Positions 1-64,000 of a stretch of 64,000 nt of DNA are shown one piece after another (positions within the stretch are counted from its first letter, which is position 1; every line of letters starts with the position of its first letter). This DNA comes from a virus. The translations under genes and the position numbers were made by a program. Under the pieces are notes generated by a model. The model searched no databases. It was not told where the DNA came from and was given only the letters and a program-made list of their open reading frames with translations. Where the stretch lies: the IMG/VR virus record IMGVR_UViG_3300028840_001508, positions 1 to 64,000 of that record; one strand, 5' to 3'.

Positions 1-98
1 CTGTAGTCGTCGAGGGTAGTGGGTGGCGGTGCGGTGAATTGGGTATGGGTGCAGGATGATAGACAGATTAAGATTGCTATGCCGCACAGGTTTTTCAT
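1..98 (-). CDS. Putative lipoprotein, partial (runs off the window), downstream of the repressor
   Basis: Reverse strand ATG at 98 after GAGG RBS; MKNLCGIAILICLSS-CTHTQFTAPPPTTLDDY has a signal peptide with an LSSC lipobox. Confidence 0.55.
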   Translation of the reverse strand, partial: MKNLCGIAILICLSSCTHTQFTAPPPTTLDDY

Positions 99-111
99 TA
101 TTTGAACCTCG

Positions 112-456
112 CTAAACAGTTCCGACCTTCCTCTGAATCCCAATTAAATACGATTGAATTGATGGATAGTTTTTATATTGTTCTATAAGTTCTTTCAATT
201 CCTTTTCACCAAAAGCAATAGCAACTACCCATTCCTGATCTAATTTAAGTGCATTAGCTATCTTTTCTGCGTTTTCCAGAGAAATAGGCATATCCCCTGA
301 AAGACAGCGACTTATCGTTGACTGCGCTATACCTGTTTGTTCAGCTACATCCCTGTGCCGCAATCCTTGTCTTGTAGCTTCTGCCTGTAATATTGTAGAA
401 AGTCTACTCTTGCGTTTCACTAATGCTAACCTCTCTATACTAATTATGGATTTCAA
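112..456 (-). CDS. XRE/Cro-C1 HTH repressor (cI-like)
   Basis: HTH motif LRHRDVAEQTGIAQSTISRCLSG; GAGGAGG RBS before TTG; divergent from a second HTH gene. Confidence 0.85.
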   Translation of the reverse strand: MKSIISIERLALVKRKSRLSTILQAEATRQGLRHRDVAEQTGIAQSTISRCLSGDMPISLENAEKIANALKLDQEWVVAIAFGEKELKELIEQYKNYPSIQSYLIGIQRKVGTV

Positions 457-477
457 TTAGATTCCTCCTCTTACTTA

Positions 478-506
478 ATTATAAACTAAATTAACATTCT
501 TGTCAA
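478..506 (-). promoter_or_regulatory. Sigma70-type promoter driving the repressor
   Basis: Reverse strand TTGACA (506-501), 17 bp spacer, TATAAT (483-478): exact consensus. Confidence 0.85.
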
Positions 507-538
507 GCTTCTTTGCCATATACTCCCCTTTTTTTTGC

Positions 539-567
539 TTGACACTGTTGTTAAGTTGTGATATAAT
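539..567 (+). promoter_or_regulatory. Sigma70-type early (lytic) promoter with extended -10
   Basis: TTGACA (539-544), 17 bp spacer, TATAAT (562-567) preceded by TGn. Confidence 0.85.
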
Positions 568-599
568 TAGTTAATAATAATTAACTAGGAGGCGACCTA

Positions 600-833
600 A
601 TGTTCTTAGACAACTTAAATAATTACCTGAAGGCGGTGCATTGGCGAAGAAAAGATCTTGCTAATACGACAGGCCTTGCACCTGAAACCATTTCGCGATG
701 GAATAAGACTGACAGATTTAGACCAAGCAGGGAAAGCCTAATAAAAATTCGCGATGTCCTAAATATAGAGTTAGCAAGGCAAGGAAAGAAGGCTGATGTT
801 ACGATAGACAAGTTAATCTCTGAGGGAGATTAG
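600..833 (+). CDS. Cro-like XRE HTH regulator
   Basis: WRRKDLANTTGLAPETISRWNK HTH; AGGAGG RBS; divergent from cI-like gene. Confidence 0.8.
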   Translation: MFLDNLNNYLKAVHWRRKDLANTTGLAPETISRWNKTDRFRPSRESLIKIRDVLNIELARQGKKADVTIDKLISEGD

Positions 834-897
834 CTTGTTTTTTTTTACATTTCTTGATTAAATAAGGATAAGTAACTAATAAGGAGATGGAAAGGAT

Positions 898-1185
898 ATG
901 TTAAAGACTCACGAATATAGAATGTATCCTAATAAGACACAGGAAAAAGAACTCATGTGCTGGATGAGGATAATGTGTGATGTTTATTGTATTCTTACTG
1001 ATTACAAGTCAAGGCTTTGGGAGTCATCAGGCCGGCATGCGAGTCAAAAGGACTTATATGAGATGTTCCAGTCGATCAGGCCGCTTCAGCCTGAGATAAA
1101 GGATGTCGCCCAAGCCTTATTCTATGTCATGGTTCGATATAGGATAATGCCGGCATATAGGTCGTTTTTCGCCACATTACAATAA
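898..1185 (+). pseudogene. tnpB: Truncated IS200/IS605 TnpB (N-terminal HTH_OrfB/REC part only, no RuvC)
   Basis: Start MLKTHEYRMYPNKTQEKEL matches the K.Y.YRLYP...Q...L TnpB N-terminus; stops after 95 aa. Confidence 0.6.
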
Positions 1186-1281
1186 CGGACAGCGGGGTCA
1201 CACCATGCGCCAGCTATGCAGTCTCGGAGATCCCTCTACCCCACCTTTCGCCCCGCTGTCCATATCTGAAAGGAGACGATC

Positions 1282-1923
1282 ATGTATTATAAGCTGACAG
1301 ACCAGGACATGCAGACCCACGGCGGCTTCCAATGGGAGCTGGGCAAGTGGTATAGAATAGAAGATACATTGCGTGATAGAAAAGCTGATCTTTGCACGCC
1401 TGCATGGTTTCACTGTTATGACGACCCGATTCTGGCTATTATCCTCAACCGTATCCACGCTAAAATTCCAAACCCGCGGATGTTTCGGGCTAACGTGCGC
1501 GGGTTGCGTCAAACTGATCATGGACTGAAATATGGTTTCACCATGCTACGGTTAGGTGAGGAACTGGAAGTGCCTGTCATTACTACAACACAGGGGATTG
1601 CATTTGCCATTCTCTGTGCCAGAGAGGTTTGTAACGATGAAAGCTGGCTAAAATGGGGTGAAAGGTGGTTGTCTGACGAAGATAGAAGTCGTAATGCGGC
1701 TTATGCGGCGGCTTATGCGGCGGCTGATGCGGCGGCTTATGCGGCTGATGCGGCGGTTTATGCGGCTTATGCGGCTGATGGGGCGGCTGATGCGGCGGCT
1801 TATGCGGCTGATGAGGCGGCTTATGCGGCTGATGCGGCGGTTTATGCGGCTGATGCAGTTAATGCGGTGGCTAGAGTCACCTTAGATCTGAAAGGGATAG
1901 CGCGCAAGGCTATGTCGTATTGA
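1282..1923 (+). CDS. Phage protein with C-terminal Ala-rich AAYAA/AADAA repeats
   Basis: 213 aa ORF with AAAGGAG RBS; low-complexity C-terminal repeats. Confidence 0.75.
   Translation: MYYKLTDQDMQTHGGFQWELGKWYRIEDTLRDRKADLCTPAWFHCYDDPILAIILNRIHAKIPNPRMFRANVRGLRQTDHGLKYGFTMLRLGEELEVPVITTTQGIAFAILCAREVCNDESWLKWGERWLSDEDRSRNAAYAAAYAAADAAAYAADAAVYAAYAADGAADAAAYAADEAAYAADAAVYAADAVNAVARVTLDLKGIARKAMSY
1695..1868 (+). repeat. Coding minisatellite of GCGGCT(T/G)AT units
   Basis: Degenerate 9/12-nt tandem units encoding A-A-Y / A-A-D. Confidence 0.85.
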
Positions 1924-1935
1924 AAGGAATGAACT

Positions 1936-2271
1936 ATGAGCAATATCTTCACACGAATAAAAGGCAATAACTACACTACTCTCGCAGATGAACTCGACAC
2001 ACTCATAGCCAGCTTCCGTCTGCGCTTCGGCTGCCAGTCTGATACCGAAGCAGCAGGGCTGGTAGTATGCGGGTTATCTCTAAGATATCTCGATAGAGAG
2101 ATAGATGCCGTTGTGCGGTCATACATGCGCCAGCATAATATGACCAGGGAAGAAGCGATAGGGGAGATGGCGGAAGACCTGGCGAAGCTTACGGAGAAGC
2201 ACTACGTCACTGACTGCTATTGCTGTCCGGAGGAGGAAACAGGGAGGTTGTTTGAGGATGTTGTTATTTGA
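1936..2271 (+). CDS. Hypothetical phage protein
   Basis: ORF with AAAGGA RBS, operon context. Confidence 0.6.
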   Translation: MSNIFTRIKGNNYTTLADELDTLIASFRLRFGCQSDTEAAGLVVCGLSLRYLDREIDAVVRSYMRQHNMTREEAIGEMAEDLAKLTEKHYVTDCYCCPEEETGRLFEDVVI

Positions 2272-2439
2272 AAGAGAGGGTCTTTTACGGCAGCGGCGTT
2301 GTACGTCGGATCTGTCGTACAACAGGGGCGTTGACTATAGGCTGATCAATGAATGGCGAGGAGGTGATGTGGAGATAGTTCAGCGTGGCGTGAAGAATAG
2401 ACGGTTTGAGAAGTTGTTGTGTGAATAGGAGGAAGAACG

Positions 2440-2727
2440 ATGGATGCGCTAAGAAAGCTTGTGGACGAAGCAATAGATGACCTGATTACCGAGAAGCCGC
2501 AGCTTGACAAAGAAGAAGCCAGGGAGCAGTTAGTGACGGCAATAGAAAATCAGATATATACTGAACTAGGGATAGATCCCTGCTACCTGGACTTTGATGC
2601 GCTGGAGAAGCAAGATAGCCAATTGGGGCAACTTGCCAGGATCAGGCGTGTGCTGGTAGATATGCGCCCTGTGACATTCAATGATGCCGCTTGGGAAGTT
2701 GCGGGTGTGCTTGCAGGGGCGAACTGA
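2440..2727 (+). CDS. Hypothetical phage protein
   Basis: AGGAGG RBS; stop overlaps the next start (TGATG). Confidence 0.6.
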   Translation: MDALRKLVDEAIDDLITEKPQLDKEEAREQLVTAIENQIYTELGIDPCYLDFDALEKQDSQLGQLARIRRVLVDMRPVTFNDAAWEVAGVLAGAN

Positions 2728-4793
2728 TGCCAGTCAAGTGGTTTATATGCCCCGATAACCAGCGAATAGAGATAGCTCAATGTCTTGAAGAGGGCGGGTG
2801 CAGGATGCCCAACCGATGTGCGACACGAAGCTATCTCAAACTCGTTGCCAGCGACAGGAAGTGGAAGAGGCGCGCCTCAACAACCCAGTTAATAGCAGGT
2901 ACGATGCTGGCATACTTGCGTATTACAGAAGACTACGCAGTCTCACCCGATGATCGTGCCTTCATGATCTACGGCACGAAAGCCCACATGAACTTAGAAT
3001 CCTACGACGATGAATTCTCTCTGATAGAAGAAAAGTTTGACGATATTGATACTACCATAACCGGTATCATGGATGTCTTTGAGCAGGAGAACGGCAAGTC
3101 AGTTCTGGTGGACTACAAGACCAGCGGCAGCTATAAAGTCGCGAAGGCGATGGGCTGGTATACCTATGATGAACTGACTGGCGAGGTGTATAAGTCAGGC
3201 AAGCGTAAAGGTCAGCCGAAGACCAGGAAGGTGCTGGCGCGGGATGACGCTATGGTAGATATGTGGGAGTGGGAATTACAGCTCAACAAATACAGGATGG
3301 AGCTGGAGCGGCGGGGCTTCGCTGTTGATGAGATGCGTATTCAGTGTATTGTCAGGGATGGCAATACGTGGATCGCCCGGAGCCGTGGCGTATTCAGGAA
3401 CCTGTATTTCTTTCTGGTGAAACGTTTGCCAGATGAGGAGGTGGATGCCTATTTCTGGGGGAAAAACGCAGCATTGATGAAGGCGCTGGAACAGGGCTAC
3501 TGGAAAGAGCCATGTTCTGGCAAAGAGAACTGGGACGGGATCCGGTGTGCTAGATACTGCGAAGTCGCTGAATTCTGTCCTTTAGGGAAATATTTACAGA
3601 AGGAAAGGGAGGAAGTGGAGATGCCGATCAAAGGATTGTCAGATGTAAGGAGATTGCCCAGGCTTGGGAAGATACGCTTGGGTGTAAAGAAAAAGAACAG
3701 CAAAGGCGTAGAGTATCCGTCAGAGGTTGATTATTTCATACCTGCACCGTCTACGCCATCAGAACTAGAAAATGAGCGTTTGATAGACCAGTTTAAGGAG
3801 CTATACGGCGAAGAGCCAAAGAGTATCAACGTGATGCTGCCACTAGCAGATCCTGAGCAGGTTTTCCCACAGTGGTATAAACGCTATGGTAAATCAACGC
3901 TTCTCCAGTGTAAGGGAGACGGCGAAAAGGCTGTTTGTATCTCAAAAGAATATGCAAAGGATCTCAATATACTGGGAGAGGTCGATAGAGGGCTTGAAGT
4001 TGAGTGCCTTGGCAAAGAATGTCCATATTATCAAGCTAAGAAATGCAGCGAAGTTGCCACGCTTCAGGTTTTGCTTCCTGAACTGGAAGGTGCTGGGGTA
4101 TGGCAGATCACAACGGGAAGCTATCACAGTATCGTCAACATTAACTCAGGCATCGACTATATTCGTGCTATGGCAGGACGGATCAATATGATTCCGCTAA
4201 AGCTGGAGCGCAGGGAGCAGGAGATACAGTATGAAGGAAAGAAATCAAAACACTATATCCTGCATCTCAATATTTCTGTGGCACTGGCAGAGCTTCAGCG
4301 TATGGCGCAGCTTGACCCGACGAAGATATTGATGGAACTGCCAGAGGTAGCAGAATCCAAAGAGGATATTATCTTTGAGCAGACGCCGCCCGTAGGAAAC
4401 GGTGCGGAGATTATCGAAGCTGAAATAGTCTCAACCAACGAAGCGGAACCCGGATCGCTTGGCCCTGTGGAAATAGCCGAAAAGCTGGCAGGAATGATGT
4501 CTGGCATGAAAGTAAATGGCTATACGTTCACAACTGTATGTCCTGATGATTTACTGGAATATGTAGAGGCGTGGAACCTGAGCAATGGGAAGCTGGTACT
4601 GAAACTCATGGAAGCTGTGAACGACGACAGCAAATTCACCAAGCTGGCGAAAGCATTCGGGGAATACATGGAGAAGAAGGTCAAGGATGATGCTGATGCC
4701 GCCGCTACAGAAGACTTCTTTCCGAAGAAGAACGGCATCAGCAAGAACCCACAACATCTATCGCCTGAAGAGATGCAAAAAGCAAGCAAGTAG
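2727..4793 (+). CDS. Fusion: Cas4/RecB-like PD-(D/E)XK exonuclease (Fe-S type) plus Gp3/recombination-directionality-factor-like protein
   Basis: IMDVFE..VLVDYKT and QLNKY nuclease motifs, Cys clusters at both ends of the domain; second half begins MPIKGLSDVRRLPRLGKIRLG with an in-frame ATG at 3621 and its own GGAGG RBS. Confidence 0.7.
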   Translation: MPVKWFICPDNQRIEIAQCLEEGGCRMPNRCATRSYLKLVASDRKWKRRASTTQLIAGTMLAYLRITEDYAVSPDDRAFMIYGTKAHMNLESYDDEFSLIEEKFDDIDTTITGIMDVFEQENGKSVLVDYKTSGSYKVAKAMGWYTYDELTGEVYKSGKRKGQPKTRKVLARDDAMVDMWEWELQLNKYRMELERRGFAVDEMRIQCIVRDGNTWIARSRGVFRNLYFFLVKRLPDEEVDAYFWGKNAALMKALEQGYWKEPCSGKENWDGIRCARYCEVAEFCPLGKYLQKEREEVEMPIKGLSDVRRLPRLGKIRLGVKKKNSKGVEYPSEVDYFIPAPSTPSELENERLIDQFKELYGEEPKSINVMLPLADPEQVFPQWYKRYGKSTLLQCKGDGEKAVCISKEYAKDLNILGEVDRGLEVECLGKECPYYQAKKCSEVATLQVLLPELEGAGVWQITTGSYHSIVNINSGIDYIRAMAGRINMIPLKLERREQEIQYEGKKSKHYILHLNISVALAELQRMAQLDPTKILMELPEVAESKEDIIFEQTPPVGNGAEIIEAEIVSTNEAEPGSLGPVEIAEKLAGMMSGMKVNGYTFTTVCPDDLLEYVEAWNLSNGKLVLKLMEAVNDDSKFTKLAKAFGEYMEKKVKDDADAAATEDFFPKKNGISKNPQHLSPEEMQKASK

Positions 4794-5130
4794 GGGTACG
4801 CGCATCGTACACCCCTCCTAAACCTGAAAGGTAAGGTGATAACAATGCAGCCCTAAATTGGTTAAAAACCAATCCGAATAGATCCACAGGCGGGCTTTCA
4901 GATTTAAGCGTTGATAGTGTTCTCCCGTGCTGGCCGGGTAAAGCCAGCAAGTTCGGTATACTAACGAACGCGAAAGTGATATTCCCAAGCCGCCCTCGAC
5001 AGTCAAGCGGGGGCGGCACACAAAGGAGAAAAGACACAATAGAAGCTGGCTAGTATACAAATAATCACGCCGCCCGCTTTTTCTAACGTACCATGACGGT
5101 GCAGGCGGGCGGCATATAGAAAGGGGCATT

Positions 5131-5829
5131 ATGCAATCACCGTCAAGAAACTTTCTCAGCCTAATAGCAGCGTGGGCTTCTGTCAATGCCCGGCAGTATA
5201 ATAGAGAGAATGCTGCCTTACAAGACAGCAAGCTTTCTGTTTATATTGACGAGTCGGGTGATTTGGGCAGGGGAGATGGCGGTACAAAGTATTTTGTGGT
5301 TAGTTCGATAGAAACCGTCAACGGAAACTGTTTGAGCCATGCCGTAAAGCGAGTAAAAGCACGGCGGGGGCTATCGCTGGCAGAGGAATATAAAGGAAAC
5401 TGGTGGAAGCTAATGAAAGTAAGGAGTGATATATTAAGCGAGCTTAGAGCTTTAGATATTCAGATAAAGTCTCTTGTCGTTAAAAAAGAGGGCGTTCCTG
5501 TCGATATTCTTTCTAAGCAGCATGATCTCTATTATCACATCATCTGTCAGTTACTCTCACAATACTTGGTTTACAATAATGATGTTCTGGTCAACATACA
5601 TAGAAGAACGCTTATGTATTCACTCAGGGACTATCCTGAGTTTGAGAGCTATAAGGATTATTATGCCACAGGTATAAAAGTTATCCAGAGGTCTTCAGAG
5701 TCATGCTATGGCATACAAGCTGCCGATGCAGTAGCTAATGCGACTCTAAGGCTGTTTGAGCGAGATGACCGGAAGTTATATGGTCTGATAGCTGGCAAGG
5801 TAATCCAGAATAACAGGCTATTTGCATAG
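5131..5829 (+). CDS. DUF3800-family protein (RNase H-like fold)
   Basis: VYIDESGDLG N-terminal motif and GIQAADAVA C-terminal motif. Confidence 0.75.
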   Translation: MQSPSRNFLSLIAAWASVNARQYNRENAALQDSKLSVYIDESGDLGRGDGGTKYFVVSSIETVNGNCLSHAVKRVKARRGLSLAEEYKGNWWKLMKVRSDILSELRALDIQIKSLVVKKEGVPVDILSKQHDLYYHIICQLLSQYLVYNNDVLVNIHRRTLMYSLRDYPEFESYKDYYATGIKVIQRSSESCYGIQAADAVANATLRLFERDDRKLYGLIAGKVIQNNRLFA

Positions 5830-5836
5830 GGAGGTG

Positions 5837-6145
5837 ATGGATATGAGATTTGGAGACCTGGAACCTGGTGACTATTTTACACCTGTAGACGGAAAAAGTT
5901 TATACATCAAACACGCCTACAACGGATGCTATCGGTTAGCAGAAGATAGCCTTAATGCGTATTGTTGGCCGTCTACTGAACCTGTAGTTGAATTGCCAGT
6001 AGAGTCAGTAACAGTTTGCATAAAGAAAGAACTTCTTACAGAAGAGGGAATACAGGAAATAGGGCAAGTTGAAATGGATGGTGAGGTTGCAAAGATTCCC
6101 GGCGTGAAGTTTAGGGATGTGTTTATGAGATACATACCTATTTAG
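5837..6145 (+). CDS. Hypothetical phage protein
   Basis: GGAGGTG RBS before ATG at 5837. Confidence 0.55.
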   Translation: MDMRFGDLEPGDYFTPVDGKSLYIKHAYNGCYRLAEDSLNAYCWPSTEPVVELPVESVTVCIKKELLTEEGIQEIGQVEMDGEVAKIPGVKFRDVFMRYIPI

Positions 6146-6532
6146 AAACTGTGTAATATTGCGTAGTTACGCCGCCCGTCCTCTGAAATACGCATAGTCG
6201 GTAAGCAAGGCGGGCGGCATATTGAGGTGCGACTGTCACAGATTTTGACATCGTAGCAGGCTGGATAAGGACAGAACAGGAGGAATAACATGGCGTGGTA
6301 TGAACATCTATTTGGAATCCTGGCAGTATTAACCTGTTGCGCTCTGCCATTTGGCGGGCTAGGGATATTGCTTTGCATGTTTTCAAGCGGAATATCGCGG
6401 AAGGAGGAGGATTTACTGTGATAAACATGATATTCACAGAAGCGGCAGCGATAGAGGCGGGCTGTGTCATAGCCATGATATGCGTGATCCGGTATTTGGT
6501 GCGGAACTGGCGTATAGAGAGGCGGGGGTGAT

Positions 6533-6826
6533 ATGCTAGACGAAGGCTACGAAATGCAGGAGTTATATTGCCACAACTGCAACGGATATGTGGCTTTTCC
6601 TGTAGATTTGCGTCTGGACGGCAATCATGTAGTGAATTGTCCGAAGTGCGGGCATGAGCATTGCCGCGTTGTCAAAAATGGCAGAATTACTGCACAGCGT
6701 TGGGATTCACGAAATCCGACGCATTATGTGTTAAGTACAAATGTACATTATTACCTGAATGATTCATCTACTACAACAGGAACGAATCTCTACATAAATA
6801 TGGCTTGGCTACAAACATCCGCATAG
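6533..6826 (+). CDS. Zinc-ribbon protein
   Basis: CHNC ... CPKC pairs. Confidence 0.65.
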   Translation: MLDEGYEMQELYCHNCNGYVAFPVDLRLDGNHVVNCPKCGHEHCRVVKNGRITAQRWDSRNPTHYVLSTNVHYYLNDSSTTTGTNLYINMAWLQTSA

Positions 6827-6835
6827 GAGAGAAAC

Positions 6836-7045
6836 ATGGACGTAAAAGACAAAGGCAACATGCTCATTATCACCGACGACGGCTGGCGGCTGATACTGAT
6901 GCATACGCCAGAAACGGGACATCTACACGTAGGACAGGGAGACGCGGAGCAGAACATCATGTCAGGTGCATTCATGGCAAAGTTTGACGATGTAGCTGAT
7001 TGGGTAGTGAAGCGGCGGAAGATGCTGGAGACAGGAGCGATATAA
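6836..7045 (+). CDS. Hypothetical protein
   Basis: AGGAGAG RBS. Confidence 0.5.
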   Translation: MDVKDKGNMLIITDDGWRLILMHTPETGHLHVGQGDAEQNIMSGAFMAKFDDVADWVVKRRKMLETGAI

Positions 7046-7450
7046 TGTCAATCCACGTCAAAAGTGAAGCTGAATTCAAACGCTGGCAGAAGAAAGCCAA
7101 ACGGCTCAGGGCGCAGATAGAGCATCCAGAACAAGCGCCGACACTGGTGGAAATGATGGATGAAATGGACAAGCTGTGGCGGAAGTTCAATACGCTGCAA
7201 AAGAGGGTGGGGGTCAGGAAGAGGTGATAATGATGGAATACGTACTGATAGAGGCGGGCTGTGTCATAGCCATGATATGCGTGATCCGGTATTTGGTGCG
7301 GAATTGGCGTATAGAGAGGCGGGGATGAAAGATGGCTAAGAGATAGGAAAAGCCCCAAATGCTACGGATAACTATCAACGAAGTAAGAGCCAGAATGTAT
7401 GTCTCTAAAATGCGAAGCTTTATCAAACAGCAGATAGTAAAGGAGAAGGG

Positions 7451-7729
7451 ATGAAACATTTTAAGTATGACGAGGATGGTGATTTGTGTTGTTCCGCGTG
7501 TGAAGCGATGGTACGTTCAATGCAGATTCGGACTAACGCTGTAATAGGCTTTGAGTGGATGCAGGATAACGAATTTGAATGTGTTGACTGGGACTATAAA
7601 AACACTAAGCTGGTCTGTGTCTGCGGAAAGGAAATACCAGAGGACAGCTATGAGTGGGTTTATGAGGACTGGTGGGTTCTCAGGATACGAGAAGATGCTA
7701 TTGTTCAGGAGAGAAAGGAACAGGGATGA
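7451..7729 (+). CDS. Acidic zinc-binding hypothetical protein
   Basis: CSAC and CVCG motifs; AAGGAG RBS. Confidence 0.55.
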   Translation: MKHFKYDEDGDLCCSACEAMVRSMQIRTNAVIGFEWMQDNEFECVDWDYKNTKLVCVCGKEIPEDSYEWVYEDWWVLRIREDAIVQERKEQG

Positions 7730-7863
7730 ATAGAGATTTGAACGAAGGGACAAGGATGAGCGAAAGACCTTTCTGTTGTCGATGCAAAGAAGATTTCAGA
7801 GTGGGAGAAGATGATGATATTCAATACAGCTAGACTTTAGATGGTGGTGGAAGGAAGGCCGTA

Positions 7864-8121
7864 ATGCCAGTTCAGATGACTAAGCGGGAGTTAGACCAAG
7901 TGCTGAGGAAAAGCCACAAGCAGCAGATAGAGAACATGCCAGAAGGCGATGTAGTCAAAGATATGGAACGCCGCATCAAGAATCTGGAACGGGAACACAT
8001 ATCATTGAAAAAACAAGTGAAAGAGTTGCTGGCACACAGCAGGAAGGTGTGGAAGCTATACGGCGAATATCAGCGGCGTGATGCGCTGCTTGAGCCAGAT
8101 GGGGGAGAGGAGGGGTTTTGA
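7864..8121 (+). CDS. Coiled-coil hypothetical protein
   Basis: ORF with heptad-like segment. Confidence 0.55.
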   Translation: MPVQMTKRELDQVLRKSHKQQIENMPEGDVVKDMERRIKNLEREHISLKKQVKELLAHSRKVWKLYGEYQRRDALLEPDGGEEGF

Positions 8122-8364
8122 ATGGAAACAAAAGCGAAGGGCAATGAATCGTGGAATCCAGAGTTACTTTTGAAACCGCTACGTCAGACATATATGCAAG
8201 TGGCAGACAGGTTGCTGGACGGCAAAGAGTTATCACTGTCTGAGCGGACGGCATTGCAGGATTTCAGGTGGCAAATGACGTTAATCGAAGCAGGATATCG
8301 TACAGGTACATGGAAGGGCAACGGGGAGCAGATTGAAAAGCAAACGGAAGAAGGTGAGGCATGA
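8122..8364 (+). CDS. Hypothetical protein
   Basis: GAGGAGG RBS, coupled to neighbours. Confidence 0.55.
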   Translation: METKAKGNESWNPELLLKPLRQTYMQVADRLLDGKELSLSERTALQDFRWQMTLIEAGYRTGTWKGNGEQIEKQTEEGEA

Positions 8365-8663
8365 TGGCTGAGAACTATGATCGATACCTGGCTAAGAAGA
8401 TAGCGGATTTCAGGGTCGCATGTAATCATACAGATCCGAATCTGGGAGTTACCGCTGTGATAATAACATACGAATCCAAAACCAACATTGAAGTTGTTCT
8501 GTATGTTTCGGGGGTGAAATCTGCCAGCAAAAACGTATCCAGGGGTACTATATTGTCTGGTATACCTGAAATTATGGCAAAAGGCATAGCGAATGAACTG
8601 GTGGCGGAATATAAGAAGAAGGAAGAGGAGATGCCACTGTTAGAGCCAGTGACAAAAACATGA
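8361..8663 (+). CDS. Hypothetical protein
   Basis: ATGA overlap with the previous stop. Confidence 0.55.
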   Translation: MMAENYDRYLAKKIADFRVACNHTDPNLGVTAVIITYESKTNIEVVLYVSGVKSASKNVSRGTILSGIPEIMAKGIANELVAEYKKKEEEMPLLEPVTKT

Positions 8664-8865
8664 CAATGCTTTGACAAAACCTGACAAAGGAGACTAGCAA
8701 ATGCGTCCCAAACACTGGTCATCGTTACATTTCGGCGCACTCTGGGCAGGTGTCGGATATGTCACAATTTGTCACGAATCTGTCATAAGTTGGATGTGCG
8801 TCTGGGTGATATGGAACATGCTGGCGGTATGTATTTGGGGTGCGTTGGGATGTTGGTGAAAGGGG

Positions 8866-9174
8866 GTGACAGTTGGCATGGCAGATGTAGATAGAGTGCT
8901 GATTTTATTTACTTGCGGTTGTGTCATAGGCTTTATATTTATGGAGGCATTCAAAGCTGATAACACCATTAGCTTGCCCGAAGGCGCAGTGATAACGAAA
9001 CAACTAGGCAACGGCTGGATATACTTCAAGCTAGACGGCAGATTGTATCTCTTGTCAATGCAAGGCAGATATTGCTGCTTGGCACAAGTGGATGCGGGCG
9101 ACTCAGAGAAGCAGGCTGCATGGCGTTGGGAAGAGCGGAACGGGGAATTGAGGTTTGTGAGAGGGGATAAATGA
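8866..9174 (+). CDS. Membrane-anchored hypothetical protein
   Basis: N-terminal hydrophobic helix. Confidence 0.5.
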   Translation: MTVGMADVDRVLILFTCGCVIGFIFMEAFKADNTISLPEGAVITKQLGNGWIYFKLDGRLYLLSMQGRYCCLAQVDAGDSEKQAAWRWEERNGELRFVRGDK

Positions 9175-9175
9175 T

Positions 9176-9667
9176 ATGATTTTTTTAATGCTGAGTATTG
9201 TATGTTTAATAGTATGTATCTTTGGTTATTACAAATGTATACCCCAAATAAAGCCACAATATGGCTATGTAGAATTTACATGGAGGGGTATAGTTATGAT
9301 AGTGTTTATCGGGTTGTGCGGATTCCTGGCTACTGTATTTATAATAGTATGTCCTATAGCATACTTCTGTAGTCTAGATACCTATGGAAATCTTATCGCC
9401 GCGCAGAAGCTTGTGCCACAATACGAGAAGGCTATAGCAGAGACGAAACTGGCTGTGGTTGAACTGAATAACGGCGATAGCACTATCGAAATCAGTGAGG
9501 GGTTGGCAAATTTGAAACATTCTACTCTGACCGCAGAGCGGATAGCAGAGATGCGAAATTACCTCAAATACTATTATGAGACGCTAGAAAGGTATCGTTT
9601 GTATAAAAGCATCTGGTTCTGTCGCAGGTTCATAGCGGATATGCCAGCGGTGTTGTTGGAGGAATAG
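9176..9667 (+). CDS. Two-TM membrane protein
   Basis: Two hydrophobic helices followed by a soluble helical tail. Confidence 0.6.
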   Translation: MIFLMLSIVCLIVCIFGYYKCIPQIKPQYGYVEFTWRGIVMIVFIGLCGFLATVFIIVCPIAYFCSLDTYGNLIAAQKLVPQYEKAIAETKLAVVELNNGDSTIEISEGLANLKHSTLTAERIAEMRNYLKYYYETLERYRLYKSIWFCRRFIADMPAVLLEE

Positions 9668-9730
9668 CGTATGAAGCGGTCAGTAACGAAACGATTGGCG
9701 AAATCTTACATGGCAATGAAAGGAGATAGC

Positions 9731-9967
9731 ATGAATACCGACGGTACAGGATGTATGGTTATGGCTATTATTACGTTGGCTATATTGGCTTTCAATATTT
9801 TCATCGGCGGCTTGCTGGTTCAGTATAGCGTGGAATACTGGGGAAGTAGGGCAAAAGAGAAGCAGGTTGACGTGAAATACTGGAAGTGTTGCTTGATAGC
9901 TATTCCATTGGCGGAGTTGGCGTTACCAGTGGCGGCAGTGACATGGATGATAAGCTGGTTTGATTAA
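9731..9967 (+). CDS. Small membrane protein
   Basis: AAGGAG RBS before ATG 9731; two hydrophobic stretches. Confidence 0.55.
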   Translation: MNTDGTGCMVMAIITLAILAFNIFIGGLLVQYSVEYWGSRAKEKQVDVKYWKCCLIAIPLAELALPVAAVTWMISWFD

Positions 9968-10049
9968 GCCCGGCAAGCGCAACCGGGCTTCGGGCGGCGT
10001 GGCAAACGCTGTCAGGTGGACGCCGCCCACTTTTACCACCTGGAGGGGT

Positions 10050-11144
10050 ATGATGGCGGATGATTTGGTTCAACTTGAAGATGGCGAATGGATGCGGATA
10101 GACAGGCGTTTGTGGGATGCGTTAAATAGATACAAATTCAATGAATTAGAATTAGTTGTTATTAAGAAAGTTATCCGGTGGACTTACGGCTGTGTCAAGC
10201 AAAGAGACGAAGACGCGGACAAGGATCAGGGACGTTATTGCATTGTAGGTAAACTGGAGGAGGCAGCAGCAGCTATGGGCTTACATCATCCAGCATTGAC
10301 CAGGACATTGCAGGCACTCCAGGAAAAACAGGTTATTTACGCTATGCTTAACAGCAGGCCGAAGGTTATCGTTTTTAATAAATACTGGCCTTCCTGGAAA
10401 GTGCCGCTGCGTAGCAAATACAGGGAGAAAGCAGATAGTGATTTGCTCACTAGAAACCTGAACTACAGTGCTGTGGACGAGGCTCTAGGAGAGGAAGCTT
10501 TCAGACAGATGAAGGTAGCTTATCAAATCGTTAAGGAGCTTAATGATTCGTTAAGAAAACCTTATCAAATCGTTAAGGAGCTTAACGAATCGTTAAGGAA
10601 AAATGACCAAAAGCTTAACGATTCGTTAAGGAAAAATCCTGTAGATACCAATAAAATCAATGATTCACAGCCTCTAAAAGATAATATAATAAAAGATAAT
10701 AATAATTATGATCATAATAGTATAACTACAGATCTTACTATAATACAGGGTGCAATTCTGCAAAAATGGGGTAAACAGATAAAACTAGTGCCGCCTGTTG
10801 CACAGATAATGAGTGCTATTCAGGAACACGGCAAACAGAAATTGCTTGAAGCTATCAATAGGATGCCTGTTATCCTCACGGAAGCGAAGCCCAATACACT
10901 GATGAGGTTTATAGATAAAACTGCCAGAAATCCGACGTGGTATAGGGCAGCAGAAACTAAGACAAATGAATTATCGTCTGATCAGGAATTAGCCGACGCG
11001 CAGCGGGTATATGACGCCATAGCGCAAGATGACTCGGCAGATAGGGATGATCCAAGTTATCAACAGGCGTTGCAGGATGCCAAACAACGGCTTGAAAGAG
11101 CGAAGGAGGAACACGATGCAGAACGTAATGGACGCAGTGATTGA
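10050..11144 (+). CDS. Phage replication initiator (lambda O-like, winged helix)
   Basis: QLEDGEWMRI...IRWTYG...FNKYWPSW N-terminus resembling phage rep O; internal iterons; KDNIIKDN linker; GGAGGGG RBS. Confidence 0.75.
   Translation: MMADDLVQLEDGEWMRIDRRLWDALNRYKFNELELVVIKKVIRWTYGCVKQRDEDADKDQGRYCIVGKLEEAAAAMGLHHPALTRTLQALQEKQVIYAMLNSRPKVIVFNKYWPSWKVPLRSKYREKADSDLLTRNLNYSAVDEALGEEAFRQMKVAYQIVKELNDSLRKPYQIVKELNESLRKNDQKLNDSLRKNPVDTNKINDSQPLKDNIIKDNNNYDHNSITTDLTIIQGAILQKWGKQIKLVPPVAQIMSAIQEHGKQKLLEAINRMPVILTEAKPNTLMRFIDKTARNPTWYRAAETKTNELSSDQELADAQRVYDAIAQDDSADRDDPSYQQALQDAKQRLERAKEEHDAERNGRSD
10519..10745. promoter_or_regulatory. Putative replication origin: five 17-bp palindromic iterons plus AT-rich tract
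   Basis: CTTAWYRAWTCGTTAAG at 10519, 10539, 10561, 10581 and 10614 inside the rep gene, followed by an AT-rich stretch. Confidence 0.75.
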
Positions 11145-11553
11145 CGTAGCTAGAGAAGGTGAACACAGTCCATTGTCCAGGCGATACGCTGAAATGCTTG
11201 ATGCTATGCAGAAGGGGTATCTTACGCAAAAGGAGATGGAGCGAGTATCATTTTGTGATCTGGAGCAGCAGAGATATGATGGTAAACTACGCACGAATAG
11301 ATATATCCCATCTGTGACGGATAGCGCAAGCGATGAGCAGGTAAAGTCCTGGCGGATAGCAGAAGGGCAGAATTGGGCTGATGGGAACTGGCTGGAACGA
11401 CTGTCGGCATTCTCCAAGGAACACGAACTGACCATGAACGAAAAGGAAGCGCAGTGGCATATATATGTCCATGAGGGTATAATAGGACAAGAAGTTGCCG
11501 CATATCTGAAATACTACGGTAGCAGTAAGGATATGGCGGATGTGCAGTCTTAG
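11116..11553 (+). CDS. Hypothetical protein after rep
   Basis: AAGGAGG RBS before MQNVMDA. Confidence 0.55.
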   Translation: MQNVMDAVIDVAREGEHSPLSRRYAEMLDAMQKGYLTQKEMERVSFCDLEQQRYDGKLRTNRYIPSVTDSASDEQVKSWRIAEGQNWADGNWLERLSAFSKEHELTMNEKEAQWHIYVHEGIIGQEVAAYLKYYGSSKDMADVQS

Positions 11554-11587
11554 TATGCTGGATAGGGGTATGAAAGGAGAGCATATC

Positions 11588-11956
11588 ATGGGTATATGTG
11601 GTTGTGGTGAGTATGATGCTGTTTATAGATTTAAAGGGCCGGGCGAAATAACGTATGTCGTTCAAATCTATCCAGGATGTAATGAATGCTGTACGCCCGC
11701 GGGTATAATTCTGTATGCCTTTACAGAAGAGGATATGGAGTTATGGGACGCTATAGAGTTACCTGAGTTTCAAATTCACAATGAAGGTACAGGTATTCCT
11801 GTCATAGATCCAGCTATATTAAAGGGGCGTATGTCAAAAGTTTGTGGTGAAGATACAGAAGAGGCTATAATGTGTGAGGAGCTAATAGATAACCTCTTTG
11901 AAGGGGCGGTCAGTGCCACTATAGAAGATGATAGAAGGAAGATAGCTAAGTTATGA
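11588..11956 (+). CDS. Cys-rich acidic hypothetical protein
   Basis: AAAGGAG RBS; CGC and CNECC motifs. Confidence 0.55.
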   Translation: MGICGCGEYDAVYRFKGPGEITYVVQIYPGCNECCTPAGIILYAFTEEDMELWDAIELPEFQIHNEGTGIPVIDPAILKGRMSKVCGEDTEEAIMCEELIDNLFEGAVSATIEDDRRKIAKL

Positions 11957-12200
11957 TGCATGTAATCCGCAACAGGCACATATATCTCTTCGCTTCGACA
12001 GGCAGTTACAGCTTAGTAATAAGCTGTCAAAGATGTGCTATAGGTATATATTGGTACTGGAGGCCTGTTCCTAGATGGTATTTTTGGTATGATGCATTTG
12101 GCTTAGGGTGGCATCGTTGCAGATATAAAAGAAACAGGCTAGATGAAATTGGTATAAGTTTGGGTTTTCTGCGCGTAGATATAGAATGGTGAGGTACGAC

Positions 12201-12890
12201 ATGGGCAAAAAACAAGGTAAAAGTGGAATAGAATGGTGTGATTATACCAGCAACATGGTCTTAGGTCGCTGCCCTATGAAGCCAAACTGTCATTACTGTT
12301 ACATGACATCATTCTATCACCGCTTCGGGATAGATGAGACTATACGACTCAGTGAAAAGGAACTGAAGTGGCATCCCCGGACGACAGGTCAGCGCATCTT
12401 CGTGGGCAGTAACCTTGACCTATTCCATCCAGATATTCCACACGAATGGAAACAGGCTATCGTAGAGAAGGCGATAAAGGATAAGCAGAATGTATATATG
12501 TTTCTGACGAAGCTGCCACGGGAGTATGGCGTATACTGCCGCGGGGTCTATCCAAATATCTGGTGGGGTACGACGTGGGATGGAACTGAAAGAACTCTAC
12601 GGAACCTGGTAGATTTATACAGCCACGCAATAGGGAATCTATTTGCAAGCTTTGAGCCATTGCTGGCGGAGCCTGCTGTTAGCAGCGGAATAGACCTTGA
12701 TTGGATCATAATAGGCGCAGACAGCAGGCCGGGTGCAAAGAAGCCGCCGATAGAATGGGCGGAAAAGTTAGTTAGAACGGGCAAGGTGTTCCATATACCA
12801 GTCTTTATCAAAAGCAACTATGGCTATCCTAAGAAGATCCAGCAATGGCCGGATAGCATGATGGAGTATTTGGGACGGATAAGAAGATAA
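12201..12890 (+). CDS. DUF5131 / Gp37Gp68-family protein (radical-SAM-like)
   Basis: SGIEWCDYTSN, C..CHYCY, IFVGSNLDLFH, FLTK, FASFEPLL, WIIIGA motifs. Confidence 0.85.
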   Translation: MGKKQGKSGIEWCDYTSNMVLGRCPMKPNCHYCYMTSFYHRFGIDETIRLSEKELKWHPRTTGQRIFVGSNLDLFHPDIPHEWKQAIVEKAIKDKQNVYMFLTKLPREYGVYCRGVYPNIWWGTTWDGTERTLRNLVDLYSHAIGNLFASFEPLLAEPAVSSGIDLDWIIIGADSRPGAKKPPIEWAEKLVRTGKVFHIPVFIKSNYGYPKKIQQWPDSMMEYLGRIRR

Positions 12891-12894
12891 GAAG

Positions 12895-13443
12895 ATGGTA
12901 ATGCAAAAAGTTTATACTGTATTTCACAGAATATTCAGTAAACCAGAACCAGTGCCAGAACCAGCAGAAGAGCTTGAACATGGTTTGGCATTGGAGGAGA
13001 AGGTAAAGATACTAAAAGAACATAGCAGTGTAGGTGCTTTCCTGAAGCTACTGGCAGGATTGCTATATGAAGTATCAGTATCTACGGGTAGTAAGTCTCT
13101 TGGGAAGTATCGGTTGAGCAAAAGCGTGAGTATTTACGGTTATGAATGGTATTGGCTTTGTGATACGGATGGAAACGATATGCTGTCTGTTGGCGCAAGA
13201 GTAGATATTGAATTTGCAGTAAATAACTATAGTCTGTATAGCACTAATCTACCGCAGCTAATGGAGGCATATATGGCTTTGAAAGACCTGAAAGCACGAC
13301 AGGATGCCGAAGCCAGATTAGCAATAGCCGAGAAAGAAAGGTTGAAAACCGAATATCTTGCAGAAGTAACCAAGCAGAAAGAAATGTTGCCGATAGACGA
13401 GATAGTGCGGGAGAATGCAGACGGAGGTGAAAGGAATGGCTAA
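12895..13443 (+). CDS. Hypothetical protein with coiled-coil tail
   Basis: 182 aa ORF in operon. Confidence 0.55.
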   Translation: MVMQKVYTVFHRIFSKPEPVPEPAEELEHGLALEEKVKILKEHSSVGAFLKLLAGLLYEVSVSTGSKSLGKYRLSKSVSIYGYEWYWLCDTDGNDMLSVGARVDIEFAVNNYSLYSTNLPQLMEAYMALKDLKARQDAEARLAIAEKERLKTEYLAEVTKQKEMLPIDEIVRENADGGERNG

Positions 13444-13870
13444 ACTATATACAATCGGCTATGGACGCACAACCTGGCATGACTTCTTCCAGCGTCTTCT
13501 CGATGCTGACATATCCTGCGTGGTAGACATACGCCGCGAATGTAGCAAGTCGCGTAACGGCAAGGCATTCTGGTGGGGGTGTTCGCCTTATGGAGACCTC
13601 TATATGGGGGACAGGCTATTTGAGGCGGGGATAGGGTATTTTATGATACCTGATTTATCGAAAGATGCAAGTGAAAGCATGACATCATTCCGACAACGAC
13701 TCGACAAATTTCCTATAGTAAGGGGATTAGCCCGAATAGACAGTATTTTTCGGCATTTTGATACAGGCATCTGCCTGCTATGCTGTGAGCGCGACTACAG
13801 GCAGTGTCACCGGCGGATAGTGGCAGAGGTAGTGGCTGATCAATTGGAGCTGGAAGTAGTGCTTTTGTGA
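13436..13870 (+). CDS. DUF488-family protein
   Basis: LYTIGYG, VVDIR, LLCCERDYRQCHRRIVA motifs. Confidence 0.8.
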   Translation: MAKLYTIGYGRTTWHDFFQRLLDADISCVVDIRRECSKSRNGKAFWWGCSPYGDLYMGDRLFEAGIGYFMIPDLSKDASESMTSFRQRLDKFPIVRGLARIDSIFRHFDTGICLLCCERDYRQCHRRIVAEVVADQLELEVVLL

Positions 13871-13883
13871 AAGGAGATAGATT

Positions 13884-14399
13884 ATGAGTAGTTTCAAATA
13901 TGCCTTAATTGTAATAGGCGGGTGTGCGTTTTTGGCTGTGTCTATATTTCTTATAGGCTATCATGATGGAAGAGAGGCAGAACGAGCAAAATATGAGAGG
14001 GAATTGTATTCTGTTGATACGGTTCCTGATATGCTGTCCAGCGACCTAGCGCCTAGTATTGACATGAAGCCTAAAGCGGCAGATGTCATAGAAGAGACGG
14101 GATCGCCAGACCTTGCGCCATATAGTATCCATTGGTTTCAAATACAATATGGTGGTGGTCTATCATCATCATGGCGGGCTTACCTTTACGTCCCTTTTGG
14201 AATGGGCGAAGCTGTCAAATGTAAGCTTGAAAGCCTTATATTTGTCGATGGCGTAGTGATACGAAACTCTATGCTATATAGGAACCCCAAAGACGACAGG
14301 CTGGAGGTAGAGTTATCACAGCGGGCGAACAAGGCACACACTGAGCGACTAGAGGCTATGCTGCCAGGGATAATTGATGCAGCGAAGAGGGGGTTGTAA
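13884..14399 (+). CDS. Membrane-anchored hypothetical protein
   Basis: N-terminal TM helix; AAAGGAG RBS. Confidence 0.6.
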   Translation: MSSFKYALIVIGGCAFLAVSIFLIGYHDGREAERAKYERELYSVDTVPDMLSSDLAPSIDMKPKAADVIEETGSPDLAPYSIHWFQIQYGGGLSSSWRAYLYVPFGMGEAVKCKLESLIFVDGVVIRNSMLYRNPKDDRLEVELSQRANKAHTERLEAMLPGIIDAAKRGL

Positions 14400-14627
14400 T
14401 GCGATTTACAGGTGATGGAAGACAGCAGGAAATCAAGCGTAAGTGTGCGGCTGCCAGGAGACGCAAACTACATAAGCAGCGGCTATATGTAAAGCGCAGC
14501 AGGGCTATGGGACGGGATATATGCGCTTTTGATTGGTTCAAGATGGGATGGGGTAGTATCGTGGAGGCTTGGGCAAAGGGCAAGATAAAGGGCTTGACGA
14601 AACTTTGGGTAGAGCAGAAAGGGGATA

Positions 14628-15494
14628 ATGATGATTATTAACTCTCGACTGGACACCGACCTATATAAGTTGACAATGTGGAAATATGTTAAAGAATATG
14701 CACCCGATATAAACGTGACATATCAGTTCATCTGTCGCAATAAAGATGCGCAGTTGACCAGATATATAAAAGAAAGCGAGTTGCGTGATGAACTAAGCCA
14801 CGTCAGGACGCTGTTCTTTACTGGTGACGAATTGCGTTATCTTTCTAATCTCTATATAGGTACTCAACCTGTGTTTTCGTGGTTTGAAGCTAACCTTATG
14901 AATGCCTGCGAACCGCCTGCCTATGAGTTAAGGTTTACGGATGATAGTATATACCTCATATTCTCAGGCAAATGGCGTGACGCCATCTGGTGGGAGACGC
15001 ATCCGGCGGTGATGCGTAGCTGGCAGAAACTCTATCCGTATGAGATGCGGATAGATTTGCCGGATACCTTCGGATCGGAATATGCTATAGAGCAGATGAC
15101 GCGGGAAACCTTTGACCAGTGGCGAGGCTTCAGACAGGATTCAGGCGATCCAAGCGGGTTCGCCCAAATACTACACGACAGATGCGTAGAATTAGGCGTG
15201 GATATGAAAGAGAAAACACTAATTTTCAGCGATGGCCTGGATGTGCAGACTATTGTAGCCCTGGCGGAAGTCTGGGATCACTTTGATATTTCGTTCGGCT
15301 GGGGTACGAACCTAACCTGCGACCTGCTGGTTCCGCCCATTTCCATAGTAATCAAGCTGGTGAAGTCATGCGGGCAGGGCGTGGTGAAGTTAAGTGATAC
15401 TCCTGCGAAGGCACAAGGCCCGCCTACGCTTGTAGGATACATGAAAAAGCTGTTTGAATATACAGAGCAGAAATATATCCCAACACGATATTGA
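14628..15494 (+). CDS. pncB: Nicotinate phosphoribosyltransferase with an in-frame internal deletion (possibly inactive)
   Basis: LDTDLYKLTM, GFRQDSGDP, LIFSDGLD, SFGWGTNLT, IVIKL, KLSD motifs present; central DFGTRR / GTSN / GTxAHE segment absent. Confidence 0.85.
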   Translation: MMIINSRLDTDLYKLTMWKYVKEYAPDINVTYQFICRNKDAQLTRYIKESELRDELSHVRTLFFTGDELRYLSNLYIGTQPVFSWFEANLMNACEPPAYELRFTDDSIYLIFSGKWRDAIWWETHPAVMRSWQKLYPYEMRIDLPDTFGSEYAIEQMTRETFDQWRGFRQDSGDPSGFAQILHDRCVELGVDMKEKTLIFSDGLDVQTIVALAEVWDHFDISFGWGTNLTCDLLVPPISIVIKLVKSCGQGVVKLSDTPAKAQGPPTLVGYMKKLFEYTEQKYIPTRY

Positions 15495-15503
15495 GAGGTT
15501 GAT

Positions 15504-16241
15504 ATGAATATAATATCAAAATATGAGATAGCGGGCGGAAGTGTAACAGGCACAATGCACCTTCAGCCATTGCGGTGGAGAAACAACCAGGACGCGTATA
15601 GGTGGCGAGCGGGAGCGGACTGTTTGGTGGCGGGTGTAGCTGATGGTTGTAGTGACGGGCAGTATAGTGAAGTAGGCGCGCACGTGGGGTTGGGGCTTAT
15701 GCTGAAGGCGGCACAGCGGGGGTATGTAAAGTGTTTTGGTGCGCTACATAGTGCGTCGTTTGAGCAGTATATACAAAACGACCTAGATTACAGGCTTCAC
15801 CTCTTCGCGGAATCTATGGATCTGAATAAATATGGTTTATTCGACTATCTGCTATTTAGTATCATCGGCGTGGTTCTTTCTGAAAGGACGGGTTGTGTCT
15901 TTCACTGCGGCGACGGCTATTATTTTATCAATGGTGACAAGACACAGCTTGGGCCATATCCAGATAATAAGCCGCAATATTTCGCATATAACCTGATATG
16001 GCCGGATGTGTGGATGAGGTTCGCCTACTTCGACGTAAGCAAGCTGGAATCGCTGTTGATAGCCACCGACGGTCTGGTACACGTTCCCGATCCGTCTATC
16101 TTCTGGACAGATGATAGGTTCTTCAGGAACAAAGACCAGGTGCGGCGGCAGCTTGCACTATACAACAGGAAAGATGGTATACTGAAAGACGACACGACGC
16201 TGATCGTTATCAGGAGGAAACATGGCGATACTGGTAAATAA
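15504..16241 (+). CDS. PP2C-family protein phosphatase (YegK/TerY-P type)
   Basis: GSVTG..H, NQDA, VADGCS, CGDG, IATDG, DDTTL motifs. Confidence 0.85.
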   Translation: MNIISKYEIAGGSVTGTMHLQPLRWRNNQDAYRWRAGADCLVAGVADGCSDGQYSEVGAHVGLGLMLKAAQRGYVKCFGALHSASFEQYIQNDLDYRLHLFAESMDLNKYGLFDYLLFSIIGVVLSERTGCVFHCGDGYYFINGDKTQLGPYPDNKPQYFAYNLIWPDVWMRFAYFDVSKLESLLIATDGLVHVPDPSIFWTDDRFFRNKDQVRRQLALYNRKDGILKDDTTLIVIRRKHGDTGK

Positions 16242-18087
16242 CAGGCGAATCACGATAAAGCCGTCCATGTCTATCGGTAAGGGCGGTGAGGCTGACGTAT
16301 ATATGCTGGATAGCCAGACCGCGCTCAAGCTATTCAAGCAGCCAGACCATCCTGACTTCGCTGGAAACTTACAAGCGCAGCAGGCAAGCAGGGAAAGATT
16401 AAAAGAACACCAGCGAAAACTTCCAGCCTTTCCAGCGGGCTTGCCTGTGGCAGTGGTGAAGCCGATAGACCTGGCACGGGACGATAGAGGAATAATCCTG
16501 GGATATACCATGCAGCTTGTGAAAAAGGCAGAGCCTATCCTGCGATATAGCGAGAGAAGCTATCACAATGCTGGGTTGAGTATGAACAAGGTGATACAGG
16601 TATTCCATGAGTTACATGTAGCAGTTACGGGAATTCACGCCAAGAGCGTAGTGATAGGCGACTTCAATGACCTGAACATCCTCATATCCCAGGCAGTGAG
16701 TACCGTCAGCCTGATCGATGCTGACAGCTACCAGTACGGCGGCTTCTATTGCCATCTGTTTACCATGCAGTTCATAGACCCGCTGCTATGCGATGCTACA
16801 CAGAAGATACCGATGCCGATAAAGACATACAATACAGATTCAGACTGGTACGCATATAACGTAATGCTCGTGCGATCCCTGTTATGTGTAGACCCCTACG
16901 GCGGAATCTACCGCCCGAAAAACAAGGCAAACCGTATACCGCAGACTATGAGACCGCTACGCAGAATCAGCGTTTTCCACAAAGAAGTCACATATCCGAA
17001 GCCCGCCTTTCCGCTGGATACCTTGCCGGATGAGCTGCTTCAGCACTTCTGTCTGTGCTTCGGGAAAGACCAGCGCGGCGTATTCCCTGAGAAGCTTATC
17101 AGGTCGTTGCGCTGGGCACGATGTAGGGTTTGTGGCGCTGAATATGCACGTCCAGTCTGCCCTGTCTGTCACAAGGGAAGGCAAGCTGCGAGGTTGGTTA
17201 CTGTGCGGGGGAATGTGACGTGCAGGAACGTATACAGGACTATGGGCAGGATAGTTTTTGCAGTATATCAAGACGGGATGCGCTGGTTGGAAGTGAGAGG
17301 CGATAAGCTATTCAGAGAGAATGGGTATGAGTTGCGGCATTACTATTCCTCTGCACCGAATATTAAATATGAGATTAGTGGACATATTACAATATGTGCA
17401 GATAGAGAATGGGTTGTTGCTGATACGGGCGATGGAAAAATATGGTCACGTTTAGCCGAGACGGTGGGAGCATCGTCAGCTATAGCCGCCAATTCCAATC
17501 ACATCTACTGGTGCAGCCTTGGACGGATAATGCGTAATGGTGACATGGCTGACTTCTATATAGGTGATACGTTGGAAAATCAGACGCAGATATGGGTTGG
17601 CGAGAGGTTCGGGTTTGGCTTCTACCGGGCGGGGAAAATAGAGCAGGCTTTCGTGTTTGATGCTGAACGGGCGGGAATCAATGACAATGTGGCACTACCT
17701 CGCATGACGGGGCAGTTGCTTGATGCCGCCTGCGCATTCAGCAGGGAGTTATGTTGGTTCTTCGCTACATTACAGGATGGGCAGCGCAGGGTAAATCGGT
17801 GTACCATCATAACCAGGAAGGGGGAAGTAATCACGAGTATAGAGGAGCCTACAGGCTCAGACAAGTGGCTTGGAACTATTAGCGGGAAAATAGCAACAGG
17901 TAATTCCCTGTTATGTCCGACTGATAACGGCGTTGTACGCGTGGTGGTAGATGACGCTGGTATAACAGAGGTCAAGACATTCCCCGATACTGAGCCATTT
18001 GTGGATTCTTCAGTCAGTTTACTTGCAGGGAAAGAGGGACTTTATATAGTCAAACAGCAGGAGATAAACCTGCTAACGATACGGTGA
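16222..18087 (+). CDS. Ser/Thr protein kinase (YegI/TerY-P type) with zinc ribbon and beta-rich C-terminal domain
   Basis: IGKGGEADVY, ALKLF, IGDFNDLNIL, LIDADS; CRVC..CPVC. Confidence 0.85.
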   Translation: MAILVNNRRITIKPSMSIGKGGEADVYMLDSQTALKLFKQPDHPDFAGNLQAQQASRERLKEHQRKLPAFPAGLPVAVVKPIDLARDDRGIILGYTMQLVKKAEPILRYSERSYHNAGLSMNKVIQVFHELHVAVTGIHAKSVVIGDFNDLNILISQAVSTVSLIDADSYQYGGFYCHLFTMQFIDPLLCDATQKIPMPIKTYNTDSDWYAYNVMLVRSLLCVDPYGGIYRPKNKANRIPQTMRPLRRISVFHKEVTYPKPAFPLDTLPDELLQHFCLCFGKDQRGVFPEKLIRSLRWARCRVCGAEYARPVCPVCHKGRQAARLVTVRGNVTCRNVYRTMGRIVFAVYQDGMRWLEVRGDKLFRENGYELRHYYSSAPNIKYEISGHITICADREWVVADTGDGKIWSRLAETVGASSAIAANSNHIYWCSLGRIMRNGDMADFYIGDTLENQTQIWVGERFGFGFYRAGKIEQAFVFDAERAGINDNVALPRMTGQLLDAACAFSRELCWFFATLQDGQRRVNRCTIITRKGEVITSIEEPTGSDKWLGTISGKIATGNSLLCPTDNGVVRVVVDDAGITEVKTFPDTEPFVDSSVSLLAGKEGLYIVKQQEINLLTIR

Positions 18088-18099
18088 AAGGAGAGAATC

Positions 18100-19122
18100 A
18101 TGTATAAGCAATTGCCAGTTCCAGATTTTTTTGATAGCGCAAAAGTAGGTGAAGTATGGCGTGTTCCATATCAGCAGCGGGCGGAAGATGCGAAGTCCTG
18201 GGCGTCTACACATGCCCTACCCGCGGCAGCGAAGGACAAAACGAAGGTCACGTTGATGCTGGTAGATGTGCAAAATACTTTTTGCATTCCTGACTACGAG
18301 TTATTCGTAGCGGGTGCAGTCGAGGATAACACGCGGCTATGTGAGTTCATCTACCGAAACCTTGGAGTCATAACGCAGATAGTTCCAAGTATGGATACCC
18401 ACACAGCCATGCAGATATTCCACGCCATCTTCTTCGTCAATGACGCTGGCGAGCATCCTACGCCAGGCGCTACAGTGATTACTGTTGATGATATAAAGAA
18501 TGGGACGTGGAAAGTAAATCCTGCCGTGGCGGGCATCGCTGGCGGAAACTACAAGGCGCTTGCTATGCACGCCTTGAGTTATACAGAGAAACTCAGCGGC
18601 GGCGGTAAGTATGCGCTTATGATCTGGCCGTATCATGCTATGCTGGGCGGCATCGGACATGCCCTGGTGTCGGCTGTGGAAGAGGCGTGTTTTGTGCATA
18701 ACGTAGCACGTAGGAGTCAGACGCTATTCCAGATAAAGGGTGGCAATCCACTGACTGAGAACTATTCCGTTTTGCGACCGGAGGTAATGGAGGGCCCTGG
18801 CGGAAATCCCATAGCTCAGAAGAATGTGGGCTTCATCAAGATCCTGCTGGAATCTGATATGGTAGTCATAGCAGGACAGGCAAAGAGCCATTGCGTGGCC
18901 TGGACTATCGCAAACTTACTTGGTGAAATCCAGGCGCAAGATCCGGAACTCGTGAAAAAAGTCTATTTGCTAGAAGATTGTACTTCACCTGTTGTTATCC
19001 CAGGCGTGATAGACTTCACTGACCAGGCAAATGAGGCATTCCAGCGGTTTGCTGATGCGGGAATGCACGTAGTCAAATCAACCGATCCTGTGGATACATG
19101 GCCGGATATAACACTGGATTGA
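18100..19122 (+). CDS. Nicotinamidase / isochorismatase-family cysteine hydrolase (long PncA-like)
   Basis: VDVQNTF (Asp), DTH and WPYHA metal ligands, IKGGN (Lys), AKSHCV (Cys). Confidence 0.85.
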   Translation: MYKQLPVPDFFDSAKVGEVWRVPYQQRAEDAKSWASTHALPAAAKDKTKVTLMLVDVQNTFCIPDYELFVAGAVEDNTRLCEFIYRNLGVITQIVPSMDTHTAMQIFHAIFFVNDAGEHPTPGATVITVDDIKNGTWKVNPAVAGIAGGNYKALAMHALSYTEKLSGGGKYALMIWPYHAMLGGIGHALVSAVEEACFVHNVARRSQTLFQIKGGNPLTENYSVLRPEVMEGPGGNPIAQKNVGFIKILLESDMVVIAGQAKSHCVAWTIANLLGEIQAQDPELVKKVYLLEDCTSPVVIPGVIDFTDQANEAFQRFADAGMHVVKSTDPVDTWPDITLD

Positions 19123-19134
19123 AAGGAGAGAATC

Positions 19135-19923
19135 ATGTCGAGAAATATAGAAGAACTGCTACAGACGGCGAAGGATGATGGCGTGCTTTCAGGTCAGTCA
19201 ATGCAGGCGCTAATGGTAGCAGATATAGGGCAGCAGATAGAGGCTGCGCTGGGCGTACCTGCAATGGAGATAGAGTCAAGCGAGGTGGTACTTGTTACTG
19301 TCATGGTAGACGACTCAGGATCTATCAAAGGGGCAGGAAATGAGCAGACTATGATAGACGGGCATAATTATGTCTATCAGACTATCATTGAGCGGTCGTC
19401 GAGAAAAGACAGCATCTTGGCGCATACACGGTATCTGAACGGCTTTGTGCTATTCGACTACAGGCCAATTATGGAAGCGGTCATGATGGATGACACGAAC
19501 TATGATGCCTGTCACGGTACGCCGCTGTATGATCAGTCGGTAGTCCTGCTGGGCACGGTAGTGGCAAAAGCGCAGGAGTTTGCAAATGAAGGTGTACCCG
19601 TGCGGACTATCACGCTCATCGCCACCGATGGACACGATGAACATTCCGTTAGTGCGACGCCAGCTAAGGTTGCCAGCATCGTCAACGACATGCTTATGCA
19701 GGAGACGCACATCGTGGCAGCTATGGGTATTGACGACGGCGGGAGGACGGACTTTGCTGTTGTGTTCAAGTCTATGGGACTCAGGGATCAGTGGATTCTC
19801 ACGCCGGATAATACACAGGATGAGATACTGAAAGCCTTCGCACTATTCAGCCAGTCAGCAGTGCAGGCAAGTCAAGGTGCTGGTAGTTTCAGCAAGACAT
19901 CTGTAGGCGGATTCGTGAAATGA
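19135..19923 (+). CDS. vWA-domain protein (TerY/YegL-like)
   Basis: MIDAS DDSGS, GTPLYD, IATDG. Confidence 0.8.
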   Translation: MSRNIEELLQTAKDDGVLSGQSMQALMVADIGQQIEAALGVPAMEIESSEVVLVTVMVDDSGSIKGAGNEQTMIDGHNYVYQTIIERSSRKDSILAHTRYLNGFVLFDYRPIMEAVMMDDTNYDACHGTPLYDQSVVLLGTVVAKAQEFANEGVPVRTITLIATDGHDEHSVSATPAKVASIVNDMLMQETHIVAAMGIDDGGRTDFAVVFKSMGLRDQWILTPDNTQDEILKAFALFSQSAVQASQGAGSFSKTSVGGFVK

Positions 19924-19931
19924 CAGGCGGT

Positions 19932-20015
19932 GGGGCGTTATCCAAGCGGTCAAAGGAGAGCGGCTGTAAACCGCTTGCTTCGGCTTCGCAGGTTCAAATC
20001 CTGCACGCCCCACCA
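19932..20015 (+). tRNA. tRNA-Tyr(GTA)
   Basis: Acceptor GGGGCGT/ACGCCCC, anticodon arm AGCGG-CTGTAAA-CCGCT, long variable arm, T arm GCAGG-TTCAAAT-CCTGC, encoded CCA. Confidence 0.95.
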
Positions 20016-20026
20016 GAAAGGAGCGT

Positions 20027-21007
20027 ATGATGCGAAAACTAGCAAGTATACAGGAAGTCATAGATATATCACCGATAGAAGGCGCAGATAAGATAGAAAC
20101 GGCGACGGTACTGGGCTGGCAATGCGTGGTGAAGAAGGGCGAACTGGAACCAGGCGATCTCGTGGTATTCTTCGAGATAGACACAGTTCTACCCGAAGCC
20201 GAGTGGTGTACATTCCTGGGAGAACACAAGCGGATCAAGACACGCAAATTCAGAGGGCAAGTATCACAAGGACTAGCGTTGCCGCTATCCACATTTCCTG
20301 AATATACGGACATGGAAGTAGGTACAGATCTATCTGAAGCCCTTGGCGTTGTCAAGTACGAGATCCCTGAACGGTTCAAAGTCGGTGATAACGCAGGGCC
20401 GTTTCCTTCGCATCTGGGTATATCCAAAACAGACGAAGTGCGAATCCAGTCAGAGCCAGGATTGCTTCATGAAATGGCGGGGTTGCCGTATGTAATCACG
20501 GAAAAGATAGATGGAACCAGTTGCACCATAGTCTTCAGTGAAGACGAGTTGATAGTAGCATCAAGCAACTGGGCAAAGAAGCCAGGGGATAATGTCTACT
20601 GGCGGATCGTAGAGAAGTATGACTTGCAGCGGCTTGTAGGTGCTGGTTTTGCTATTCAGGGAGAGATATATGGGCCGGGTATACAGAAGAATACATACGG
20701 AGCAAAGGAATTATCCCTGGCGGTGTTTGATGTGTTTGATATAAACATGGGAACCTATGTCTCACAAAATAAGGTTCAAACTTATGCTAAATATTTCGGA
20801 GTTTCTGTAGTTAATGATGTGACATGGGGCGAACGATTCGATATGGATATATCATATCTAGAAGCTTTATCAGAAGGATTCTATCCAAACGGCCATCAGC
20901 GGGAAGGAATAGTAATCAGACCTGTAAGGCCTATTCAGAGTGCTATATTGGGACGCAAGCTGTCATTCAAGTGCGTAAACAAGAAGTATTTGCTTAAGGG
21001 TGATTAG
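20027..21007 (+). CDS. ATP-dependent RNA ligase (DRB0094/Rnl2-like, N-terminal OB domain)
   Basis: RKLASI..PIEGADKIE, TEKIDGTS, QGEIYGPGIQKN, EGIVIR, SFKCVN. Confidence 0.9.
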   Translation: MMRKLASIQEVIDISPIEGADKIETATVLGWQCVVKKGELEPGDLVVFFEIDTVLPEAEWCTFLGEHKRIKTRKFRGQVSQGLALPLSTFPEYTDMEVGTDLSEALGVVKYEIPERFKVGDNAGPFPSHLGISKTDEVRIQSEPGLLHEMAGLPYVITEKIDGTSCTIVFSEDELIVASSNWAKKPGDNVYWRIVEKYDLQRLVGAGFAIQGEIYGPGIQKNTYGAKELSLAVFDVFDINMGTYVSQNKVQTYAKYFGVSVVNDVTWGERFDMDISYLEALSEGFYPNGHQREGIVIRPVRPIQSAILGRKLSFKCVNKKYLLKGD

Positions 21008-21008
21008 C

Positions 21009-21199
21009 ATGGCAGGCGGTGACAAGTGGCAAGAACCAGAAGACGAGGTACTTAGAGAAGGCGCAGGCTTGACGCTGGATGACCTGTGCGATGCTGTGAA
21101 TAGCTTGCGGCGTAGTCAGGGGATGGGGAACAGGTCAGAACAAGGGCGGCTGTAGGGGCGAGATGTCGGAAGCTGGGCGTGAGGTATAAGAAGGGGTGA
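21009..21199 (+). pseudogene. Small Myb/HTH-like protein broken by a frameshift in a G run
   Basis: KWQEPEDEVLRE in one frame, RTRAAVGARCRKLGV in another; junction at CAGGGGA near 21120. Confidence 0.45.
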
Positions 21200-21404
21200 A
21201 AATGTGGAAATAGGTCATCTAATACACTACAGGCACATTTTCAAGCAAGGCGGTGCTATTATGCAGATATGGACTCTGGACAATGGTTGGATGTTGGTAA
21301 CAGGTGATTGTCCTGTCTGCCAGATGTTTCCATGCGCTCATAACGACATTTCGGGTGATTGGGATAATATAGACGAGTAGAAGGAAAGCCAAGGAGGTAA
21401 GACA

Positions 21405-21713
21405 ATGACTATAATGGCAGTTATACCGATTACAAAGATACTCAAAGACATTTGCGGTAAAGAGGATGTTGATATACGCGAGTTATATTTCAGATCTGAG
21501 AATTGTTCGGACAAAGAGAGGGAATTGGTTATAGAGTATGAACAACCATATACAAAAAAATACGTTGTCACGCGGGCGGATATAGAGAAGCTGCAAAAGG
21601 AATTGTCTCGTTTACCTGGTGTAGGGGGTAATATAGACGGATATGCAGTTTGGTGGAGTGACGTTAGGGATGCTATAGATAGCTGGTTCAAAGGAATATG
21701 TAATCGATACTAG
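21405..21713 (+). CDS. Hypothetical protein
   Basis: AAGGAGGT RBS. Confidence 0.55.
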   Translation: MTIMAVIPITKILKDICGKEDVDIRELYFRSENCSDKERELVIEYEQPYTKKYVVTRADIEKLQKELSRLPGVGGNIDGYAVWWSDVRDAIDSWFKGICNRY

Positions 21714-21949
21714 ACGGGAAATAAGATAAATTCTATGAGTAAATATAGCGGTGTATTAAAAACATGCGAATATCTGATGGAACAAAACAAGCATATTGAG
21801 ACGAAGCTTGCTGAGAAGATGCGGCGGCTGGCGGCGAAGCGTGCGGGAGAATATAAACGCTGTCAAAGGATACTTCGCTACATAGATAAAACTGAATAGA
21901 TAGACACAATCTGTCTGGCCGATAGGCCAGTGGTCATGCCGAGTTTGCT

Positions 21950-21993
21950 AAGGGCTACAGGTACACAATACAAGTATCTGTAGCCTTTTTTTT
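21950..21993 (+). terminator. Intrinsic terminator at the end of the early region, immediately before the sigma4 gene RBS
   Basis: AGGGCTACAGGTAC / GTATCTGTAGCCTT stem followed by a T-run. Confidence 0.8.
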
Positions 21994-22007
21994 GTTGGAG
22001 GTATACC

Positions 22008-22226
22008 ATGAATTATGACATAACGACATACGAATTTGAGGATCCTGACCTGAAAGCAGCGGCGAATATGCTGGATGAAAGACAACGGGCGATACTGATA
22101 TTGTACCTGATGGGACATAGACAGGTGGACATAGCGCGGTGCTGCCATATATCACGGTCAATGATAAGCAAGGAGTTTTTAGCGATACAGGTATATTTGA
22201 GGAGGCGACTTGCCAATGGATTCTGA
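22008..22226 (+). CDS. Stand-alone sigma70 region 4-like HTH protein
   Basis: LDERQRAILILYLMGHRQVDIARCCHISRSMISK is a canonical sigma4 HTH pattern; GGAGGT RBS. Confidence 0.75.
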   Translation: MNYDITTYEFEDPDLKAAANMLDERQRAILILYLMGHRQVDIARCCHISRSMISKEFLAIQVYLRRRLANGF

Positions 22227-22554
22227 GTCTTTTGATAAAGGTATCTGCGCCATAGCGGGAAAGCTTGGTCACGGTGACAGGTTTCTTGCTGAGGAGTTAA
22301 GGTGCGAGATGCATATAGCGATACTGGAGATGGAAGAAGGGTGGGAAAGAGGCTACTACTTTCGTGCGGCTAAGAACAGGGCTATAGACTACTTAAGGTC
22401 AAAACGATGGAATTACAGCTACGATGATCAGTTTCAGCATCAATCATTTGACGGTATGCTGCAAGCTGGTTTCCAGATAGATACAGAGGGAAATTTATAC
22501 CTCCCTGATCATTTCGTGCTGTTAGAAACGGTAGAGGATGAAGAAAAGTTGTAA
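22216..22554 (+). CDS. Stand-alone ECF sigma region 2-like protein
   Basis: IAGKL..DRFLAEEL..E..IAILE and YYFRAAKNRAIDYLR match the AEDL.QE and W..RIARN..IDYLR sigma2 motifs; overlaps the previous gene. Confidence 0.65.
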   Translation: MDSESFDKGICAIAGKLGHGDRFLAEELRCEMHIAILEMEEGWERGYYFRAAKNRAIDYLRSKRWNYSYDDQFQHQSFDGMLQAGFQIDTEGNLYLPDHFVLLETVEDEEKL

Positions 22555-22734
22555 ATTTTTTGATGCGTGACCTCGCTTATACAAGTGAAGACAATAAGGC
22601 GGCCTAGCGGTGGGTAAATAAGGCCTTATATAAGCCGCCATCATATAGCGCGGGCAGGACTATCAAAAAGCCTTCTCCTCTCCACTTCCCTATTATTCAA
22701 GGCTAAGCCTTGCCCGCTAACCTCATGAGGATAT

Positions 22735-23211
22735 ATGCATAGACTGTTTCCATGCCTGATATTACTTCTGTGCGCTAGTTGCGCTATACCCACAGAAGAC
22801 ATAGACTCCCGCCATGTATTCACCCAAACTGAAGTTAGAAACGCCATCACAAGCCAAATACGAAGCCCATATTTAACAGTAGAGCTATACGATTGGCGAT
22901 ACCTTGGTTACACAAGGGAAGAGTTATACGACATACTAGCAGGCTTTGAACCAGTGCAGGATGTCAGATTCATTTCAGATTATCGGGACTGTGACAACTT
23001 CGCATGGTTCTTGCGCGGCAATATCACTTTTCTCTATCCGGGTATCCTCTTCGGGCTGGTGGAATACAGGGTTGCGGCGGGTAGAGCACCTCACCTGGCA
23101 AACGTGTTTTTGGATACCAATTTAGATGTTTATATACTGGATTTCAAGCAGACGGGCAACATACTGTGGGACGTTGACCCGTCATTTTTGTATTACAAGG
23201 TGGAGATATGA
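22735..23211 (+). CDS. Lipoprotein with papain/transglutaminase-like Cys-His domain
   Basis: LLLCASC lipobox-like signal; DCDNFA and PHLAN motifs. Confidence 0.6.
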   Translation: MHRLFPCLILLLCASCAIPTEDIDSRHVFTQTEVRNAITSQIRSPYLTVELYDWRYLGYTREELYDILAGFEPVQDVRFISDYRDCDNFAWFLRGNITFLYPGILFGLVEYRVAAGRAPHLANVFLDTNLDVYILDFKQTGNILWDVDPSFLYYKVEI

Positions 23212-23507
23212 TGGGTTTAGTAGCATTGCTAGTTGTATTAGCTTTCGCTGCATGGATAGGGCGACGGACGTGGAAAAAGCGTAAGAAATAGCGGCCAGGG
23301 CATAGCCTGGCATTGATGGGTTTGGTGCAGGTCTTCCCAGAAAAATGTCTGCTTTGGCGGCTGCCTTTTCAGGATATAAGATGCGCGCTGGGCAGCCGCC
23401 GCCAACTGTAACGTATATGTAACACGTGTAAAGAAAAGATGACAGTCGGGCGGTGTGGGCGCAAGCCCTTTCCTTAGCGCCGCCCATACTCACTAAGGAG
23501 AGTAAAG

Positions 23508-24869
23508 ATGATAACTAAAGTAGACTTGTTCAACCAAATAGGTAATGCAGAATCACGTTTGATAAATACTTCGGACTTGGAATTCAAAAACAAGTTGTAT
23601 AGTCGTACATCTGGACTAGATCAACTAGCAGTAATTGACTATAGCAAAAAGATAGCAACTATGCCGCCAATTACGGTAAACCAAGACAATATTATAATCG
23701 ACGGCGTTCACCGTTATCATGCAGCACTCAAAGCAGAGCAAGAACAGATATTCGCCAAAACTGTGAATATAGCAGAAGGTGATATAAAGCTTGCCGGGTT
23801 GATGATAGATCTATTGAGTGGAATAAGGCATCCCGAAAAAGATGTCAAATCACTTTGTATAGAACTATGGCAGCCAGATCCGCAATATAACCTGAAACTC
23901 TGGAATGAATTGGATGTACCAGATAGAACAGGCTATGAATGGACTACCGATATAAGAAAGTCAAGGCGGAAAGAGACAAACGAAGCCATAGCCCATGCGC
24001 TACTTAATCCACTCAAAAATCAGCAGCAGATAGCTGATGAGTTTGGAGTCGTACGCGAGACCATTAACCGCTTGAAAAGTGCGATATGTGACAAAATTGC
24101 GGACATTGCAAAACTGTCACTTTTGTCCCAAAATGAGCATGAAACAGAATTGGCTACAATAATTGAATCTCTAAAGGCAGACGATCTGGATTTCTTAGAG
24201 GAATATGCCAGTTTCGAGCCGTTTATCTATAACATTTTCAATCAACAGAATGCTGATGCTGCTAACGATTATTATGGTCAATTCCCGCTAAACTTCATGA
24301 AGAATTTGCTTTACTACCACACTGAACCATTTGATTTTGTATATGACCCTTTTGTTGGTGGGGGTACAAGTATAGACGCTTGCGAGTTCATGTTCCGTCA
24401 ATGGTATGGTTCTGACTTACATCCGCAAGCGCATAGGGCTAATGAGATAGCTGAATGGAATATAGCGGATGGATTACCTGAGATACCCAAACCTGATTTG
24501 GTATTTCTAGATCCTCCATATTGGCGACAAGCCTCTGGTAAATACTCAGATGATTCGAGAGACTTGGGCAATCAAGAATTGGGGCTATTCTATAATTTGC
24601 TGGAATCTTTTATAAAGTGTTTACATACGAAGAGAGTACCTTGCATAGCACTGGTAATATCGCCTACGCAGTATCCAAATGATGAGCACATTTTAGAAGA
24701 TCATATATTTAGAATAGCAAGAATGTTCTCAGATAAATATAAGATAGAAATGCGATATAGTTTGCCATACAGCACGCAGCAATACAATGGCAATCAGGTC
24801 AACATAATGAAAAAGGAGAAGAAACCTATAACACTGCTTAGAGACTTGGTTGTCTGGAGGCGTATATAA
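23508..24869 (+). CDS. ParB-N / HTH / amino (N6A or N4C) DNA methyltransferase fusion
   Basis: IIDGVHRY (ParB), QQQIADEFGVVRETINR (HTH), YDPFVGGGTS (SAM), VFLDPPYW (catalytic). Confidence 0.85.
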   Translation: MITKVDLFNQIGNAESRLINTSDLEFKNKLYSRTSGLDQLAVIDYSKKIATMPPITVNQDNIIIDGVHRYHAALKAEQEQIFAKTVNIAEGDIKLAGLMIDLLSGIRHPEKDVKSLCIELWQPDPQYNLKLWNELDVPDRTGYEWTTDIRKSRRKETNEAIAHALLNPLKNQQQIADEFGVVRETINRLKSAICDKIADIAKLSLLSQNEHETELATIIESLKADDLDFLEEYASFEPFIYNIFNQQNADAANDYYGQFPLNFMKNLLYYHTEPFDFVYDPFVGGGTSIDACEFMFRQWYGSDLHPQAHRANEIAEWNIADGLPEIPKPDLVFLDPPYWRQASGKYSDDSRDLGNQELGLFYNLLESFIKCLHTKRVPCIALVISPTQYPNDEHILEDHIFRIARMFSDKYKIEMRYSLPYSTQQYNGNQVNIMKKEKKPITLLRDLVVWRRI

Positions 24870-25708
24870 TGTCATATATAAAACAGATTCTTGATGAATG
24901 CTATCTACAGTTCCAGGATATTTTAAGGCCGGAAAATTATCGCGAATTAATAGAACGTATAATTTTTCTGAATAAGGGAAATCAGCCAGAGTATTCGCCT
25001 CATACGGATATAGTTGAAAATGTAAGAACAGCAATGGATAGTGATTACAGGTTTGTTCGATTGGGTATCAATGGCAAATTCGGGTTGAGGGAATGGTATG
25101 CCCATGCAAGGCAGCTTATACTACCAGGGATGGCATGGGATGGTAAAGTTACTATACATGGGAATATAGAAATAGCAAGAGATGCGGCTATAGAAGCTAA
25201 GCAGCGGCAGCGATATATGCTGAATAAATATAATGATGGAGATATAGTACATTTCTCCAAGATATTAGATGGCTTCATTATTGAGCATCATCTAAAGGCG
25301 TTTTTCCAGAGATTATATGGTCGATACTATATACCACCAGCGAATGAGGGAATTTATGATAAACCATGTTTTGATGATTGGATAGTAAAAATAGACACGA
25401 CCGTGTTTCGATTCGATGCTAAAAAGATGGGTCATGAACGGGATTCGTGGGTGGAGAAGAGTAGAACTAACGATATGCGTTTTTTTGTAATAGGGGAGAT
25501 AAGTAATGGTAATATAGTAATAGATGGATTCACTACATCATTACAGTTGAAAGCTGATGCGAAGAGCATTACCCGTTATTTCATTCTATCTGAGGATAAA
25601 CTTATTCCCGCTAAGCTACTACTTGTTTTGATGAATCATTTGATAGCAAATGATATAAGAGACTTGGCTTCACAACTGGAGCATGATCAGTATATTGCTG
25701 CAAAGTAA
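24869..25708 (+). CDS. Putative HARE-HTH plus PD-(D/E)XK restriction-endonuclease-like protein
   Basis: DYRFVRLGINGKFGLREWY resembles the RNAP-delta/HARE-HTH signature; E...CFDD...FDAKK catalytic pattern; coupled to the MTase stop. Confidence 0.55.
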   Translation: MSYIKQILDECYLQFQDILRPENYRELIERIIFLNKGNQPEYSPHTDIVENVRTAMDSDYRFVRLGINGKFGLREWYAHARQLILPGMAWDGKVTIHGNIEIARDAAIEAKQRQRYMLNKYNDGDIVHFSKILDGFIIEHHLKAFFQRLYGRYYIPPANEGIYDKPCFDDWIVKIDTTVFRFDAKKMGHERDSWVEKSRTNDMRFFVIGEISNGNIVIDGFTTSLQLKADAKSITRYFILSEDKLIPAKLLLVLMNHLIANDIRDLASQLEHDQYIAAK

Positions 25709-25919
25709 TATGCCAAATATACCCATATACGTACAAATATGAACAACTCCATGCCAAAAACTCACTCACAAACTAGCGAAACTCGCTATAATCTGGCATA
25801 GAATAAGCCACTTTCGCAAAGCCAGTATCCATGCGGGTTTAGAGAGATGGTTGCTCTGCATAATTCCCCTATTATAGGGCCTCTACAAATGTATTGACAA
25901 TTCAGCAAGAGGACATAAT

Positions 25920-26426
25920 ATGGCAGTATATTTTATACGTTCTGAGGAATATATCAAAATAGGACATGCAGTAGATGTAAATAGTCGCTTGGTGGAATTA
26001 CAGGTAGGCTCGCCAATAGAATTAGAACTATTAGGAACTATTACTTCTGATGATGACTTAGAAATGGAAACAGTCTTACATAATTTATTTTCAGATAACC
26101 ATGTGAGGGGGGAATGGTTTAGGGTATGTTCTGAAATATATGATTATCTGGAACAAAAATGCATTATTGACCCAGTAGAACATAAGCCAAAGCAGGAAAT
26201 CTGGTATACATCTAAAAAGCAACTACGGGAAAAGTTTCCTCCTATAAATGTAATAGATAGAGGTGCACCTCTATCACCCGAGTTAGAGGCATGGTTAGCA
26301 GAACAACGATATTTTATAGATAAGATGAGAGAAGATGTAGATCAGGCAGGCGGCTTTAATCGGCAGAAGCATATGGCGCAAATTCACAAACAGCCAGAGC
26401 AACTAGCTTTCGCTTTTGCATCATAG
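25920..26426 (+). CDS. GIY-YIG (T5orf172/MUG113-like) protein
   Basis: VYFI..YIKIG..RL..LQVGSP..E..LH..RGEWF. Confidence 0.85.
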   Translation: MAVYFIRSEEYIKIGHAVDVNSRLVELQVGSPIELELLGTITSDDDLEMETVLHNLFSDNHVRGEWFRVCSEIYDYLEQKCIIDPVEHKPKQEIWYTSKKQLREKFPPINVIDRGAPLSPELEAWLAEQRYFIDKMREDVDQAGGFNRQKHMAQIHKQPEQLAFAFAS

Positions 26427-26463
26427 ATGCGCACATATACATTAACTAACAGGTGTTAAGTAA

Positions 26464-26823
26464 ATGTATCTCTACAAAGTAAGCTTCTCAGACTATGATT
26501 GGTGTTCACAATACGAGTTAACGCACAGCAAGTTATTCACACAAGAGCAGTTCGACGCCATGATCATCGAGGCGTCCCTTGCGATAGTGAAGCAGAAGAA
26601 GGCAGTAAAGGATTCTCTCCATGACTTTGGTGACATTATCTGGGAAGTAGTCAACTATCTGAGAGAAAAGTATGGCTTTGTGAAGATAGAGTATGATGCT
26701 GTCTGGGATTGTCAAGGCGACTCGATGTTTACGAGGCATGACGAGATAGTGAAGTGGGACAGAACCAATACCCTTGCGGAAGCGATGATAGAAGCTGGTT
26801 ATGTGCCAGCGGGAGGTGACTGA
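26464..26823 (+). CDS. Hypothetical protein
   Basis: 119 aa ORF. Confidence 0.55.
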   Translation: MYLYKVSFSDYDWCSQYELTHSKLFTQEQFDAMIIEASLAIVKQKKAVKDSLHDFGDIIWEVVNYLREKYGFVKIEYDAVWDCQGDSMFTRHDEIVKWDRTNTLAEAMIEAGYVPAGGD

Positions 26824-27019
26824 TGAATGTCGTTAAGCCAGGTCAGGTGCATTCACCAGATACTCCGATCACAATCGCACATTCAGGGCTTCGGTAACTG
26901 CCGCACATGCACACACGACGAGGGGAACAAGCACTGCCGCTACTACGCACCAGCGAGGTGGCGGCTGTACGAGGTTAAAGACAAGGGAACAGTTTCACAG
27001 AACTAATGGAGGATAAATT

Positions 27020-27547
27020 ATGTTTGATGACAAAGACGCAGAACTAATAACACAAGCAGTATTGCAAGCGTTGAAAACCCATAGTGTCGCAGCTGATGAA
27101 ACGCTGTTGACGGCACAGCATAACATAGAGGACATAGGCGGCGGAGAAACGCTGCAAAAGGAGCTTATCGAAGGCTCTGGGTTACGCTTTGCAAACAACA
27201 AGCGGACTGCTGACGAATATCAGCAAGTCTCGCTAGATGGCACACGCCAGAACAGGGTACATTTTGACAAGCTTATCTCAGATCACCAGGCCCATGATGC
27301 AGCCCTGCGCAACGCTTCCCTCATAGCATTAACTAATGCTATAGAGAGCGGGAATCTGAGAACGAAGGACATCCTGGAATCCGCTAACATGGTAGGTAAG
27401 CAGGCCGTTAGACATGCTGATTTAGCTATTGACCGTCAATGGAACGTCGATGAGCAGACCTGGTCTGTTGAGAAAATAGTGAGAAGTAGCGTATTTAATG
27501 ATGCTGTAGCTGCGATAGTTGCAAAAGCTCTAGGTAAAGACGAGTAA
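27020..27547 (+). CDS. Helical hypothetical protein
   Basis: GGAGG RBS; followed by a GC-rich hairpin at about 27570-27605. Confidence 0.65.
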   Translation: MFDDKDAELITQAVLQALKTHSVAADETLLTAQHNIEDIGGGETLQKELIEGSGLRFANNKRTADEYQQVSLDGTRQNRVHFDKLISDHQAHDAALRNASLIALTNAIESGNLRTKDILESANMVGKQAVRHADLAIDRQWNVDEQTWSVEKIVRSSVFNDAVAAIVAKALGKDE

Positions 27548-27622
27548 GATAGACAACTAACTGTTCCCTTCCCGGTTGCGCTGACTGCTGGTTGGCGCAG
27601 CCGGGCTTGATGAAGGTGACTT

Positions 27623-28243
27623 ATGACTGACAGCAACATCCCCCGAAAACTAGACTGGCAGGAAGTACCCATAGACGACATCCAGCCATACCCGCGCAAC
27701 CCGAAGGCGCACGGCCAAGAGCAGATAGAGTTCGTGGCGCACCTGCTACAGACCTATGGCTGGACGCAGCCGATATGCCTTGACAAGAACAACGAGATTA
27801 TCTTCGGGCATTGCAGGCTTGAATCTGCGAAGCTGCTTGGGGAGACTACGGTTCCATGCGTATTCCGTGAGGACTTGACTGAGGCGCAGGTGAAGGCATT
27901 ACGGATAGCGGATAACAAGAGCAATGAATCACCGTGGATAAACAGCAAGCTTGACCTGGAACTGGTGGAATTGCAGGCATTGGACGTGAAGCTGGAGGAT
28001 GTGGGGTTTAAGGTTGAGGATACGGGGAAGCTGCAAAATCCCAGTGAATTCTGGGAAAATATGCCTGGGTTTGAACAAGAAGATGCCGGAGCATACAAGA
28101 CAATAAAAGTACATTTCCAGACATCAGATGATATAGATAAATTTGCAAACTTGATAGGGCAAAAGATTACAGAGAGAACGAAGTACGTTTGGTTTCCCAA
28201 GTTAGAAAATAAAAAATTTGGATACGTTGATGATGAATCCTAA
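27623..28243 (+). CDS. ParB/Srx N-terminal-domain protein
   Basis: PYPRNPK, YGWTQPI, IIFGHCRL, ALRIADNK. Confidence 0.85.
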   Translation: MTDSNIPRKLDWQEVPIDDIQPYPRNPKAHGQEQIEFVAHLLQTYGWTQPICLDKNNEIIFGHCRLESAKLLGETTVPCVFREDLTEAQVKALRIADNKSNESPWINSKLDLELVELQALDVKLEDVGFKVEDTGKLQNPSEFWENMPGFEQEDAGAYKTIKVHFQTSDDIDKFANLIGQKITERTKYVWFPKLENKKFGYVDDES

Positions 28244-28890
28244 ATACCCGATTTTTATACCGACAAAGGGCCGTTATAAGCATTTTGTACCATTCGTGTG
28301 TTAGAGAATATAGGTGTTCCCTATACGGCAGTGATTGAAAAGCAAGAGTACAAGAATTATGCCAAGGTCATAGATCCCAAAAAACTTTTAGTTCTACCGC
28401 ATCAGAATGAGGGCTTGACAGTAACCCGTAATTGGATTTGGGATTATGCACAGAATGAGGTGAAAACTCCCTATTTCTGGACGATGGATGATAATATCAA
28501 TAATTTTTATCGTTTGCATAAAAATAATATGTATACGGTCAAGTCAGGAACTTTTTTGCGAGTAATAGAGGATTTCGTTGAGAGATTCAAAAACCTTTAT
28601 ATCGCCGGAATGCAAAGGGTGGCATGACTGACTACTACAAGCAAACAGATAAGCGTCTGCAATTTGCACAGGAATTGCAAGAGGCGCATCCTGATGTAGT
28701 CAAGATAGTATGGCGCTATAACAGATGGCATCACCAAGTAGATTACAGGCCGTTTAAGAATAACAGGCTTGAATATCGAGATGACTATGTGCCAACAGGT
28801 GAAGTCAATAACTATGGTATGGTTTTGAGAGATAAAAATGGAAACCTGGTAGAAGACTTGGATGATATAGAACAAGTAGCAGCAGGATAG
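28230..28890 (+). pseudogene. GREB1/TET-associated glycosyltransferase (TAGT)-like gene with a frameshift and an internal deletion
   Basis: MNPKYPIFIPTKGR start, frameshift near 28285, RNWIWD..WTMDDNI, then a jump from AGMQ to KGGMTD in another frame, and RWHHQVDY C-terminus. Confidence 0.65.
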
Positions 28891-28911
28891 CATGGCAGGA
28901 ATTGATGTGAT

Positions 28912-29346
28912 ATGGCTAGTGCAGATGCAAGACATAAAAAATTTATACAGGGCATACTCGAAGGCAAGACGCTAATATCTGCCTATAAGGATGCTGGATA
29001 TGAGCCGAAAACAGACGCGACGGCTTACACATTAGCCAGTCGCTTGTTTAGAAATGATCAGATTCAGGCGGAAATAAAGGAGCGCATGGGTGAACAGGAA
29101 GCCATTGACAAGCTGCGTCTGGACAGGATACGCAGCGAAGCTATTATCGAACAACACAAGCTGGTCAGGGATGCGAAGCCGGAAGACAAGGTAAAGCTAG
29201 ATGCTATCAAGGATGTGCTGGACAGAACAGGGCTGAAGGCTGAAGAGAAAATCAAGCACAGCGGTGAAGTGAAGTTGACGCTGGAAGGCATTATAAAAAA
29301 AGCCTATAAACGACTAGAGGATCGGAATGACAATTCAGGCGATTGA
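28912..29346 (+). CDS. terS: Terminase small subunit
   Basis: FI..ILEG....AY.DAGY...ASRL HTH; DVLDRTG; directly upstream of terL. Confidence 0.8.
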   Translation: MASADARHKKFIQGILEGKTLISAYKDAGYEPKTDATAYTLASRLFRNDQIQAEIKERMGEQEAIDKLRLDRIRSEAIIEQHKLVRDAKPEDKVKLDAIKDVLDRTGLKAEEKIKHSGEVKLTLEGIIKKAYKRLEDRNDNSGD

Positions 29347-30685
29347 CAAAGAGATTGCCTATGGCAATGCCTATATCAATGATCCAGTAGCATGGGTATA
29401 TGATGTCCTTACCGAATTTCTGTGGTCAATGCAATGCGATATATTGGATTCTACATTTCGTAACAGGAAGACTGTTGTACGTTCATGCAACAGCGCTGGT
29501 AAGACATTTGTTGCGGCTGTAGCCATTTTAGCTTTTCTGTTTCTACGTTATCCATCGAAGATAATCACCACTGCGCCAACATGGTATCAAGTACGGGATC
29601 TGTTATGGTCGGAACTTAATTCGCTTTTCAATAAACATCTAGCGGGAAAGACCGAGGCCAGATGCCTAACGACTCGCCTGGAAGTAGATTCTGACTGGTT
29701 TGCGTTGGGTATATCACCCAAAGAGGCTGTCAACTTCCAGGGCTTCCACCAGGAGCATGTATTGGTTGTGTTTGACGAGGCCCCTGGCGTGCGTGAAGAT
29801 GTGGTAGAAGGCGCAGAAACATTAGAGGCATCTGGAGACTTTCATTTGCTGAAGATAGGAAATCCCATAGAGCAGGCAGGACATTTCTACAATGACTTCA
29901 GGGATCCGACATTCGAGAAGTTCCATATTCCATATACAGCAACGCCGAACTTCACAGATGAAAAAGTGCCTGAGCATGTGGCAAGAAACCTGATAAATCC
30001 TGAATGGGTAGATGATAAACGGAACAAATGGGGCGAGGGATCGCCCATGTTCGTATCCAAAGCTGAGGCGAATTTCCCAGAAGCAGGAGGCAACCAGATT
30101 ATCTCACTAGCAGCATGTGAAGCGGCGGCAAAGCGAGAGGTAGCAGCGATTGGTGATATAGCCCTATCTGTAGACGTGGCGAGGGGGGGCGGCGACCTGA
30201 CGGTGCTGACCCGGCGTCGGGGAGCAGTCATACTAAACCAGGAGACCATGAACACGCGTGACACGATGGAGATAGTGGGCAGGATAGGGGTATTGCATCA
30301 CAAGGACAAGTACAGGAATATCAATATAGACGTAATAGGTGTAGGGGCTGGTGTATTTGACAGGTGCAGGGAGCTTGGCTATCCTGCATTCGCCATCAAT
30401 AGCGCCGAAGCAGCGATAGAGTCTGAACGCTATGCTAACATAAGAACTGAGATGTGGTTCAGTATGAAGGACTGGCTTGAATATGGGAAGATCCCTGATG
30501 ATACAGATCTCATGGCTGACCTGACTGCGCCGCAATACAAGTACACCAGCAAGGGACAATACCAGATGGAACGCAAAGAAGAGACAAAGAAACGTCTCAA
30601 GCGGTCGCCAGATCAGGGTGATTCAGGGGTATACTCTATACAAAATGCAGATATAGGTGAATTCATAGGCGGAGCGATAGATTAG
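29327..30685 (+). CDS. terL: Terminase large subunit
   Basis: Walker A SCNSAGKT, Walker B VVFDEA, IGNP coupling motif, RNase H VDVARGGGD and SPDQGD. Confidence 0.92.
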   Translation: MTIQAIDKEIAYGNAYINDPVAWVYDVLTEFLWSMQCDILDSTFRNRKTVVRSCNSAGKTFVAAVAILAFLFLRYPSKIITTAPTWYQVRDLLWSELNSLFNKHLAGKTEARCLTTRLEVDSDWFALGISPKEAVNFQGFHQEHVLVVFDEAPGVREDVVEGAETLEASGDFHLLKIGNPIEQAGHFYNDFRDPTFEKFHIPYTATPNFTDEKVPEHVARNLINPEWVDDKRNKWGEGSPMFVSKAEANFPEAGGNQIISLAACEAAAKREVAAIGDIALSVDVARGGGDLTVLTRRRGAVILNQETMNTRDTMEIVGRIGVLHHKDKYRNINIDVIGVGAGVFDRCRELGYPAFAINSAEAAIESERYANIRTEMWFSMKDWLEYGKIPDDTDLMADLTAPQYKYTSKGQYQMERKEETKKRLKRSPDQGDSGVYSIQNADIGEFIGGAID

Positions 30686-30688
30686 GAT

Positions 30689-32086
30689 GTGTTGTTAATG
30701 GCGCTATACGTAGAGCGCAAGCAGGGGTTTCCGTGGATCAGCGTAGGAAAGGGAATAAGCAGGGACTTGAGCTTCATGGGCATGTCGGGCTGGGAGCAGA
30801 AGCATGGCAAGGTACAGCCGACCGACTTTGCAGCGCAGTTAAAGATGTTCAGGGGTGCGGTCTTTGACTGTAGCAGAATAAACTCATCAGCCGTGGCAGA
30901 CGTGCCCTGGAATCTATACGTGGGCAAAAACAAGAGGGACAAGAAGTATAGCTTCGTTGACACGAAGCCAGTAACAAAGGCACAGTTGGAATACATACAC
31001 AAGCAGAATTTTCTTCAGAGCTACAGGCGCAAGTCAGATGATGTAGAAGAGATAACCGATCATCCTATGCTGGACTTGCTCATAAAGGTCAATCCGTTCA
31101 TGAATGGTTATGACCTGTTTGAGTTGACAGTACTGTTCCTGGAACTGACAGGCAATGCCTACTGGTATTTGCAAAACGGTGATGTAGGCGGACAAAGTAT
31201 ACCGCAGGAGATATGGATGGTGCAGCCGCAGTGGATGAAGCCCGTACCTGATAAGAAGAAGGGCGTGGCGCGGTACATATACAAGCGGGGCAACGAAGAG
31301 ATCACGTTTGAAGAGGAAGAGATAATCCACTTCTATTGCCCATCGCCACTCAATGAATTCTACGGCATAGGCAGCATCATGGGCGCACTAGAGGCGCAGA
31401 CAGTCTGGCAGGATATGTACCAGTATGAGTCAGCTATGTTCAAGAACATGGGCAGGCCGGACATCATCTGGAAGCTGAAGAAGTCACTGAATAAGGATCA
31501 GAAGGCACAGGTTGAGGCTACCATGAGGAAGATTCATGGTGGTACGGGTAACGTAGGAAAGCCTGGGTATTTCTCTAATGAGATACTTGATGAAGTATAT
31601 GAACTCGGAACTAAGCCCCGCGACATGAGTTACATGGGCGGCCGCCGATGGGTCAGGGAGGAGATATATGCGGCATTCCGTGTACCTATATCCTACGCTA
31701 CAATGGAAGCCAGCAACAGGGCGGTAGCGGAGACAGGGACATATCAACATGCCAAGTTTGCTGTGCAGCCCTATTGCAAGCGCATAGACCAGAAGCTAAC
31801 AGAGAAATTGTGTCCACGATATGACGAACATTTGTTCATGCTACATGAGAATCCTGTGCCGAAAGACAGGGAGTTAAGGTTGAAGGAGACGGAGATATGG
31901 ACGAAGCTTGGTTTGATAACGCAGAACGAGGGCAGGGAATACAATGACTTTGATACAGTGGACGATGGTGACGTGTTTCTGCCGCAGGGCAACGTCACAC
32001 CTATGGCGCTAGCGGGCATGGGCGAAGAGGAACTGACAGAGATGGCGCGAGAGGTTATGGCGCGGGCTAAAGAGATGTGGAACTGA
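30689..32086 (+). CDS. Portal protein (HK97 family)
   Basis: HPMLDLL..NPFM, LELTGNAYW, EIIHF, YGIG, FKNMGRP, EIYAAFRVP, ITQNEGR. Confidence 0.9.
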   Translation: MLLMALYVERKQGFPWISVGKGISRDLSFMGMSGWEQKHGKVQPTDFAAQLKMFRGAVFDCSRINSSAVADVPWNLYVGKNKRDKKYSFVDTKPVTKAQLEYIHKQNFLQSYRRKSDDVEEITDHPMLDLLIKVNPFMNGYDLFELTVLFLELTGNAYWYLQNGDVGGQSIPQEIWMVQPQWMKPVPDKKKGVARYIYKRGNEEITFEEEEIIHFYCPSPLNEFYGIGSIMGALEAQTVWQDMYQYESAMFKNMGRPDIIWKLKKSLNKDQKAQVEATMRKIHGGTGNVGKPGYFSNEILDEVYELGTKPRDMSYMGGRRWVREEIYAAFRVPISYATMEASNRAVAETGTYQHAKFAVQPYCKRIDQKLTEKLCPRYDEHLFMLHENPVPKDRELRLKETEIWTKLGLITQNEGREYNDFDTVDDGDVFLPQGNVTPMALAGMGEEELTEMAREVMARAKEMWN

Positions 32087-32095
32087 AAGGAGAAG

Positions 32096-32308
32096 TTGAT
32101 GGATGGCAAAAGTTATGGTGTATTGGTATTGATACTGGGGCTTATTTTCCTTTTTCTCATGCCACTGACTATGAACAATAGACTTGCCAGATGGTATTAT
32201 GAGAATGCTATAGCAATCCATGTAATACTATATCGGGCTTTTGGTGGGATTCTGTGTATAACAGGAACAATAATACTGGTGTTACAATCATTCAACCCAA
32301 AGGCATAA
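32096..32308 (+). CDS. Small two-TM protein inserted after portal
   Basis: AAAGGAG RBS; hydrophobic. Confidence 0.5.
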   Translation: MMDGKSYGVLVLILGLIFLFLMPLTMNNRLARWYYENAIAIHVILYRAFGGILCITGTIILVLQSFNPKA

Positions 32309-32316
32309 GGAATCTT

Positions 32317-32553
32317 ATGGATGAAGATAAGTGCGGCTTCAAAGACATGGCTGACTTTGTGAAGGCAATATATAAAGCAGAGGTACTAGGTATAGGAGAC
32401 GCCCGCCTGGAACCACTAAGGCTATCAAACGAAGAAATAGCTGCACAATGGGAACAAGCAAAAGAGATATTTACAGAGGAAAGACTGAATGCGCTGGAAG
32501 CGTGGGCGGATAGCATGTTGAAAGGGGAAGCTGATGGATGTAGAACGTTGTAA
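32317..32553 (+). CDS. Hypothetical protein
   Basis: AAGGA RBS before MDEDK. Confidence 0.45.
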   Translation: MDEDKCGFKDMADFVKAIYKAEVLGIGDARLEPLRLSNEEIAAQWEQAKEIFTEERLNALEAWADSMLKGEADGCRTL

Positions 32554-32779
32554 ACAAATCGCTAGTAAAGTAGATTCTGGAGCAGAGTTAATTGCATATA
32601 ATATATATATTAGCGGTGTATATCTGAATGGAGATGGAGAGCCACATGCACTTCCGTTTTTTAGCGAACAACTCCAGGATTGGAAAGTAGATATTAAAGG
32701 CCTGTCAAATAATGTGAAAAAACAGTTATTTGAGCATATACAGAAAGGGATAACTAACACCTTAGATGGGGAATCATGA
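32534..32779 (+). CDS. Hypothetical protein
   Basis: AAGGGG RBS; overlaps the MuF start. Confidence 0.5.
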   Translation: MDVERCKQIASKVDSGAELIAYNIYISGVYLNGDGEPHALPFFSEQLQDWKVDIKGLSNNVKKQLFEHIQKGITNTLDGES

Positions 32780-34485
32780 ACCGTCACCGCCTATCACTCC
32801 TAAACAAAACCATCTTCGTTGAGGCTTGCGCTCAAGCAATGATAGTACAACTGAAGCAGGAGAAAGCCGAAAGCGCAGAAGCCCGACATGAGCGGATGAT
32901 AGACCGGGCTGGCAAGACGGAGCGCAAGTTCAAGGCTGCGTTGAGAAAATACTTCAAGCGGCAGTGCGATGCTATACTGGAAACCATGCCTGACCAGGTG
33001 TTCATGGATGCAGACGTGACCGTAGTGAAAGCACACAGCAAGCGGATATGCAAAGACCTGTTGGAACTGTACCAGAATGACCGTGAAGCCTGGCGCGAGG
33101 AGCTAGAGACACTGGCAGGCATACACGTCACTGATGCCGTCAAGCAGACTGGGGAAGCCGAGATGAAGGAATTTGCAGCAGGCATATCGTTCAAGGTGAC
33201 AAATCCGCGTGTAGAGAGGCAGATCCGTGAGCGGACAAACAAGATGAGCTTCACTGTATCAGACGAAACCATGCGTAAGCTTCGGGCGACGTTGGCTGAG
33301 GGATCTGCTGCTGGTGAAGGCATACCCGATATACGCCGCAGGGTGCAGGACACCTTTGATGACATGAGCAAGTACCGTGCAGAGCGCATAGCCCGTACAG
33401 AGACGATTTGGGGGGCTAACGCAGGTGCAGAGGAGGCATGGATACAGAGCGGGGTCATAGAGGGCAAGGAATGGCACGCTGCGGCTGATGCGTGTGCTTT
33501 CTGTGCTAATATGCACGGCACGACAATGGGCTTGGGACAGGCGTTTTTTGAGCATGGTGACAGGCTGAGTTTGGAAGATGGCGGGACGATGGTCTTTGAT
33601 TATGAAGAGGTACAGCATCCGCCCCTTCATCCATTAGGTAGGTGTTCCCTACTGCCGATAGTGAAGGAAGTGGCTGTGCAGAAGACGGCGGAGGAAGTCA
33701 GGCAGGAGGTTATAGCAACAGCGGAAGCTAATGAATCAGCGATAGCTGGTATTGAAAGAGAATTTGAAGCTATTCAGTTGAGGGCGGCAGAAGCATATAA
33801 GGCAGGAAATGAAAGTGCCTTTGATGACATAATGGATCACTTATTGGCACAGCAGGAAAAAGCTGGACAAATGCGAAAGGAGTTAAAGGGGAAAATACAT
33901 GAAATCTTACAGATTAATCGCGCCGGGGCTAAATCTGGAGTAGATTTCAATGTAAAGGTGAATAGAATAGCTGCACTGAATAGGGGCGAAGACTGGAAAG
34001 AGGTTACTAAGTGGACAGAAAAAGAAGTGCGTGAGTTCAGTAGATATATTTCCGAGGGCGTTTGGCCCCAAGGTGGGACAGTGGAGCAGTATACTCTAAA
34101 GCCTGGAATCCGTGCTTGTTATGAGCAGCATGTAATATATGTGAGCCGTTCTTCTAAAAGCTCAACAGTAGCACATGAACTGGGACACTGGCTAGAAGAG
34201 AATAATCAGCAAGTTAGAGAGGCGGCACTTGAATTTCTCAAAGCCAGGACAAAGGGTGAGCGGGCCGTGAAGTTAGCGAATCTTAGCAATAGTTACCGTA
34301 CCAGTGAACTCGCGAAAAAAGACAAGTTTCTTGACCCGTACATGGGGAAAATCTACGAGAATGATAAGGCTACAGAGATTATCAGCTCAGGTATTCAATA
34401 TATATACGAAAAGCCGCTAGATCTAGCTACAAAAGACCCCGAATACTTTAACTTCATGGTCGAGACTCTCTGGGGGCTAGAGTGA
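32776..34485 (+). CDS. MuF/gp7 head morphogenesis protein with C-terminal zincin-like metallopeptidase domain
   Basis: RAERIARTET, KEW..AADACAFC, PPLHPLGRC (MuF); VAHELGHWLE plus ATEIIS (HExxH..E). Confidence 0.85.
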   Translation: MNRHRLSLLNKTIFVEACAQAMIVQLKQEKAESAEARHERMIDRAGKTERKFKAALRKYFKRQCDAILETMPDQVFMDADVTVVKAHSKRICKDLLELYQNDREAWREELETLAGIHVTDAVKQTGEAEMKEFAAGISFKVTNPRVERQIRERTNKMSFTVSDETMRKLRATLAEGSAAGEGIPDIRRRVQDTFDDMSKYRAERIARTETIWGANAGAEEAWIQSGVIEGKEWHAAADACAFCANMHGTTMGLGQAFFEHGDRLSLEDGGTMVFDYEEVQHPPLHPLGRCSLLPIVKEVAVQKTAEEVRQEVIATAEANESAIAGIEREFEAIQLRAAEAYKAGNESAFDDIMDHLLAQQEKAGQMRKELKGKIHEILQINRAGAKSGVDFNVKVNRIAALNRGEDWKEVTKWTEKEVREFSRYISEGVWPQGGTVEQYTLKPGIRACYEQHVIYVSRSSKSSTVAHELGHWLEENNQQVREAALEFLKARTKGERAVKLANLSNSYRTSELAKKDKFLDPYMGKIYENDKATEIISSGIQYIYEKPLDLATKDPEYFNFMVETLWGLE

Positions 34486-34715
34486 TGGCAGTAACGATTT
34501 CGCTTGGTGAAGGGGAAGCAACTATACTGTTGAACCGATGGGTTGCTAGTGATAAAAGACTTCGCAGGCTTATTACACTTTTCTCTGATAGGCTTTTGGT
34601 TAATTACACCCCCTGGCCTGACTACACCCTTGCAGAAATGGCGTGCAAAGCACTGGGCGGCAAGATAATCAGCGCAACCGACCCGCCTGAGTATGTGGAG
34701 GGGAGGGTGTATTGA
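34482..34715 (+). CDS. Small protein coupled to MuF (candidate immunity protein)
   Basis: Start overlaps the MuF stop. Confidence 0.5.
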   Translation: MMAVTISLGEGEATILLNRWVASDKRLRRLITLFSDRLLVNYTPWPDYTLAEMACKALGGKIISATDPPEYVEGRVY

Positions 34716-34716
34716 T

Positions 34717-35217
34717 ATGCAGAACACGATGACAGTTATAGGCGAGTTCGACGACAATCCTGATAGATATAGAAAGGATGGCTGTTTCTTTTGTTGTCAT
34801 TTCATATCATACGCTGATTTATATGAGGATGCCCTGGAGCCAGGCGATGCCGGGCAATGTACCAGAACTAAAGAGCATGTGAGTTATAGTGATAGCTGCG
34901 AACATCGTTTGCCCAAAGGCAGGGATTTTGAAAAGGAGAGAGATATGCCTGTAAAACAGATCAAAGACGCAAAAGGACGCATTGCTATTGTGGATGCAGA
35001 CTATAAGGTGCAAGAGAAGATAACTGAAGAACGATGTCTTGAAATAGGCGGGCATTGCTGGGAAACTAGACACGAACATTCATTGAAACTGAACTACCCC
35101 TATACAGCGAAAGATACTACATATAGGAAATGTAAGCATTGCGCGAAGTGCCAGAAAGGAAAGAGGCAGCCAGAGATAGTCTGGGAGGATGAAAAGGAGA
35201 CGAATTATGACAGATAA
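34717..35217 (+). CDS. Cys/His-rich zinc-binding hypothetical protein
   Basis: CFFCCHF, C..GGHCW, CKHC. Confidence 0.5.
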   Translation: MQNTMTVIGEFDDNPDRYRKDGCFFCCHFISYADLYEDALEPGDAGQCTRTKEHVSYSDSCEHRLPKGRDFEKERDMPVKQIKDAKGRIAIVDADYKVQEKITEERCLEIGGHCWETRHEHSLKLNYPYTAKDTTYRKCKHCAKCQKGKRQPEIVWEDEKETNYDR

Positions 35218-35518
35218 GGAGATAAAGTTATTCAGCCTAGATCCAGAGGACATTCAGTCACCATGTCTTTGGAGTCTGCCAGGAATAACCAACAGGGATA
35301 ACGCAGGGGGCGAGGACGGTGCAGTGTTACAGATACGTGCAGATGATATACAAGCATTTCTGGATGCCCTCGCTGCTGCATGGCGAAAGCAAGCAGAAGA
35401 GGCACTATACGTTCCTATATCTTCTGCCAGATGGGGCGGCCCAGCAGATAGGTATGTCAAGGCATACATAGCCCCATTAGAGACGGGCGTGAGGACTGCT
35501 GAAAAGGAGAGGACATGA
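35207..35518 (+). CDS. Hypothetical protein
   Basis: AAAGGAG RBS. Confidence 0.5.
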   Translation: MTDKEIKLFSLDPEDIQSPCLWSLPGITNRDNAGGEDGAVLQIRADDIQAFLDALAAAWRKQAEEALYVPISSARWGGPADRYVKAYIAPLETGVRTAEKERT

Positions 35519-36003
35519 CAGCTAAAGATTTGAAAGACATGGAACTGCCACGCGTATTTACTCCCACTACGCTAAGTGAGATTCATAACGCATTATTGAA
35601 GATGGTTAGTCGTTGCAAATCGTGTGCTAACGATATACGCTTCGAGGATGTCTTGACAGCCCTGCGAGAGGCGTATTTGAAAGCTGAGAAGGTAAAGCCG
35701 AGGGTCACATGGAAACAGATAGAGGTATTGCGTAACCTTGTCTGGCACGAAAAAGAAAAAGCCAGTGATGAAGGAAGATGGCTAGTAGATGCACGTAAAG
35801 CGTGTGAGCTTATAGAAGAATGGTATAGTAATGGATGCGACTGTTGTCATGACTATGTAGTAACTATAAAGAGCGATGACCTTGATATAGCATATATCCG
35901 TGAATGTAAGCTGTGCAATCGAATACAATATGCCAAAGCTAAGGGGAAAACGGCATGGTTTGATAGTCTTGCAGAATTACATAGCGCAAAGGAGACGGCA
36001 TGA
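35515..36003 (+). CDS. Hypothetical protein with C-terminal zinc motif
   Basis: CCHDY..CKLC; AAAGGAG RBS. Confidence 0.55.
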   Translation: MTAKDLKDMELPRVFTPTTLSEIHNALLKMVSRCKSCANDIRFEDVLTALREAYLKAEKVKPRVTWKQIEVLRNLVWHEKEKASDEGRWLVDARKACELIEEWYSNGCDCCHDYVVTIKSDDLDIAYIRECKLCNRIQYAKAKGKTAWFDSLAELHSAKETA

Positions 36004-36266
36004 GCATATTAGATGATATAATGAGACATGAACACACGTTTCACCTGGGTGAATTGACCGGACGCCTAGCTACTGCGAAGTTCTGGGATGGAAAGGAAGT
36101 TACGGGCATTATAGACAAGATAGTCCATATCAGCAATGAATCAGGCGAATACAATCTTATGATACTGTCAACAGGTGACTCTGTGGGTATGGTGGCGGGA
36201 AAATACATATTCGACCCTGCGGAAGCGGTGGTTCTGTGGATAGCAGATGAAAAGGAGATGCCATGA
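36000..36266 (+). CDS. Hypothetical protein
   Basis: Coupled start, AAAGGAG RBS. Confidence 0.5.
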   Translation: MSILDDIMRHEHTFHLGELTGRLATAKFWDGKEVTGIIDKIVHISNESGEYNLMILSTGDSVGMVAGKYIFDPAEAVVLWIADEKEMP

Positions 36267-36631
36267 GCAGACTGGACGACTGCAAGGAGCACCAAAACTG
36301 GCTGGCGAAGGAAAAGGCACGCCTCACAGCTGACTTTGACCGCCTGTGGAACGAGCGACTTGATGGTGAATACCGTGGACGCATCAAACCAACAGGCACA
36401 TCCTTCGGTGACTTGCGATCTCGTTGTTCACTATCTGTGGATACGAGCCAGCCAGGTGAGGTTGTGCGCCATACCATTACTGTAGTGGTGGACCTGGATG
36501 ACATGGGCGAGGTACTGTCCGCTGAATATGCCACTAAGGACGAGGTGGATGCACTGAGGGGGAAGCAATTCCCGTACACCTTGAGTGTGAAGGATGGTAA
36601 GATAATAGCTACGAGGGTCAAGGATGGGTAA
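36263..36631 (+). CDS. Hypothetical protein
   Basis: Coupled start, AAAGGAG RBS. Confidence 0.5.
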   Translation: MSRLDDCKEHQNWLAKEKARLTADFDRLWNERLDGEYRGRIKPTGTSFGDLRSRCSLSVDTSQPGEVVRHTITVVVDLDDMGEVLSAEYATKDEVDALRGKQFPYTLSVKDGKIIATRVKDG

Positions 36632-36795
36632 ATACGAAAACATCTACAAGCAGCGCAGAAAGCCATGGGCGGAGATAGATGCTACGCTTCGGTTGCTGGC
36701 TATGGCATTGCAGGTAGCGCATCAACGGGGTCATACTGTAGCTGTGACGCGGGTAGATAGCTTTTGGCAGAGCTTGAATTGAAAGGGGAAGAGAG

Positions 36796-37065
36796 ATGAC
36801 CATAACCATGACAGATGAAGAGCGAGAGGTATTAGACATATTGGTACATATAGGGCTAATGTCGCTATTTCACTTGCTAATGGAAGCACAAAAATACTAT
36901 GCGGGTAACTGGCAGATTGTCGGTGACCCGAATAATCTAAGCCCGAACCAGATATTTGAGCAGATTATGGGCGATAGGGATTTTTCTATACAGAATGAGA
37001 AGTTGATAGAATATGGAAAGAAGCTGAAAGCATACACTGAAAGGGATAACACAGAAGTCGGGTGA
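36796..37065 (+). CDS. Hypothetical protein
   Basis: AAAGGGG RBS. Confidence 0.5.
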   Translation: MTITMTDEEREVLDILVHIGLMSLFHLLMEAQKYYAGNWQIVGDPNNLSPNQIFEQIMGDRDFSIQNEKLIEYGKKLKAYTERDNTEVG

Positions 37066-37071
37066 AGGTGA

Positions 37072-40023
37072 ATGAATGAAGTAAAACTTGACTCTTTTCT
37101 CAACGACCTGGCTGACTGTAATTCAGTCATATTACCAGTCGCAGAAAAGGTCATGGAACGAGCTAACAAGGAATATGGCGTCAAAAAAGAGGATGTGGGC
37201 TTTGAGTTAAAAGACTATACGCAGATTGATGCAGATGTGAAGCCCAAACGCGAGGCAGTTGTCACCATCAATACCATAGCAAAGGATAGGGATGGTGAGG
37301 CTGTACTGCCTGAAGGCGCTATATTAGATGACTATGAACTGCTGAAGGTCGTGCTATTCGGTCACAATTACGCTGGTTTGGGTGTAGGCAAGAACCTCTG
37401 GCTAAAGATAGACCCCCATCTCTTCAGTATCATAGCACGAACCAGGTATACTACAGCAAAGGCGAATCCGCTTGGCGAGCAGATATACAATTATCGCCTT
37501 GAGGAAATGCCCATAGGCGAGTCTATAGGCTTTGTACCCATAGAGTGGGTAGAGCCGCATGACAAGACGTGGGGAAAACATTTTGACCAGTGGCTAGACA
37601 GGTACAAGCAATTCATGAAGCTTCACCAACGGGACGTGCCTGACGACGTGGAATTGGACAGGATATTCACCCTATGGATAATGCTGGAATACAGCGATGT
37701 GGTCATCCCCTCAAACCCGTTTGCCATCCAGAATGCGGTTGAAAAGGGTCTTATCTCTGAGAAAGACATGAACAGGTACATTGTCAAGACGCAGCCAGGA
37801 GTAATCACCAAGCCCGAAACCACCGAGAACTATCACCGTGTACCCGTTCCCGGTCGTGAATGCAGGATAACGGCAACCATTACCATCAGCGCATCGCAGG
37901 GCATCAAGGCGCTGTACTGTGGCAAGGAAAAGAAGGTAGCGACGTATCTCTTTGACGTAAATAAATGGACGATGGCAGAGGCTAAGAAATGGGTGGCAGA
38001 GCATGATAGCGGGAAACAAGCGACGTTATTTGCATCCAAAGATATAGATAGCCCCGAACGCTGGAATAAAGCCCTTCCTGTAGCCTTTGATGCCAAAGAG
38101 CCAGAGGAAATTCCGACCTCATTTGTAAACGGTATAATCAAATCCTATCTAGGATGCGATATTAAAGACGTATTTCTTAATATATTTGCGATACCCAGTC
38201 CGCTCATAGGGTCATATTTATCAGCTTTCAAAACTATTCTTGCGGATTATAGGCAGACAGACATCAGGAATTTTCAGGAAAACGGAACTGAAGCTCCACC
38301 CAGATATGGTGTAATACAGCTTAATTCGGAGATTAGCGACGACTTTCTAATAGAGGGCATGGTATTCTATGAAGGACTCTCGGAGAAATTTATCCTTGAA
38401 TACTATCCTACTTGGAGCAGTTTGAATGTAAATATTATCACCACCCATGATCAGAAGAACTGGAATAAGGGCTTACTGGATACTATTCACGCATGGGTCA
38501 AGGAAAACAACTATCTCAAGAATGAGAAATTTGCCCTGAGCGGTGAGTTTCTAAATACAACAGATGAGGCGTGGGATTCGTTAATAACCAAGGATAAAGA
38601 AAAGGTCAAGGTACAGCAAGTACAGTCAACTTTGGATAAGAAGAAAGCCGCAATGCCCAGTCGTGGGATGATATTCATGGGGCCGCCTGGTACTGGCAAG
38701 ACAAAGACCGGGCGCATCCTTATGAATGATAGTAATACCACCTTCATCTGGGTATCCAGTAAGGATTTTGACAGGCACAGGCCGGAATATGTGCTTTCGC
38801 TTTCATTTGACATGGCGCGGGATCTTGCGCCTTCTATCCTGTTTATAGAGGATATAGATTCATGGCTAGGCGGATATTGTACTGACTTACTCAAAACAGA
38901 GCTTGATGGGATACGGCAGAATAAAGGCCTACTGACAATTCTAACATCTAACTATCCTGAGAAGATGCCTGATGCCCTGTTGGATAGACCTGGCAGGTTT
39001 CACCATATCATAGATTTTGCATTACCGGATAGCGGCCAAAGGTCGCAATTACTAAAGCAGCTTTGCCCTGAACTAGATAATATAATGGTCAATGAAGTGG
39101 CTAAGAAAACAGACGGCTTATCCCATGCACATATCAAAGAGATTGTGGACTATGCTGCTATCATAGCAGACGTACAAGGCATTACGCTAACAGAAGCTAT
39201 AAGAATAAGCTTGAAGAATATATTTGAGCAGAGAGAACTGATTGAGTCTATAAGAGCAAGGGAAAAGGCTTTTAATTTAGATATTATAGCGAAAGCAGTC
39301 ATCCCCTACCGCGACCTGGGCAAAGCCGATGAAAACGTATCATGGGACGGCCCTGCTGAGGTTGCCGCTGCTGAGGTGTCTGACCTGAAACTGATGTGCG
39401 CATGGGTGGATTCCGCTAATGCTGATGTAAAGAGCGCATATAAACTCCCGCACCACAAGGCATCTGGACATGCTGCCGTATGGCGTGGCGTTGCCGCTGC
39501 TATGGCTGCGCTATTGGGAGCGCGGGGCGGAACGAAGATACCGCCTGGCGATAGGAAGAGTGTGTTTTCACATCTGAGTAGACACTACTCAGATTTTGGG
39601 AAAGAGTCGCCAGAGTTCAAGCAATATTCCGAGGCAGCAGTAAAGTGCATTAGCTGGTATAATGGCAGTTATGATGACGTAGACGGCTTTTATGAAATTG
39701 AAGATGATAATGAGCTAGACTCCTGGCACGACACACTAAAGGCTTTAGAAAATATGAAAAAAGAAACCGACATAGCCGCTCTTCAGGCGCAGATAGCGGA
39801 GATGCAGGGGCAGATGAACGAGATACTTGCGAGGCTCACCCCTGCTGAAACGCCTGATGAAGAGGAAGAAGAGGAAGAGCCAGAGGAAGAGGAAATAGAC
39901 CTGACCGAAATACTGGCAGAGGTATTCGGTGAAGATGCTGATGAAGAACTGGATGGCGAGCCGCATATACTGACCGCAGAAGAGCGGATAGCGAAGATGC
40001 AGGGCAAAGTCATCCAGAAGTAG
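37072..40023 (+). CDS. Prohead (HK97-type) maturation protease fused to an AAA+ ATPase and further domains
   Basis: DRDGE, VLFGHNY, SIGFVP, LEYSDVVIPSNP (protease); GPPGTGKT, LFIEDID, LTSNYP, DRPGRF (AAA+); YKLPHH..VWRGV..GARGG domain; acidic tail. Confidence 0.88.
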   Translation: MNEVKLDSFLNDLADCNSVILPVAEKVMERANKEYGVKKEDVGFELKDYTQIDADVKPKREAVVTINTIAKDRDGEAVLPEGAILDDYELLKVVLFGHNYAGLGVGKNLWLKIDPHLFSIIARTRYTTAKANPLGEQIYNYRLEEMPIGESIGFVPIEWVEPHDKTWGKHFDQWLDRYKQFMKLHQRDVPDDVELDRIFTLWIMLEYSDVVIPSNPFAIQNAVEKGLISEKDMNRYIVKTQPGVITKPETTENYHRVPVPGRECRITATITISASQGIKALYCGKEKKVATYLFDVNKWTMAEAKKWVAEHDSGKQATLFASKDIDSPERWNKALPVAFDAKEPEEIPTSFVNGIIKSYLGCDIKDVFLNIFAIPSPLIGSYLSAFKTILADYRQTDIRNFQENGTEAPPRYGVIQLNSEISDDFLIEGMVFYEGLSEKFILEYYPTWSSLNVNIITTHDQKNWNKGLLDTIHAWVKENNYLKNEKFALSGEFLNTTDEAWDSLITKDKEKVKVQQVQSTLDKKKAAMPSRGMIFMGPPGTGKTKTGRILMNDSNTTFIWVSSKDFDRHRPEYVLSLSFDMARDLAPSILFIEDIDSWLGGYCTDLLKTELDGIRQNKGLLTILTSNYPEKMPDALLDRPGRFHHIIDFALPDSGQRSQLLKQLCPELDNIMVNEVAKKTDGLSHAHIKEIVDYAAIIADVQGITLTEAIRISLKNIFEQRELIESIRAREKAFNLDIIAKAVIPYRDLGKADENVSWDGPAEVAAAEVSDLKLMCAWVDSANADVKSAYKLPHHKASGHAAVWRGVAAAMAALLGARGGTKIPPGDRKSVFSHLSRHYSDFGKESPEFKQYSEAAVKCISWYNGSYDDVDGFYEIEDDNELDSWHDTLKALENMKKETDIAALQAQIAEMQGQMNEILARLTPAETPDEEEEEEEPEEEEIDLTEILAEVFGEDADEELDGEPHILTAEERIAKMQGKVIQK

Positions 40024-40044
40024 TAGCTTTATGAAAGGGGAAGT

Positions 40045-40380
40045 ATGATGAAACAGGATAACATCAAGGAAAGATTCCGTCAACTAGATAACGACAGGAA
40101 TAAGCTATATGATACCATAGCGAATAAGACGGAATCCGATAGAAAGCAGATAGAGGAAATAGAAAAAGCAATGGACGAGAAAACTGCCGAAGACCGAACT
40201 GCGATCAAGGAATTAAATGAGCAAATCATAGCTTTACGTTTGGAATGCAGTCATGTTTGGCAGGATCAGGATCCGGCAACAATAGATCTACTAGGTTTTC
40301 CATATCCTGTTTGTACTAAATGTGGTTTAGGTGAACTGACTTACCTGCTACATAGCCGTGGATGGACAGAAAGCATTTGA
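40045..40380 (+). CDS. Coiled-coil plus zinc-ribbon hypothetical protein
   Basis: CSH..CTKCG. Confidence 0.55.
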   Translation: MMKQDNIKERFRQLDNDRNKLYDTIANKTESDRKQIEEIEKAMDEKTAEDRTAIKELNEQIIALRLECSHVWQDQDPATIDLLGFPYPVCTKCGLGELTYLLHSRGWTESI

Positions 40381-40461
40381 GCATGGATTAACTGGATCTC
40401 GTTCAACCGGTTTTGGGGCAGGGCTTTCCGTAAAAAATGTCCTGCACAATAGAATATCCAC

Positions 40462-40505
40462 AAAAACGGGTCAGATGGCGAAGTTTGCGCTGACCCGTTT
40501 TTCTT
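40462..40505 (+). terminator. Intrinsic terminator-like hairpin before the capsid gene (with competing helix)
   Basis: AAAAACGGGTCAG / CTGACCCGTTTTT perfect 13-bp stem. Confidence 0.75.
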
Positions 40506-40657
40506 TGCCATTTGACCCGTATCAAAGCAGAAATATCAGGCGCAAGCTGGAGATAGATTTGAGAGCTATCAGGCAACGGCGCTGGAGATATTAGCAAACC
40601 GACGTAAGACACGGAAATGAAAGAGAGACAACTGATTCGCAGAGGTGAAAATGATAA

Positions 40658-41971
40658 ATGGCTTTAACTAAAGAAGAAATAGCGGCGCTGACTGCTGAGA
40701 TACAGAAGAACCTGGATGCGCCGGCCAAGCCTCCCAAGGTAGACATAAAGCAGGAGCTTACGAAGCAGCTTGCTGAAGTCAAGACTCAATGGGATAAAGA
40801 AAAGGATGAAGCAATCAAGGCTGCACTGGCAAAGCAGGCAGAGGAACACGAGAAAGCCCTTGATGAACTCAAACCGCAGCCGAAGGAGAAGAAGCTGCCC
40901 ACCAAGGAAAATGACCCGACAGGCGGCTTTCCTACCATTTCTGAGTTTGGCGAAGCTGTAGCGAAGGCTGGCATGGGCAGAGGGCTTGATCCTCGTCTGA
41001 AGATGATCATGGAAAAAGCCGCAGGTGCAGGGATGGAAGAGGGCGTTGATTCTGAGGGCGGATTCCTCGTTCCAGAGGAACACGCCACCAGGCTGCTTGA
41101 GAACGGCATCGGATCGTCTGATCTCCTGTCCCGCGTCACGGAGATACCCATGCAGAGCAATAGTATCGCCATTCCCTGTGTCGTTGACACTACCAGGGCG
41201 AGCGGGCTGTTGTTCGGCGGCGTGATCGTCTACCGCAAAGCCGAAGAGGGTACTGGCACATCATCCAAGCCGAAGATGGGTGAAGTAAGGCTGACGCTGC
41301 ACAAGCTGTTTGGCCTGGCGTACTCATCTGACGAGCTGATAGAGGACAGTCCTGTAAGCATCGGTGCTATGCTTGAGCGGATGTTTACCGATGCCTTTGC
41401 CGCGAAGCTGGAGTATGAAATTATCAACGGCACGGGCACAGGCGAGCTGGAAGGCCTATTCCAGGCTAACTGCAAGATACAGCAGGACAAAGAGGAAGGG
41501 CAGACAGCCGACACTATCGAGTATGACAACATTGTGAAGATGTACTCCCGTATGCCTGGCAGGAACAGGCGACGTGCGGTGTGGCTGATCAATGACGACT
41601 GTATTCCGCAACTGTTCACGCTCAACTTGGCTGTAGGTACTGGCGGCGTTCCAGTATTTATGCCTGCCAATGGTGCATCTGCAACACCTTACGACACGCT
41701 GTTTGGCAGACCCATTATCAGTAACGAGAACTGCGCCACCATTGGTGATGCAGGCGACATCTGGTTCTGGGACCCCACCGAATACCTGCACGGCGTAAAG
41801 GCAGGAGCGGGCATCAAGTCCATGACTTCACTACATTTCAAGTTCGACACGGACGAGACGGCTTTCAGGTGGACGTTCAGGGATGATGGAATGTGCTGGT
41901 GGCCCGGTGCTTTGACGCCGCGTGTATCAAGCACCACGCTGAGTCCTGTAATCGACCTTCAAGCGAGATAG
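40658..41971 (+). CDS. Major capsid protein (HK97 fold, with delta/scaffold domain)
   Basis: Coiled-coil N-terminus, EGGFLVPEE, SDELIEDS, IINGTG, TLFGRPI, DETAFR. Confidence 0.95.
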   Translation: MALTKEEIAALTAEIQKNLDAPAKPPKVDIKQELTKQLAEVKTQWDKEKDEAIKAALAKQAEEHEKALDELKPQPKEKKLPTKENDPTGGFPTISEFGEAVAKAGMGRGLDPRLKMIMEKAAGAGMEEGVDSEGGFLVPEEHATRLLENGIGSSDLLSRVTEIPMQSNSIAIPCVVDTTRASGLLFGGVIVYRKAEEGTGTSSKPKMGEVRLTLHKLFGLAYSSDELIEDSPVSIGAMLERMFTDAFAAKLEYEIINGTGTGELEGLFQANCKIQQDKEEGQTADTIEYDNIVKMYSRMPGRNRRRAVWLINDDCIPQLFTLNLAVGTGGVPVFMPANGASATPYDTLFGRPIISNENCATIGDAGDIWFWDPTEYLHGVKAGAGIKSMTSLHFKFDTDETAFRWTFRDDGMCWWPGALTPRVSSTTLSPVIDLQAR

Positions 41972-42009
41972 CAGCGAAAGCTGATCAGATAAAGAGGTGA
42001 ATTCGATAA

Positions 42010-42492
42010 ATGGCTACTTTTACTGAAAACAACAAGATAGTGCCAGGTATAGCTCCCATAGACCTGAACGGCGGAGTCAGGAGCGGCGATTGGGTAAACA
42101 TGGCACACTACAACCGCCTCACTATCATCTTTATGGGCGGGGCGCTCACTGGCGCGCCGACACTGACCATCAAGAAAGGCACAAGCGTAGCTGGCGCAGG
42201 CTCAGTGGCGATGGCGTTCAACTACAAGACGTGTACCAATCCAGCGTCAAGTGATTCGCTGTCTGCTACATTCACAGCCGCAACGTCTTCGGGCGTTAAG
42301 TTCTCTGCTTCTTCCACCAACCCGCTGATCGTGGTGGAAATAGAGGCAAGTGAACTGGCGACGACTGCCACGGCTTATGACTGTGTAGCAGCGGTAGTGC
42401 CTGATCCGAGCAATGCTGCTCTTGGTGCTGTGCTGTATATCCTGAGTGAGCCGAGAATCGGCAGGGACGTGCCGCCAGCGGCTGTATCCTAG
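42010..42492 (+). CDS. Putative capsid decoration protein
   Basis: Beta-rich small protein directly after MCP, GAGGTGA RBS. Confidence 0.6.
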   Translation: MATFTENNKIVPGIAPIDLNGGVRSGDWVNMAHYNRLTIIFMGGALTGAPTLTIKKGTSVAGAGSVAMAFNYKTCTNPASSDSLSATFTAATSSGVKFSASSTNPLIVVEIEASELATTATAYDCVAAVVPDPSNAALGAVLYILSEPRIGRDVPPAAVS

Positions 42493-42544
42493 CACTAACT
42501 TACTGAGGGGGCTTCTGCCCTCTCAGTTTACAGCAAAGGGGAAT

Positions 42545-42952
42545 ATGATGGGAACGACAATAAGGCTTCTGAGGGAATGGATGGGCCATACTGGCGATGA
42601 TACAGAGGGCGAGGGCCAGGGCGAAGAGCTTAATGTTACTGAACGCTTTGCCAAGCAGCTTATAGACAGGGGTACGGCTGTCATGGTTAAGCAGCCTATG
42701 CCCGATGAAATACCTACCGTCAGGGTCAGGCTCATTGATGAGTGGATGACCAGACCAGGCGACAAGCAACTGGGCGAGGGCAAAGGGCAGGAGTTGAACA
42801 TGCCAAGACCGTTAGCGGAGAGGCTGATCAGGGAAAAGAAAGCCGTAGACCTGGATGCTAAGCCCAAGCGCAAGCGAACCCCCACGAAGAAGCGCGTAAG
42901 CAATCCGCCGAAAAACAAAGCAGTTCAGGCGGAGGATACAGAAAACAAATAG
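42545..42952 (+). CDS. Small protein with duplicated motif (IRLL.EW..G.EL...A..LI) and basic tail
   Basis: Internal repeat; typical post-capsid position. Confidence 0.6.
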   Translation: MMGTTIRLLREWMGHTGDDTEGEGQGEELNVTERFAKQLIDRGTAVMVKQPMPDEIPTVRVRLIDEWMTRPGDKQLGEGKGQELNMPRPLAERLIREKKAVDLDAKPKRKRTPTKKRVSNPPKNKAVQAEDTENK

Positions 42953-42975
42953 CCAACAAAGAGAGGTGAATCTCT

Positions 42976-44280
42976 TTGGCTACAACAATACAAGATGATT
43001 TTGTTTCCGGCCTGTACTACATATACGAGAAGGCTATAGGCAGAAGCACCACAGGCGACGTGGCTAAGTTCGGCACGGCTGACGTGGTGATCGGAAACAC
43101 ATTAAATGATATAGATTTCTACGTCTACGGCGGCGAGACTAACTATCTCAAGTACGATTGCGGTAACAGGAAGCTATCACTGGTAGGCACAGCATCCTGT
43201 ATGGACATAGCTGCATCAGGCGATAGTACGTGCAGCACCTTTACGGATAGCTTTAACGAGGTGCTGAACGTCTACAGCGGCGTTCCAAGTACAGGTGATG
43301 ACCTGACCAGCGGCACGCCTTTTTGCGGCATACACAGCCGATCCGTATGGGTGAAAGCCCAGACCAACGACATATCCATCTATGCGATAGAGGGACATTT
43401 CCGACCGAAAGCCAACTGGACGCAGGGTGTCCATGCTGCTGTGCGCGGCTACGTGGAGGAATCTGGAAGCACCACGCACGGCGGGCAGACATCGGCACTG
43501 TTAGCAAGTGTCGAGACCAGTTCAGGCTTCACCCTCTCAGCTAGCTCCTACCTTGAAGGCTTGCGGGTGGAGTCGCTGATGCACGATACGTGTACATTGA
43601 CAGGTACGCTATCTGGAATATACATAGCAAAGGGTAGCGGGAAAGAGCAGTTTAAGTACGGCATCTATATAGATGATTCTGCTGAGGTGTCAATATATAG
43701 CAATACGACACCATCAGGAACATCTGCTATTAACGCATGGGAATGCACTGTTACAGACGCCTGTACCACGTCCAGCGGCTATGCTTACGGAATCCACGTT
43801 ACAGCTAACAACACAGGTGCCAAGTCAGGAGGCTGTTCTAACACGCAGTTCAATCCCATCGGTGTAGATTTCACACTTACGGCGGGCGGTTCGGCTGGAT
43901 TCTATGCGCTTTACGCCTATATCATGAAGAGCGGAAGCCCAACACTTTCCAGCGCGGCGGTAGCAGGTGTCAACGTGGAACTTACGGAGCTTGGGGCAAT
44001 AGACTATTATGCAGGCTTGTGGGTGAACAAATACAACACAACCAAGGCGACAGGGCCAGATGCATTCTGCTTATTCAGTAACCAGGGATCAGGCGTAACC
44101 AGGACATGTTTCTATGTCCAGGGTGATAAGCCCGATTACTTGATACAGACTGCTAACTATGCCACAGATAACATGATGGTGGTAGGTTCGGGAACATACT
44201 CTACAGCAGATGGATATTTCAAATGCTACCTGGGAACGACAGAGGTACGTATACCATTTTACACGGGCGTAGACGCATAA
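42976..44280 (+). CDS. Putative virion fibre/decoration protein, paralog 1
   Basis: G/S/T-rich beta-helix-like; TTG start with GAGGTGA RBS; shares N-terminus and C-terminal two-thirds with 44343. Confidence 0.7.
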   Translation: MATTIQDDFVSGLYYIYEKAIGRSTTGDVAKFGTADVVIGNTLNDIDFYVYGGETNYLKYDCGNRKLSLVGTASCMDIAASGDSTCSTFTDSFNEVLNVYSGVPSTGDDLTSGTPFCGIHSRSVWVKAQTNDISIYAIEGHFRPKANWTQGVHAAVRGYVEESGSTTHGGQTSALLASVETSSGFTLSASSYLEGLRVESLMHDTCTLTGTLSGIYIAKGSGKEQFKYGIYIDDSAEVSIYSNTTPSGTSAINAWECTVTDACTTSSGYAYGIHVTANNTGAKSGGCSNTQFNPIGVDFTLTAGGSAGFYALYAYIMKSGSPTLSSAAVAGVNVELTELGAIDYYAGLWVNKYNTTKATGPDAFCLFSNQGSGVTRTCFYVQGDKPDYLIQTANYATDNMMVVGSGTYSTADGYFKCYLGTTEVRIPFYTGVDA

Positions 44281-44342
44281 TATTAGTGAAAGAGAGCGTT
44301 TGCCAGGCCGAAAGCCCTGGCACAGGGAGTTGAAAAACATAA

Positions 44343-46487
44343 ATGCCTAGAGCAACAGGCAACTGGAAAATAGAAACAGACTGGGCATCAGGTGAAATAT
44401 ACTGGTATGAGAAAGCGGTCGGACGTAGCACTACAGGCGACCTGGTGAAAATAGGAACATCTGAGGTCGCTATCGGGAACACAGGACAGGATGTTGACCT
44501 GAAGGTATATATCGGTGAATCCGGCAATACCTACATGCAGACCGACGCAGGGAACGGCAAGGTCTACTTCTACAAGACTACTACAAGCACGTCTCCTGGC
44601 AGGTTTCTGTATATACAGGCGCTCGGTTCGCTAATGGCGTCTGGTCAGAACCTCCAGGGAATGCAGATCCGCTCCCGCGCAACGGGAACGGGGACGATAG
44701 CAGGAGGTACTGACGGAGCGGAAATCAAAGCCGGTCTAAACAGCAATAGCGACACAGGTACAATAGCGGGCGCGAGGGCTATCATAGCCAATATAGACGC
44801 CAAAAAAGGAACTATTACCACGGGAACCTGCCTTGAAGCGCAGGTAGACCTGGGCGCTGGCGGGGAAATCACTACGCTCTACGGTGTACGCGCTGCGCTG
44901 AATAACTCTGGTACAGTTACCAACGGCTACGCGTATCACGTCGATGCTGTGGCAGGCTATCCGTGGACGTATGGTCTATATATCAAGAGCCAGATGGCGA
45001 CTACGGGCATCTATATTGGTACATCAACCACGGGCATAACATTCGCAGGTACTCTGACTACCGGGATCAGCTTCGGGTCCGCTACGGTGACGACTGACAT
45101 CACCAAAGCCGGGGATATGACTATCAGTACAACCGGCACGACAAAGAACCTGACATTAAGTACCACAGGGGATATTGCGCTAAATCCTGCTGGTGCTGAT
45201 ATAACTATCGGAGGGGTTAGTGGCAGTGCGGGCAAGCTAACGGCACATGCTACGAAGCTAACCGTATACGGCGGTGACACTACAGGCGATGATCTGGTGT
45301 TGATGGCTAATAGCGCAGACAATGAAGCCATTACCCTGAACGGTGCAGGCGCTATAGCTTTTACCAATGCGAATAATGTGACGTTCAGCGGGCCTGTAGT
45401 CGAAGGGGAAAGCGGCGATACTACATGCGTCGCTCTGTCAAACACATCCAGGAACGGCATGGTAGTTTATTCGGGAACGCCCACCAGCGGCGGGACAGAT
45501 TTTACCACTGGCAACCCGATTTCTGGCATACGCTCAAGACTTCTGGTAGGAACAGCCCAGACTAATGATACGTCATGGTATGGCGTATTCGGGCAGTTAC
45601 GTATCAAGGCTAACAGGTCGCAAGGCATCGGCGCTGCCGTGCGCGGATACGTGGAAGAATCCGGCGATACTACTATGGCGGCTGGGCAGACTTCTGCACT
45701 TCTGGCATCAGTAGAAGTTAGTTCAGGCTTTTCGCTTTCTGCTGGTAATCTAGAAGGCTTGAGAGTCGAGTCATTGGCTGATGCTTCAGCAACTATGACA
45801 GGTGCTTTCAACGGTATTTATGTGGCAAAAGGCAGCGGAAAGTTGGAATTTGATTATGGCATCTATATAGACGATGCTGCAACGCGATCCATTTACTCCA
45901 ACACAACGCCAGCAGGTTCCAGCGCGGTCAATGCGTGGGAATGTACGGTTACAGATGCCTGCACTACATCTAGCGGCTATGCCCACGGTATCCATGTCTC
46001 GGCTAATAATACGGGGGTTAAGACTGGCGGATGCTCTGCGACACAGTTCAACCCTATCGGTGTAGATTTGACTTTAACCGCAGCGGGAAGCGGAGCGTCA
46101 GGAGCAGGTTTTTATGCACTATACGCTTATATAATGAAGAGCGGATCGCCGGATTGCTCCCATTGTTCCGTGGCAGGCGTGAACGTGGAACTGACAGAGC
46201 TTGGCGCAATAGACTATTATGCAGGGCTGTGGGTGAACAAGTATAATACGACTTTGGCAAGTGGCCCTGATGCCTTCTGCTTATTTAGCAATCAGGCAAC
46301 TGGGGTTACTCGCGCGGGTTTCTATTTCCAGGGCGATAAACCCAGTTATCTTATTCAGTGTGCTAATAATGCTACTGATAATATGCAGGTAGTTAGTTCG
46401 GGAACATACTCTACAGCAGACGGATATTTCAAGATATATCTGGCAAGTACAGAATATCGCATTCCATTTTATGCTGGCGTAGACTGA
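44343..46487 (+). CDS. Putative virion fibre/decoration protein, paralog 2
   Basis: YEKAVGRSTTGD N-terminal motif; C-terminus nearly identical to 42976. Confidence 0.7.
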   Translation: MPRATGNWKIETDWASGEIYWYEKAVGRSTTGDLVKIGTSEVAIGNTGQDVDLKVYIGESGNTYMQTDAGNGKVYFYKTTTSTSPGRFLYIQALGSLMASGQNLQGMQIRSRATGTGTIAGGTDGAEIKAGLNSNSDTGTIAGARAIIANIDAKKGTITTGTCLEAQVDLGAGGEITTLYGVRAALNNSGTVTNGYAYHVDAVAGYPWTYGLYIKSQMATTGIYIGTSTTGITFAGTLTTGISFGSATVTTDITKAGDMTISTTGTTKNLTLSTTGDIALNPAGADITIGGVSGSAGKLTAHATKLTVYGGDTTGDDLVLMANSADNEAITLNGAGAIAFTNANNVTFSGPVVEGESGDTTCVALSNTSRNGMVVYSGTPTSGGTDFTTGNPISGIRSRLLVGTAQTNDTSWYGVFGQLRIKANRSQGIGAAVRGYVEESGDTTMAAGQTSALLASVEVSSGFSLSAGNLEGLRVESLADASATMTGAFNGIYVAKGSGKLEFDYGIYIDDAATRSIYSNTTPAGSSAVNAWECTVTDACTTSSGYAHGIHVSANNTGVKTGGCSATQFNPIGVDLTLTAAGSGASGAGFYALYAYIMKSGSPDCSHCSVAGVNVELTELGAIDYYAGLWVNKYNTTLASGPDAFCLFSNQATGVTRAGFYFQGDKPSYLIQCANNATDNMQVVSSGTYSTADGYFKIYLASTEYRIPFYAGVD

Positions 46488-46746
46488 GTTCTATATGCGG
46501 CATGAGGATCATATATGAAAAGAAGCGATGCCACAATCATGAGGATTGATGGAATTGGAATTAGAAAAGATAGAGCTGGATCAGACAAAGCTAACAGGCA
46601 AAGATATTCTATCTCTTACAGCGGAAACACAGATACAGATCCGCACCAGGGAGCAGGGACAGGACGTGGTTCTGGTACTCAATGAATCTGTGCCAGCTTA
46701 ACGGCTATGAACATGACGCATAAAAACACATCGGAGGTGAAAATGA

Positions 46747-47586
46747 ATGCCTAAATCGACAGGAGTAACAAATATAGGCCAGGACTGGTCTTCAGGCAAC
46801 ATGGTGTACTTTGAGGAAGCAGTAGGCAGAAGCACGTCCGGTGATGTGCTGAGTATTGGAACGACTGCTGTGGCTGTAGGGAATACAGGAAATGACATAG
46901 ACTTCACAGTCTACACAGGCGCATCCGCTACCTTTAAGGTGGATTGCGGCAATGCCGCTGTTGAACTGACAGCGACGCGGATAGACTGTAAGTCCGTCAC
47001 AGCTAATACGGATGGTGCTTTTATCAAGGCGGGAACATCGAGTTCACCTATCGTCAAGGATACTAGCAATCTAAAGTTCGTCAGCCTATATTTCGATAAC
47101 GGCGCGACAGGCGGTGACAATCGCGGGATATACAACAGGCTGTATCTTACAGGTGCAGGCGGCGGCGGAGAATCGCTGCGATCCTTTACGACGGTAAGCA
47201 ACGTAGCAGGCAGTACGGCTCACGGCGCGCACCTCAGTCTGAGTTTCGGGACAAGTGGCAGTATAACAGGACTCGGTGTAGCAACAAGAGCGACGCTTCA
47301 CGTTCCCAACGTAGTCATGTCGGGTGGTACTTATGCCGCAGGTCAGTCTGAAGTATATTTTGATGGCACAACAGCCCGGATAGCAGGTACTACTGTAAGC
47401 AGTATCCACAGGTTCGTTGCGGATGGGGTTTCGGGATATACAAATGACCTGCCCTACGTTTTCGAGTTTGTAGGGCTTAACTCCACGCAGTGGGAGACGA
47501 CATTTTCAGATACGCCGGATCGCGGGCTGAAGATTCGCGTAAATGGCACAGCATACTGGATCGCCTGCACTCAGGCGACAACATAA
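46747..47586 (+). CDS. Putative virion fibre/decoration protein, paralog 3
   Basis: FEEAVGRSTSGD N-terminal motif; LKIRVNGTAYWI fibre-like end. Confidence 0.7.
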   Translation: MPKSTGVTNIGQDWSSGNMVYFEEAVGRSTSGDVLSIGTTAVAVGNTGNDIDFTVYTGASATFKVDCGNAAVELTATRIDCKSVTANTDGAFIKAGTSSSPIVKDTSNLKFVSLYFDNGATGGDNRGIYNRLYLTGAGGGGESLRSFTTVSNVAGSTAHGAHLSLSFGTSGSITGLGVATRATLHVPNVVMSGGTYAAGQSEVYFDGTTARIAGTTVSSIHRFVADGVSGYTNDLPYVFEFVGLNSTQWETTFSDTPDRGLKIRVNGTAYWIACTQATT

Positions 47587-47636
47587 ATATGGCGGCTGCT
47601 GCGTATGTAGCAGCCGTAACGCAAAGGAGCAAATGA

Positions 47637-48104
47637 ATGAAACCAATTCAATTTGAAGCGAGAATGCTAATAGGACTGAACAGGGCTCTGGGCGAACTGG
47701 CAGAGCAGAAAACCATCCCCAACAAGCTTTCATACTGGCTTATGCGTATCAGCAGGGAAGTAGTCAAGGAGATTGAAACCTTCGAGCAGGCACGCATGAA
47801 AATCATAGACAAGTATGCAGATAAGGATGAGGATGGGCAGTATAGAACGGAAAATGACCAGTACGTGATCCCCGACCAGGCTGGCTATGCCGCTGAATTC
47901 GAGGAGATTGCCGCTAATCCTATCGAAATCCGGTTCAACAAGGTCAAGGTGAACCTGGATGAGTTGGATAAGCGGGGCGTGGAAATCAGCCCTGAATCAT
48001 ATTTCTACCTTGACCTTATCTTCGATATAGAAGAAGAGACGGAAGCAGCAGAGGAAGCAGAAGAGGACAGCCCTGTTCAGATCCTTGAGATGAAAAAGGA
48101 CTGA
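47637..48104 (+). CDS. Acidic helical protein (DUF1617-like, possible fibre chaperone)
   Basis: KLSYWL..I...FEQAR.KIIDKYADKDEDG pattern. Confidence 0.55.
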   Translation: MKPIQFEARMLIGLNRALGELAEQKTIPNKLSYWLMRISREVVKEIETFEQARMKIIDKYADKDEDGQYRTENDQYVIPDQAGYAAEFEEIAANPIEIRFNKVKVNLDELDKRGVEISPESYFYLDLIFDIEEETEAAEEAEEDSPVQILEMKKD

Positions 48105-48109
48105 TGTGA

Positions 48110-48865
48110 ATGGCAACAGGAACAGTAACAGAAACTTATGAAAAGCTATACCCGGTAAAGAAGGTGACGCTTGACTGGACGAGTTCGGCTGGGGGCACTA
48201 TCAGTGGCACAGCCTCCAGCCACCTGAGCGGCATAATAGAGCGGGTCTGCCTTGTGCCATCCAGCGCCACCGCCCCCACTGCCTTGTATGATGTGACTAT
48301 ACTTGACGACAATTCCCTGGACATCCTACAGGGGCTTGGGCTGAACCTATCAGCCAGCGTGAGCAAGCAGTTCGGGATAGGCGAAGAGGTATGGATAGAG
48401 GACAGCGCGGATACGGAGCTATACAAAACCAAGTCCTATTCCGGCTCTGACGCAACTGTATCAGCAACTATCCTCTACACCTCCGACATCATGCAGGACA
48501 GGGACACTGACACGGTAATTGACATAAAGTTCGACGCAAGCGGGACGACTGATAACCTTCTCGTGTACCTCTACAGGCGGCGTGACGCTACGTGGGATAA
48601 CGACGAGATAGCAAGAACCAGTGTGGAGATCACCAGCGACGGCTCTGAGGACATCTATAGCATGGATCTGGATAGCTACGGGCCGGGGCATTACCGCCTG
48701 GGCATAGCATCCGCTGGCAGCACAGATGACTACGGAGTGGACATTGAGATGCGGCAGTATCATAGAGTCACCTTCCGTGGAATAGCAGTAAACAGCCCGC
48801 TCACGCTGGGCATAACCAACGCTGGCAACGCCAAGTGCGGCGATGTCATACTCTATCTGAGGTGA
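48110..48865 (+). CDS. Putative structural protein (beta sandwich with insertion)
   Basis: Beta-rich, late operon. Confidence 0.6.
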   Translation: MATGTVTETYEKLYPVKKVTLDWTSSAGGTISGTASSHLSGIIERVCLVPSSATAPTALYDVTILDDNSLDILQGLGLNLSASVSKQFGIGEEVWIEDSADTELYKTKSYSGSDATVSATILYTSDIMQDRDTDTVIDIKFDASGTTDNLLVYLYRRRDATWDNDEIARTSVEITSDGSEDIYSMDLDSYGPGHYRLGIASAGSTDDYGVDIEMRQYHRVTFRGIAVNSPLTLGITNAGNAKCGDVILYLR

Positions 48866-48869
48866 GGAC

Positions 48870-49397
48870 ATGGGAGATATTTCAGGGACATTTACGTGGG
48901 AGCCAAACCTTCAGGTAGCTGGCGTGACTGTGACTTTTACGGCAGACGCACAAAGCGAAACAGCGGGCGGCACTGTAGTCGCTATCACAAAGTACGAGTG
49001 GCAGTTCGGGGAAGGCGCGCCACTCGTAAATGGCGAGGATAGCGATGAATATGCGCATGTATTTGTAGACCCTGGCACTTATGATGTGGGATGCAGGGTG
49101 ACTGATGCTGACGGAGCAAAGGCGACTCAGCGGAAGGACGTTGAAATAACCAAGAGGTACAGGGCAACGGGCAGATGGGATCAGAAGCCCATCCGGGCGA
49201 CGGTGATACTAACTGAGTATGCAGCGGGAAATGCAGCAACGGGTAATAGCTGGCGACTGCCGTTTGATACGCTCAACCGGGACTATACAGAAATAGCGCA
49301 GAGATTCAAGCCGCTGATAGAAAACCCGGACGTACCGCCCACGCGAGCTATACTGGACGAGATAGAAGATCAGGTTAACGAGGCGATGAAGGAGTAG
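48870..49397 (+). CDS. PKD-domain structural protein
   Basis: VTFTA..ITKYEWQFGEG..HVFVDPGTYDV..RVTDADG. Confidence 0.75.
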   Translation: MGDISGTFTWEPNLQVAGVTVTFTADAQSETAGGTVVAITKYEWQFGEGAPLVNGEDSDEYAHVFVDPGTYDVGCRVTDADGAKATQRKDVEITKRYRATGRWDQKPIRATVILTEYAAGNAATGNSWRLPFDTLNRDYTEIAQRFKPLIENPDVPPTRAILDEIEDQVNEAMKE

Positions 49398-49399
49398 AA

Positions 49400-52288
49400 A
49401 TGCGAAAGCTGATATTTGCGCTGGTAATAGTCATGATATTCGCTGGCTGCGCGAAGCAGGCGCAGCCACCGCCTGTTGATGGATTTGGCATAGCTGGTTG
49501 GCGCAAGCCGTCATATACTGCTACGCTGAATCACATCCATCCAATGGCGAGGGGACTACAGCTCATGTGGCTGATAAATGAGAGTCCCGCCGCCAGCCTG
49601 TTCGACCTGACGCGTAATGGCTACACAGGGACTATAACCGGCCCTACGTGGACACACGGCGACCGTGGGCCGGTGCTTTCCTTCGACGGCACAGACGACT
49701 ACCTGCAAGCCACGCGCATAAGCGGTATGAGCGACTGGTCTGCCTATATCCGGTACTGTCCGATTGATGTTAGCAATGCCTATGCCCTGCTAGACCAGGG
49801 TGATATACTCATCACGCAGAACAGCGATGATATAGTCTGGGGATTCACAGACAGCGGGAATGTAGACAATACATCAACAGCCAGTACAGTCCTATCAAGC
49901 GGAACGTGGGTTAGCCTTCTTGCTACCAAGTCAGGAAGCAGCCACGTCCTGTACGTCAACGGTATATCTACTGATACACTCAGCGACGCCAGTACACCAC
50001 TTACCAGCGAGACATATCTATCGGCAGGCAAGCGCACAGGGACGGGTATAGCTTACGTCGCATTGACGCCATCGAATCTTACCTCTGAGCAGGCAGTCAG
50101 CGGGTTACTTGAATACTCCCGCGGATCTGCCGATATGTCCGGGACGCTGTACGAAAATGCACCCGCGCCGAGACAGGGAACTATCGAATTCTGGACTAAG
50201 CCATATTTCGCTTCTACCGATACCAATACACGCTACCTGCTTGACGCTTCATGTGTCGTGCTTTACTGGAACGGTTCAGCGACGCAGTGGAAAGCTACTG
50301 TCAACGGCGTGAGCATCACCGCAAGCGATACCTTTTCTGCGAACACATGGATACACGTTGTATTGAGATGGGAGACCGAAGGGACTGATTCTCTCGACCT
50401 TGCCATTGACGGCACAGATGCAAGCACAGTGACGACCTCCCAGACGGTAGGAACGCCGTCGAGTACGCTCTACGTTCATAAAGACAACGCAGGGTCAAAC
50501 ACATATTCAGGTGCATCGGCTTTTAGATGGCTGAATAGGAAGATAGCTGATGCTGATATAGATACGCTATATGCAAGTGGAAATGGAAATCTGGACAGCT
50601 TTGACGTGACGCAGGATGTTGCGGCATGTTCAAATTTCACCGACAGCGCCACCTCCATCCGGGCGCAGCATAGGGGCAAGACAGTCTCGGCTATAACAGA
50701 TGGCGCTACAGAGGACACACTGACCGTGGCAAGCGGAGCGGATAATTCATTCGCTGATAATGATGAGGTAGCTGTATATGATGCATCTGCAAATATTGTC
50801 TTCGCCAGTGTTGATGGCGATCCATCATCTACGAGTATGGCGATAGACGATGGCGCAGGCGGCGATCCTAATGCTGATGAAACGGTAAGTAACACAGCTT
50901 TTGTGACGAAAAACCTATTCTCTGATCCAGGGTTTGAAAGTAATTCAACGAGCTATATAACTGACGGTTCAGTTGATGCGGATTTTACACTCAGCATTGA
51001 TAGCACATTGGCCTCATTTGATAGGTATTCCCAGAAAATTGTCATAGCAGGTGCAGATGATAGCGACGAGGTGCAACTGAGAAACCCCAACCTATCCAAC
51101 GGCGGCGACTACGCGACACGGTTCTTCTCACAAATAGCAGACTTCGACTTCTATCCCGACCTGCCTGTTCGATGCTATATGGATATTGATGGCTCTGCAA
51201 ATGTTGTAACGCAAGAACTATTTGCATCAATGCAGTTAAGAGATAAACACAGGGAATTCCAGGGATATGGCTATTCCGTCTGGGGCGATGGTACATATAT
51301 CTATCTTGCTAATTATGGCGGACTCCACGCCTACTCGTTCAATGGAAGTGCATTCACCCATTTAGATCACATCGACGACGGCGGAAATGGCTGGGGCGTG
51401 TGGGGCGATGGGACGTACATATACCTGGCGAACCACTCCGATGGTCTGCGCGCCTACACCTTCAACGGCACGACGTTTACCAACGTGGGTCACATCGACG
51501 ACGGCGGGTTTGGCTGGGGCGTCTGGGGCGATGGGACGTACATATACCTGGCAGATAATTATGATGGTATATACGCTTCAACCCCATACTTCGAGAATGG
51601 TTGGCAAGAGAGTACCATCTGCTTCACTGCCGATCAGGACGGCGCGCATAACTATAACGTGCGGGTGACTGGCGCGGGGGCTGGTGAGAATGATGCCACT
51701 ATCTATCTTGACCAGTTTGAGTTGAGGCAGAACGCCGTCGCAGGCGGCGATTGCGAAGCCGCAGATGGAAACGGCTTGCCATCTGGCTGGTCAGACACAG
51801 GCAGCCCGGATGCGGATGAAACACAGACTGATACAGCAGATTATCACAGCGACACGTCCAGCATCTACCTCGCCAGCGCAGAGGAAAACGAGGGTGTTAC
51901 TCAGAACATCACCGTAGAGGACGCAAGCTACTATACAATCACATTCTTCTCAAAGAATGACAACCAGGATGTTGACGTGACTCTAGGCACAGCAGCTACG
52001 GCGACTATTGACGCAACGACATCGACAAACACGTGGACTAAATTCAGTTATACTTTTCTTACTACCGACACGACATTGGTGCTTTCAGCCGTATCAGGCG
52101 CGGCTTCACAGAGCGGGTGGTTTGACGACTTCAGCCTGGTGAAGCTGGACACGGCGGACGCTACCAGCGCAGCAAGAACACTGGACTACCTGGACGGCAA
52201 GATTGACGATATACGGATATGGGACAGGGCATTGACGCCAGAAGAGGCGCACTGGCTACAGAGAGAACCTTATGCGCCCATCAAATAG
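49400..52288 (+). CDS. Large LamG/concanavalin-like lectin protein with CBM-like domains and LVIVD-like repeats; N-terminal lipoprotein signal
   Basis: IFAGC lipobox; LSFDGTDDY, GTIEFW..WIHVVLRW, GKIDDIRIWDRAL; three VWGDGTYIYLA repeats. Confidence 0.75.
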   Translation: MRKLIFALVIVMIFAGCAKQAQPPPVDGFGIAGWRKPSYTATLNHIHPMARGLQLMWLINESPAASLFDLTRNGYTGTITGPTWTHGDRGPVLSFDGTDDYLQATRISGMSDWSAYIRYCPIDVSNAYALLDQGDILITQNSDDIVWGFTDSGNVDNTSTASTVLSSGTWVSLLATKSGSSHVLYVNGISTDTLSDASTPLTSETYLSAGKRTGTGIAYVALTPSNLTSEQAVSGLLEYSRGSADMSGTLYENAPAPRQGTIEFWTKPYFASTDTNTRYLLDASCVVLYWNGSATQWKATVNGVSITASDTFSANTWIHVVLRWETEGTDSLDLAIDGTDASTVTTSQTVGTPSSTLYVHKDNAGSNTYSGASAFRWLNRKIADADIDTLYASGNGNLDSFDVTQDVAACSNFTDSATSIRAQHRGKTVSAITDGATEDTLTVASGADNSFADNDEVAVYDASANIVFASVDGDPSSTSMAIDDGAGGDPNADETVSNTAFVTKNLFSDPGFESNSTSYITDGSVDADFTLSIDSTLASFDRYSQKIVIAGADDSDEVQLRNPNLSNGGDYATRFFSQIADFDFYPDLPVRCYMDIDGSANVVTQELFASMQLRDKHREFQGYGYSVWGDGTYIYLANYGGLHAYSFNGSAFTHLDHIDDGGNGWGVWGDGTYIYLANHSDGLRAYTFNGTTFTNVGHIDDGGFGWGVWGDGTYIYLADNYDGIYASTPYFENGWQESTICFTADQDGAHNYNVRVTGAGAGENDATIYLDQFELRQNAVAGGDCEAADGNGLPSGWSDTGSPDADETQTDTADYHSDTSSIYLASAEENEGVTQNITVEDASYYTITFFSKNDNQDVDVTLGTAATATIDATTSTNTWTKFSYTFLTTDTTLVLSAVSGAASQSGWFDDFSLVKLDTADATSAARTLDYLDGKIDDIRIWDRALTPEEAHWLQREPYAPIK

Positions 52289-52403
52289 ATTACTACGCGC
52301 ACAATGCGCATACAGACGTGCCGGTGATGGTCACTGGCACAACGGGGGCGGGGCTTTCTCTCCTTTCACTCGCCCCCCGCACTCATATATAGGATGATGT
52401 GAA

Positions 52404-53627
52404 TTGGCAGATATTGTAGATCTGGGAAAAGTATTGGAATTCGTATTCGGCAGGTTCAGCATAGCATCTGGAAACGACGTGCTGGTACTGACTAGCAGTA
52501 TAGGAGGGCCGGAGAGCATAGACGTGCCTGACGGTGACTACTCGGCAAGCGAACTAGCGACGGCACTCCAGACAGCCATGACAGCGAACGGCACGATCAG
52601 CGGTTCAACTATCACGTGGTCAGTCAGCTACAGCGACAGCACAGCAAAGTTCACCATCGACGCAGGATCAGGAAACACCGTGGCGCTAACCAATTCTGGC
52701 TCCGACGCCGCTGATACCTTTGGCTTCAACAAAGACCATACAGCGGCTCAGACTATTACCTCTGATCAGATAGTGCCTGGCGCTCCCGATAGTCTGGATA
52801 TACCCAACTTGCATGACGGGGCTGAGAAGTGGATACAGAACAGGACGGAGCGCACCTTCACCAGCACCACATATTACAAGCTCTACGATGGTGATGGCGA
52901 TACATGCCTGCTGCTTGACGATTATCCCATTACGCAGGTGCAGAGGGTAACGAAGGACGTGGAGGAAGGCATTAAGATAAAGAACACCAGCACAGATGCC
53001 AGCAACGCATACGCCGCTGTTGTGTTCGAGGATGACACGCCGTCTTACCTCAAGTTGGTTGTTGATGATGGCGATAACGTAAGTACAAGTTCGCTTTCCT
53101 TCAGCACCTACACCACGCTATCAACGCTGGTAGCTGCCTTCACCAGCAACGCCACCATATCAGGCGATGGCTGGGCGGCGGCTGTATATGACACGGACTA
53201 CAACAACTACAGTACCATGCTGTTGATGGAGAACTTCTACGAGCTTGCCAACGAGTTCGGCGGGGGTACGGCTGATTATGAATACCTCTACATCGGCGGC
53301 GAGCCGCTACAGGGCATCAAGGTATATAAAGACAGGGGAGAGATATACCACGCGGGCGGATTTACGCGTGGACATAACAACATCTACGTCAAGTACACCG
53401 CCGGATATAGTATAGCACCAGCGGATCTCCGGCTTGCCGTATGTATTCTTGTGAAGACGTGGTATGACAAGAAAGATAACGCCGCCTACGGCATAGAGGA
53501 ATACAGCTTAGGACACGTCCGGGTGCGCTATGCCAGCGGGACGCAGAGCGCCAGCGGGAATGTGGACAGGACGATCCCGCCGGAAGTGCTTAACATCGTG
53601 GATAGGTATGTGAATATAACGCTATGA
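52404..53627 (+). CDS. Head-tail adaptor (gp6/gp15-like) with inserted domains
   Basis: AEKWIQNRTERTF, LLLDDYPI, NIYVKYTAGY..PADLRLAV, IPPEVLNIVDRY. Confidence 0.75.
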   Translation: MADIVDLGKVLEFVFGRFSIASGNDVLVLTSSIGGPESIDVPDGDYSASELATALQTAMTANGTISGSTITWSVSYSDSTAKFTIDAGSGNTVALTNSGSDAADTFGFNKDHTAAQTITSDQIVPGAPDSLDIPNLHDGAEKWIQNRTERTFTSTTYYKLYDGDGDTCLLLDDYPITQVQRVTKDVEEGIKIKNTSTDASNAYAAVVFEDDTPSYLKLVVDDGDNVSTSSLSFSTYTTLSTLVAAFTSNATISGDGWAAAVYDTDYNNYSTMLLMENFYELANEFGGGTADYEYLYIGGEPLQGIKVYKDRGEIYHAGGFTRGHNNIYVKYTAGYSIAPADLRLAVCILVKTWYDKKDNAAYGIEEYSLGHVRVRYASGTQSASGNVDRTIPPEVLNIVDRYVNITL

Positions 53628-53971
53628 TCCCAGGAAAGAAAGTATCATACACACTCAAATCAGTTACAGAGACGCAGGATGCGGGCGGGTCTGCTACATT
53701 GACCATAGCCACTGTCTGCACATTCAAGGGGTCTACTATGGCTCCCTTGACGCTGTACGAGAATAGCCTGTTCGAGAAGCAGACTACGGTAGGCAGGTAC
53801 AGGATAATAGCGGACTATGACCAGTTCGGGGCAGCGTACTATGCCAGTATAGAGGAAAGCGAAGAAAATATCATCACATACAACTCTACCAACTACGACA
53901 TTATCCGCGTCAACGAGTTTGAGGGCATACCTGGACACCACTACGAGATATACGTGGAGAAGAAGCGATAA
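53624..53971 (+). CDS. Head closure / head-tail joining protein
   Basis: TETQDAGG, YDIIRV, HHYEI motifs; position. Confidence 0.7.
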   Translation: MIPGKKVSYTLKSVTETQDAGGSATLTIATVCTFKGSTMAPLTLYENSLFEKQTTVGRYRIIADYDQFGAAYYASIEESEENIITYNSTNYDIIRVNEFEGIPGHHYEIYVEKKR

Positions 53972-54342
53972 TGTGTAAATGGGGTACAGATAAGCAAGTA
54001 TTAGTTAAAATACCGACAGATCTATCATCTACAGGCGCAGTAGAATGGAAATACAAAAAGATAGATTTCTGCATAGCCGATATAGTACAGGCATTACAAC
54101 GAGCAGGAATAGATATGCGGGGAAGCTGCTGTGGACATGGTAAAACATACGGACATATTCACTGCCAGGACGGGCGTATCTTGCTATTACTTCAGGGGAA
54201 AAATGCAGATGATTACTATACCCATAGAACTCGACTATTTTTATCTCTCTTTGTCAGGCAGTTGAGTTGGGTCTCCTTGAGATATCCATATCGCTTGATA
54301 AAGGACTTACTGCATTATCTGAGGAATACAAATGACATCTGA
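53971..54342 (+). CDS. Hypothetical protein with IDxCI...SCCGHG motif (TYW3-like core)
   Basis: KIDFCIADIVQAL...GSCCGHG. Confidence 0.5.
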   Translation: MCKWGTDKQVLVKIPTDLSSTGAVEWKYKKIDFCIADIVQALQRAGIDMRGSCCGHGKTYGHIHCQDGRILLLLQGKNADDYYTHRTRLFLSLFVRQLSWVSLRYPYRLIKDLLHYLRNTNDI

Positions 54343-54964
54343 ATATATAGCACAAATAGTCAACAAATGTGACCATTATCTTCGCCCTGAAGAAGCCCGG
54401 ATACTCTACCAGACGGCAACAGACATCGGCGCAAAGAGGCTGCTGGAAATAGGTGGCGGGGCTGCGTGTTCATCGGCTATTCTGGCGACTGTAGCTATGG
54501 AGAACAACGGTTTGCTGCTTACAGTGGAGATAAGCCCGCGAAGTGACTGGAAGGCGAACCTGGCTGATTTAGGGCTGGCTGAATATGCGAAGCTGGTAGA
54601 AGCCGAATCGCCGTGGGTGAATATCGACGCCAGGATGGTGAGTCTGGACTATCTATTCGTAGACGGCAATGGGCGCATGAGGTGGGTGCTTGCTGACTAC
54701 CATTTCTTCAGCAAGTTTGTCAGGGTAGGCGGGAGGATCGCTTTCCACGACTGGTGTGGCGGGCGGCATTCACCAGATGGTGTAAAGCGGGCGGTAGGGG
54801 CGATACTTGAAACCGATGACCTGAAGGAGGTGGCGATCAGTGAGGCAGAGAAGCAGGGGCTTATCGTGTTTGAGAAGATGAGCGATAGGCTGGATTTGCC
54901 GGACGAGAACGGGGTGTATGCAGCAAGGCCGGTGAGGGCAGTAGGAAGCTGGTTGGGTAACTGA
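54332..54964 (+). CDS. Class I SAM methyltransferase (Methyltransf_24-like), paralog 1
   Basis: LEIGGG, DYLFVDG, VGGRIAFHD. Confidence 0.85.
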   Translation: MTSEYIAQIVNKCDHYLRPEEARILYQTATDIGAKRLLEIGGGAACSSAILATVAMENNGLLLTVEISPRSDWKANLADLGLAEYAKLVEAESPWVNIDARMVSLDYLFVDGNGRMRWVLADYHFFSKFVRVGGRIAFHDWCGGRHSPDGVKRAVGAILETDDLKEVAISEAEKQGLIVFEKMSDRLDLPDENGVYAARPVRAVGSWLGN

Positions 54965-54976
54965 AAAGGAGAAGCC

Positions 54977-55618
54977 ATGACAGATGCAGAAATACAGGAC
55001 ATCCGGATCCACTGTAACAAATCCATGAGGCTGGAAGAGGGGCGCATACTCTATGACACAGCAAGCGAGATAAAGGCGAAGTGCATATTGGAGATAGGCG
55101 GCGGGGCTGGTACGTCCACGTCGCTTCTGGGAACGGTAGCTAAAGAGAATGATGGCAGATTGATTACTGTGGAACCTAACCCCCGCCAGTCGTGGTTTGA
55201 TAACCTGAAACGGCTTGGCATAGAAGAGTACGTGGAGTGCGTCCAGGCAGAGTCACCGTGGCTACGTGCAGGCATAGAGCCTATCGACTATCTGTGCATC
55301 GACGGTTCTGGCATCATGCGATGGGTGTTGGTGGACTACCACTACTTCGCCCCGTTTGTGCGCGTAGGTGGGCGGATAGCGTTTCACGATTGGTGTGGTG
55401 GGGTAATGTACCCACATGGCGTCAGGCGAGCCGTAGCGGTGATAATGGAGACTGACAGCAAGATACTGAAGGAGATAGCAAGGAATGAAGATTCGCCGAG
55501 ACAGGGGATCGTCGTATTTGAGAAGGTGAGAGAATGCCCGTTCGTTGGTATGGAGCAAATGTTGAAGCAGCAACGCAAGCAGTTACAGTCGGAAACCTGC
55601 ACAGAGCAGGGGCATTGA
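54977..55618 (+). CDS. Class I SAM methyltransferase, paralog 2
   Basis: LEIGGGAG, DYLCIDG, VGGRIAFHD; tandem duplicate of the previous gene. Confidence 0.85.
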   Translation: MTDAEIQDIRIHCNKSMRLEEGRILYDTASEIKAKCILEIGGGAGTSTSLLGTVAKENDGRLITVEPNPRQSWFDNLKRLGIEEYVECVQAESPWLRAGIEPIDYLCIDGSGIMRWVLVDYHYFAPFVRVGGRIAFHDWCGGVMYPHGVRRAVAVIMETDSKILKEIARNEDSPRQGIVVFEKVRECPFVGMEQMLKQQRKQLQSETCTEQGH

Positions 55619-55914
55619 TACAGGGAACGGCAAAAGAGTTATGCCCTGTAAAGACAGGCAATCTCAAAAGCAAGATAACTTATGAGGTTGATGAGGTAGA
55701 ACTGAAGATGCGGGAAGGCAGTAATGTCATCTATGACCCCTTTGTCGAATTGGGGAGTAGCCGCAGTCCCGCACAGCCGCATCATGTACCAGCTTTAGAA
55801 GCCAACTTTCCGGCGATAAAAGAGATGTTCCATAATATCAAGCTGGACACAGCAAAGGCGCATGAAATACGCAGGGCTACACTTGGCGCATACATTGAAA
55901 GACTGGCAGGATAA
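55534..55914 (+). CDS. HK97 gp10-like neck/tail-completion protein
   Basis: AKELCPVKTGNLKSKI, FVELGS..AQP..PAL; AAGGTGA RBS; overlaps the MTase end. Confidence 0.8.
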   Translation: MPVRWYGANVEAATQAVTVGNLHRAGALIQGTAKELCPVKTGNLKSKITYEVDEVELKMREGSNVIYDPFVELGSSRSPAQPHHVPALEANFPAIKEMFHNIKLDTAKAHEIRRATLGAYIERLAG

Positions 55915-56309
55915 TGGACGCACTATTCGACGCTATACAGGCAAAATACACGGCAAACAGCACTCTGTCAAGCGCGCTATCAGGCGGCCTGCACAGGATA
56001 GAAGCCAAGCAGGATGCAAGCTACCCATTCGCCGTCTATTCCATGCCTTCTGACGTGACGGAATACACGTTTGACACCGAATGGGAGAACATGCTGATAC
56101 AGTTCAGCATCTATCACGATGGACGTTCTGATGCTACTGTCCAGGACTGCTACACCAAGCTGAAGACAGTGTATGATTTGTGTACGCTATCCATCAGCGG
56201 TTATACGCAGGTTGTCATGGCGAGAGAATGGCAGAATTTAATACGGGAAGAAGATGTCTGGCAGTATAGCGTTAGATACAGGGTGAGGTTCTACAAGGCG
56301 AGGTCATGA
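55914..56309 (+). CDS. Tail terminator (DUF3168/gp17-like)
   Basis: A.YPFAVY, IQFSIY, position after the gp10-like gene. Confidence 0.75.
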   Translation: MDALFDAIQAKYTANSTLSSALSGGLHRIEAKQDASYPFAVYSMPSDVTEYTFDTEWENMLIQFSIYHDGRSDATVQDCYTKLKTVYDLCTLSISGYTQVVMAREWQNLIREEDVWQYSVRYRVRFYKARS

Positions 56310-56412
56310 TAGAGACATACTTTCTATATTTTGTTTTCCTATTAGCTGCTTTTGTCTGTGGCATGAGGGTACAGCGATTTTTTGATAAGAGGAAATGAAA
56401 AGGAGAGAAAGC

Positions 56413-56742
56413 ATGATAAACTTGCTGGATGAAACGGTAGATGCGCTGATGGAGCATGGCAAACATCCCTCTGAAGTTCTATGGGTAGGGAATAGCGAAT
56501 GGCATACAACGTGGGATGCCTTTACTAAAGTAGCGAACAGGCGGTATGATGACGGACTCGGTAGGGAAGAAGTCAACGGAGATCTAATGATAGTCGGACA
56601 GGACTGGTGGCTAGAGCGCAAAATCTATGATGGTCAAGAGGAATGGGCATTCAAAACGCAGCCCAAACTTCAGGGCAAGAAATCTACAGGGCCGCCTTTA
56701 GTCAATTGGCTTATATGGAAGGAGAGCAGGGACAGCGAATGA
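56413..56742 (+). CDS. Conserved-looking phage hypothetical protein
   Basis: NLLDET..YDDG.G..DL.IVG.DWWLER..YDG.E.W; AAAGGAG RBS. Confidence 0.6.
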   Translation: MINLLDETVDALMEHGKHPSEVLWVGNSEWHTTWDAFTKVANRRYDDGLGREEVNGDLMIVGQDWWLERKIYDGQEEWAFKTQPKLQGKKSTGPPLVNWLIWKESRDSE

Positions 56743-57092
56743 AAACAGTTCTCTGCATAGGACGCTGGCAGCCGCTTCACAAGGGACATATCAAGCTTCT
56801 GACCGACGTGATAAGGGAGGGGAATTTTCTCGTAGTCGGGATCAGGGACACGCGGGCGGGAGATCCCCGTGAGAATCCATACACAGTCAAGCAACGTAGG
56901 CGGATGATAAAGAACGCACTGGGCAAGTACAAAGACAGGTACGCTATAGCTGTTATCCCCGACTACTGGTGTGACCTGGAAGTGAGGATAGGGCGCAAGG
57001 TCGGGTATAAGGTACAGCGGTATGACGTGGATGTTGAGGATATATCAGGTACGAAGACGCGGGAAGTGTTGAGAAGAAAGGGGAAGCTGTGA
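56739..57092 (+). CDS. Minimal HIGH-motif nucleotidyltransferase (cytidylyltransferase-like)
   Basis: IGRWQPLHKGH, NPYT..QR..MI, ISGTKTR. Confidence 0.8.
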   Translation: MKTVLCIGRWQPLHKGHIKLLTDVIREGNFLVVGIRDTRAGDPRENPYTVKQRRRMIKNALGKYKDRYAIAVIPDYWCDLEVRIGRKVGYKVQRYDVDVEDISGTKTREVLRRKGKL

Positions 57093-57388
57093 AAATCGAG
57101 ACGAAGGACGGATTGGCGCTATCTGATAATATAATAGAATCACGACGCAGACTGGCATATATGCTAATTACTTTCGATGCCCTGTGTGAATTGTTCAAGG
57201 ATAGAGAAATACACGTAAAGGTCGAAAGTAGTTTGCCTGCTGATGCCAAGTTAATTCATATCGCTTGGGATACGGATCGGGCGATGGTTAGGCTGTATTT
57301 TGAGAGTAAAGATTTCCCTGTAGTTGAGCCGTATGAGATTGTAACTCATCACATAAAGCCATTATTCCACTATATAGATATTGACTAG
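57089..57388 (+). CDS. Hypothetical protein
   Basis: LPADAK...FES.DFP.V motif; coupled start. Confidence 0.55.
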   Translation: MKIETKDGLALSDNIIESRRRLAYMLITFDALCELFKDREIHVKVESSLPADAKLIHIAWDTDRAMVRLYFESKDFPVVEPYEIVTHHIKPLFHYIDID

Positions 57389-57412
57389 AGACACTTATAG
57401 AAAGGGGAAGTT

Positions 57413-57682
57413 ATGAAGCTTGAGGAATGTAAACAGCAACTAGGCAAAATAATGAGGGTTCTTTCTCTACGCCCCAATCCTTGCTTGCAGTGTCCACTGG
57501 CTATCAAGGATGCTGATGGAGGTGTCTATACTCCTATTGTCGGGGATGGTATGTGTGGAATATGTAACAGAGGTACATGGGAGATAGGTGATCGCAGTAT
57601 AGAGGTAGAGGGCGAAACTATACCGATGTGTCGTGAATGCGAAGTAATGCTCAAAGAATTGATAGTGAAAGGTGGGTTATGA
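57413..57682 (+). CDS. Zinc-binding hypothetical protein
   Basis: CLQC, CGIC, CREC. Confidence 0.5.
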   Translation: MKLEECKQQLGKIMRVLSLRPNPCLQCPLAIKDADGGVYTPIVGDGMCGICNRGTWEIGDRSIEVEGETIPMCRECEVMLKELIVKGGL

Positions 57683-58110
57683 TAATCTGGCTAACAGCTA
57701 ACAGTGGCGCAGGCAAGACCACCATCGGCAAGCAACTGGCATACCGTAACAACGGTATATTGCTTGACGGTGATGACATGCGCGCAAGCATCTCACTCGG
57801 AGCGGGCTTCAGTAAGGAAGAGCGGGAGGAACACAACCTGCGAGTAGCGAGGCTGGCGAAGGTCATGGAAGCGCAGGGCAAGCTTGTCATAGTGTCGGTG
57901 ATAGCACCATTCAAGGACACGCGATCGAAGATAGATAAGATGATATGTCCCGTGTGGATATATCTCGTATCAGCCATCCGAAGCCAACCGACGAAGGAGC
58001 GACCGTATCAAATACCCGGCAACGCATCACTGGTAATAGATACAGATATGATGAAGCCGCTTGATGCGGTGTGTATGATAGAGTCGCAGATATTGAGGAA
58101 GTATTGGTAA
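57679..58110 (+). CDS. cysC: Adenylyl-sulfate (APS) kinase, compact form
   Basis: IWLTANSGAGKTT, LLDGDDMR, GFSKEEREEHNLRVA, VSVIAP. Confidence 0.85.
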   Translation: MIIWLTANSGAGKTTIGKQLAYRNNGILLDGDDMRASISLGAGFSKEEREEHNLRVARLAKVMEAQGKLVIVSVIAPFKDTRSKIDKMICPVWIYLVSAIRSQPTKERPYQIPGNASLVIDTDMMKPLDAVCMIESQILRKYW

Positions 58111-58817
58111 TGCCACACGCATTCTTTATAACAGGTACAGGCAGGTCAGGAACAACCACTCTTGCAGCCTTGCTCAATACCGACCCACAAGCTGCCGTCT
58201 ACCATGAACCACACGGCAACGAGGGCCAGGCATGTATACAGGCATACTGCTCAGAGATGGCAGCTACGGCGTATATTGAGAAGCGCAGGGAGTGGATAGC
58301 CACGCATCTGAACACTGGCCTGAACTACGGCGAAGTCAACGGCTATCTGCGCTTTCATGCCGATGCACTCAGGCAAGCGGGCTACCCCGTCTACCAGATA
58401 ATCCGTGACGGCAGGGACGTGGTACGGTCGGGCTATTCCCGTAATACATATAAGTTCGGACACATGACCTGTATGATAGAGCCGAAACCTGGCGATCTGT
58501 GTTTCTACGACTGGCTGTCTATGACACGGTTTGAGAGAATATGCTGGCACTGGCAGATGGTGAATGAGTATCTGGCAGACAGGGTGGAGGATGTGCTGAA
58601 GTTTGAGGATATGATCGGCAACTGGGAGGCGGTCTATTGGTTCACACGGCAGATCGGGGTAGACGTAGATAAAGAGACGTGGAAAAAGAAGCCCGTCAGG
58701 AATGCCACTATCAAACATAGCTTGCCTGTGTATGACAAGTGGGACATGCATCTGAAGGATAGCTTCTGGCGGATATGTGGCGACACTATGGCGAAGTTTG
58801 GGTATGAAAGGAGATAG
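58110..58817 (+). CDS. Sulfotransferase
   Basis: FFITGTGRSGTT (5'-PSB loop), IIRDGRDVVRS (3'-PB), KFEDM. Confidence 0.85.
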   Translation: MPHAFFITGTGRSGTTTLAALLNTDPQAAVYHEPHGNEGQACIQAYCSEMAATAYIEKRREWIATHLNTGLNYGEVNGYLRFHADALRQAGYPVYQIIRDGRDVVRSGYSRNTYKFGHMTCMIEPKPGDLCFYDWLSMTRFERICWHWQMVNEYLADRVEDVLKFEDMIGNWEAVYWFTRQIGVDVDKETWKKKPVRNATIKHSLPVYDKWDMHLKDSFWRICGDTMAKFGYERR

Positions 58818-58819
58818 GG

Positions 58820-59281
58820 ATGGAAGATATAGAACGATATAGTAACAGTTCACAACGCAACTTGGAAGATTACCCCATAGACTTTGATGGTAAACCCTAT
58901 CAGAGCAATATAGAGGTGCTACTAAACTACGATGACTTAGCACAACTACTCCATCTAGCAGAGGAATATAGAATTCTAAGGATAGCTATAGAGCCAAAGG
59001 TTGATCAGATCGCTATTGTCATAGAAGGCCCTGATCTGTATCAAAGAACAGCAGGTAGCCAAAGAGTGCGAGATCATGAGGCTATAGCGAGACTACTATT
59101 AGGCAGAAGCCGTACATTCCGGCCAGACACAGATGTTCGCCATCGAGTAGTAGATCAGCGATGGCTCTGGCTTCTGGATTTTCTGGAAGACCCGCTAATC
59201 AAAGCTAACTGGAAGCGATTTGTTGAAATGAAGAAAGGAGATAGGGATGTCCCTGACACTCATAATCGGCGCATCATTTAG
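58820..59281 (+). CDS. Hypothetical protein
   Basis: 153 aa ORF in operon. Confidence 0.5.
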   Translation: MEDIERYSNSSQRNLEDYPIDFDGKPYQSNIEVLLNYDDLAQLLHLAEEYRILRIAIEPKVDQIAIVIEGPDLYQRTAGSQRVRDHEAIARLLLGRSRTFRPDTDVRHRVVDQRWLWLLDFLEDPLIKANWKRFVEMKKGDRDVPDTHNRRII

Positions 59282-59855
59282 CGGCACATCCATGATTGCC
59301 CACGTATGCCATGCTAATGGCGCATGGATGGGTGAGATACTGACAGAGCCGCCAGAGGAATACAGGGAGTCACAACACTATGATTTGTATGAGAACATCA
59401 CGTTCCGTAGCTTATGCCGCAATGCACTAAACATCGACACCGAGATAGACAAGAAATCACTAGACAAGCTATTCAAGGCGTTCTTCGTGTCACTACCGAC
59501 TGACAGTGAATGTGTGGTTCTGAAGTACCCCAAGGCATTCTATCTGCTGCCTGCGCTGCGTGATAAGTTGCAGGTAGAGCCGAAGCTAGTCAATGTCATA
59601 CGCAATCCCTTCAGGCGGGCATTTAGCTACGTTCAGCGGACGCAGGTATTCAATGTCCCGTATGCGCTGATGGAGTGGGATCAGGCATACATGCAGGCGG
59701 CAGAAGCCACAGACGGGCTGGATATGTATACGATTCTGTATGAGCGGTTCCTGAAAGAGCCAGAGATGGAAGCAAAACAACTGTTTGACTTCATTGGCTT
59801 GAAGCCTGAGAAGGTGGACGTGAGCATGGTAGATACGGGGAAGAGGCACTTTTGA
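59247..59855 (+). CDS. Sulfotransferase (second, divergent)
   Basis: LIIGASFSGTS, VLKYP, VIRNP..RAFS, YERFLKEP..LFDFIG. Confidence 0.8.
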   Translation: MSLTLIIGASFSGTSMIAHVCHANGAWMGEILTEPPEEYRESQHYDLYENITFRSLCRNALNIDTEIDKKSLDKLFKAFFVSLPTDSECVVLKYPKAFYLLPALRDKLQVEPKLVNVIRNPFRRAFSYVQRTQVFNVPYALMEWDQAYMQAAEATDGLDMYTILYERFLKEPEMEAKQLFDFIGLKPEKVDVSMVDTGKRHF

Positions 59856-60113
59856 AAAGGAGAAGTCATGCTGATACGAAAGAAGAGACTAGATGAGCTA
59901 GAGAAGCGGGTAGGTGTATTGGAGAACACCATAGATGAACTCTGGAAACGCATGGATAGAGACAGATTGGAATGCAACCTACCGCATTTGAGTAAAGAAA
60001 GCGTAGAAGGAATAGTAAGACAGCATATAATACCAGTTATAAGAGACATGGAAAACAAGAAGTAGTATAACAGTCCCGTTTATAAGAACGGCAAGCGTAT
60101 AGATAACGTAGAT

Positions 60114-60188
60114 TGGGCAGTCGCCAAACGGTAAGGCATCGGCCTGTTAAGCCGACAAATGCAGGTTCGATTCCTGCCTGCCCAGCCA
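60114..60188 (+). tRNA. tRNA-Asn(GTT)
   Basis: Acceptor TGGGCAG/CTGCCCA, anticodon arm TCGGC-CTGTTAA-GCCGA, T arm GCAGG-TTCGATT-CCTGC, G discriminator, CCA. Confidence 0.92.
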
Positions 60189-60204
60189 GATAAAGGAGAA
60201 CAAT

Positions 60205-60564
60205 ATGTCAAGCGTAGATGTGGAAATCAAACCAGGTTGCGAAGAACTATTCGACCGAGTTGCTAATATGCTAAACGCTGCAAGTGCAAAAGCCAAGCGA
60301 ATCCAATCTCTACCGCCGAAGAATTTGCAACAGATAGAGGTAGACACTTTTTATATCGAGAAAGTAGCCGAATTTGAAAATGGAATGCCTTTTAGCCCTG
60401 TTATCGGTTATCACTGGGAATGCAGTATTCCTGGCGTTCTAATAAAGGATGTAGCTGTATGGGATCATAAGGTATATGTTGAACTAAGTGAGGACTCCCT
60501 ACGCCCTGTCATTTCTGAATTTTCTAAGGGGAAAATAGGCAGTGGTGACTGGATTTTCGTATAG
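60205..60564 (+). CDS. Hypothetical protein
   Basis: AAAGGAG RBS. Confidence 0.55.
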   Translation: MSSVDVEIKPGCEELFDRVANMLNAASAKAKRIQSLPPKNLQQIEVDTFYIEKVAEFENGMPFSPVIGYHWECSIPGVLIKDVAVWDHKVYVELSEDSLRPVISEFSKGKIGSGDWIFV

Positions 60565-60594
60565 ATAGCATCTAACACAACTTCATATCAACAC

Positions 60595-60634
60595 AAAAAC
60601 GGGTCAGGAGAAGCAGACTGCACTCGTTTTTTTT
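60595..60634 (+). terminator. Intrinsic terminator-like hairpin, second copy of the 40462 element
   Basis: AAAAACGGGTCAG pairs with CTG(C)ACTCGTTTTT, followed by a T-run. Confidence 0.65.
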
Positions 60635-60648
60635 GTTTCCCTGACCGC

Positions 60649-62808
60649 TTGAAAGGGCATACAGTGGATATTCTCGTAGTAATGACAGAAGGCATAGGCA
60701 ACATGGTCATGATGACGCCTGCGCTACAGGCAATGAAGCAGGCGCGTCCAGAGTGCAATATCACCGTCCTGTGCAAAGAGCCAGCGGCAAGCGTGATCAG
60801 GGGATGGGATGTGATAGAGCGCGCCATATCAAGGCTAGGACAACGCAGGTACGATATAGGCTTTCTCTCCATCTGGTCTGGCAAGTACAAGACAGAATAC
60901 CGTGACAGGCTGGGAAGCAAGTGCAATGAGGTAATAGAGATAGACTACGAGGATATAGAAAAGCACGAGGCAGAATATCACCTGGACATGGCATGCTATC
61001 TGGAATACGAGGGGGATCTACCCGACACTTTCTGCATGTCTGAGGATGTCCATATCAAGCATGATAAGCCCCTGGCGGCGTTGTCCGACACCTGCCTGCC
61101 GCTTCAAGCCTGGCAACGTAAGCGATGGCCGTATTACCCCGCTCTGGCAAAGATGCTGATAGCGAAGGGCTTTGACGTATGTTTGATAGGCGGGAAGTCC
61201 GAGGCAGAAGCATTCAATCCAGGCGACTGGCCGGATGGGGTAATCAACTGCCTGGGGAAGTACACCATCCCCCAGACAGCGGGCTTGCTGGGGCAGTGCA
61301 ACGTCTTTGTAGGGAACGACTCAGGGCCAGCACACATTGCCGCCGCTATGGGATGCAATACATTTGTATTGTTCGGCCCTACGCTGGTAAAGAAGAACAA
61401 GCAACTGGGCAGGAATGTGGTATTACTGACACGACAACTGGAATGTTCACCGTGTCAATATACCGCCCGCTGGCAATACTGCCATCAGTTTGACTGTATG
61501 CTTGCCATATCGCCTACGGACGTAATGCAGGCGATAGATGCAAATACGCATGAGGGCGGTGCTACGGCGGAGCGGCTAAAGCTTTCTGTCTGCATGATAG
61601 TGAAGAATGAAGAGGCCATGCTTGCGGGGTGTCTTGATAGTGTTAAGGACATAGCGGATGAGATTATCGTAGTAGATACGGGCAGCACTGACAGGACAAT
61701 GGAGATCGCTCAGGGATATGAAAAGGTCAAGCTATTTGAGCATCCCTGGGAGGACTCGTTCAGCGTCGCACGTAACCAGGCCATCAGTCACGCAACAGGC
61801 GACTGGATATTGCAGATAGACGCTGATGAGAAGCTGGAAAAAGATGATATACCCGTACTCATGACCACCATCCAGAAGGCGCAGAGAGCACAGATAGGTG
61901 CAGTCAGATGTCCCCATTGCAGTAGAAAAATTGTAGACGAAAAATGGGTTCATGCCTTCAAGCTGGAGTTCCTGAACTACCTGGCAGATGGCGTTTCCTG
62001 GCACGCTTCGGAGAGACTGTTCAGGAACGGACATATAGAGTTCAAATGCCGCGTCCACAATCAGCCACATTACGACGGCATAGTAGCCCCGTCCATCCCC
62101 GTGAAGCTGCATCACTATGGCTATAACCTTGATAAAGCCACCATGCAGAAGAAGTACGAGCGCACAGAGCGGCTTCTGAAAATCTCCATCGAAGAAACAC
62201 CCATAGGAGATAAGCAACTGGGCTTCTTCTACCAGAACCTCTTGCGCAACTTCCGGGCGCAGTATAAATGGGATGAGCTGGTAGAGACGGCAGATAGGAT
62301 GTTTGCCATGATGGAAGCAGGAGAGATCACGCCATCCAGCCAGACCGAGCAGTTGTCGATGATAGACTACGTGTTCGGACTGGTGAAGCAGGAGAAGCCG
62401 ATGGAGGCACTCATGGCTGTTGACTTGCTTGTAACGAAGCACCCGCTCATGATAGACGGCTGGTATCACAAGGCGCTGATACATTCGGCACTGGGACATC
62501 ACGGCGAGGCTATAGCTGCATACGACTCATATTTGAAGTACAAACGGCAACTGGAAGCCATGCCGCAGAAGCCCGTGCTGATCCTAGATACCTGGGGCGG
62601 GGAAGCTACGGCATATAACAATATGGGCTGCGCGTACTTCTACGTCAACGACCCCGGCAATGCACTTTTACACTTCGGGATAGCGGCGAAGATGGACCCG
62701 GATAATGAAGGATTCAAGAATAACGTAAACCAGGTACTAGGTGCGATACTGGAGAACTTCAATAAACAACAGCGAAAGGAGCCAACGACTGAGGAGTTGA
62801 AATACTAA
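60649..62808 (+). CDS. GT9 (heptosyltransferase-like) + GT2 + TPR glycosyltransferase fusion
   Basis: GIGNMVM, KRWP, FVGNDSGPAHIAAA (GT9); LSVCMIVKNEE, VVDTGSTD, QIDADE (GT2); TPR helices; start may be GTG at 60664. Confidence 0.9.
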   Translation: MKGHTVDILVVMTEGIGNMVMMTPALQAMKQARPECNITVLCKEPAASVIRGWDVIERAISRLGQRRYDIGFLSIWSGKYKTEYRDRLGSKCNEVIEIDYEDIEKHEAEYHLDMACYLEYEGDLPDTFCMSEDVHIKHDKPLAALSDTCLPLQAWQRKRWPYYPALAKMLIAKGFDVCLIGGKSEAEAFNPGDWPDGVINCLGKYTIPQTAGLLGQCNVFVGNDSGPAHIAAAMGCNTFVLFGPTLVKKNKQLGRNVVLLTRQLECSPCQYTARWQYCHQFDCMLAISPTDVMQAIDANTHEGGATAERLKLSVCMIVKNEEAMLAGCLDSVKDIADEIIVVDTGSTDRTMEIAQGYEKVKLFEHPWEDSFSVARNQAISHATGDWILQIDADEKLEKDDIPVLMTTIQKAQRAQIGAVRCPHCSRKIVDEKWVHAFKLEFLNYLADGVSWHASERLFRNGHIEFKCRVHNQPHYDGIVAPSIPVKLHHYGYNLDKATMQKKYERTERLLKISIEETPIGDKQLGFFYQNLLRNFRAQYKWDELVETADRMFAMMEAGEITPSSQTEQLSMIDYVFGLVKQEKPMEALMAVDLLVTKHPLMIDGWYHKALIHSALGHHGEAIAAYDSYLKYKRQLEAMPQKPVLILDTWGGEATAYNNMGCAYFYVNDPGNALLHFGIAAKMDPDNEGFKNNVNQVLGAILENFNKQQRKEPTTEELKY

Positions 62809-63170
62809 TGGCTCACGTATCAGGCAAGACTGGAGGCGTTACCGCCACTAACTTTGCCACAGGAGCATATAACTGGTCTCTTGACTGGACTGCTGACGCT
62901 TTGGAGACGACCGACTATGGCAGCTCAGGGCAGAGGGAATATATTGCAGGACTCACAGGCGGCAGCGGAACGTTTGTCGTCCGTGGCGACGCGGCAAGCA
63001 ATACCGCATCAGTAGGAACTACAGTGGCGTTGACGCTTACCATCTCGTCAGGTAAGGCTTATACCATGACAGCCCTGATCACAGGCAAAGGCGAAACAGT
63101 GCCCGTGGACGGGCTTCACGAAACCACAGTCAGCTTCGTGGCAACTGGTTCTATAACAAAGCCGGCATAA
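62808..63170 (+). CDS. Tail tube protein (short)
   Basis: WSLD.TADALETT..REYIAGL, SFVATG. Confidence 0.75.
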   Translation: MAHVSGKTGGVTATNFATGAYNWSLDWTADALETTDYGSSGQREYIAGLTGGSGTFVVRGDAASNTASVGTTVALTLTISSGKAYTMTALITGKGETVPVDGLHETTVSFVATGSITKPA

Positions 63171-63183
63171 GGGGTGATCGCTA

Positions 63184-63858
63184 ATGGCACACGTCGCAGG
63201 AATGACAGGAGCGGTATACGCCCGTAAGTTTTACACGAAGGCGGCGACTATCTCCTTTGCCGATACAAACCCGGACACGATCCTTGACAGCGCAGCGGGC
63301 TTTAGCGGTGCTGAGGCTGGCGACTATGTGACTGTCTCAGGCGCAGCGCAGGCGGGTAATAACGATACGTTCCTCATAGGGACAGCATTACCCGCCACGC
63401 TGACGCTGGATGCAGGGGAAACGCTGACTGCTGAAGCGGCGGGGGCGACTGTAACCGTCTCCCAAGCACTGCCCTATGAGCAGCTTCTGGGCTTCAACGG
63501 CATAGACCTGAATCTGGAAGCCGTGGAGCTTGAGACGACGGACTTTACCGACGTAGGCGCATCAACACCCGGCAGGCATTATATAGCAGGTCTGACCAGC
63601 TTCAATGCCACCTGTACACACTGGTGGGCATCCACTGACCTGCTGGGGTCATGGACTGGCGCAAAGAAGTACGTCGCCTTTTTCGTGAAGTATAACAGTG
63701 CGCCGGCAACAACCACCTGCTATTACTATCATGGCTACGTGATTACGACAGGGCTGGATACCAGCGCACCTGTTGACACAGTAGTAGCACAACCGTTGAC
63801 GCTTCAAGGAACGGGAACCATAACATCGGCAACGGCGACAACCGCCTGGCCGACATAA
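63184..63858 (+). CDS. Second tail-tube-like protein with inserted beta domain
   Basis: MAHVAG.TG, LETTDF..YIAGL, TLQGTG; about 80 aa insertion. Confidence 0.7.
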   Translation: MAHVAGMTGAVYARKFYTKAATISFADTNPDTILDSAAGFSGAEAGDYVTVSGAAQAGNNDTFLIGTALPATLTLDAGETLTAEAAGATVTVSQALPYEQLLGFNGIDLNLEAVELETTDFTDVGASTPGRHYIAGLTSFNATCTHWWASTDLLGSWTGAKKYVAFFVKYNSAPATTTCYYYHGYVITTGLDTSAPVDTVVAQPLTLQGTGTITSATATTAWPT

Positions 63859-63874
63859 GATAGGGGAAAGGAGC

Positions 63875-64000
63875 ATGAATATGCCAAAAACAGATAACCT
63901 GGGCGATGCTGTGGGAATGCCCAAGACCATTACCATCAAGGGCAAGGAATATACCTTCAGCCCGCTTACAGTGAATGACTACGCCGAGTTAGAGGAGTTC
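63875..64000 (+). CDS. Probable tail assembly chaperone, partial
   Basis: AAAGGAG RBS; ITIKGKEYTFSPLTVND; follows the tail tubes. Confidence 0.55.
   Translation, partial: MNMPKTDNLGDAVGMPKTITIKGKEYTFSPLTVNDYAELEEF

Follow-up and report, generated by a model that had tools for sequence, protein, structure and literature searches.

Virion glycosylation is known in mycobacteriophages, where an O-methyltransferase and a glycosyltransferase (GT) are present (PMC11600133). For giant viruses, virion-glycosylation clusters that include SAT/APS-kinase and sulfotransferase genes, and with them a sulfation step, have been proposed (PMC10117803). On the bacterial side, GmaR is an enzyme that glycosylates flagellin (cited in PMC9638930).

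The phage considered here is an uncultured tailed phage of ~97 kb, represented by a complete 96,961-bp IMG/VR record with terminal repeats, of which the window (the whole 64,000-nt stretch that was analysed) is the first part. Between the adaptor and the tail-tube genes it carries two methyltransferases (MT1 and MT2), a HIGH-motif nucleotidyltransferase, a short APS-kinase-like protein, two sulfotransferases (ST1 and ST2), a tRNA-Asn and a GT9-GT2-TPR fusion (Table 1). The original prediction had read this set as a self-contained pathway for sulfated, methylated glycans on the virion or host envelope that was not known to be described, a claim of novelty that was too strong in view of the mycobacteriophage and giant-virus precedents. 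The pathway reading stands insofar as the genes make up a coherent glycosylation, methylation and sulfation kit in a late structural module, while the acceptor is left as a proposal. With slightly better than even confidence, we regard the locus as a late cytoplasmic protein-glycan tailoring kit with a virion acceptor, placed in the neck/tail module of a virulent, siphovirus-like phage.

Table 1. Features of the adaptor-to-tube interval, with two further genes of the phage
Feature	Position	Strand	Basis
Head-tail adaptor with inserted domains, upstream edge of block	52404..53627	+	phrog_442, E 7e-23
Two small ORFs, candidate head-closure/neck	53624-53971, 53971-54342	+	position, overlapping stops/starts; zero family matches
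MT1, class-I SAM methyltransferase, O-methyltransferase-like	54332..54964	+	PF13578 Methyltransf_24, 42 bits, E 1.7e-10
MT2, tandem paralog of MT1	54977..55618	+	PF13578 Methyltransf_24, 55 bits, E 1.4e-14
Tail completion/Neck1 protein	55534..55914	+	phrog_5, E 2e-9
Tail terminator	55914..56309	+	phrog_176, E 2e-8
Small phage protein	56413..56742	+	phrog_3972, E 1e-18; resembles unnamed Atlas clusters, most of them viral
HIGH-motif nucleotidyltransferase, 117 aa	56739..57092	+	PF01467; motifs GRWQPLHKGH, ISGTKTR
Small ORF; Cys-rich, zinc-ribbon-like ORF	57089-57388, 57413-57682	+	ORFs; zero confident family matches
Short APS-kinase-like P-loop kinase, 143 aa	most likely 57679..58110	+	PF01583, 73 bits
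ST1, PAPS sulfotransferase	58110..58817	+	PF13469, 26.5 bits, just under cut-off
153-aa ORF	58820..59281	+	ORF, 35-nt overlap with ST2 start; zero family matches, Atlas model poor
ST2, core sulfotransferase of cassette	59247..59855	+	PF13469, 34.8 bits
65-aa ORF	59868..60065	+	ORF only
tRNA-Asn (GTT)	60114..60188	+	ARAGORN
119-aa ORF	60205..60564	+	zero family matches
Terminator-like hairpin and T-run	about 60592..60646	+	sequence
GT9-GT2-TPR fusion	60664(GTG)/60649..62808	+	Pfam
Small tail-tube paralog, 120 aa	62808..63170	+	weak phrog_1407 match
Large tail-tube paralog, 224 aa	63184..63858	+	weak phrog_1407 match, alignment with relatives
NAPRTase	14628-15494
GT8-GT9 fusion, outside the window	72254-73855 (genome)

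Layout and conservation of the block

A genome search of the complete phage returned no integrase or resolvase, so that the phage looks virulent. All the enzyme genes named in the original prediction lie where it had placed them, on the + strand, and their interleaving with neck and tail genes is borne out by the phrog matches of the adaptor, Neck1, terminator and tube proteins. Overlapping stops and starts (ATGA, TAATG, GTGA), claimed for several genes, occur at 9 of the 9 junctions checked, and the cassette enzymes are tightly coupled to the neck and tail genes. Six small ORFs of no known function are interspersed among the cassette genes. The tRNA-Asn and the terminator-like element set the accessory genes apart from the GT-plus-tube unit, and thus the block is not necessarily a single operon. 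The hairpin, whose region shares an element of roughly 30 nt with the capsid-gene leader (alignment with 40440-40660), probably marks the start of a GT-plus-tube transcription unit.

Related contigs are few, with identities of 37-55%. The full core, in which ST2, a methyltransferase and the GT fusion lie directly 5' of the tube genes, is present in one distant relative, L176 (37-50% identity), in the order terminator, ST2, methyltransferase, small Cys-rich ORF, GT fusion, tube, tube. L176 also has an adaptor homolog at the equivalent position and, directly 5' of its ST2 homolog, a tail terminator 37% identical to that of the phage; no sequence similarity was detected between the two Cys-rich ORFs. 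ST2 adjoins the GT fusion in L176 and on two further contig fragments, L178 and L186, the fusion adjoins tube genes in L175/L088 and L178 and is directly upstream of them in four lineages, and the small tail-tube paralog is kept 3' of the fusion in L175, L176 and L178. Homologs of ST2 and of the GT fusion have longest contigs that agree exactly in length, at 18,974 bp and again at 20,576 bp, as would be expected if they share contigs.

The glycosyltransferase fusion, the methyltransferases and the sulfotransferases

The predicted fusion was recovered by Pfam, with a GT9-like GT-B domain (~aa 1-295), a GmaR/SunS-like GT2 domain (~300-530) and a helical/TPR region (~560-700). A search of 5.8e9 proteins yielded only 3 homologs of full length, and the DAD and GNDSGPxH motifs are invariant. 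In P0073 and P0161, GT9, GT2 and methyltransferase domains are joined in one protein. The PDB profile matches of the fusion are GmaR (3e-42), SunS (2e-34), a ThuS-like enzyme (8e-26) and heptosyltransferase II (3e-11); the GT2 part most closely resembles GmaR, which is a flagellin O-GlcNAc transferase, and SunS, a peptide glycosyltransferase. Flagellar genes are found at 44 of the 79 nearest cellular loci of the GT2 part and at 0 of 80 control loci, represented by ST1-family loci, and where GT-relative loci bear flagellin it lies ~1-5 kb from the GT in 39 of 43. For either GT domain, the closest relatives in cellular genomes are also placed in flagellar gene clusters. Collectively, these data support, at the level of sequence and gene context, the predicted placement of the GT2-TPR part in the protein- and peptide-glycosylating branch (GmaR, SunS) rather than among polysaccharide synthases.

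The two O-methyltransferase-like paralogs are likewise upheld, as both exceed the PF13578 cut-off of 26.3 bits and share 55% identity; MT1 is 44% identical to the single methyltransferase of L176, and MT2 weakly matches O-methyltransferase structures in the PDB (e.g. 6g7d, 6jcl and 7cvu). The two sulfotransferases proved to be of the PF13469 type and unrelated, i.e. non-paralogous. ST2 belongs to a small family, for which 1.84e9 proteins yielded 10 representatives at E<=1e-30, and the best folds for its model (pLDDT 93.9) are PAPS sulfotransferases, with TPST1/2 on top (TM 0.56-0.60). Its nearest cellular relative, P0188, has the domain order TPR-GT-TPR-ST2 and is flanked by FlgI, FlgJ, FlgK, flagellin, FliW and PseB/PseC-like genes, i.e. 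a flagellin-glycosylation island. ST1 has 65 homologs of 35-40% identity, and its GRSGT and RDGRDVVRS (PAPS) motifs are invariant in 21 of its homologs; the best solved matches of the family profile are protein-tyrosine sulfotransferases (E 2e-9). In 31 cellular loci the neighbours of this family are GT2, GT1/GT4, methyltransferases and Wzx flippases, and L176 holds neither an ST1 homolog nor the PAPS genes. Judged from these contexts, the family is of the polysaccharide-cluster type and ST1 is accessory to the phage.

Candidate genes for PAPS supply

The nucleotidyltransferase carries the predicted HIGH motif and is most similar to NadM-type NMN adenylyltransferases (NMNATs), its best named matches. 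Its whole length aligns at 41% identity (E 2e-21) with the N-terminal domain of P0349, in which a nucleotidyltransferase is fused to an APS kinase, and such fusions make the phage protein a candidate minimal ATP sulfurylase acting as the partner of the kinase. The APS-kinase assignment of the latter held in part: its 24 best PDB matches, down to E 7e-16, all come from APS kinases or from the APS-kinase-like domain in PAPS synthases and ATP sulfurylases, and the P-loop, DGDxxR and GFSxEER..HNLR motifs are retained, but it scores below NCBIfam cut-offs and lacks most of the lid, which is ~26 residues shorter. It is presumed to catalyse the PAPS-forming step. Among the best 120 of its 453 homologs, roughly 45% are fused to PF01467, and the single chain of ~250 aa occurs in hundreds of phage and metagenome proteins, widespread across phages; the model of a whole fusion aligns to Aquifex Sat-APS kinase with equal domain order (Z 17). 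Since single-chain fusions are common, the two phage genes are best read as the split form of this protein, a compact ATP-sulfurylase/APS-kinase pair that would act as a PAPS synthase.

In 33 other viral loci with the kinase module, 16 APS kinases and 6 sulfotransferases are among the neighbours, along with several GT, methyltransferase, capsid and sheath genes. The phage has two sulfotransferases and zero matches to the Pfam families of PAPS reductase (PF01507) and canonical ATP sulfurylase (PF01747), and the kinase is therefore best read as a donor-supply gene, as had been proposed for this cysC-like gene.

Possible acceptors of the modification

The acceptor may be a virion protein, host flagellin or the host envelope. 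As the GT relatives act on flagellin, the kit could modify a host protein during infection, above all flagellin (or a pilin or S-layer protein), leaving the virion unmodified and altering motility or surface recognition, or blocking superinfection by other phages. The flagellar clusters around the relatives of both GT domains and ST2, together with GmaR as best solved match, agree with this, but we find it unlikely, given that the phage looks virulent and has no detectable flagellin-like gene, that several divergent lineages keep the GT transcriptionally linked to tube genes, and that late expression leaves little time to export newly modified flagellin. Remodelling of host envelope polysaccharide (LPS, capsule, EPS) with sulfated, methylated sugars, which would resemble serotype conversion or stop progeny trapping on cell debris, is suggested by the ST1-family loci and by GT9, classically the LPS heptosyltransferase family. 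It appears quite improbable, given that ST1 and the PAPS genes are accessory, that the GT2 domain groups with protein and peptide GTs, that no flippase, polymerase or membrane protein is seen among the cassette genes (nor a hydrophobic segment in any cassette enzyme) and that the genome is without integrase.

Since the solved structures nearest to ST1 and ST2 are protein-tyrosine sulfotransferases, these two enzymes might instead directly modify Tyr or Ser/Thr side chains in proteins of the virion or the host, glycosylation and sulfation being parallel rather than sequential. We hold this to be just as improbable: the resemblance is confined to the PAPS-binding core (18-20% identity), the ST1 context is polysaccharide, P0188 joins an ST2-type domain to a glycosyltransferase, and the conserved tube tail has no Tyr. 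Least probable of all is the absence of a single pathway, with the nucleotidyltransferase as an NMN/NaMN adenylyltransferase of NAD salvage, the kinase as a sulfur-assimilation auxiliary gene and the rest as unrelated morons in a permissive site. The NMNAT matches, the NAPRTase gene and the tRNA and small ORFs, which mark an insertion hot spot, would fit; however, the nucleotidyltransferase lacks ~50 NMNAT residues, including the C-terminal subdomain, it is fused to the kinase in many proteins and adjacent to it in most viral loci, sulfotransferases and GTs recur beside the module while NAD genes are outside its 25 commonest neighbour families in the 33 viral loci, and the ST2-methyltransferase-GT core is conserved as a block.

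Because enzymes of the flagellin-glycosylation type sit with methyl- and sulfate-transferring enzymes between neck and tube genes, we propose that the kit, which is related to the enzymes of bacterial flagellin glycosylation and probably descends from them, is likely to coat a virion protein with methylated, sulfated sugars. Gene adjacency and a Ser/Thr-rich tail are all that singles out the tail tube as the most likely acceptor. In particular, the GT2 domain, anchored to its target through the TPR region, would put a first sugar on Ser/Thr (or Cys), most likely of the large tail-tube paralog just downstream, either in its 85-aa inserted domain or in its C-terminal tail, which is rich in Ser/Thr and ends in T(A/P)WP. 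The fused GT9-like domain would then lengthen the glycan from host nucleotide sugars, and the GT8-GT9 fusion further along the tail module may extend it more. MT1 and MT2 would O-methylate the glycan, and ST2, of the conserved core, and the accessory, polysaccharide-type ST1 would sulfate it, all of these being assigned to their enzyme classes by sequence and fold. PAPS would be drawn from the kinase and the nucleotidyltransferase, two proteins observed as fusions elsewhere, with the nucleotidyltransferase as the presumed sulfurylase. The pathway would be self-contained only if the nucleotidyltransferase is an ATP sulfurylase; the genome has zero matches to the epimerase/dehydratase family (PF01370), the sole donor-sugar family searched, and sugar-nucleotide donors are thus presumably host-supplied. 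To our knowledge, a methylated, sulfated sugar coat on a virion protein has had no experimental demonstration in any phage; in this one, the proposed steps would leave the tail covered along its length by a methylated glycan of anionic character.

Layout and conservation of the block

The phage genome is a single contig of 96,961 bp with a 144-bp repeat at both ends, the window being its bases 1-64000, and the genome search returned an IMG/VR entry with direct terminal repeats and 100% completeness. It encodes an HK97-type capsid protein and a tape-measure protein of 1317 aa, no sheath gene was noticed among its annotated ORFs, and neither a tyrosine integrase nor a serine recombinase was found in the genome. 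Thus, the phage is most likely virulent and siphovirus-like. Megablast of the block against 50,697 deposited phage records gave no match and no close relative.

The original prediction had listed methyltransferases, a HIGH nucleotidyltransferase, an APS kinase, sulfotransferases and a glycosyltransferase (GT) fusion at 54332-62808, and this inventory was borne out in both content and position, with families or phrogs assigned on the + strand and stop and start codons overlapping at all nine junctions checked. The enzymes are indeed interleaved with neck and tail genes, but a tRNA and a terminator-like element interrupt the block. Hydrophobic segments are absent from all cassette enzymes, and no function for the uncharacterized ORFs of 153 aa and 109 aa emerged from Atlas searches.

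Features of the block and the upstream capsid gene, with the family or method supporting each
Feature	Position	Strand	Family or basis
HK97-type capsid gene	40658-41971		
Adaptor	52404-53627	+	phrog_442
Two small ORFs	53624-54342	+	no family
Methyltransferase MT1	54332-54964	+	PF13578
Methyltransferase MT2	54977-55618	+	PF13578; 55% identity to MT1
Neck1	55534-55914	+	phrog_5
Tail terminator	55914-56309	+	phrog_176
Conserved phage ORF	56413-56742	+	phrog_3972
117-aa HIGH nucleotidyltransferase (NT)	56739-57092	+	PF01467
Two small ORFs	57089-57682	+	no confident family
143-aa APS-kinase-like protein	57679-58110	+	PF01583
Sulfotransferase ST1	58110-58817	+	PF13469, borderline
153-aa ORF	58820-59281	+	no family
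Sulfotransferase ST2	59247-59855	+	PF13469
65-aa ORF	59868-60065	+	ORF only
tRNA-Asn (GTT), mid accessory block	60114-60188	+	ARAGORN
119-aa ORF	60205-60564	+	no family
Terminator-like hairpin	about 60592-60646	+	sequence
GT9-GT2-TPR fusion	60664-62808	+	Pfam
Two tail-tube paralogs	62808-63170, 63184-63858	+	weak phrog_1407

The hairpin, together with a preceding shared element ATATC..CACAAAAACGGGTCAG, is found both before the capsid gene (40459-40520) and before the unit formed by the GT fusion and the tube genes (60592-60646), and probably represents a late regulatory or terminator element present in repeated copies. Elsewhere in the window, a second tRNA, tRNA-Tyr, lies at 19932-20015, and genes for a nicotinate phosphoribosyltransferase (NAPRTase), a phosphatase of PP2C type and an RNA ligase containing a PHA02142 OB-fold domain are present within 14628-16241 and 20027-21007. 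Beyond the window (contig L197, the same genome), a MerR/HTH-type regulator occupies an unusual site between the tube-chaperone region and the tape-measure gene (L197:1225-2253 = genome 65225-66253), and an N6/N4 DNA methylase with a large insertion is followed by a papain-family cysteine protease (L197:13918-16589 = genome 77918-80589). Glycosylation clusters of giant viruses also hold papain-like genes (PMC10117803), a correspondence that may be a coincidence.

Full-length homologs of the GT9-GT2-TPR protein are only three in 5.8 billion proteins, at 37-40% identity, and their DNA was obtained by alignment-based scans; when IMG/VR was queried with the single sequence of either ST2 or the GT fusion, nothing was returned. 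One relative is a 37-kb contig, SDBU01001232.1 (L176), in which adaptor, Neck1, tail terminator, ST2, one methyltransferase, a Cys-rich ORF, the GT fusion, the small tube and the large tube genes follow each other in tight packing. Its ST2 homolog is 49.5% identical to that of the phage and its GT fusion 38%, while its single methyltransferase is 44-46% identical to both MT1 and MT2; no similarity is detectable between its Cys-rich ORF and that of the phage. Shorter related contigs agree with this order: one (L178) runs from ST2 through the GT fusion to the tube, another (L186) has ST2 and then the GT fusion, and two (L175, L088) begin at the GT fusion and continue through the tube genes to the tape-measure gene. 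The longest contigs of two ST2 homologs (P0187, P0189) and of two GT-fusion homologs (P0067, P0068) are equal in size (18,974 and 20,576 bp), which by size alone is consistent with shared contigs. The adaptor search gave one relative, whose contig ends before the cassette, and a scan with the tube alignment gave no new relatives. Thus, the conserved unit consists of ST2, a methyltransferase and the GT fusion between the tail terminator and the tail tube; L176 shows it whole, the shorter contigs in part. What the phage adds to this unit is a second methyltransferase, by duplication, together with the nucleotidyltransferase, kinase, ST1, tRNA and small ORFs.

The glycosyltransferase fusion and the sulfotransferases

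In the GT fusion, the GT9 domain is recognized by PF01075 (74.9 bits against a cut-off of 22, model positions 115-237) with an invariant GNDSGPxHIAAA, and the N-terminal part matches heptosyltransferase II (1psw, E 3e-11). The GT2 domain has invariant VDTGSTD and DAD motifs and is followed by TPR_1, TPR_2 and TPR_8 matches at residues 578-686, the combination of a DxD GT-A domain with a helical or TPR domain found in enzymes of the GmaR and SunS type. Indeed, a profile of four GT fusions searched against the PDB matched the glycosyltransferase domain of Listeria GmaR (E 3e-42), the SPbeta peptide S-glycosyltransferase SunS (E 2e-34, positions 300-592, reaching into the helical domain) and a ThuS-like enzyme (E 8e-26). 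GmaR is described as a bifunctional flagellin O-GlcNAc transferase in the title of Shen et al. 2006, as given in the reference list of PMC9638930.

The 79 genome loci with the closest cellular relatives of either GT domain carry flagellar genes in 44 cases, with a flagellin-family gene in 43 of these 44; in 39 of the 43 the flagellin lies about 1-5 kb from the GT. As an internal control, the 80 loci retrieved through the ST1 family contain no flagellar genes. With relatives beside flagellin genes in 43/79 loci, the acceptor of the GT2 domain may well be a protein. No cellular locus has both GT domains within 10 kb; derivation of the GT9-GT2 fusion from neighbouring genes of a cellular genome was therefore rejected, and the three-part fusion appears confined to a small group of related contigs, of which those inspected are phage-like. 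Two metagenomic proteins of about 1100 aa (P0073, P0161) combine GT9, GT2 and a class-I methyltransferase in one chain, a further fusion that links glycosyl transfer and methylation in this GT lineage. A second bifunctional glycosyltransferase, of GT8 (PF01501) and GT9 (PF01075), is encoded in the tail module outside the window (L197:8254-9855 = genome 72254-73855), downstream of the genes for the tape measure and distal tail. The next gene encodes an RCC1-repeat beta-propeller protein (genome 73858-74967), probably a fibre or receptor-binding protein. The presence of the GT8-GT9 enzyme suggests a multi-sugar glycan or a second target.

Both predicted sulfotransferases are there and both have the 5'-phosphosulfate-binding loop, the 3'-phosphate-binding R..S and the fold of PAPS sulfotransferases, but they are unrelated to each other by comparison, and a paralogous origin was thus rejected. 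Their likeness to tyrosine sulfotransferases is limited to the PAPS-binding core, and single-sequence searches of the PDB with either returned nothing. In ST1, GRSGT and RDGRDVVRS are invariant and the family profile matches tyrosylprotein sulfotransferase (TPST) with E 2e-9; its 65 homologs, at 35-40% identity, are spread over many bacterial and archaeal phyla. As these homologs have GT2, GT1/GT4, methyltransferase and Wzx-type flippase neighbours, ST1 is assigned to a sulfotransferase family of polysaccharide clusters; six viral loci with ST1 relatives have no synteny with the phage.

ST2 (GAxxSGTS and RNPxxRxxS motifs; PF13469 at 34.8 bits against a cut-off of 27) belongs to a very small family, with 10 cluster representatives at E<=1e-30 in 1.84 billion proteins. 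The best folds for its model (pLDDT 93.9) are PAPS sulfotransferases, tyrosylprotein sulfotransferases first, with a TM of about 0.6, and the top 23 Foldseek rows are all PAPS-binding sulfotransferase-fold proteins at probability 1.0. One family member, P0188, is a 766-aa TPR-GT-TPR-sulfotransferase fusion on a bacterial MAG contig (CAXXFV010000023.1, L192:9998-12301), where it lies among genes for FlgI, FlgJ, FlgK, a flagellin-family protein, FliW, TPR proteins, another TPR-GT and PseB/PseC-like sugar enzymes. This locus is a flagellin-glycosylation island, and the fusion suggests that an uncultured bacterium may make sulfated flagellin glycans, which to our knowledge are known only from archaeal flagellins.

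Nucleotidyltransferase, kinase and the supply of PAPS

The kinase predicted as CysC matches PF01583 (73.2 bits, cut-off 21.1) but is a shortened form. It aligns to the APS kinases 2yvu and 7yq0 and keeps the P-loop SGAGKTT, LDGDDMR (DGDxxR), GAGFSKEEREEHNLRVARLA (GFSxEER..HNLR) and SVIAPF, an ISP-like strand. Between its core and the PYxxPxNP segment it lacks about 26 residues of the lid, so that the protein is not a full-length APS kinase, and its score against TIGR00455 (76.5 bits) is below the cut-off of 138.7; the short lid is common to the whole family of 453 homologs. Among the best 120 of these, about 45% are proteins of about 250 aa in which PF01467 precedes PF01583, and the phage nucleotidyltransferase is 41% identical over its full length to the N-terminal domain of one such fusion, P0349 (E 2e-21). 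Viruses commonly carry the module, of which IMG/VR holds 337 relatives. Within two genes on each side at 33 viral loci, its neighbours include 16 APS kinases (the split form), 6 sulfotransferases, glycosyltransferases of the GT2, GT1 and PF13524 families, methyltransferases, and capsid and sheath genes, in line with the predicted co-occurrence of cysC-type modules with sulfotransferases, GTs and structural genes. When a fused protein was modelled, its alignment with the Aquifex ATP sulfurylase-APS kinase extended over the two domains (Z 17, 215 residues), a score largely driven by the kinase domain, which also dominated the match lists of the structure search; model residues 77-108 have low confidence.

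Canonical ATP sulfurylase (PF01747) has no match anywhere in the phage genome, nor does the PAPS-reductase family (PF01507) in the phage, and for this reason the pair can be read as a compact PAPS synthase, in which the first step would fall to a minimal ATP sulfurylase of a new kind. The nucleotidyltransferase lies outside the ATP sulfurylase family, with which it has in common only the HxGH motif general to the HIGH superfamily, which is why it is said here that it may work like Sat, a proposal based on the fusion with APS kinase and not on family membership. The rival reading is that of a truncated NadM-type NMN adenylyltransferase. By sequence this is what the protein most resembles, its GRWQPLHKGH and ISGTKTR motifs aligning to MJ0541 (1f9a, E 6e-9), and the phage also has an NAD-salvage gene, the PncB-like NAPRTase within 14628-16241. 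The protein has 117 aa compared with about 170 aa for a NadM domain, the alignment covers only the first 70 residues and a short stretch of the C-terminal part, and it scores 46.8 bits against PRK01153, below the cut-off of 127. If instead the pair is a PAPS synthase, the fused family of about 250 aa becomes a lead as a candidate minimal PAPS synthase. Many viral cysC genes, which literature searches show are usually classed as auxiliary genes of sulfur assimilation, would then supply sulfotransferases with their donor for virion sulfation, and this would change how viral contributions to sulfur cycling are counted.

The candidate acceptor and comparison with known systems

The large tube paralog corresponds to the small one extended by an N-proximal domain insertion of 85 residues and by a Ser/Thr-rich C-terminal tail of 8-11 residues that ends in T(A/P)WP, and the tandem paralogs, the inserted domain and the tail are kept in two related contigs (L175, L176). 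Several other virion proteins of the phage are also Ser/Thr-rich. The tail tube is the best candidate acceptor, favoured because the cellular GT relatives adjoin the gene of their presumed substrate, flagellin, and by analogy with mycobacteriophages. Glycosylation of virion proteins with methylation and sulfation is judged slightly more probable than its absence, and the tube as the specific acceptor is held with less confidence. The original prediction of a pathway for sulfated, methylated virion glycans is largely supported as a hypothesis, in which both the acceptor and the chemistry are putative. Lysogenic conversion is unlikely, since integrase and resolvase were not found, and the context gives no support to DNA hypermodification, as the enzymes match families acting on proteins or glycans and sit in a structural module. 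A joint reading, in which environmental siphophages coat the tail tube with sulfated O-methylated O-glycans through flagellar-related, probably captured, machinery, and draw the sulfate donor from an unrecognised HIGH ATP sulfurylase of about 110 aa and a lid-less APS kinase forming a two-enzyme PAPS synthase widespread in phages, is tentative and would more probably fail than hold in all its parts.

We know of no phage for which sulfated, methylated glycans on the virion have been demonstrated, and they would represent a new virion chemistry. Such a chemistry would alter surface charge, adsorption to particles and mucus, the access of proteases and antibodies and possibly host recognition. 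With flagellin-glycosylation enzymes as the nearest cellular relatives, an evolutionary link would be traceable and an origin there is suggested, so that the decoration system of one helical polymer, the flagellum, would have been reused on another, the tail tube, with the tube paralog bearing the Ser/Thr-rich tail as a concrete acceptor to consider. The TPR-GT-sulfotransferase fusion of the bacterial flagellar island is a lead in its own right, hinting at bacterial sulfated flagellin glycans.

The pathway had been presented as not known to be described. Indeed, the literature searches turned up no phage with sulfotransferase genes reported in association with structural genes, but virion glycosylation with an O-methyltransferase is known (PMC11600133) and sulfation has been proposed for giant viruses (PMC10117803). 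Virion glycosylation is reported for the mycobacteriophages Che8, Corndog/cluster O and Myrna (Freeman et al. 2023, as cited in PMC11600133, PMC12363180 and PMC12619734), with glycans at the C-termini of capsid and tail-tube subunits according to the citation of that work in PMC12619734; in cluster O phages an O-methyltransferase lies upstream of three GTs modifying capsid and tube (PMC11600133). Phage-encoded GTs and an enzyme of O-methyltransferase type are common to both systems, and the present phage has its genes next to structural ones and a tube with a Ser/Thr-rich tail; this likeness is functional and organisational only. In a tblastn search of the GT fusion against the 50,697 phage records, no mycobacteriophage was among the organism groups or the 25 matches listed. 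Unlike in mycobacteriophages, the GT is a GT9-GT2-TPR protein of probable flagellin-glycosylation ancestry, two sulfotransferases and a PAPS-supply pair are added, and the host is probably not an actinobacterium.

The grouping of an APS-kinase-containing enzyme, a sulfotransferase and GTs is shared with Megavirinae, in which Moumouvirus australiensis (ma457-ma468) and Cotonvirus japonicus have SAT/APS kinase and sulfotransferase genes inside fibril-glycosylation clusters with GTs, Tupanvirus clusters include sugar methyltransferases, and sulfation of virion glycans is proposed but unvalidated (PMC10117803). These giant eukaryotic viruses encode sugar-nucleotide pathways of their own and a canonical, bifunctional SAT/APS kinase (about 640 aa), whereas the phage has a split mini nucleotidyltransferase and short kinase, with the enzymes interleaved with neck and tail genes; no epimerase/dehydratase gene (PF01370, the sole sugar-nucleotide family searched) was found in its genome.

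The order of a HIGH-superfamily nucleotidyltransferase followed by APS kinase is, in the fused relatives, that of the PAPS synthases (Aquifex aeolicus 2gks, human PAPSS1/2), and the phage kinase likewise retains the APS-binding motifs. In contrast to these enzymes, the predicted pair has a NadM-like nucleotidyltransferase of about 110 aa without PF01747 and a kinase without most of its lid, and in the phage the two genes are separated by two small ORFs. As in GmaR and SunS/ThuS, the GT2 domain has a DxD motif and an attached TPR or helical substrate-binding region; the TPR is N-terminal in GmaR and C-terminal in the phage fusion, where a GT9-like domain is added N-terminally and the context is a phage tail module. 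Collectively, what is particular to this phage is that its GT and ST2 are both related to flagellin-glycosylation enzymes, together with a GT9-GT2-TPR fusion seen on this small group of contigs only and its conserved site directly before the tail-tube genes.
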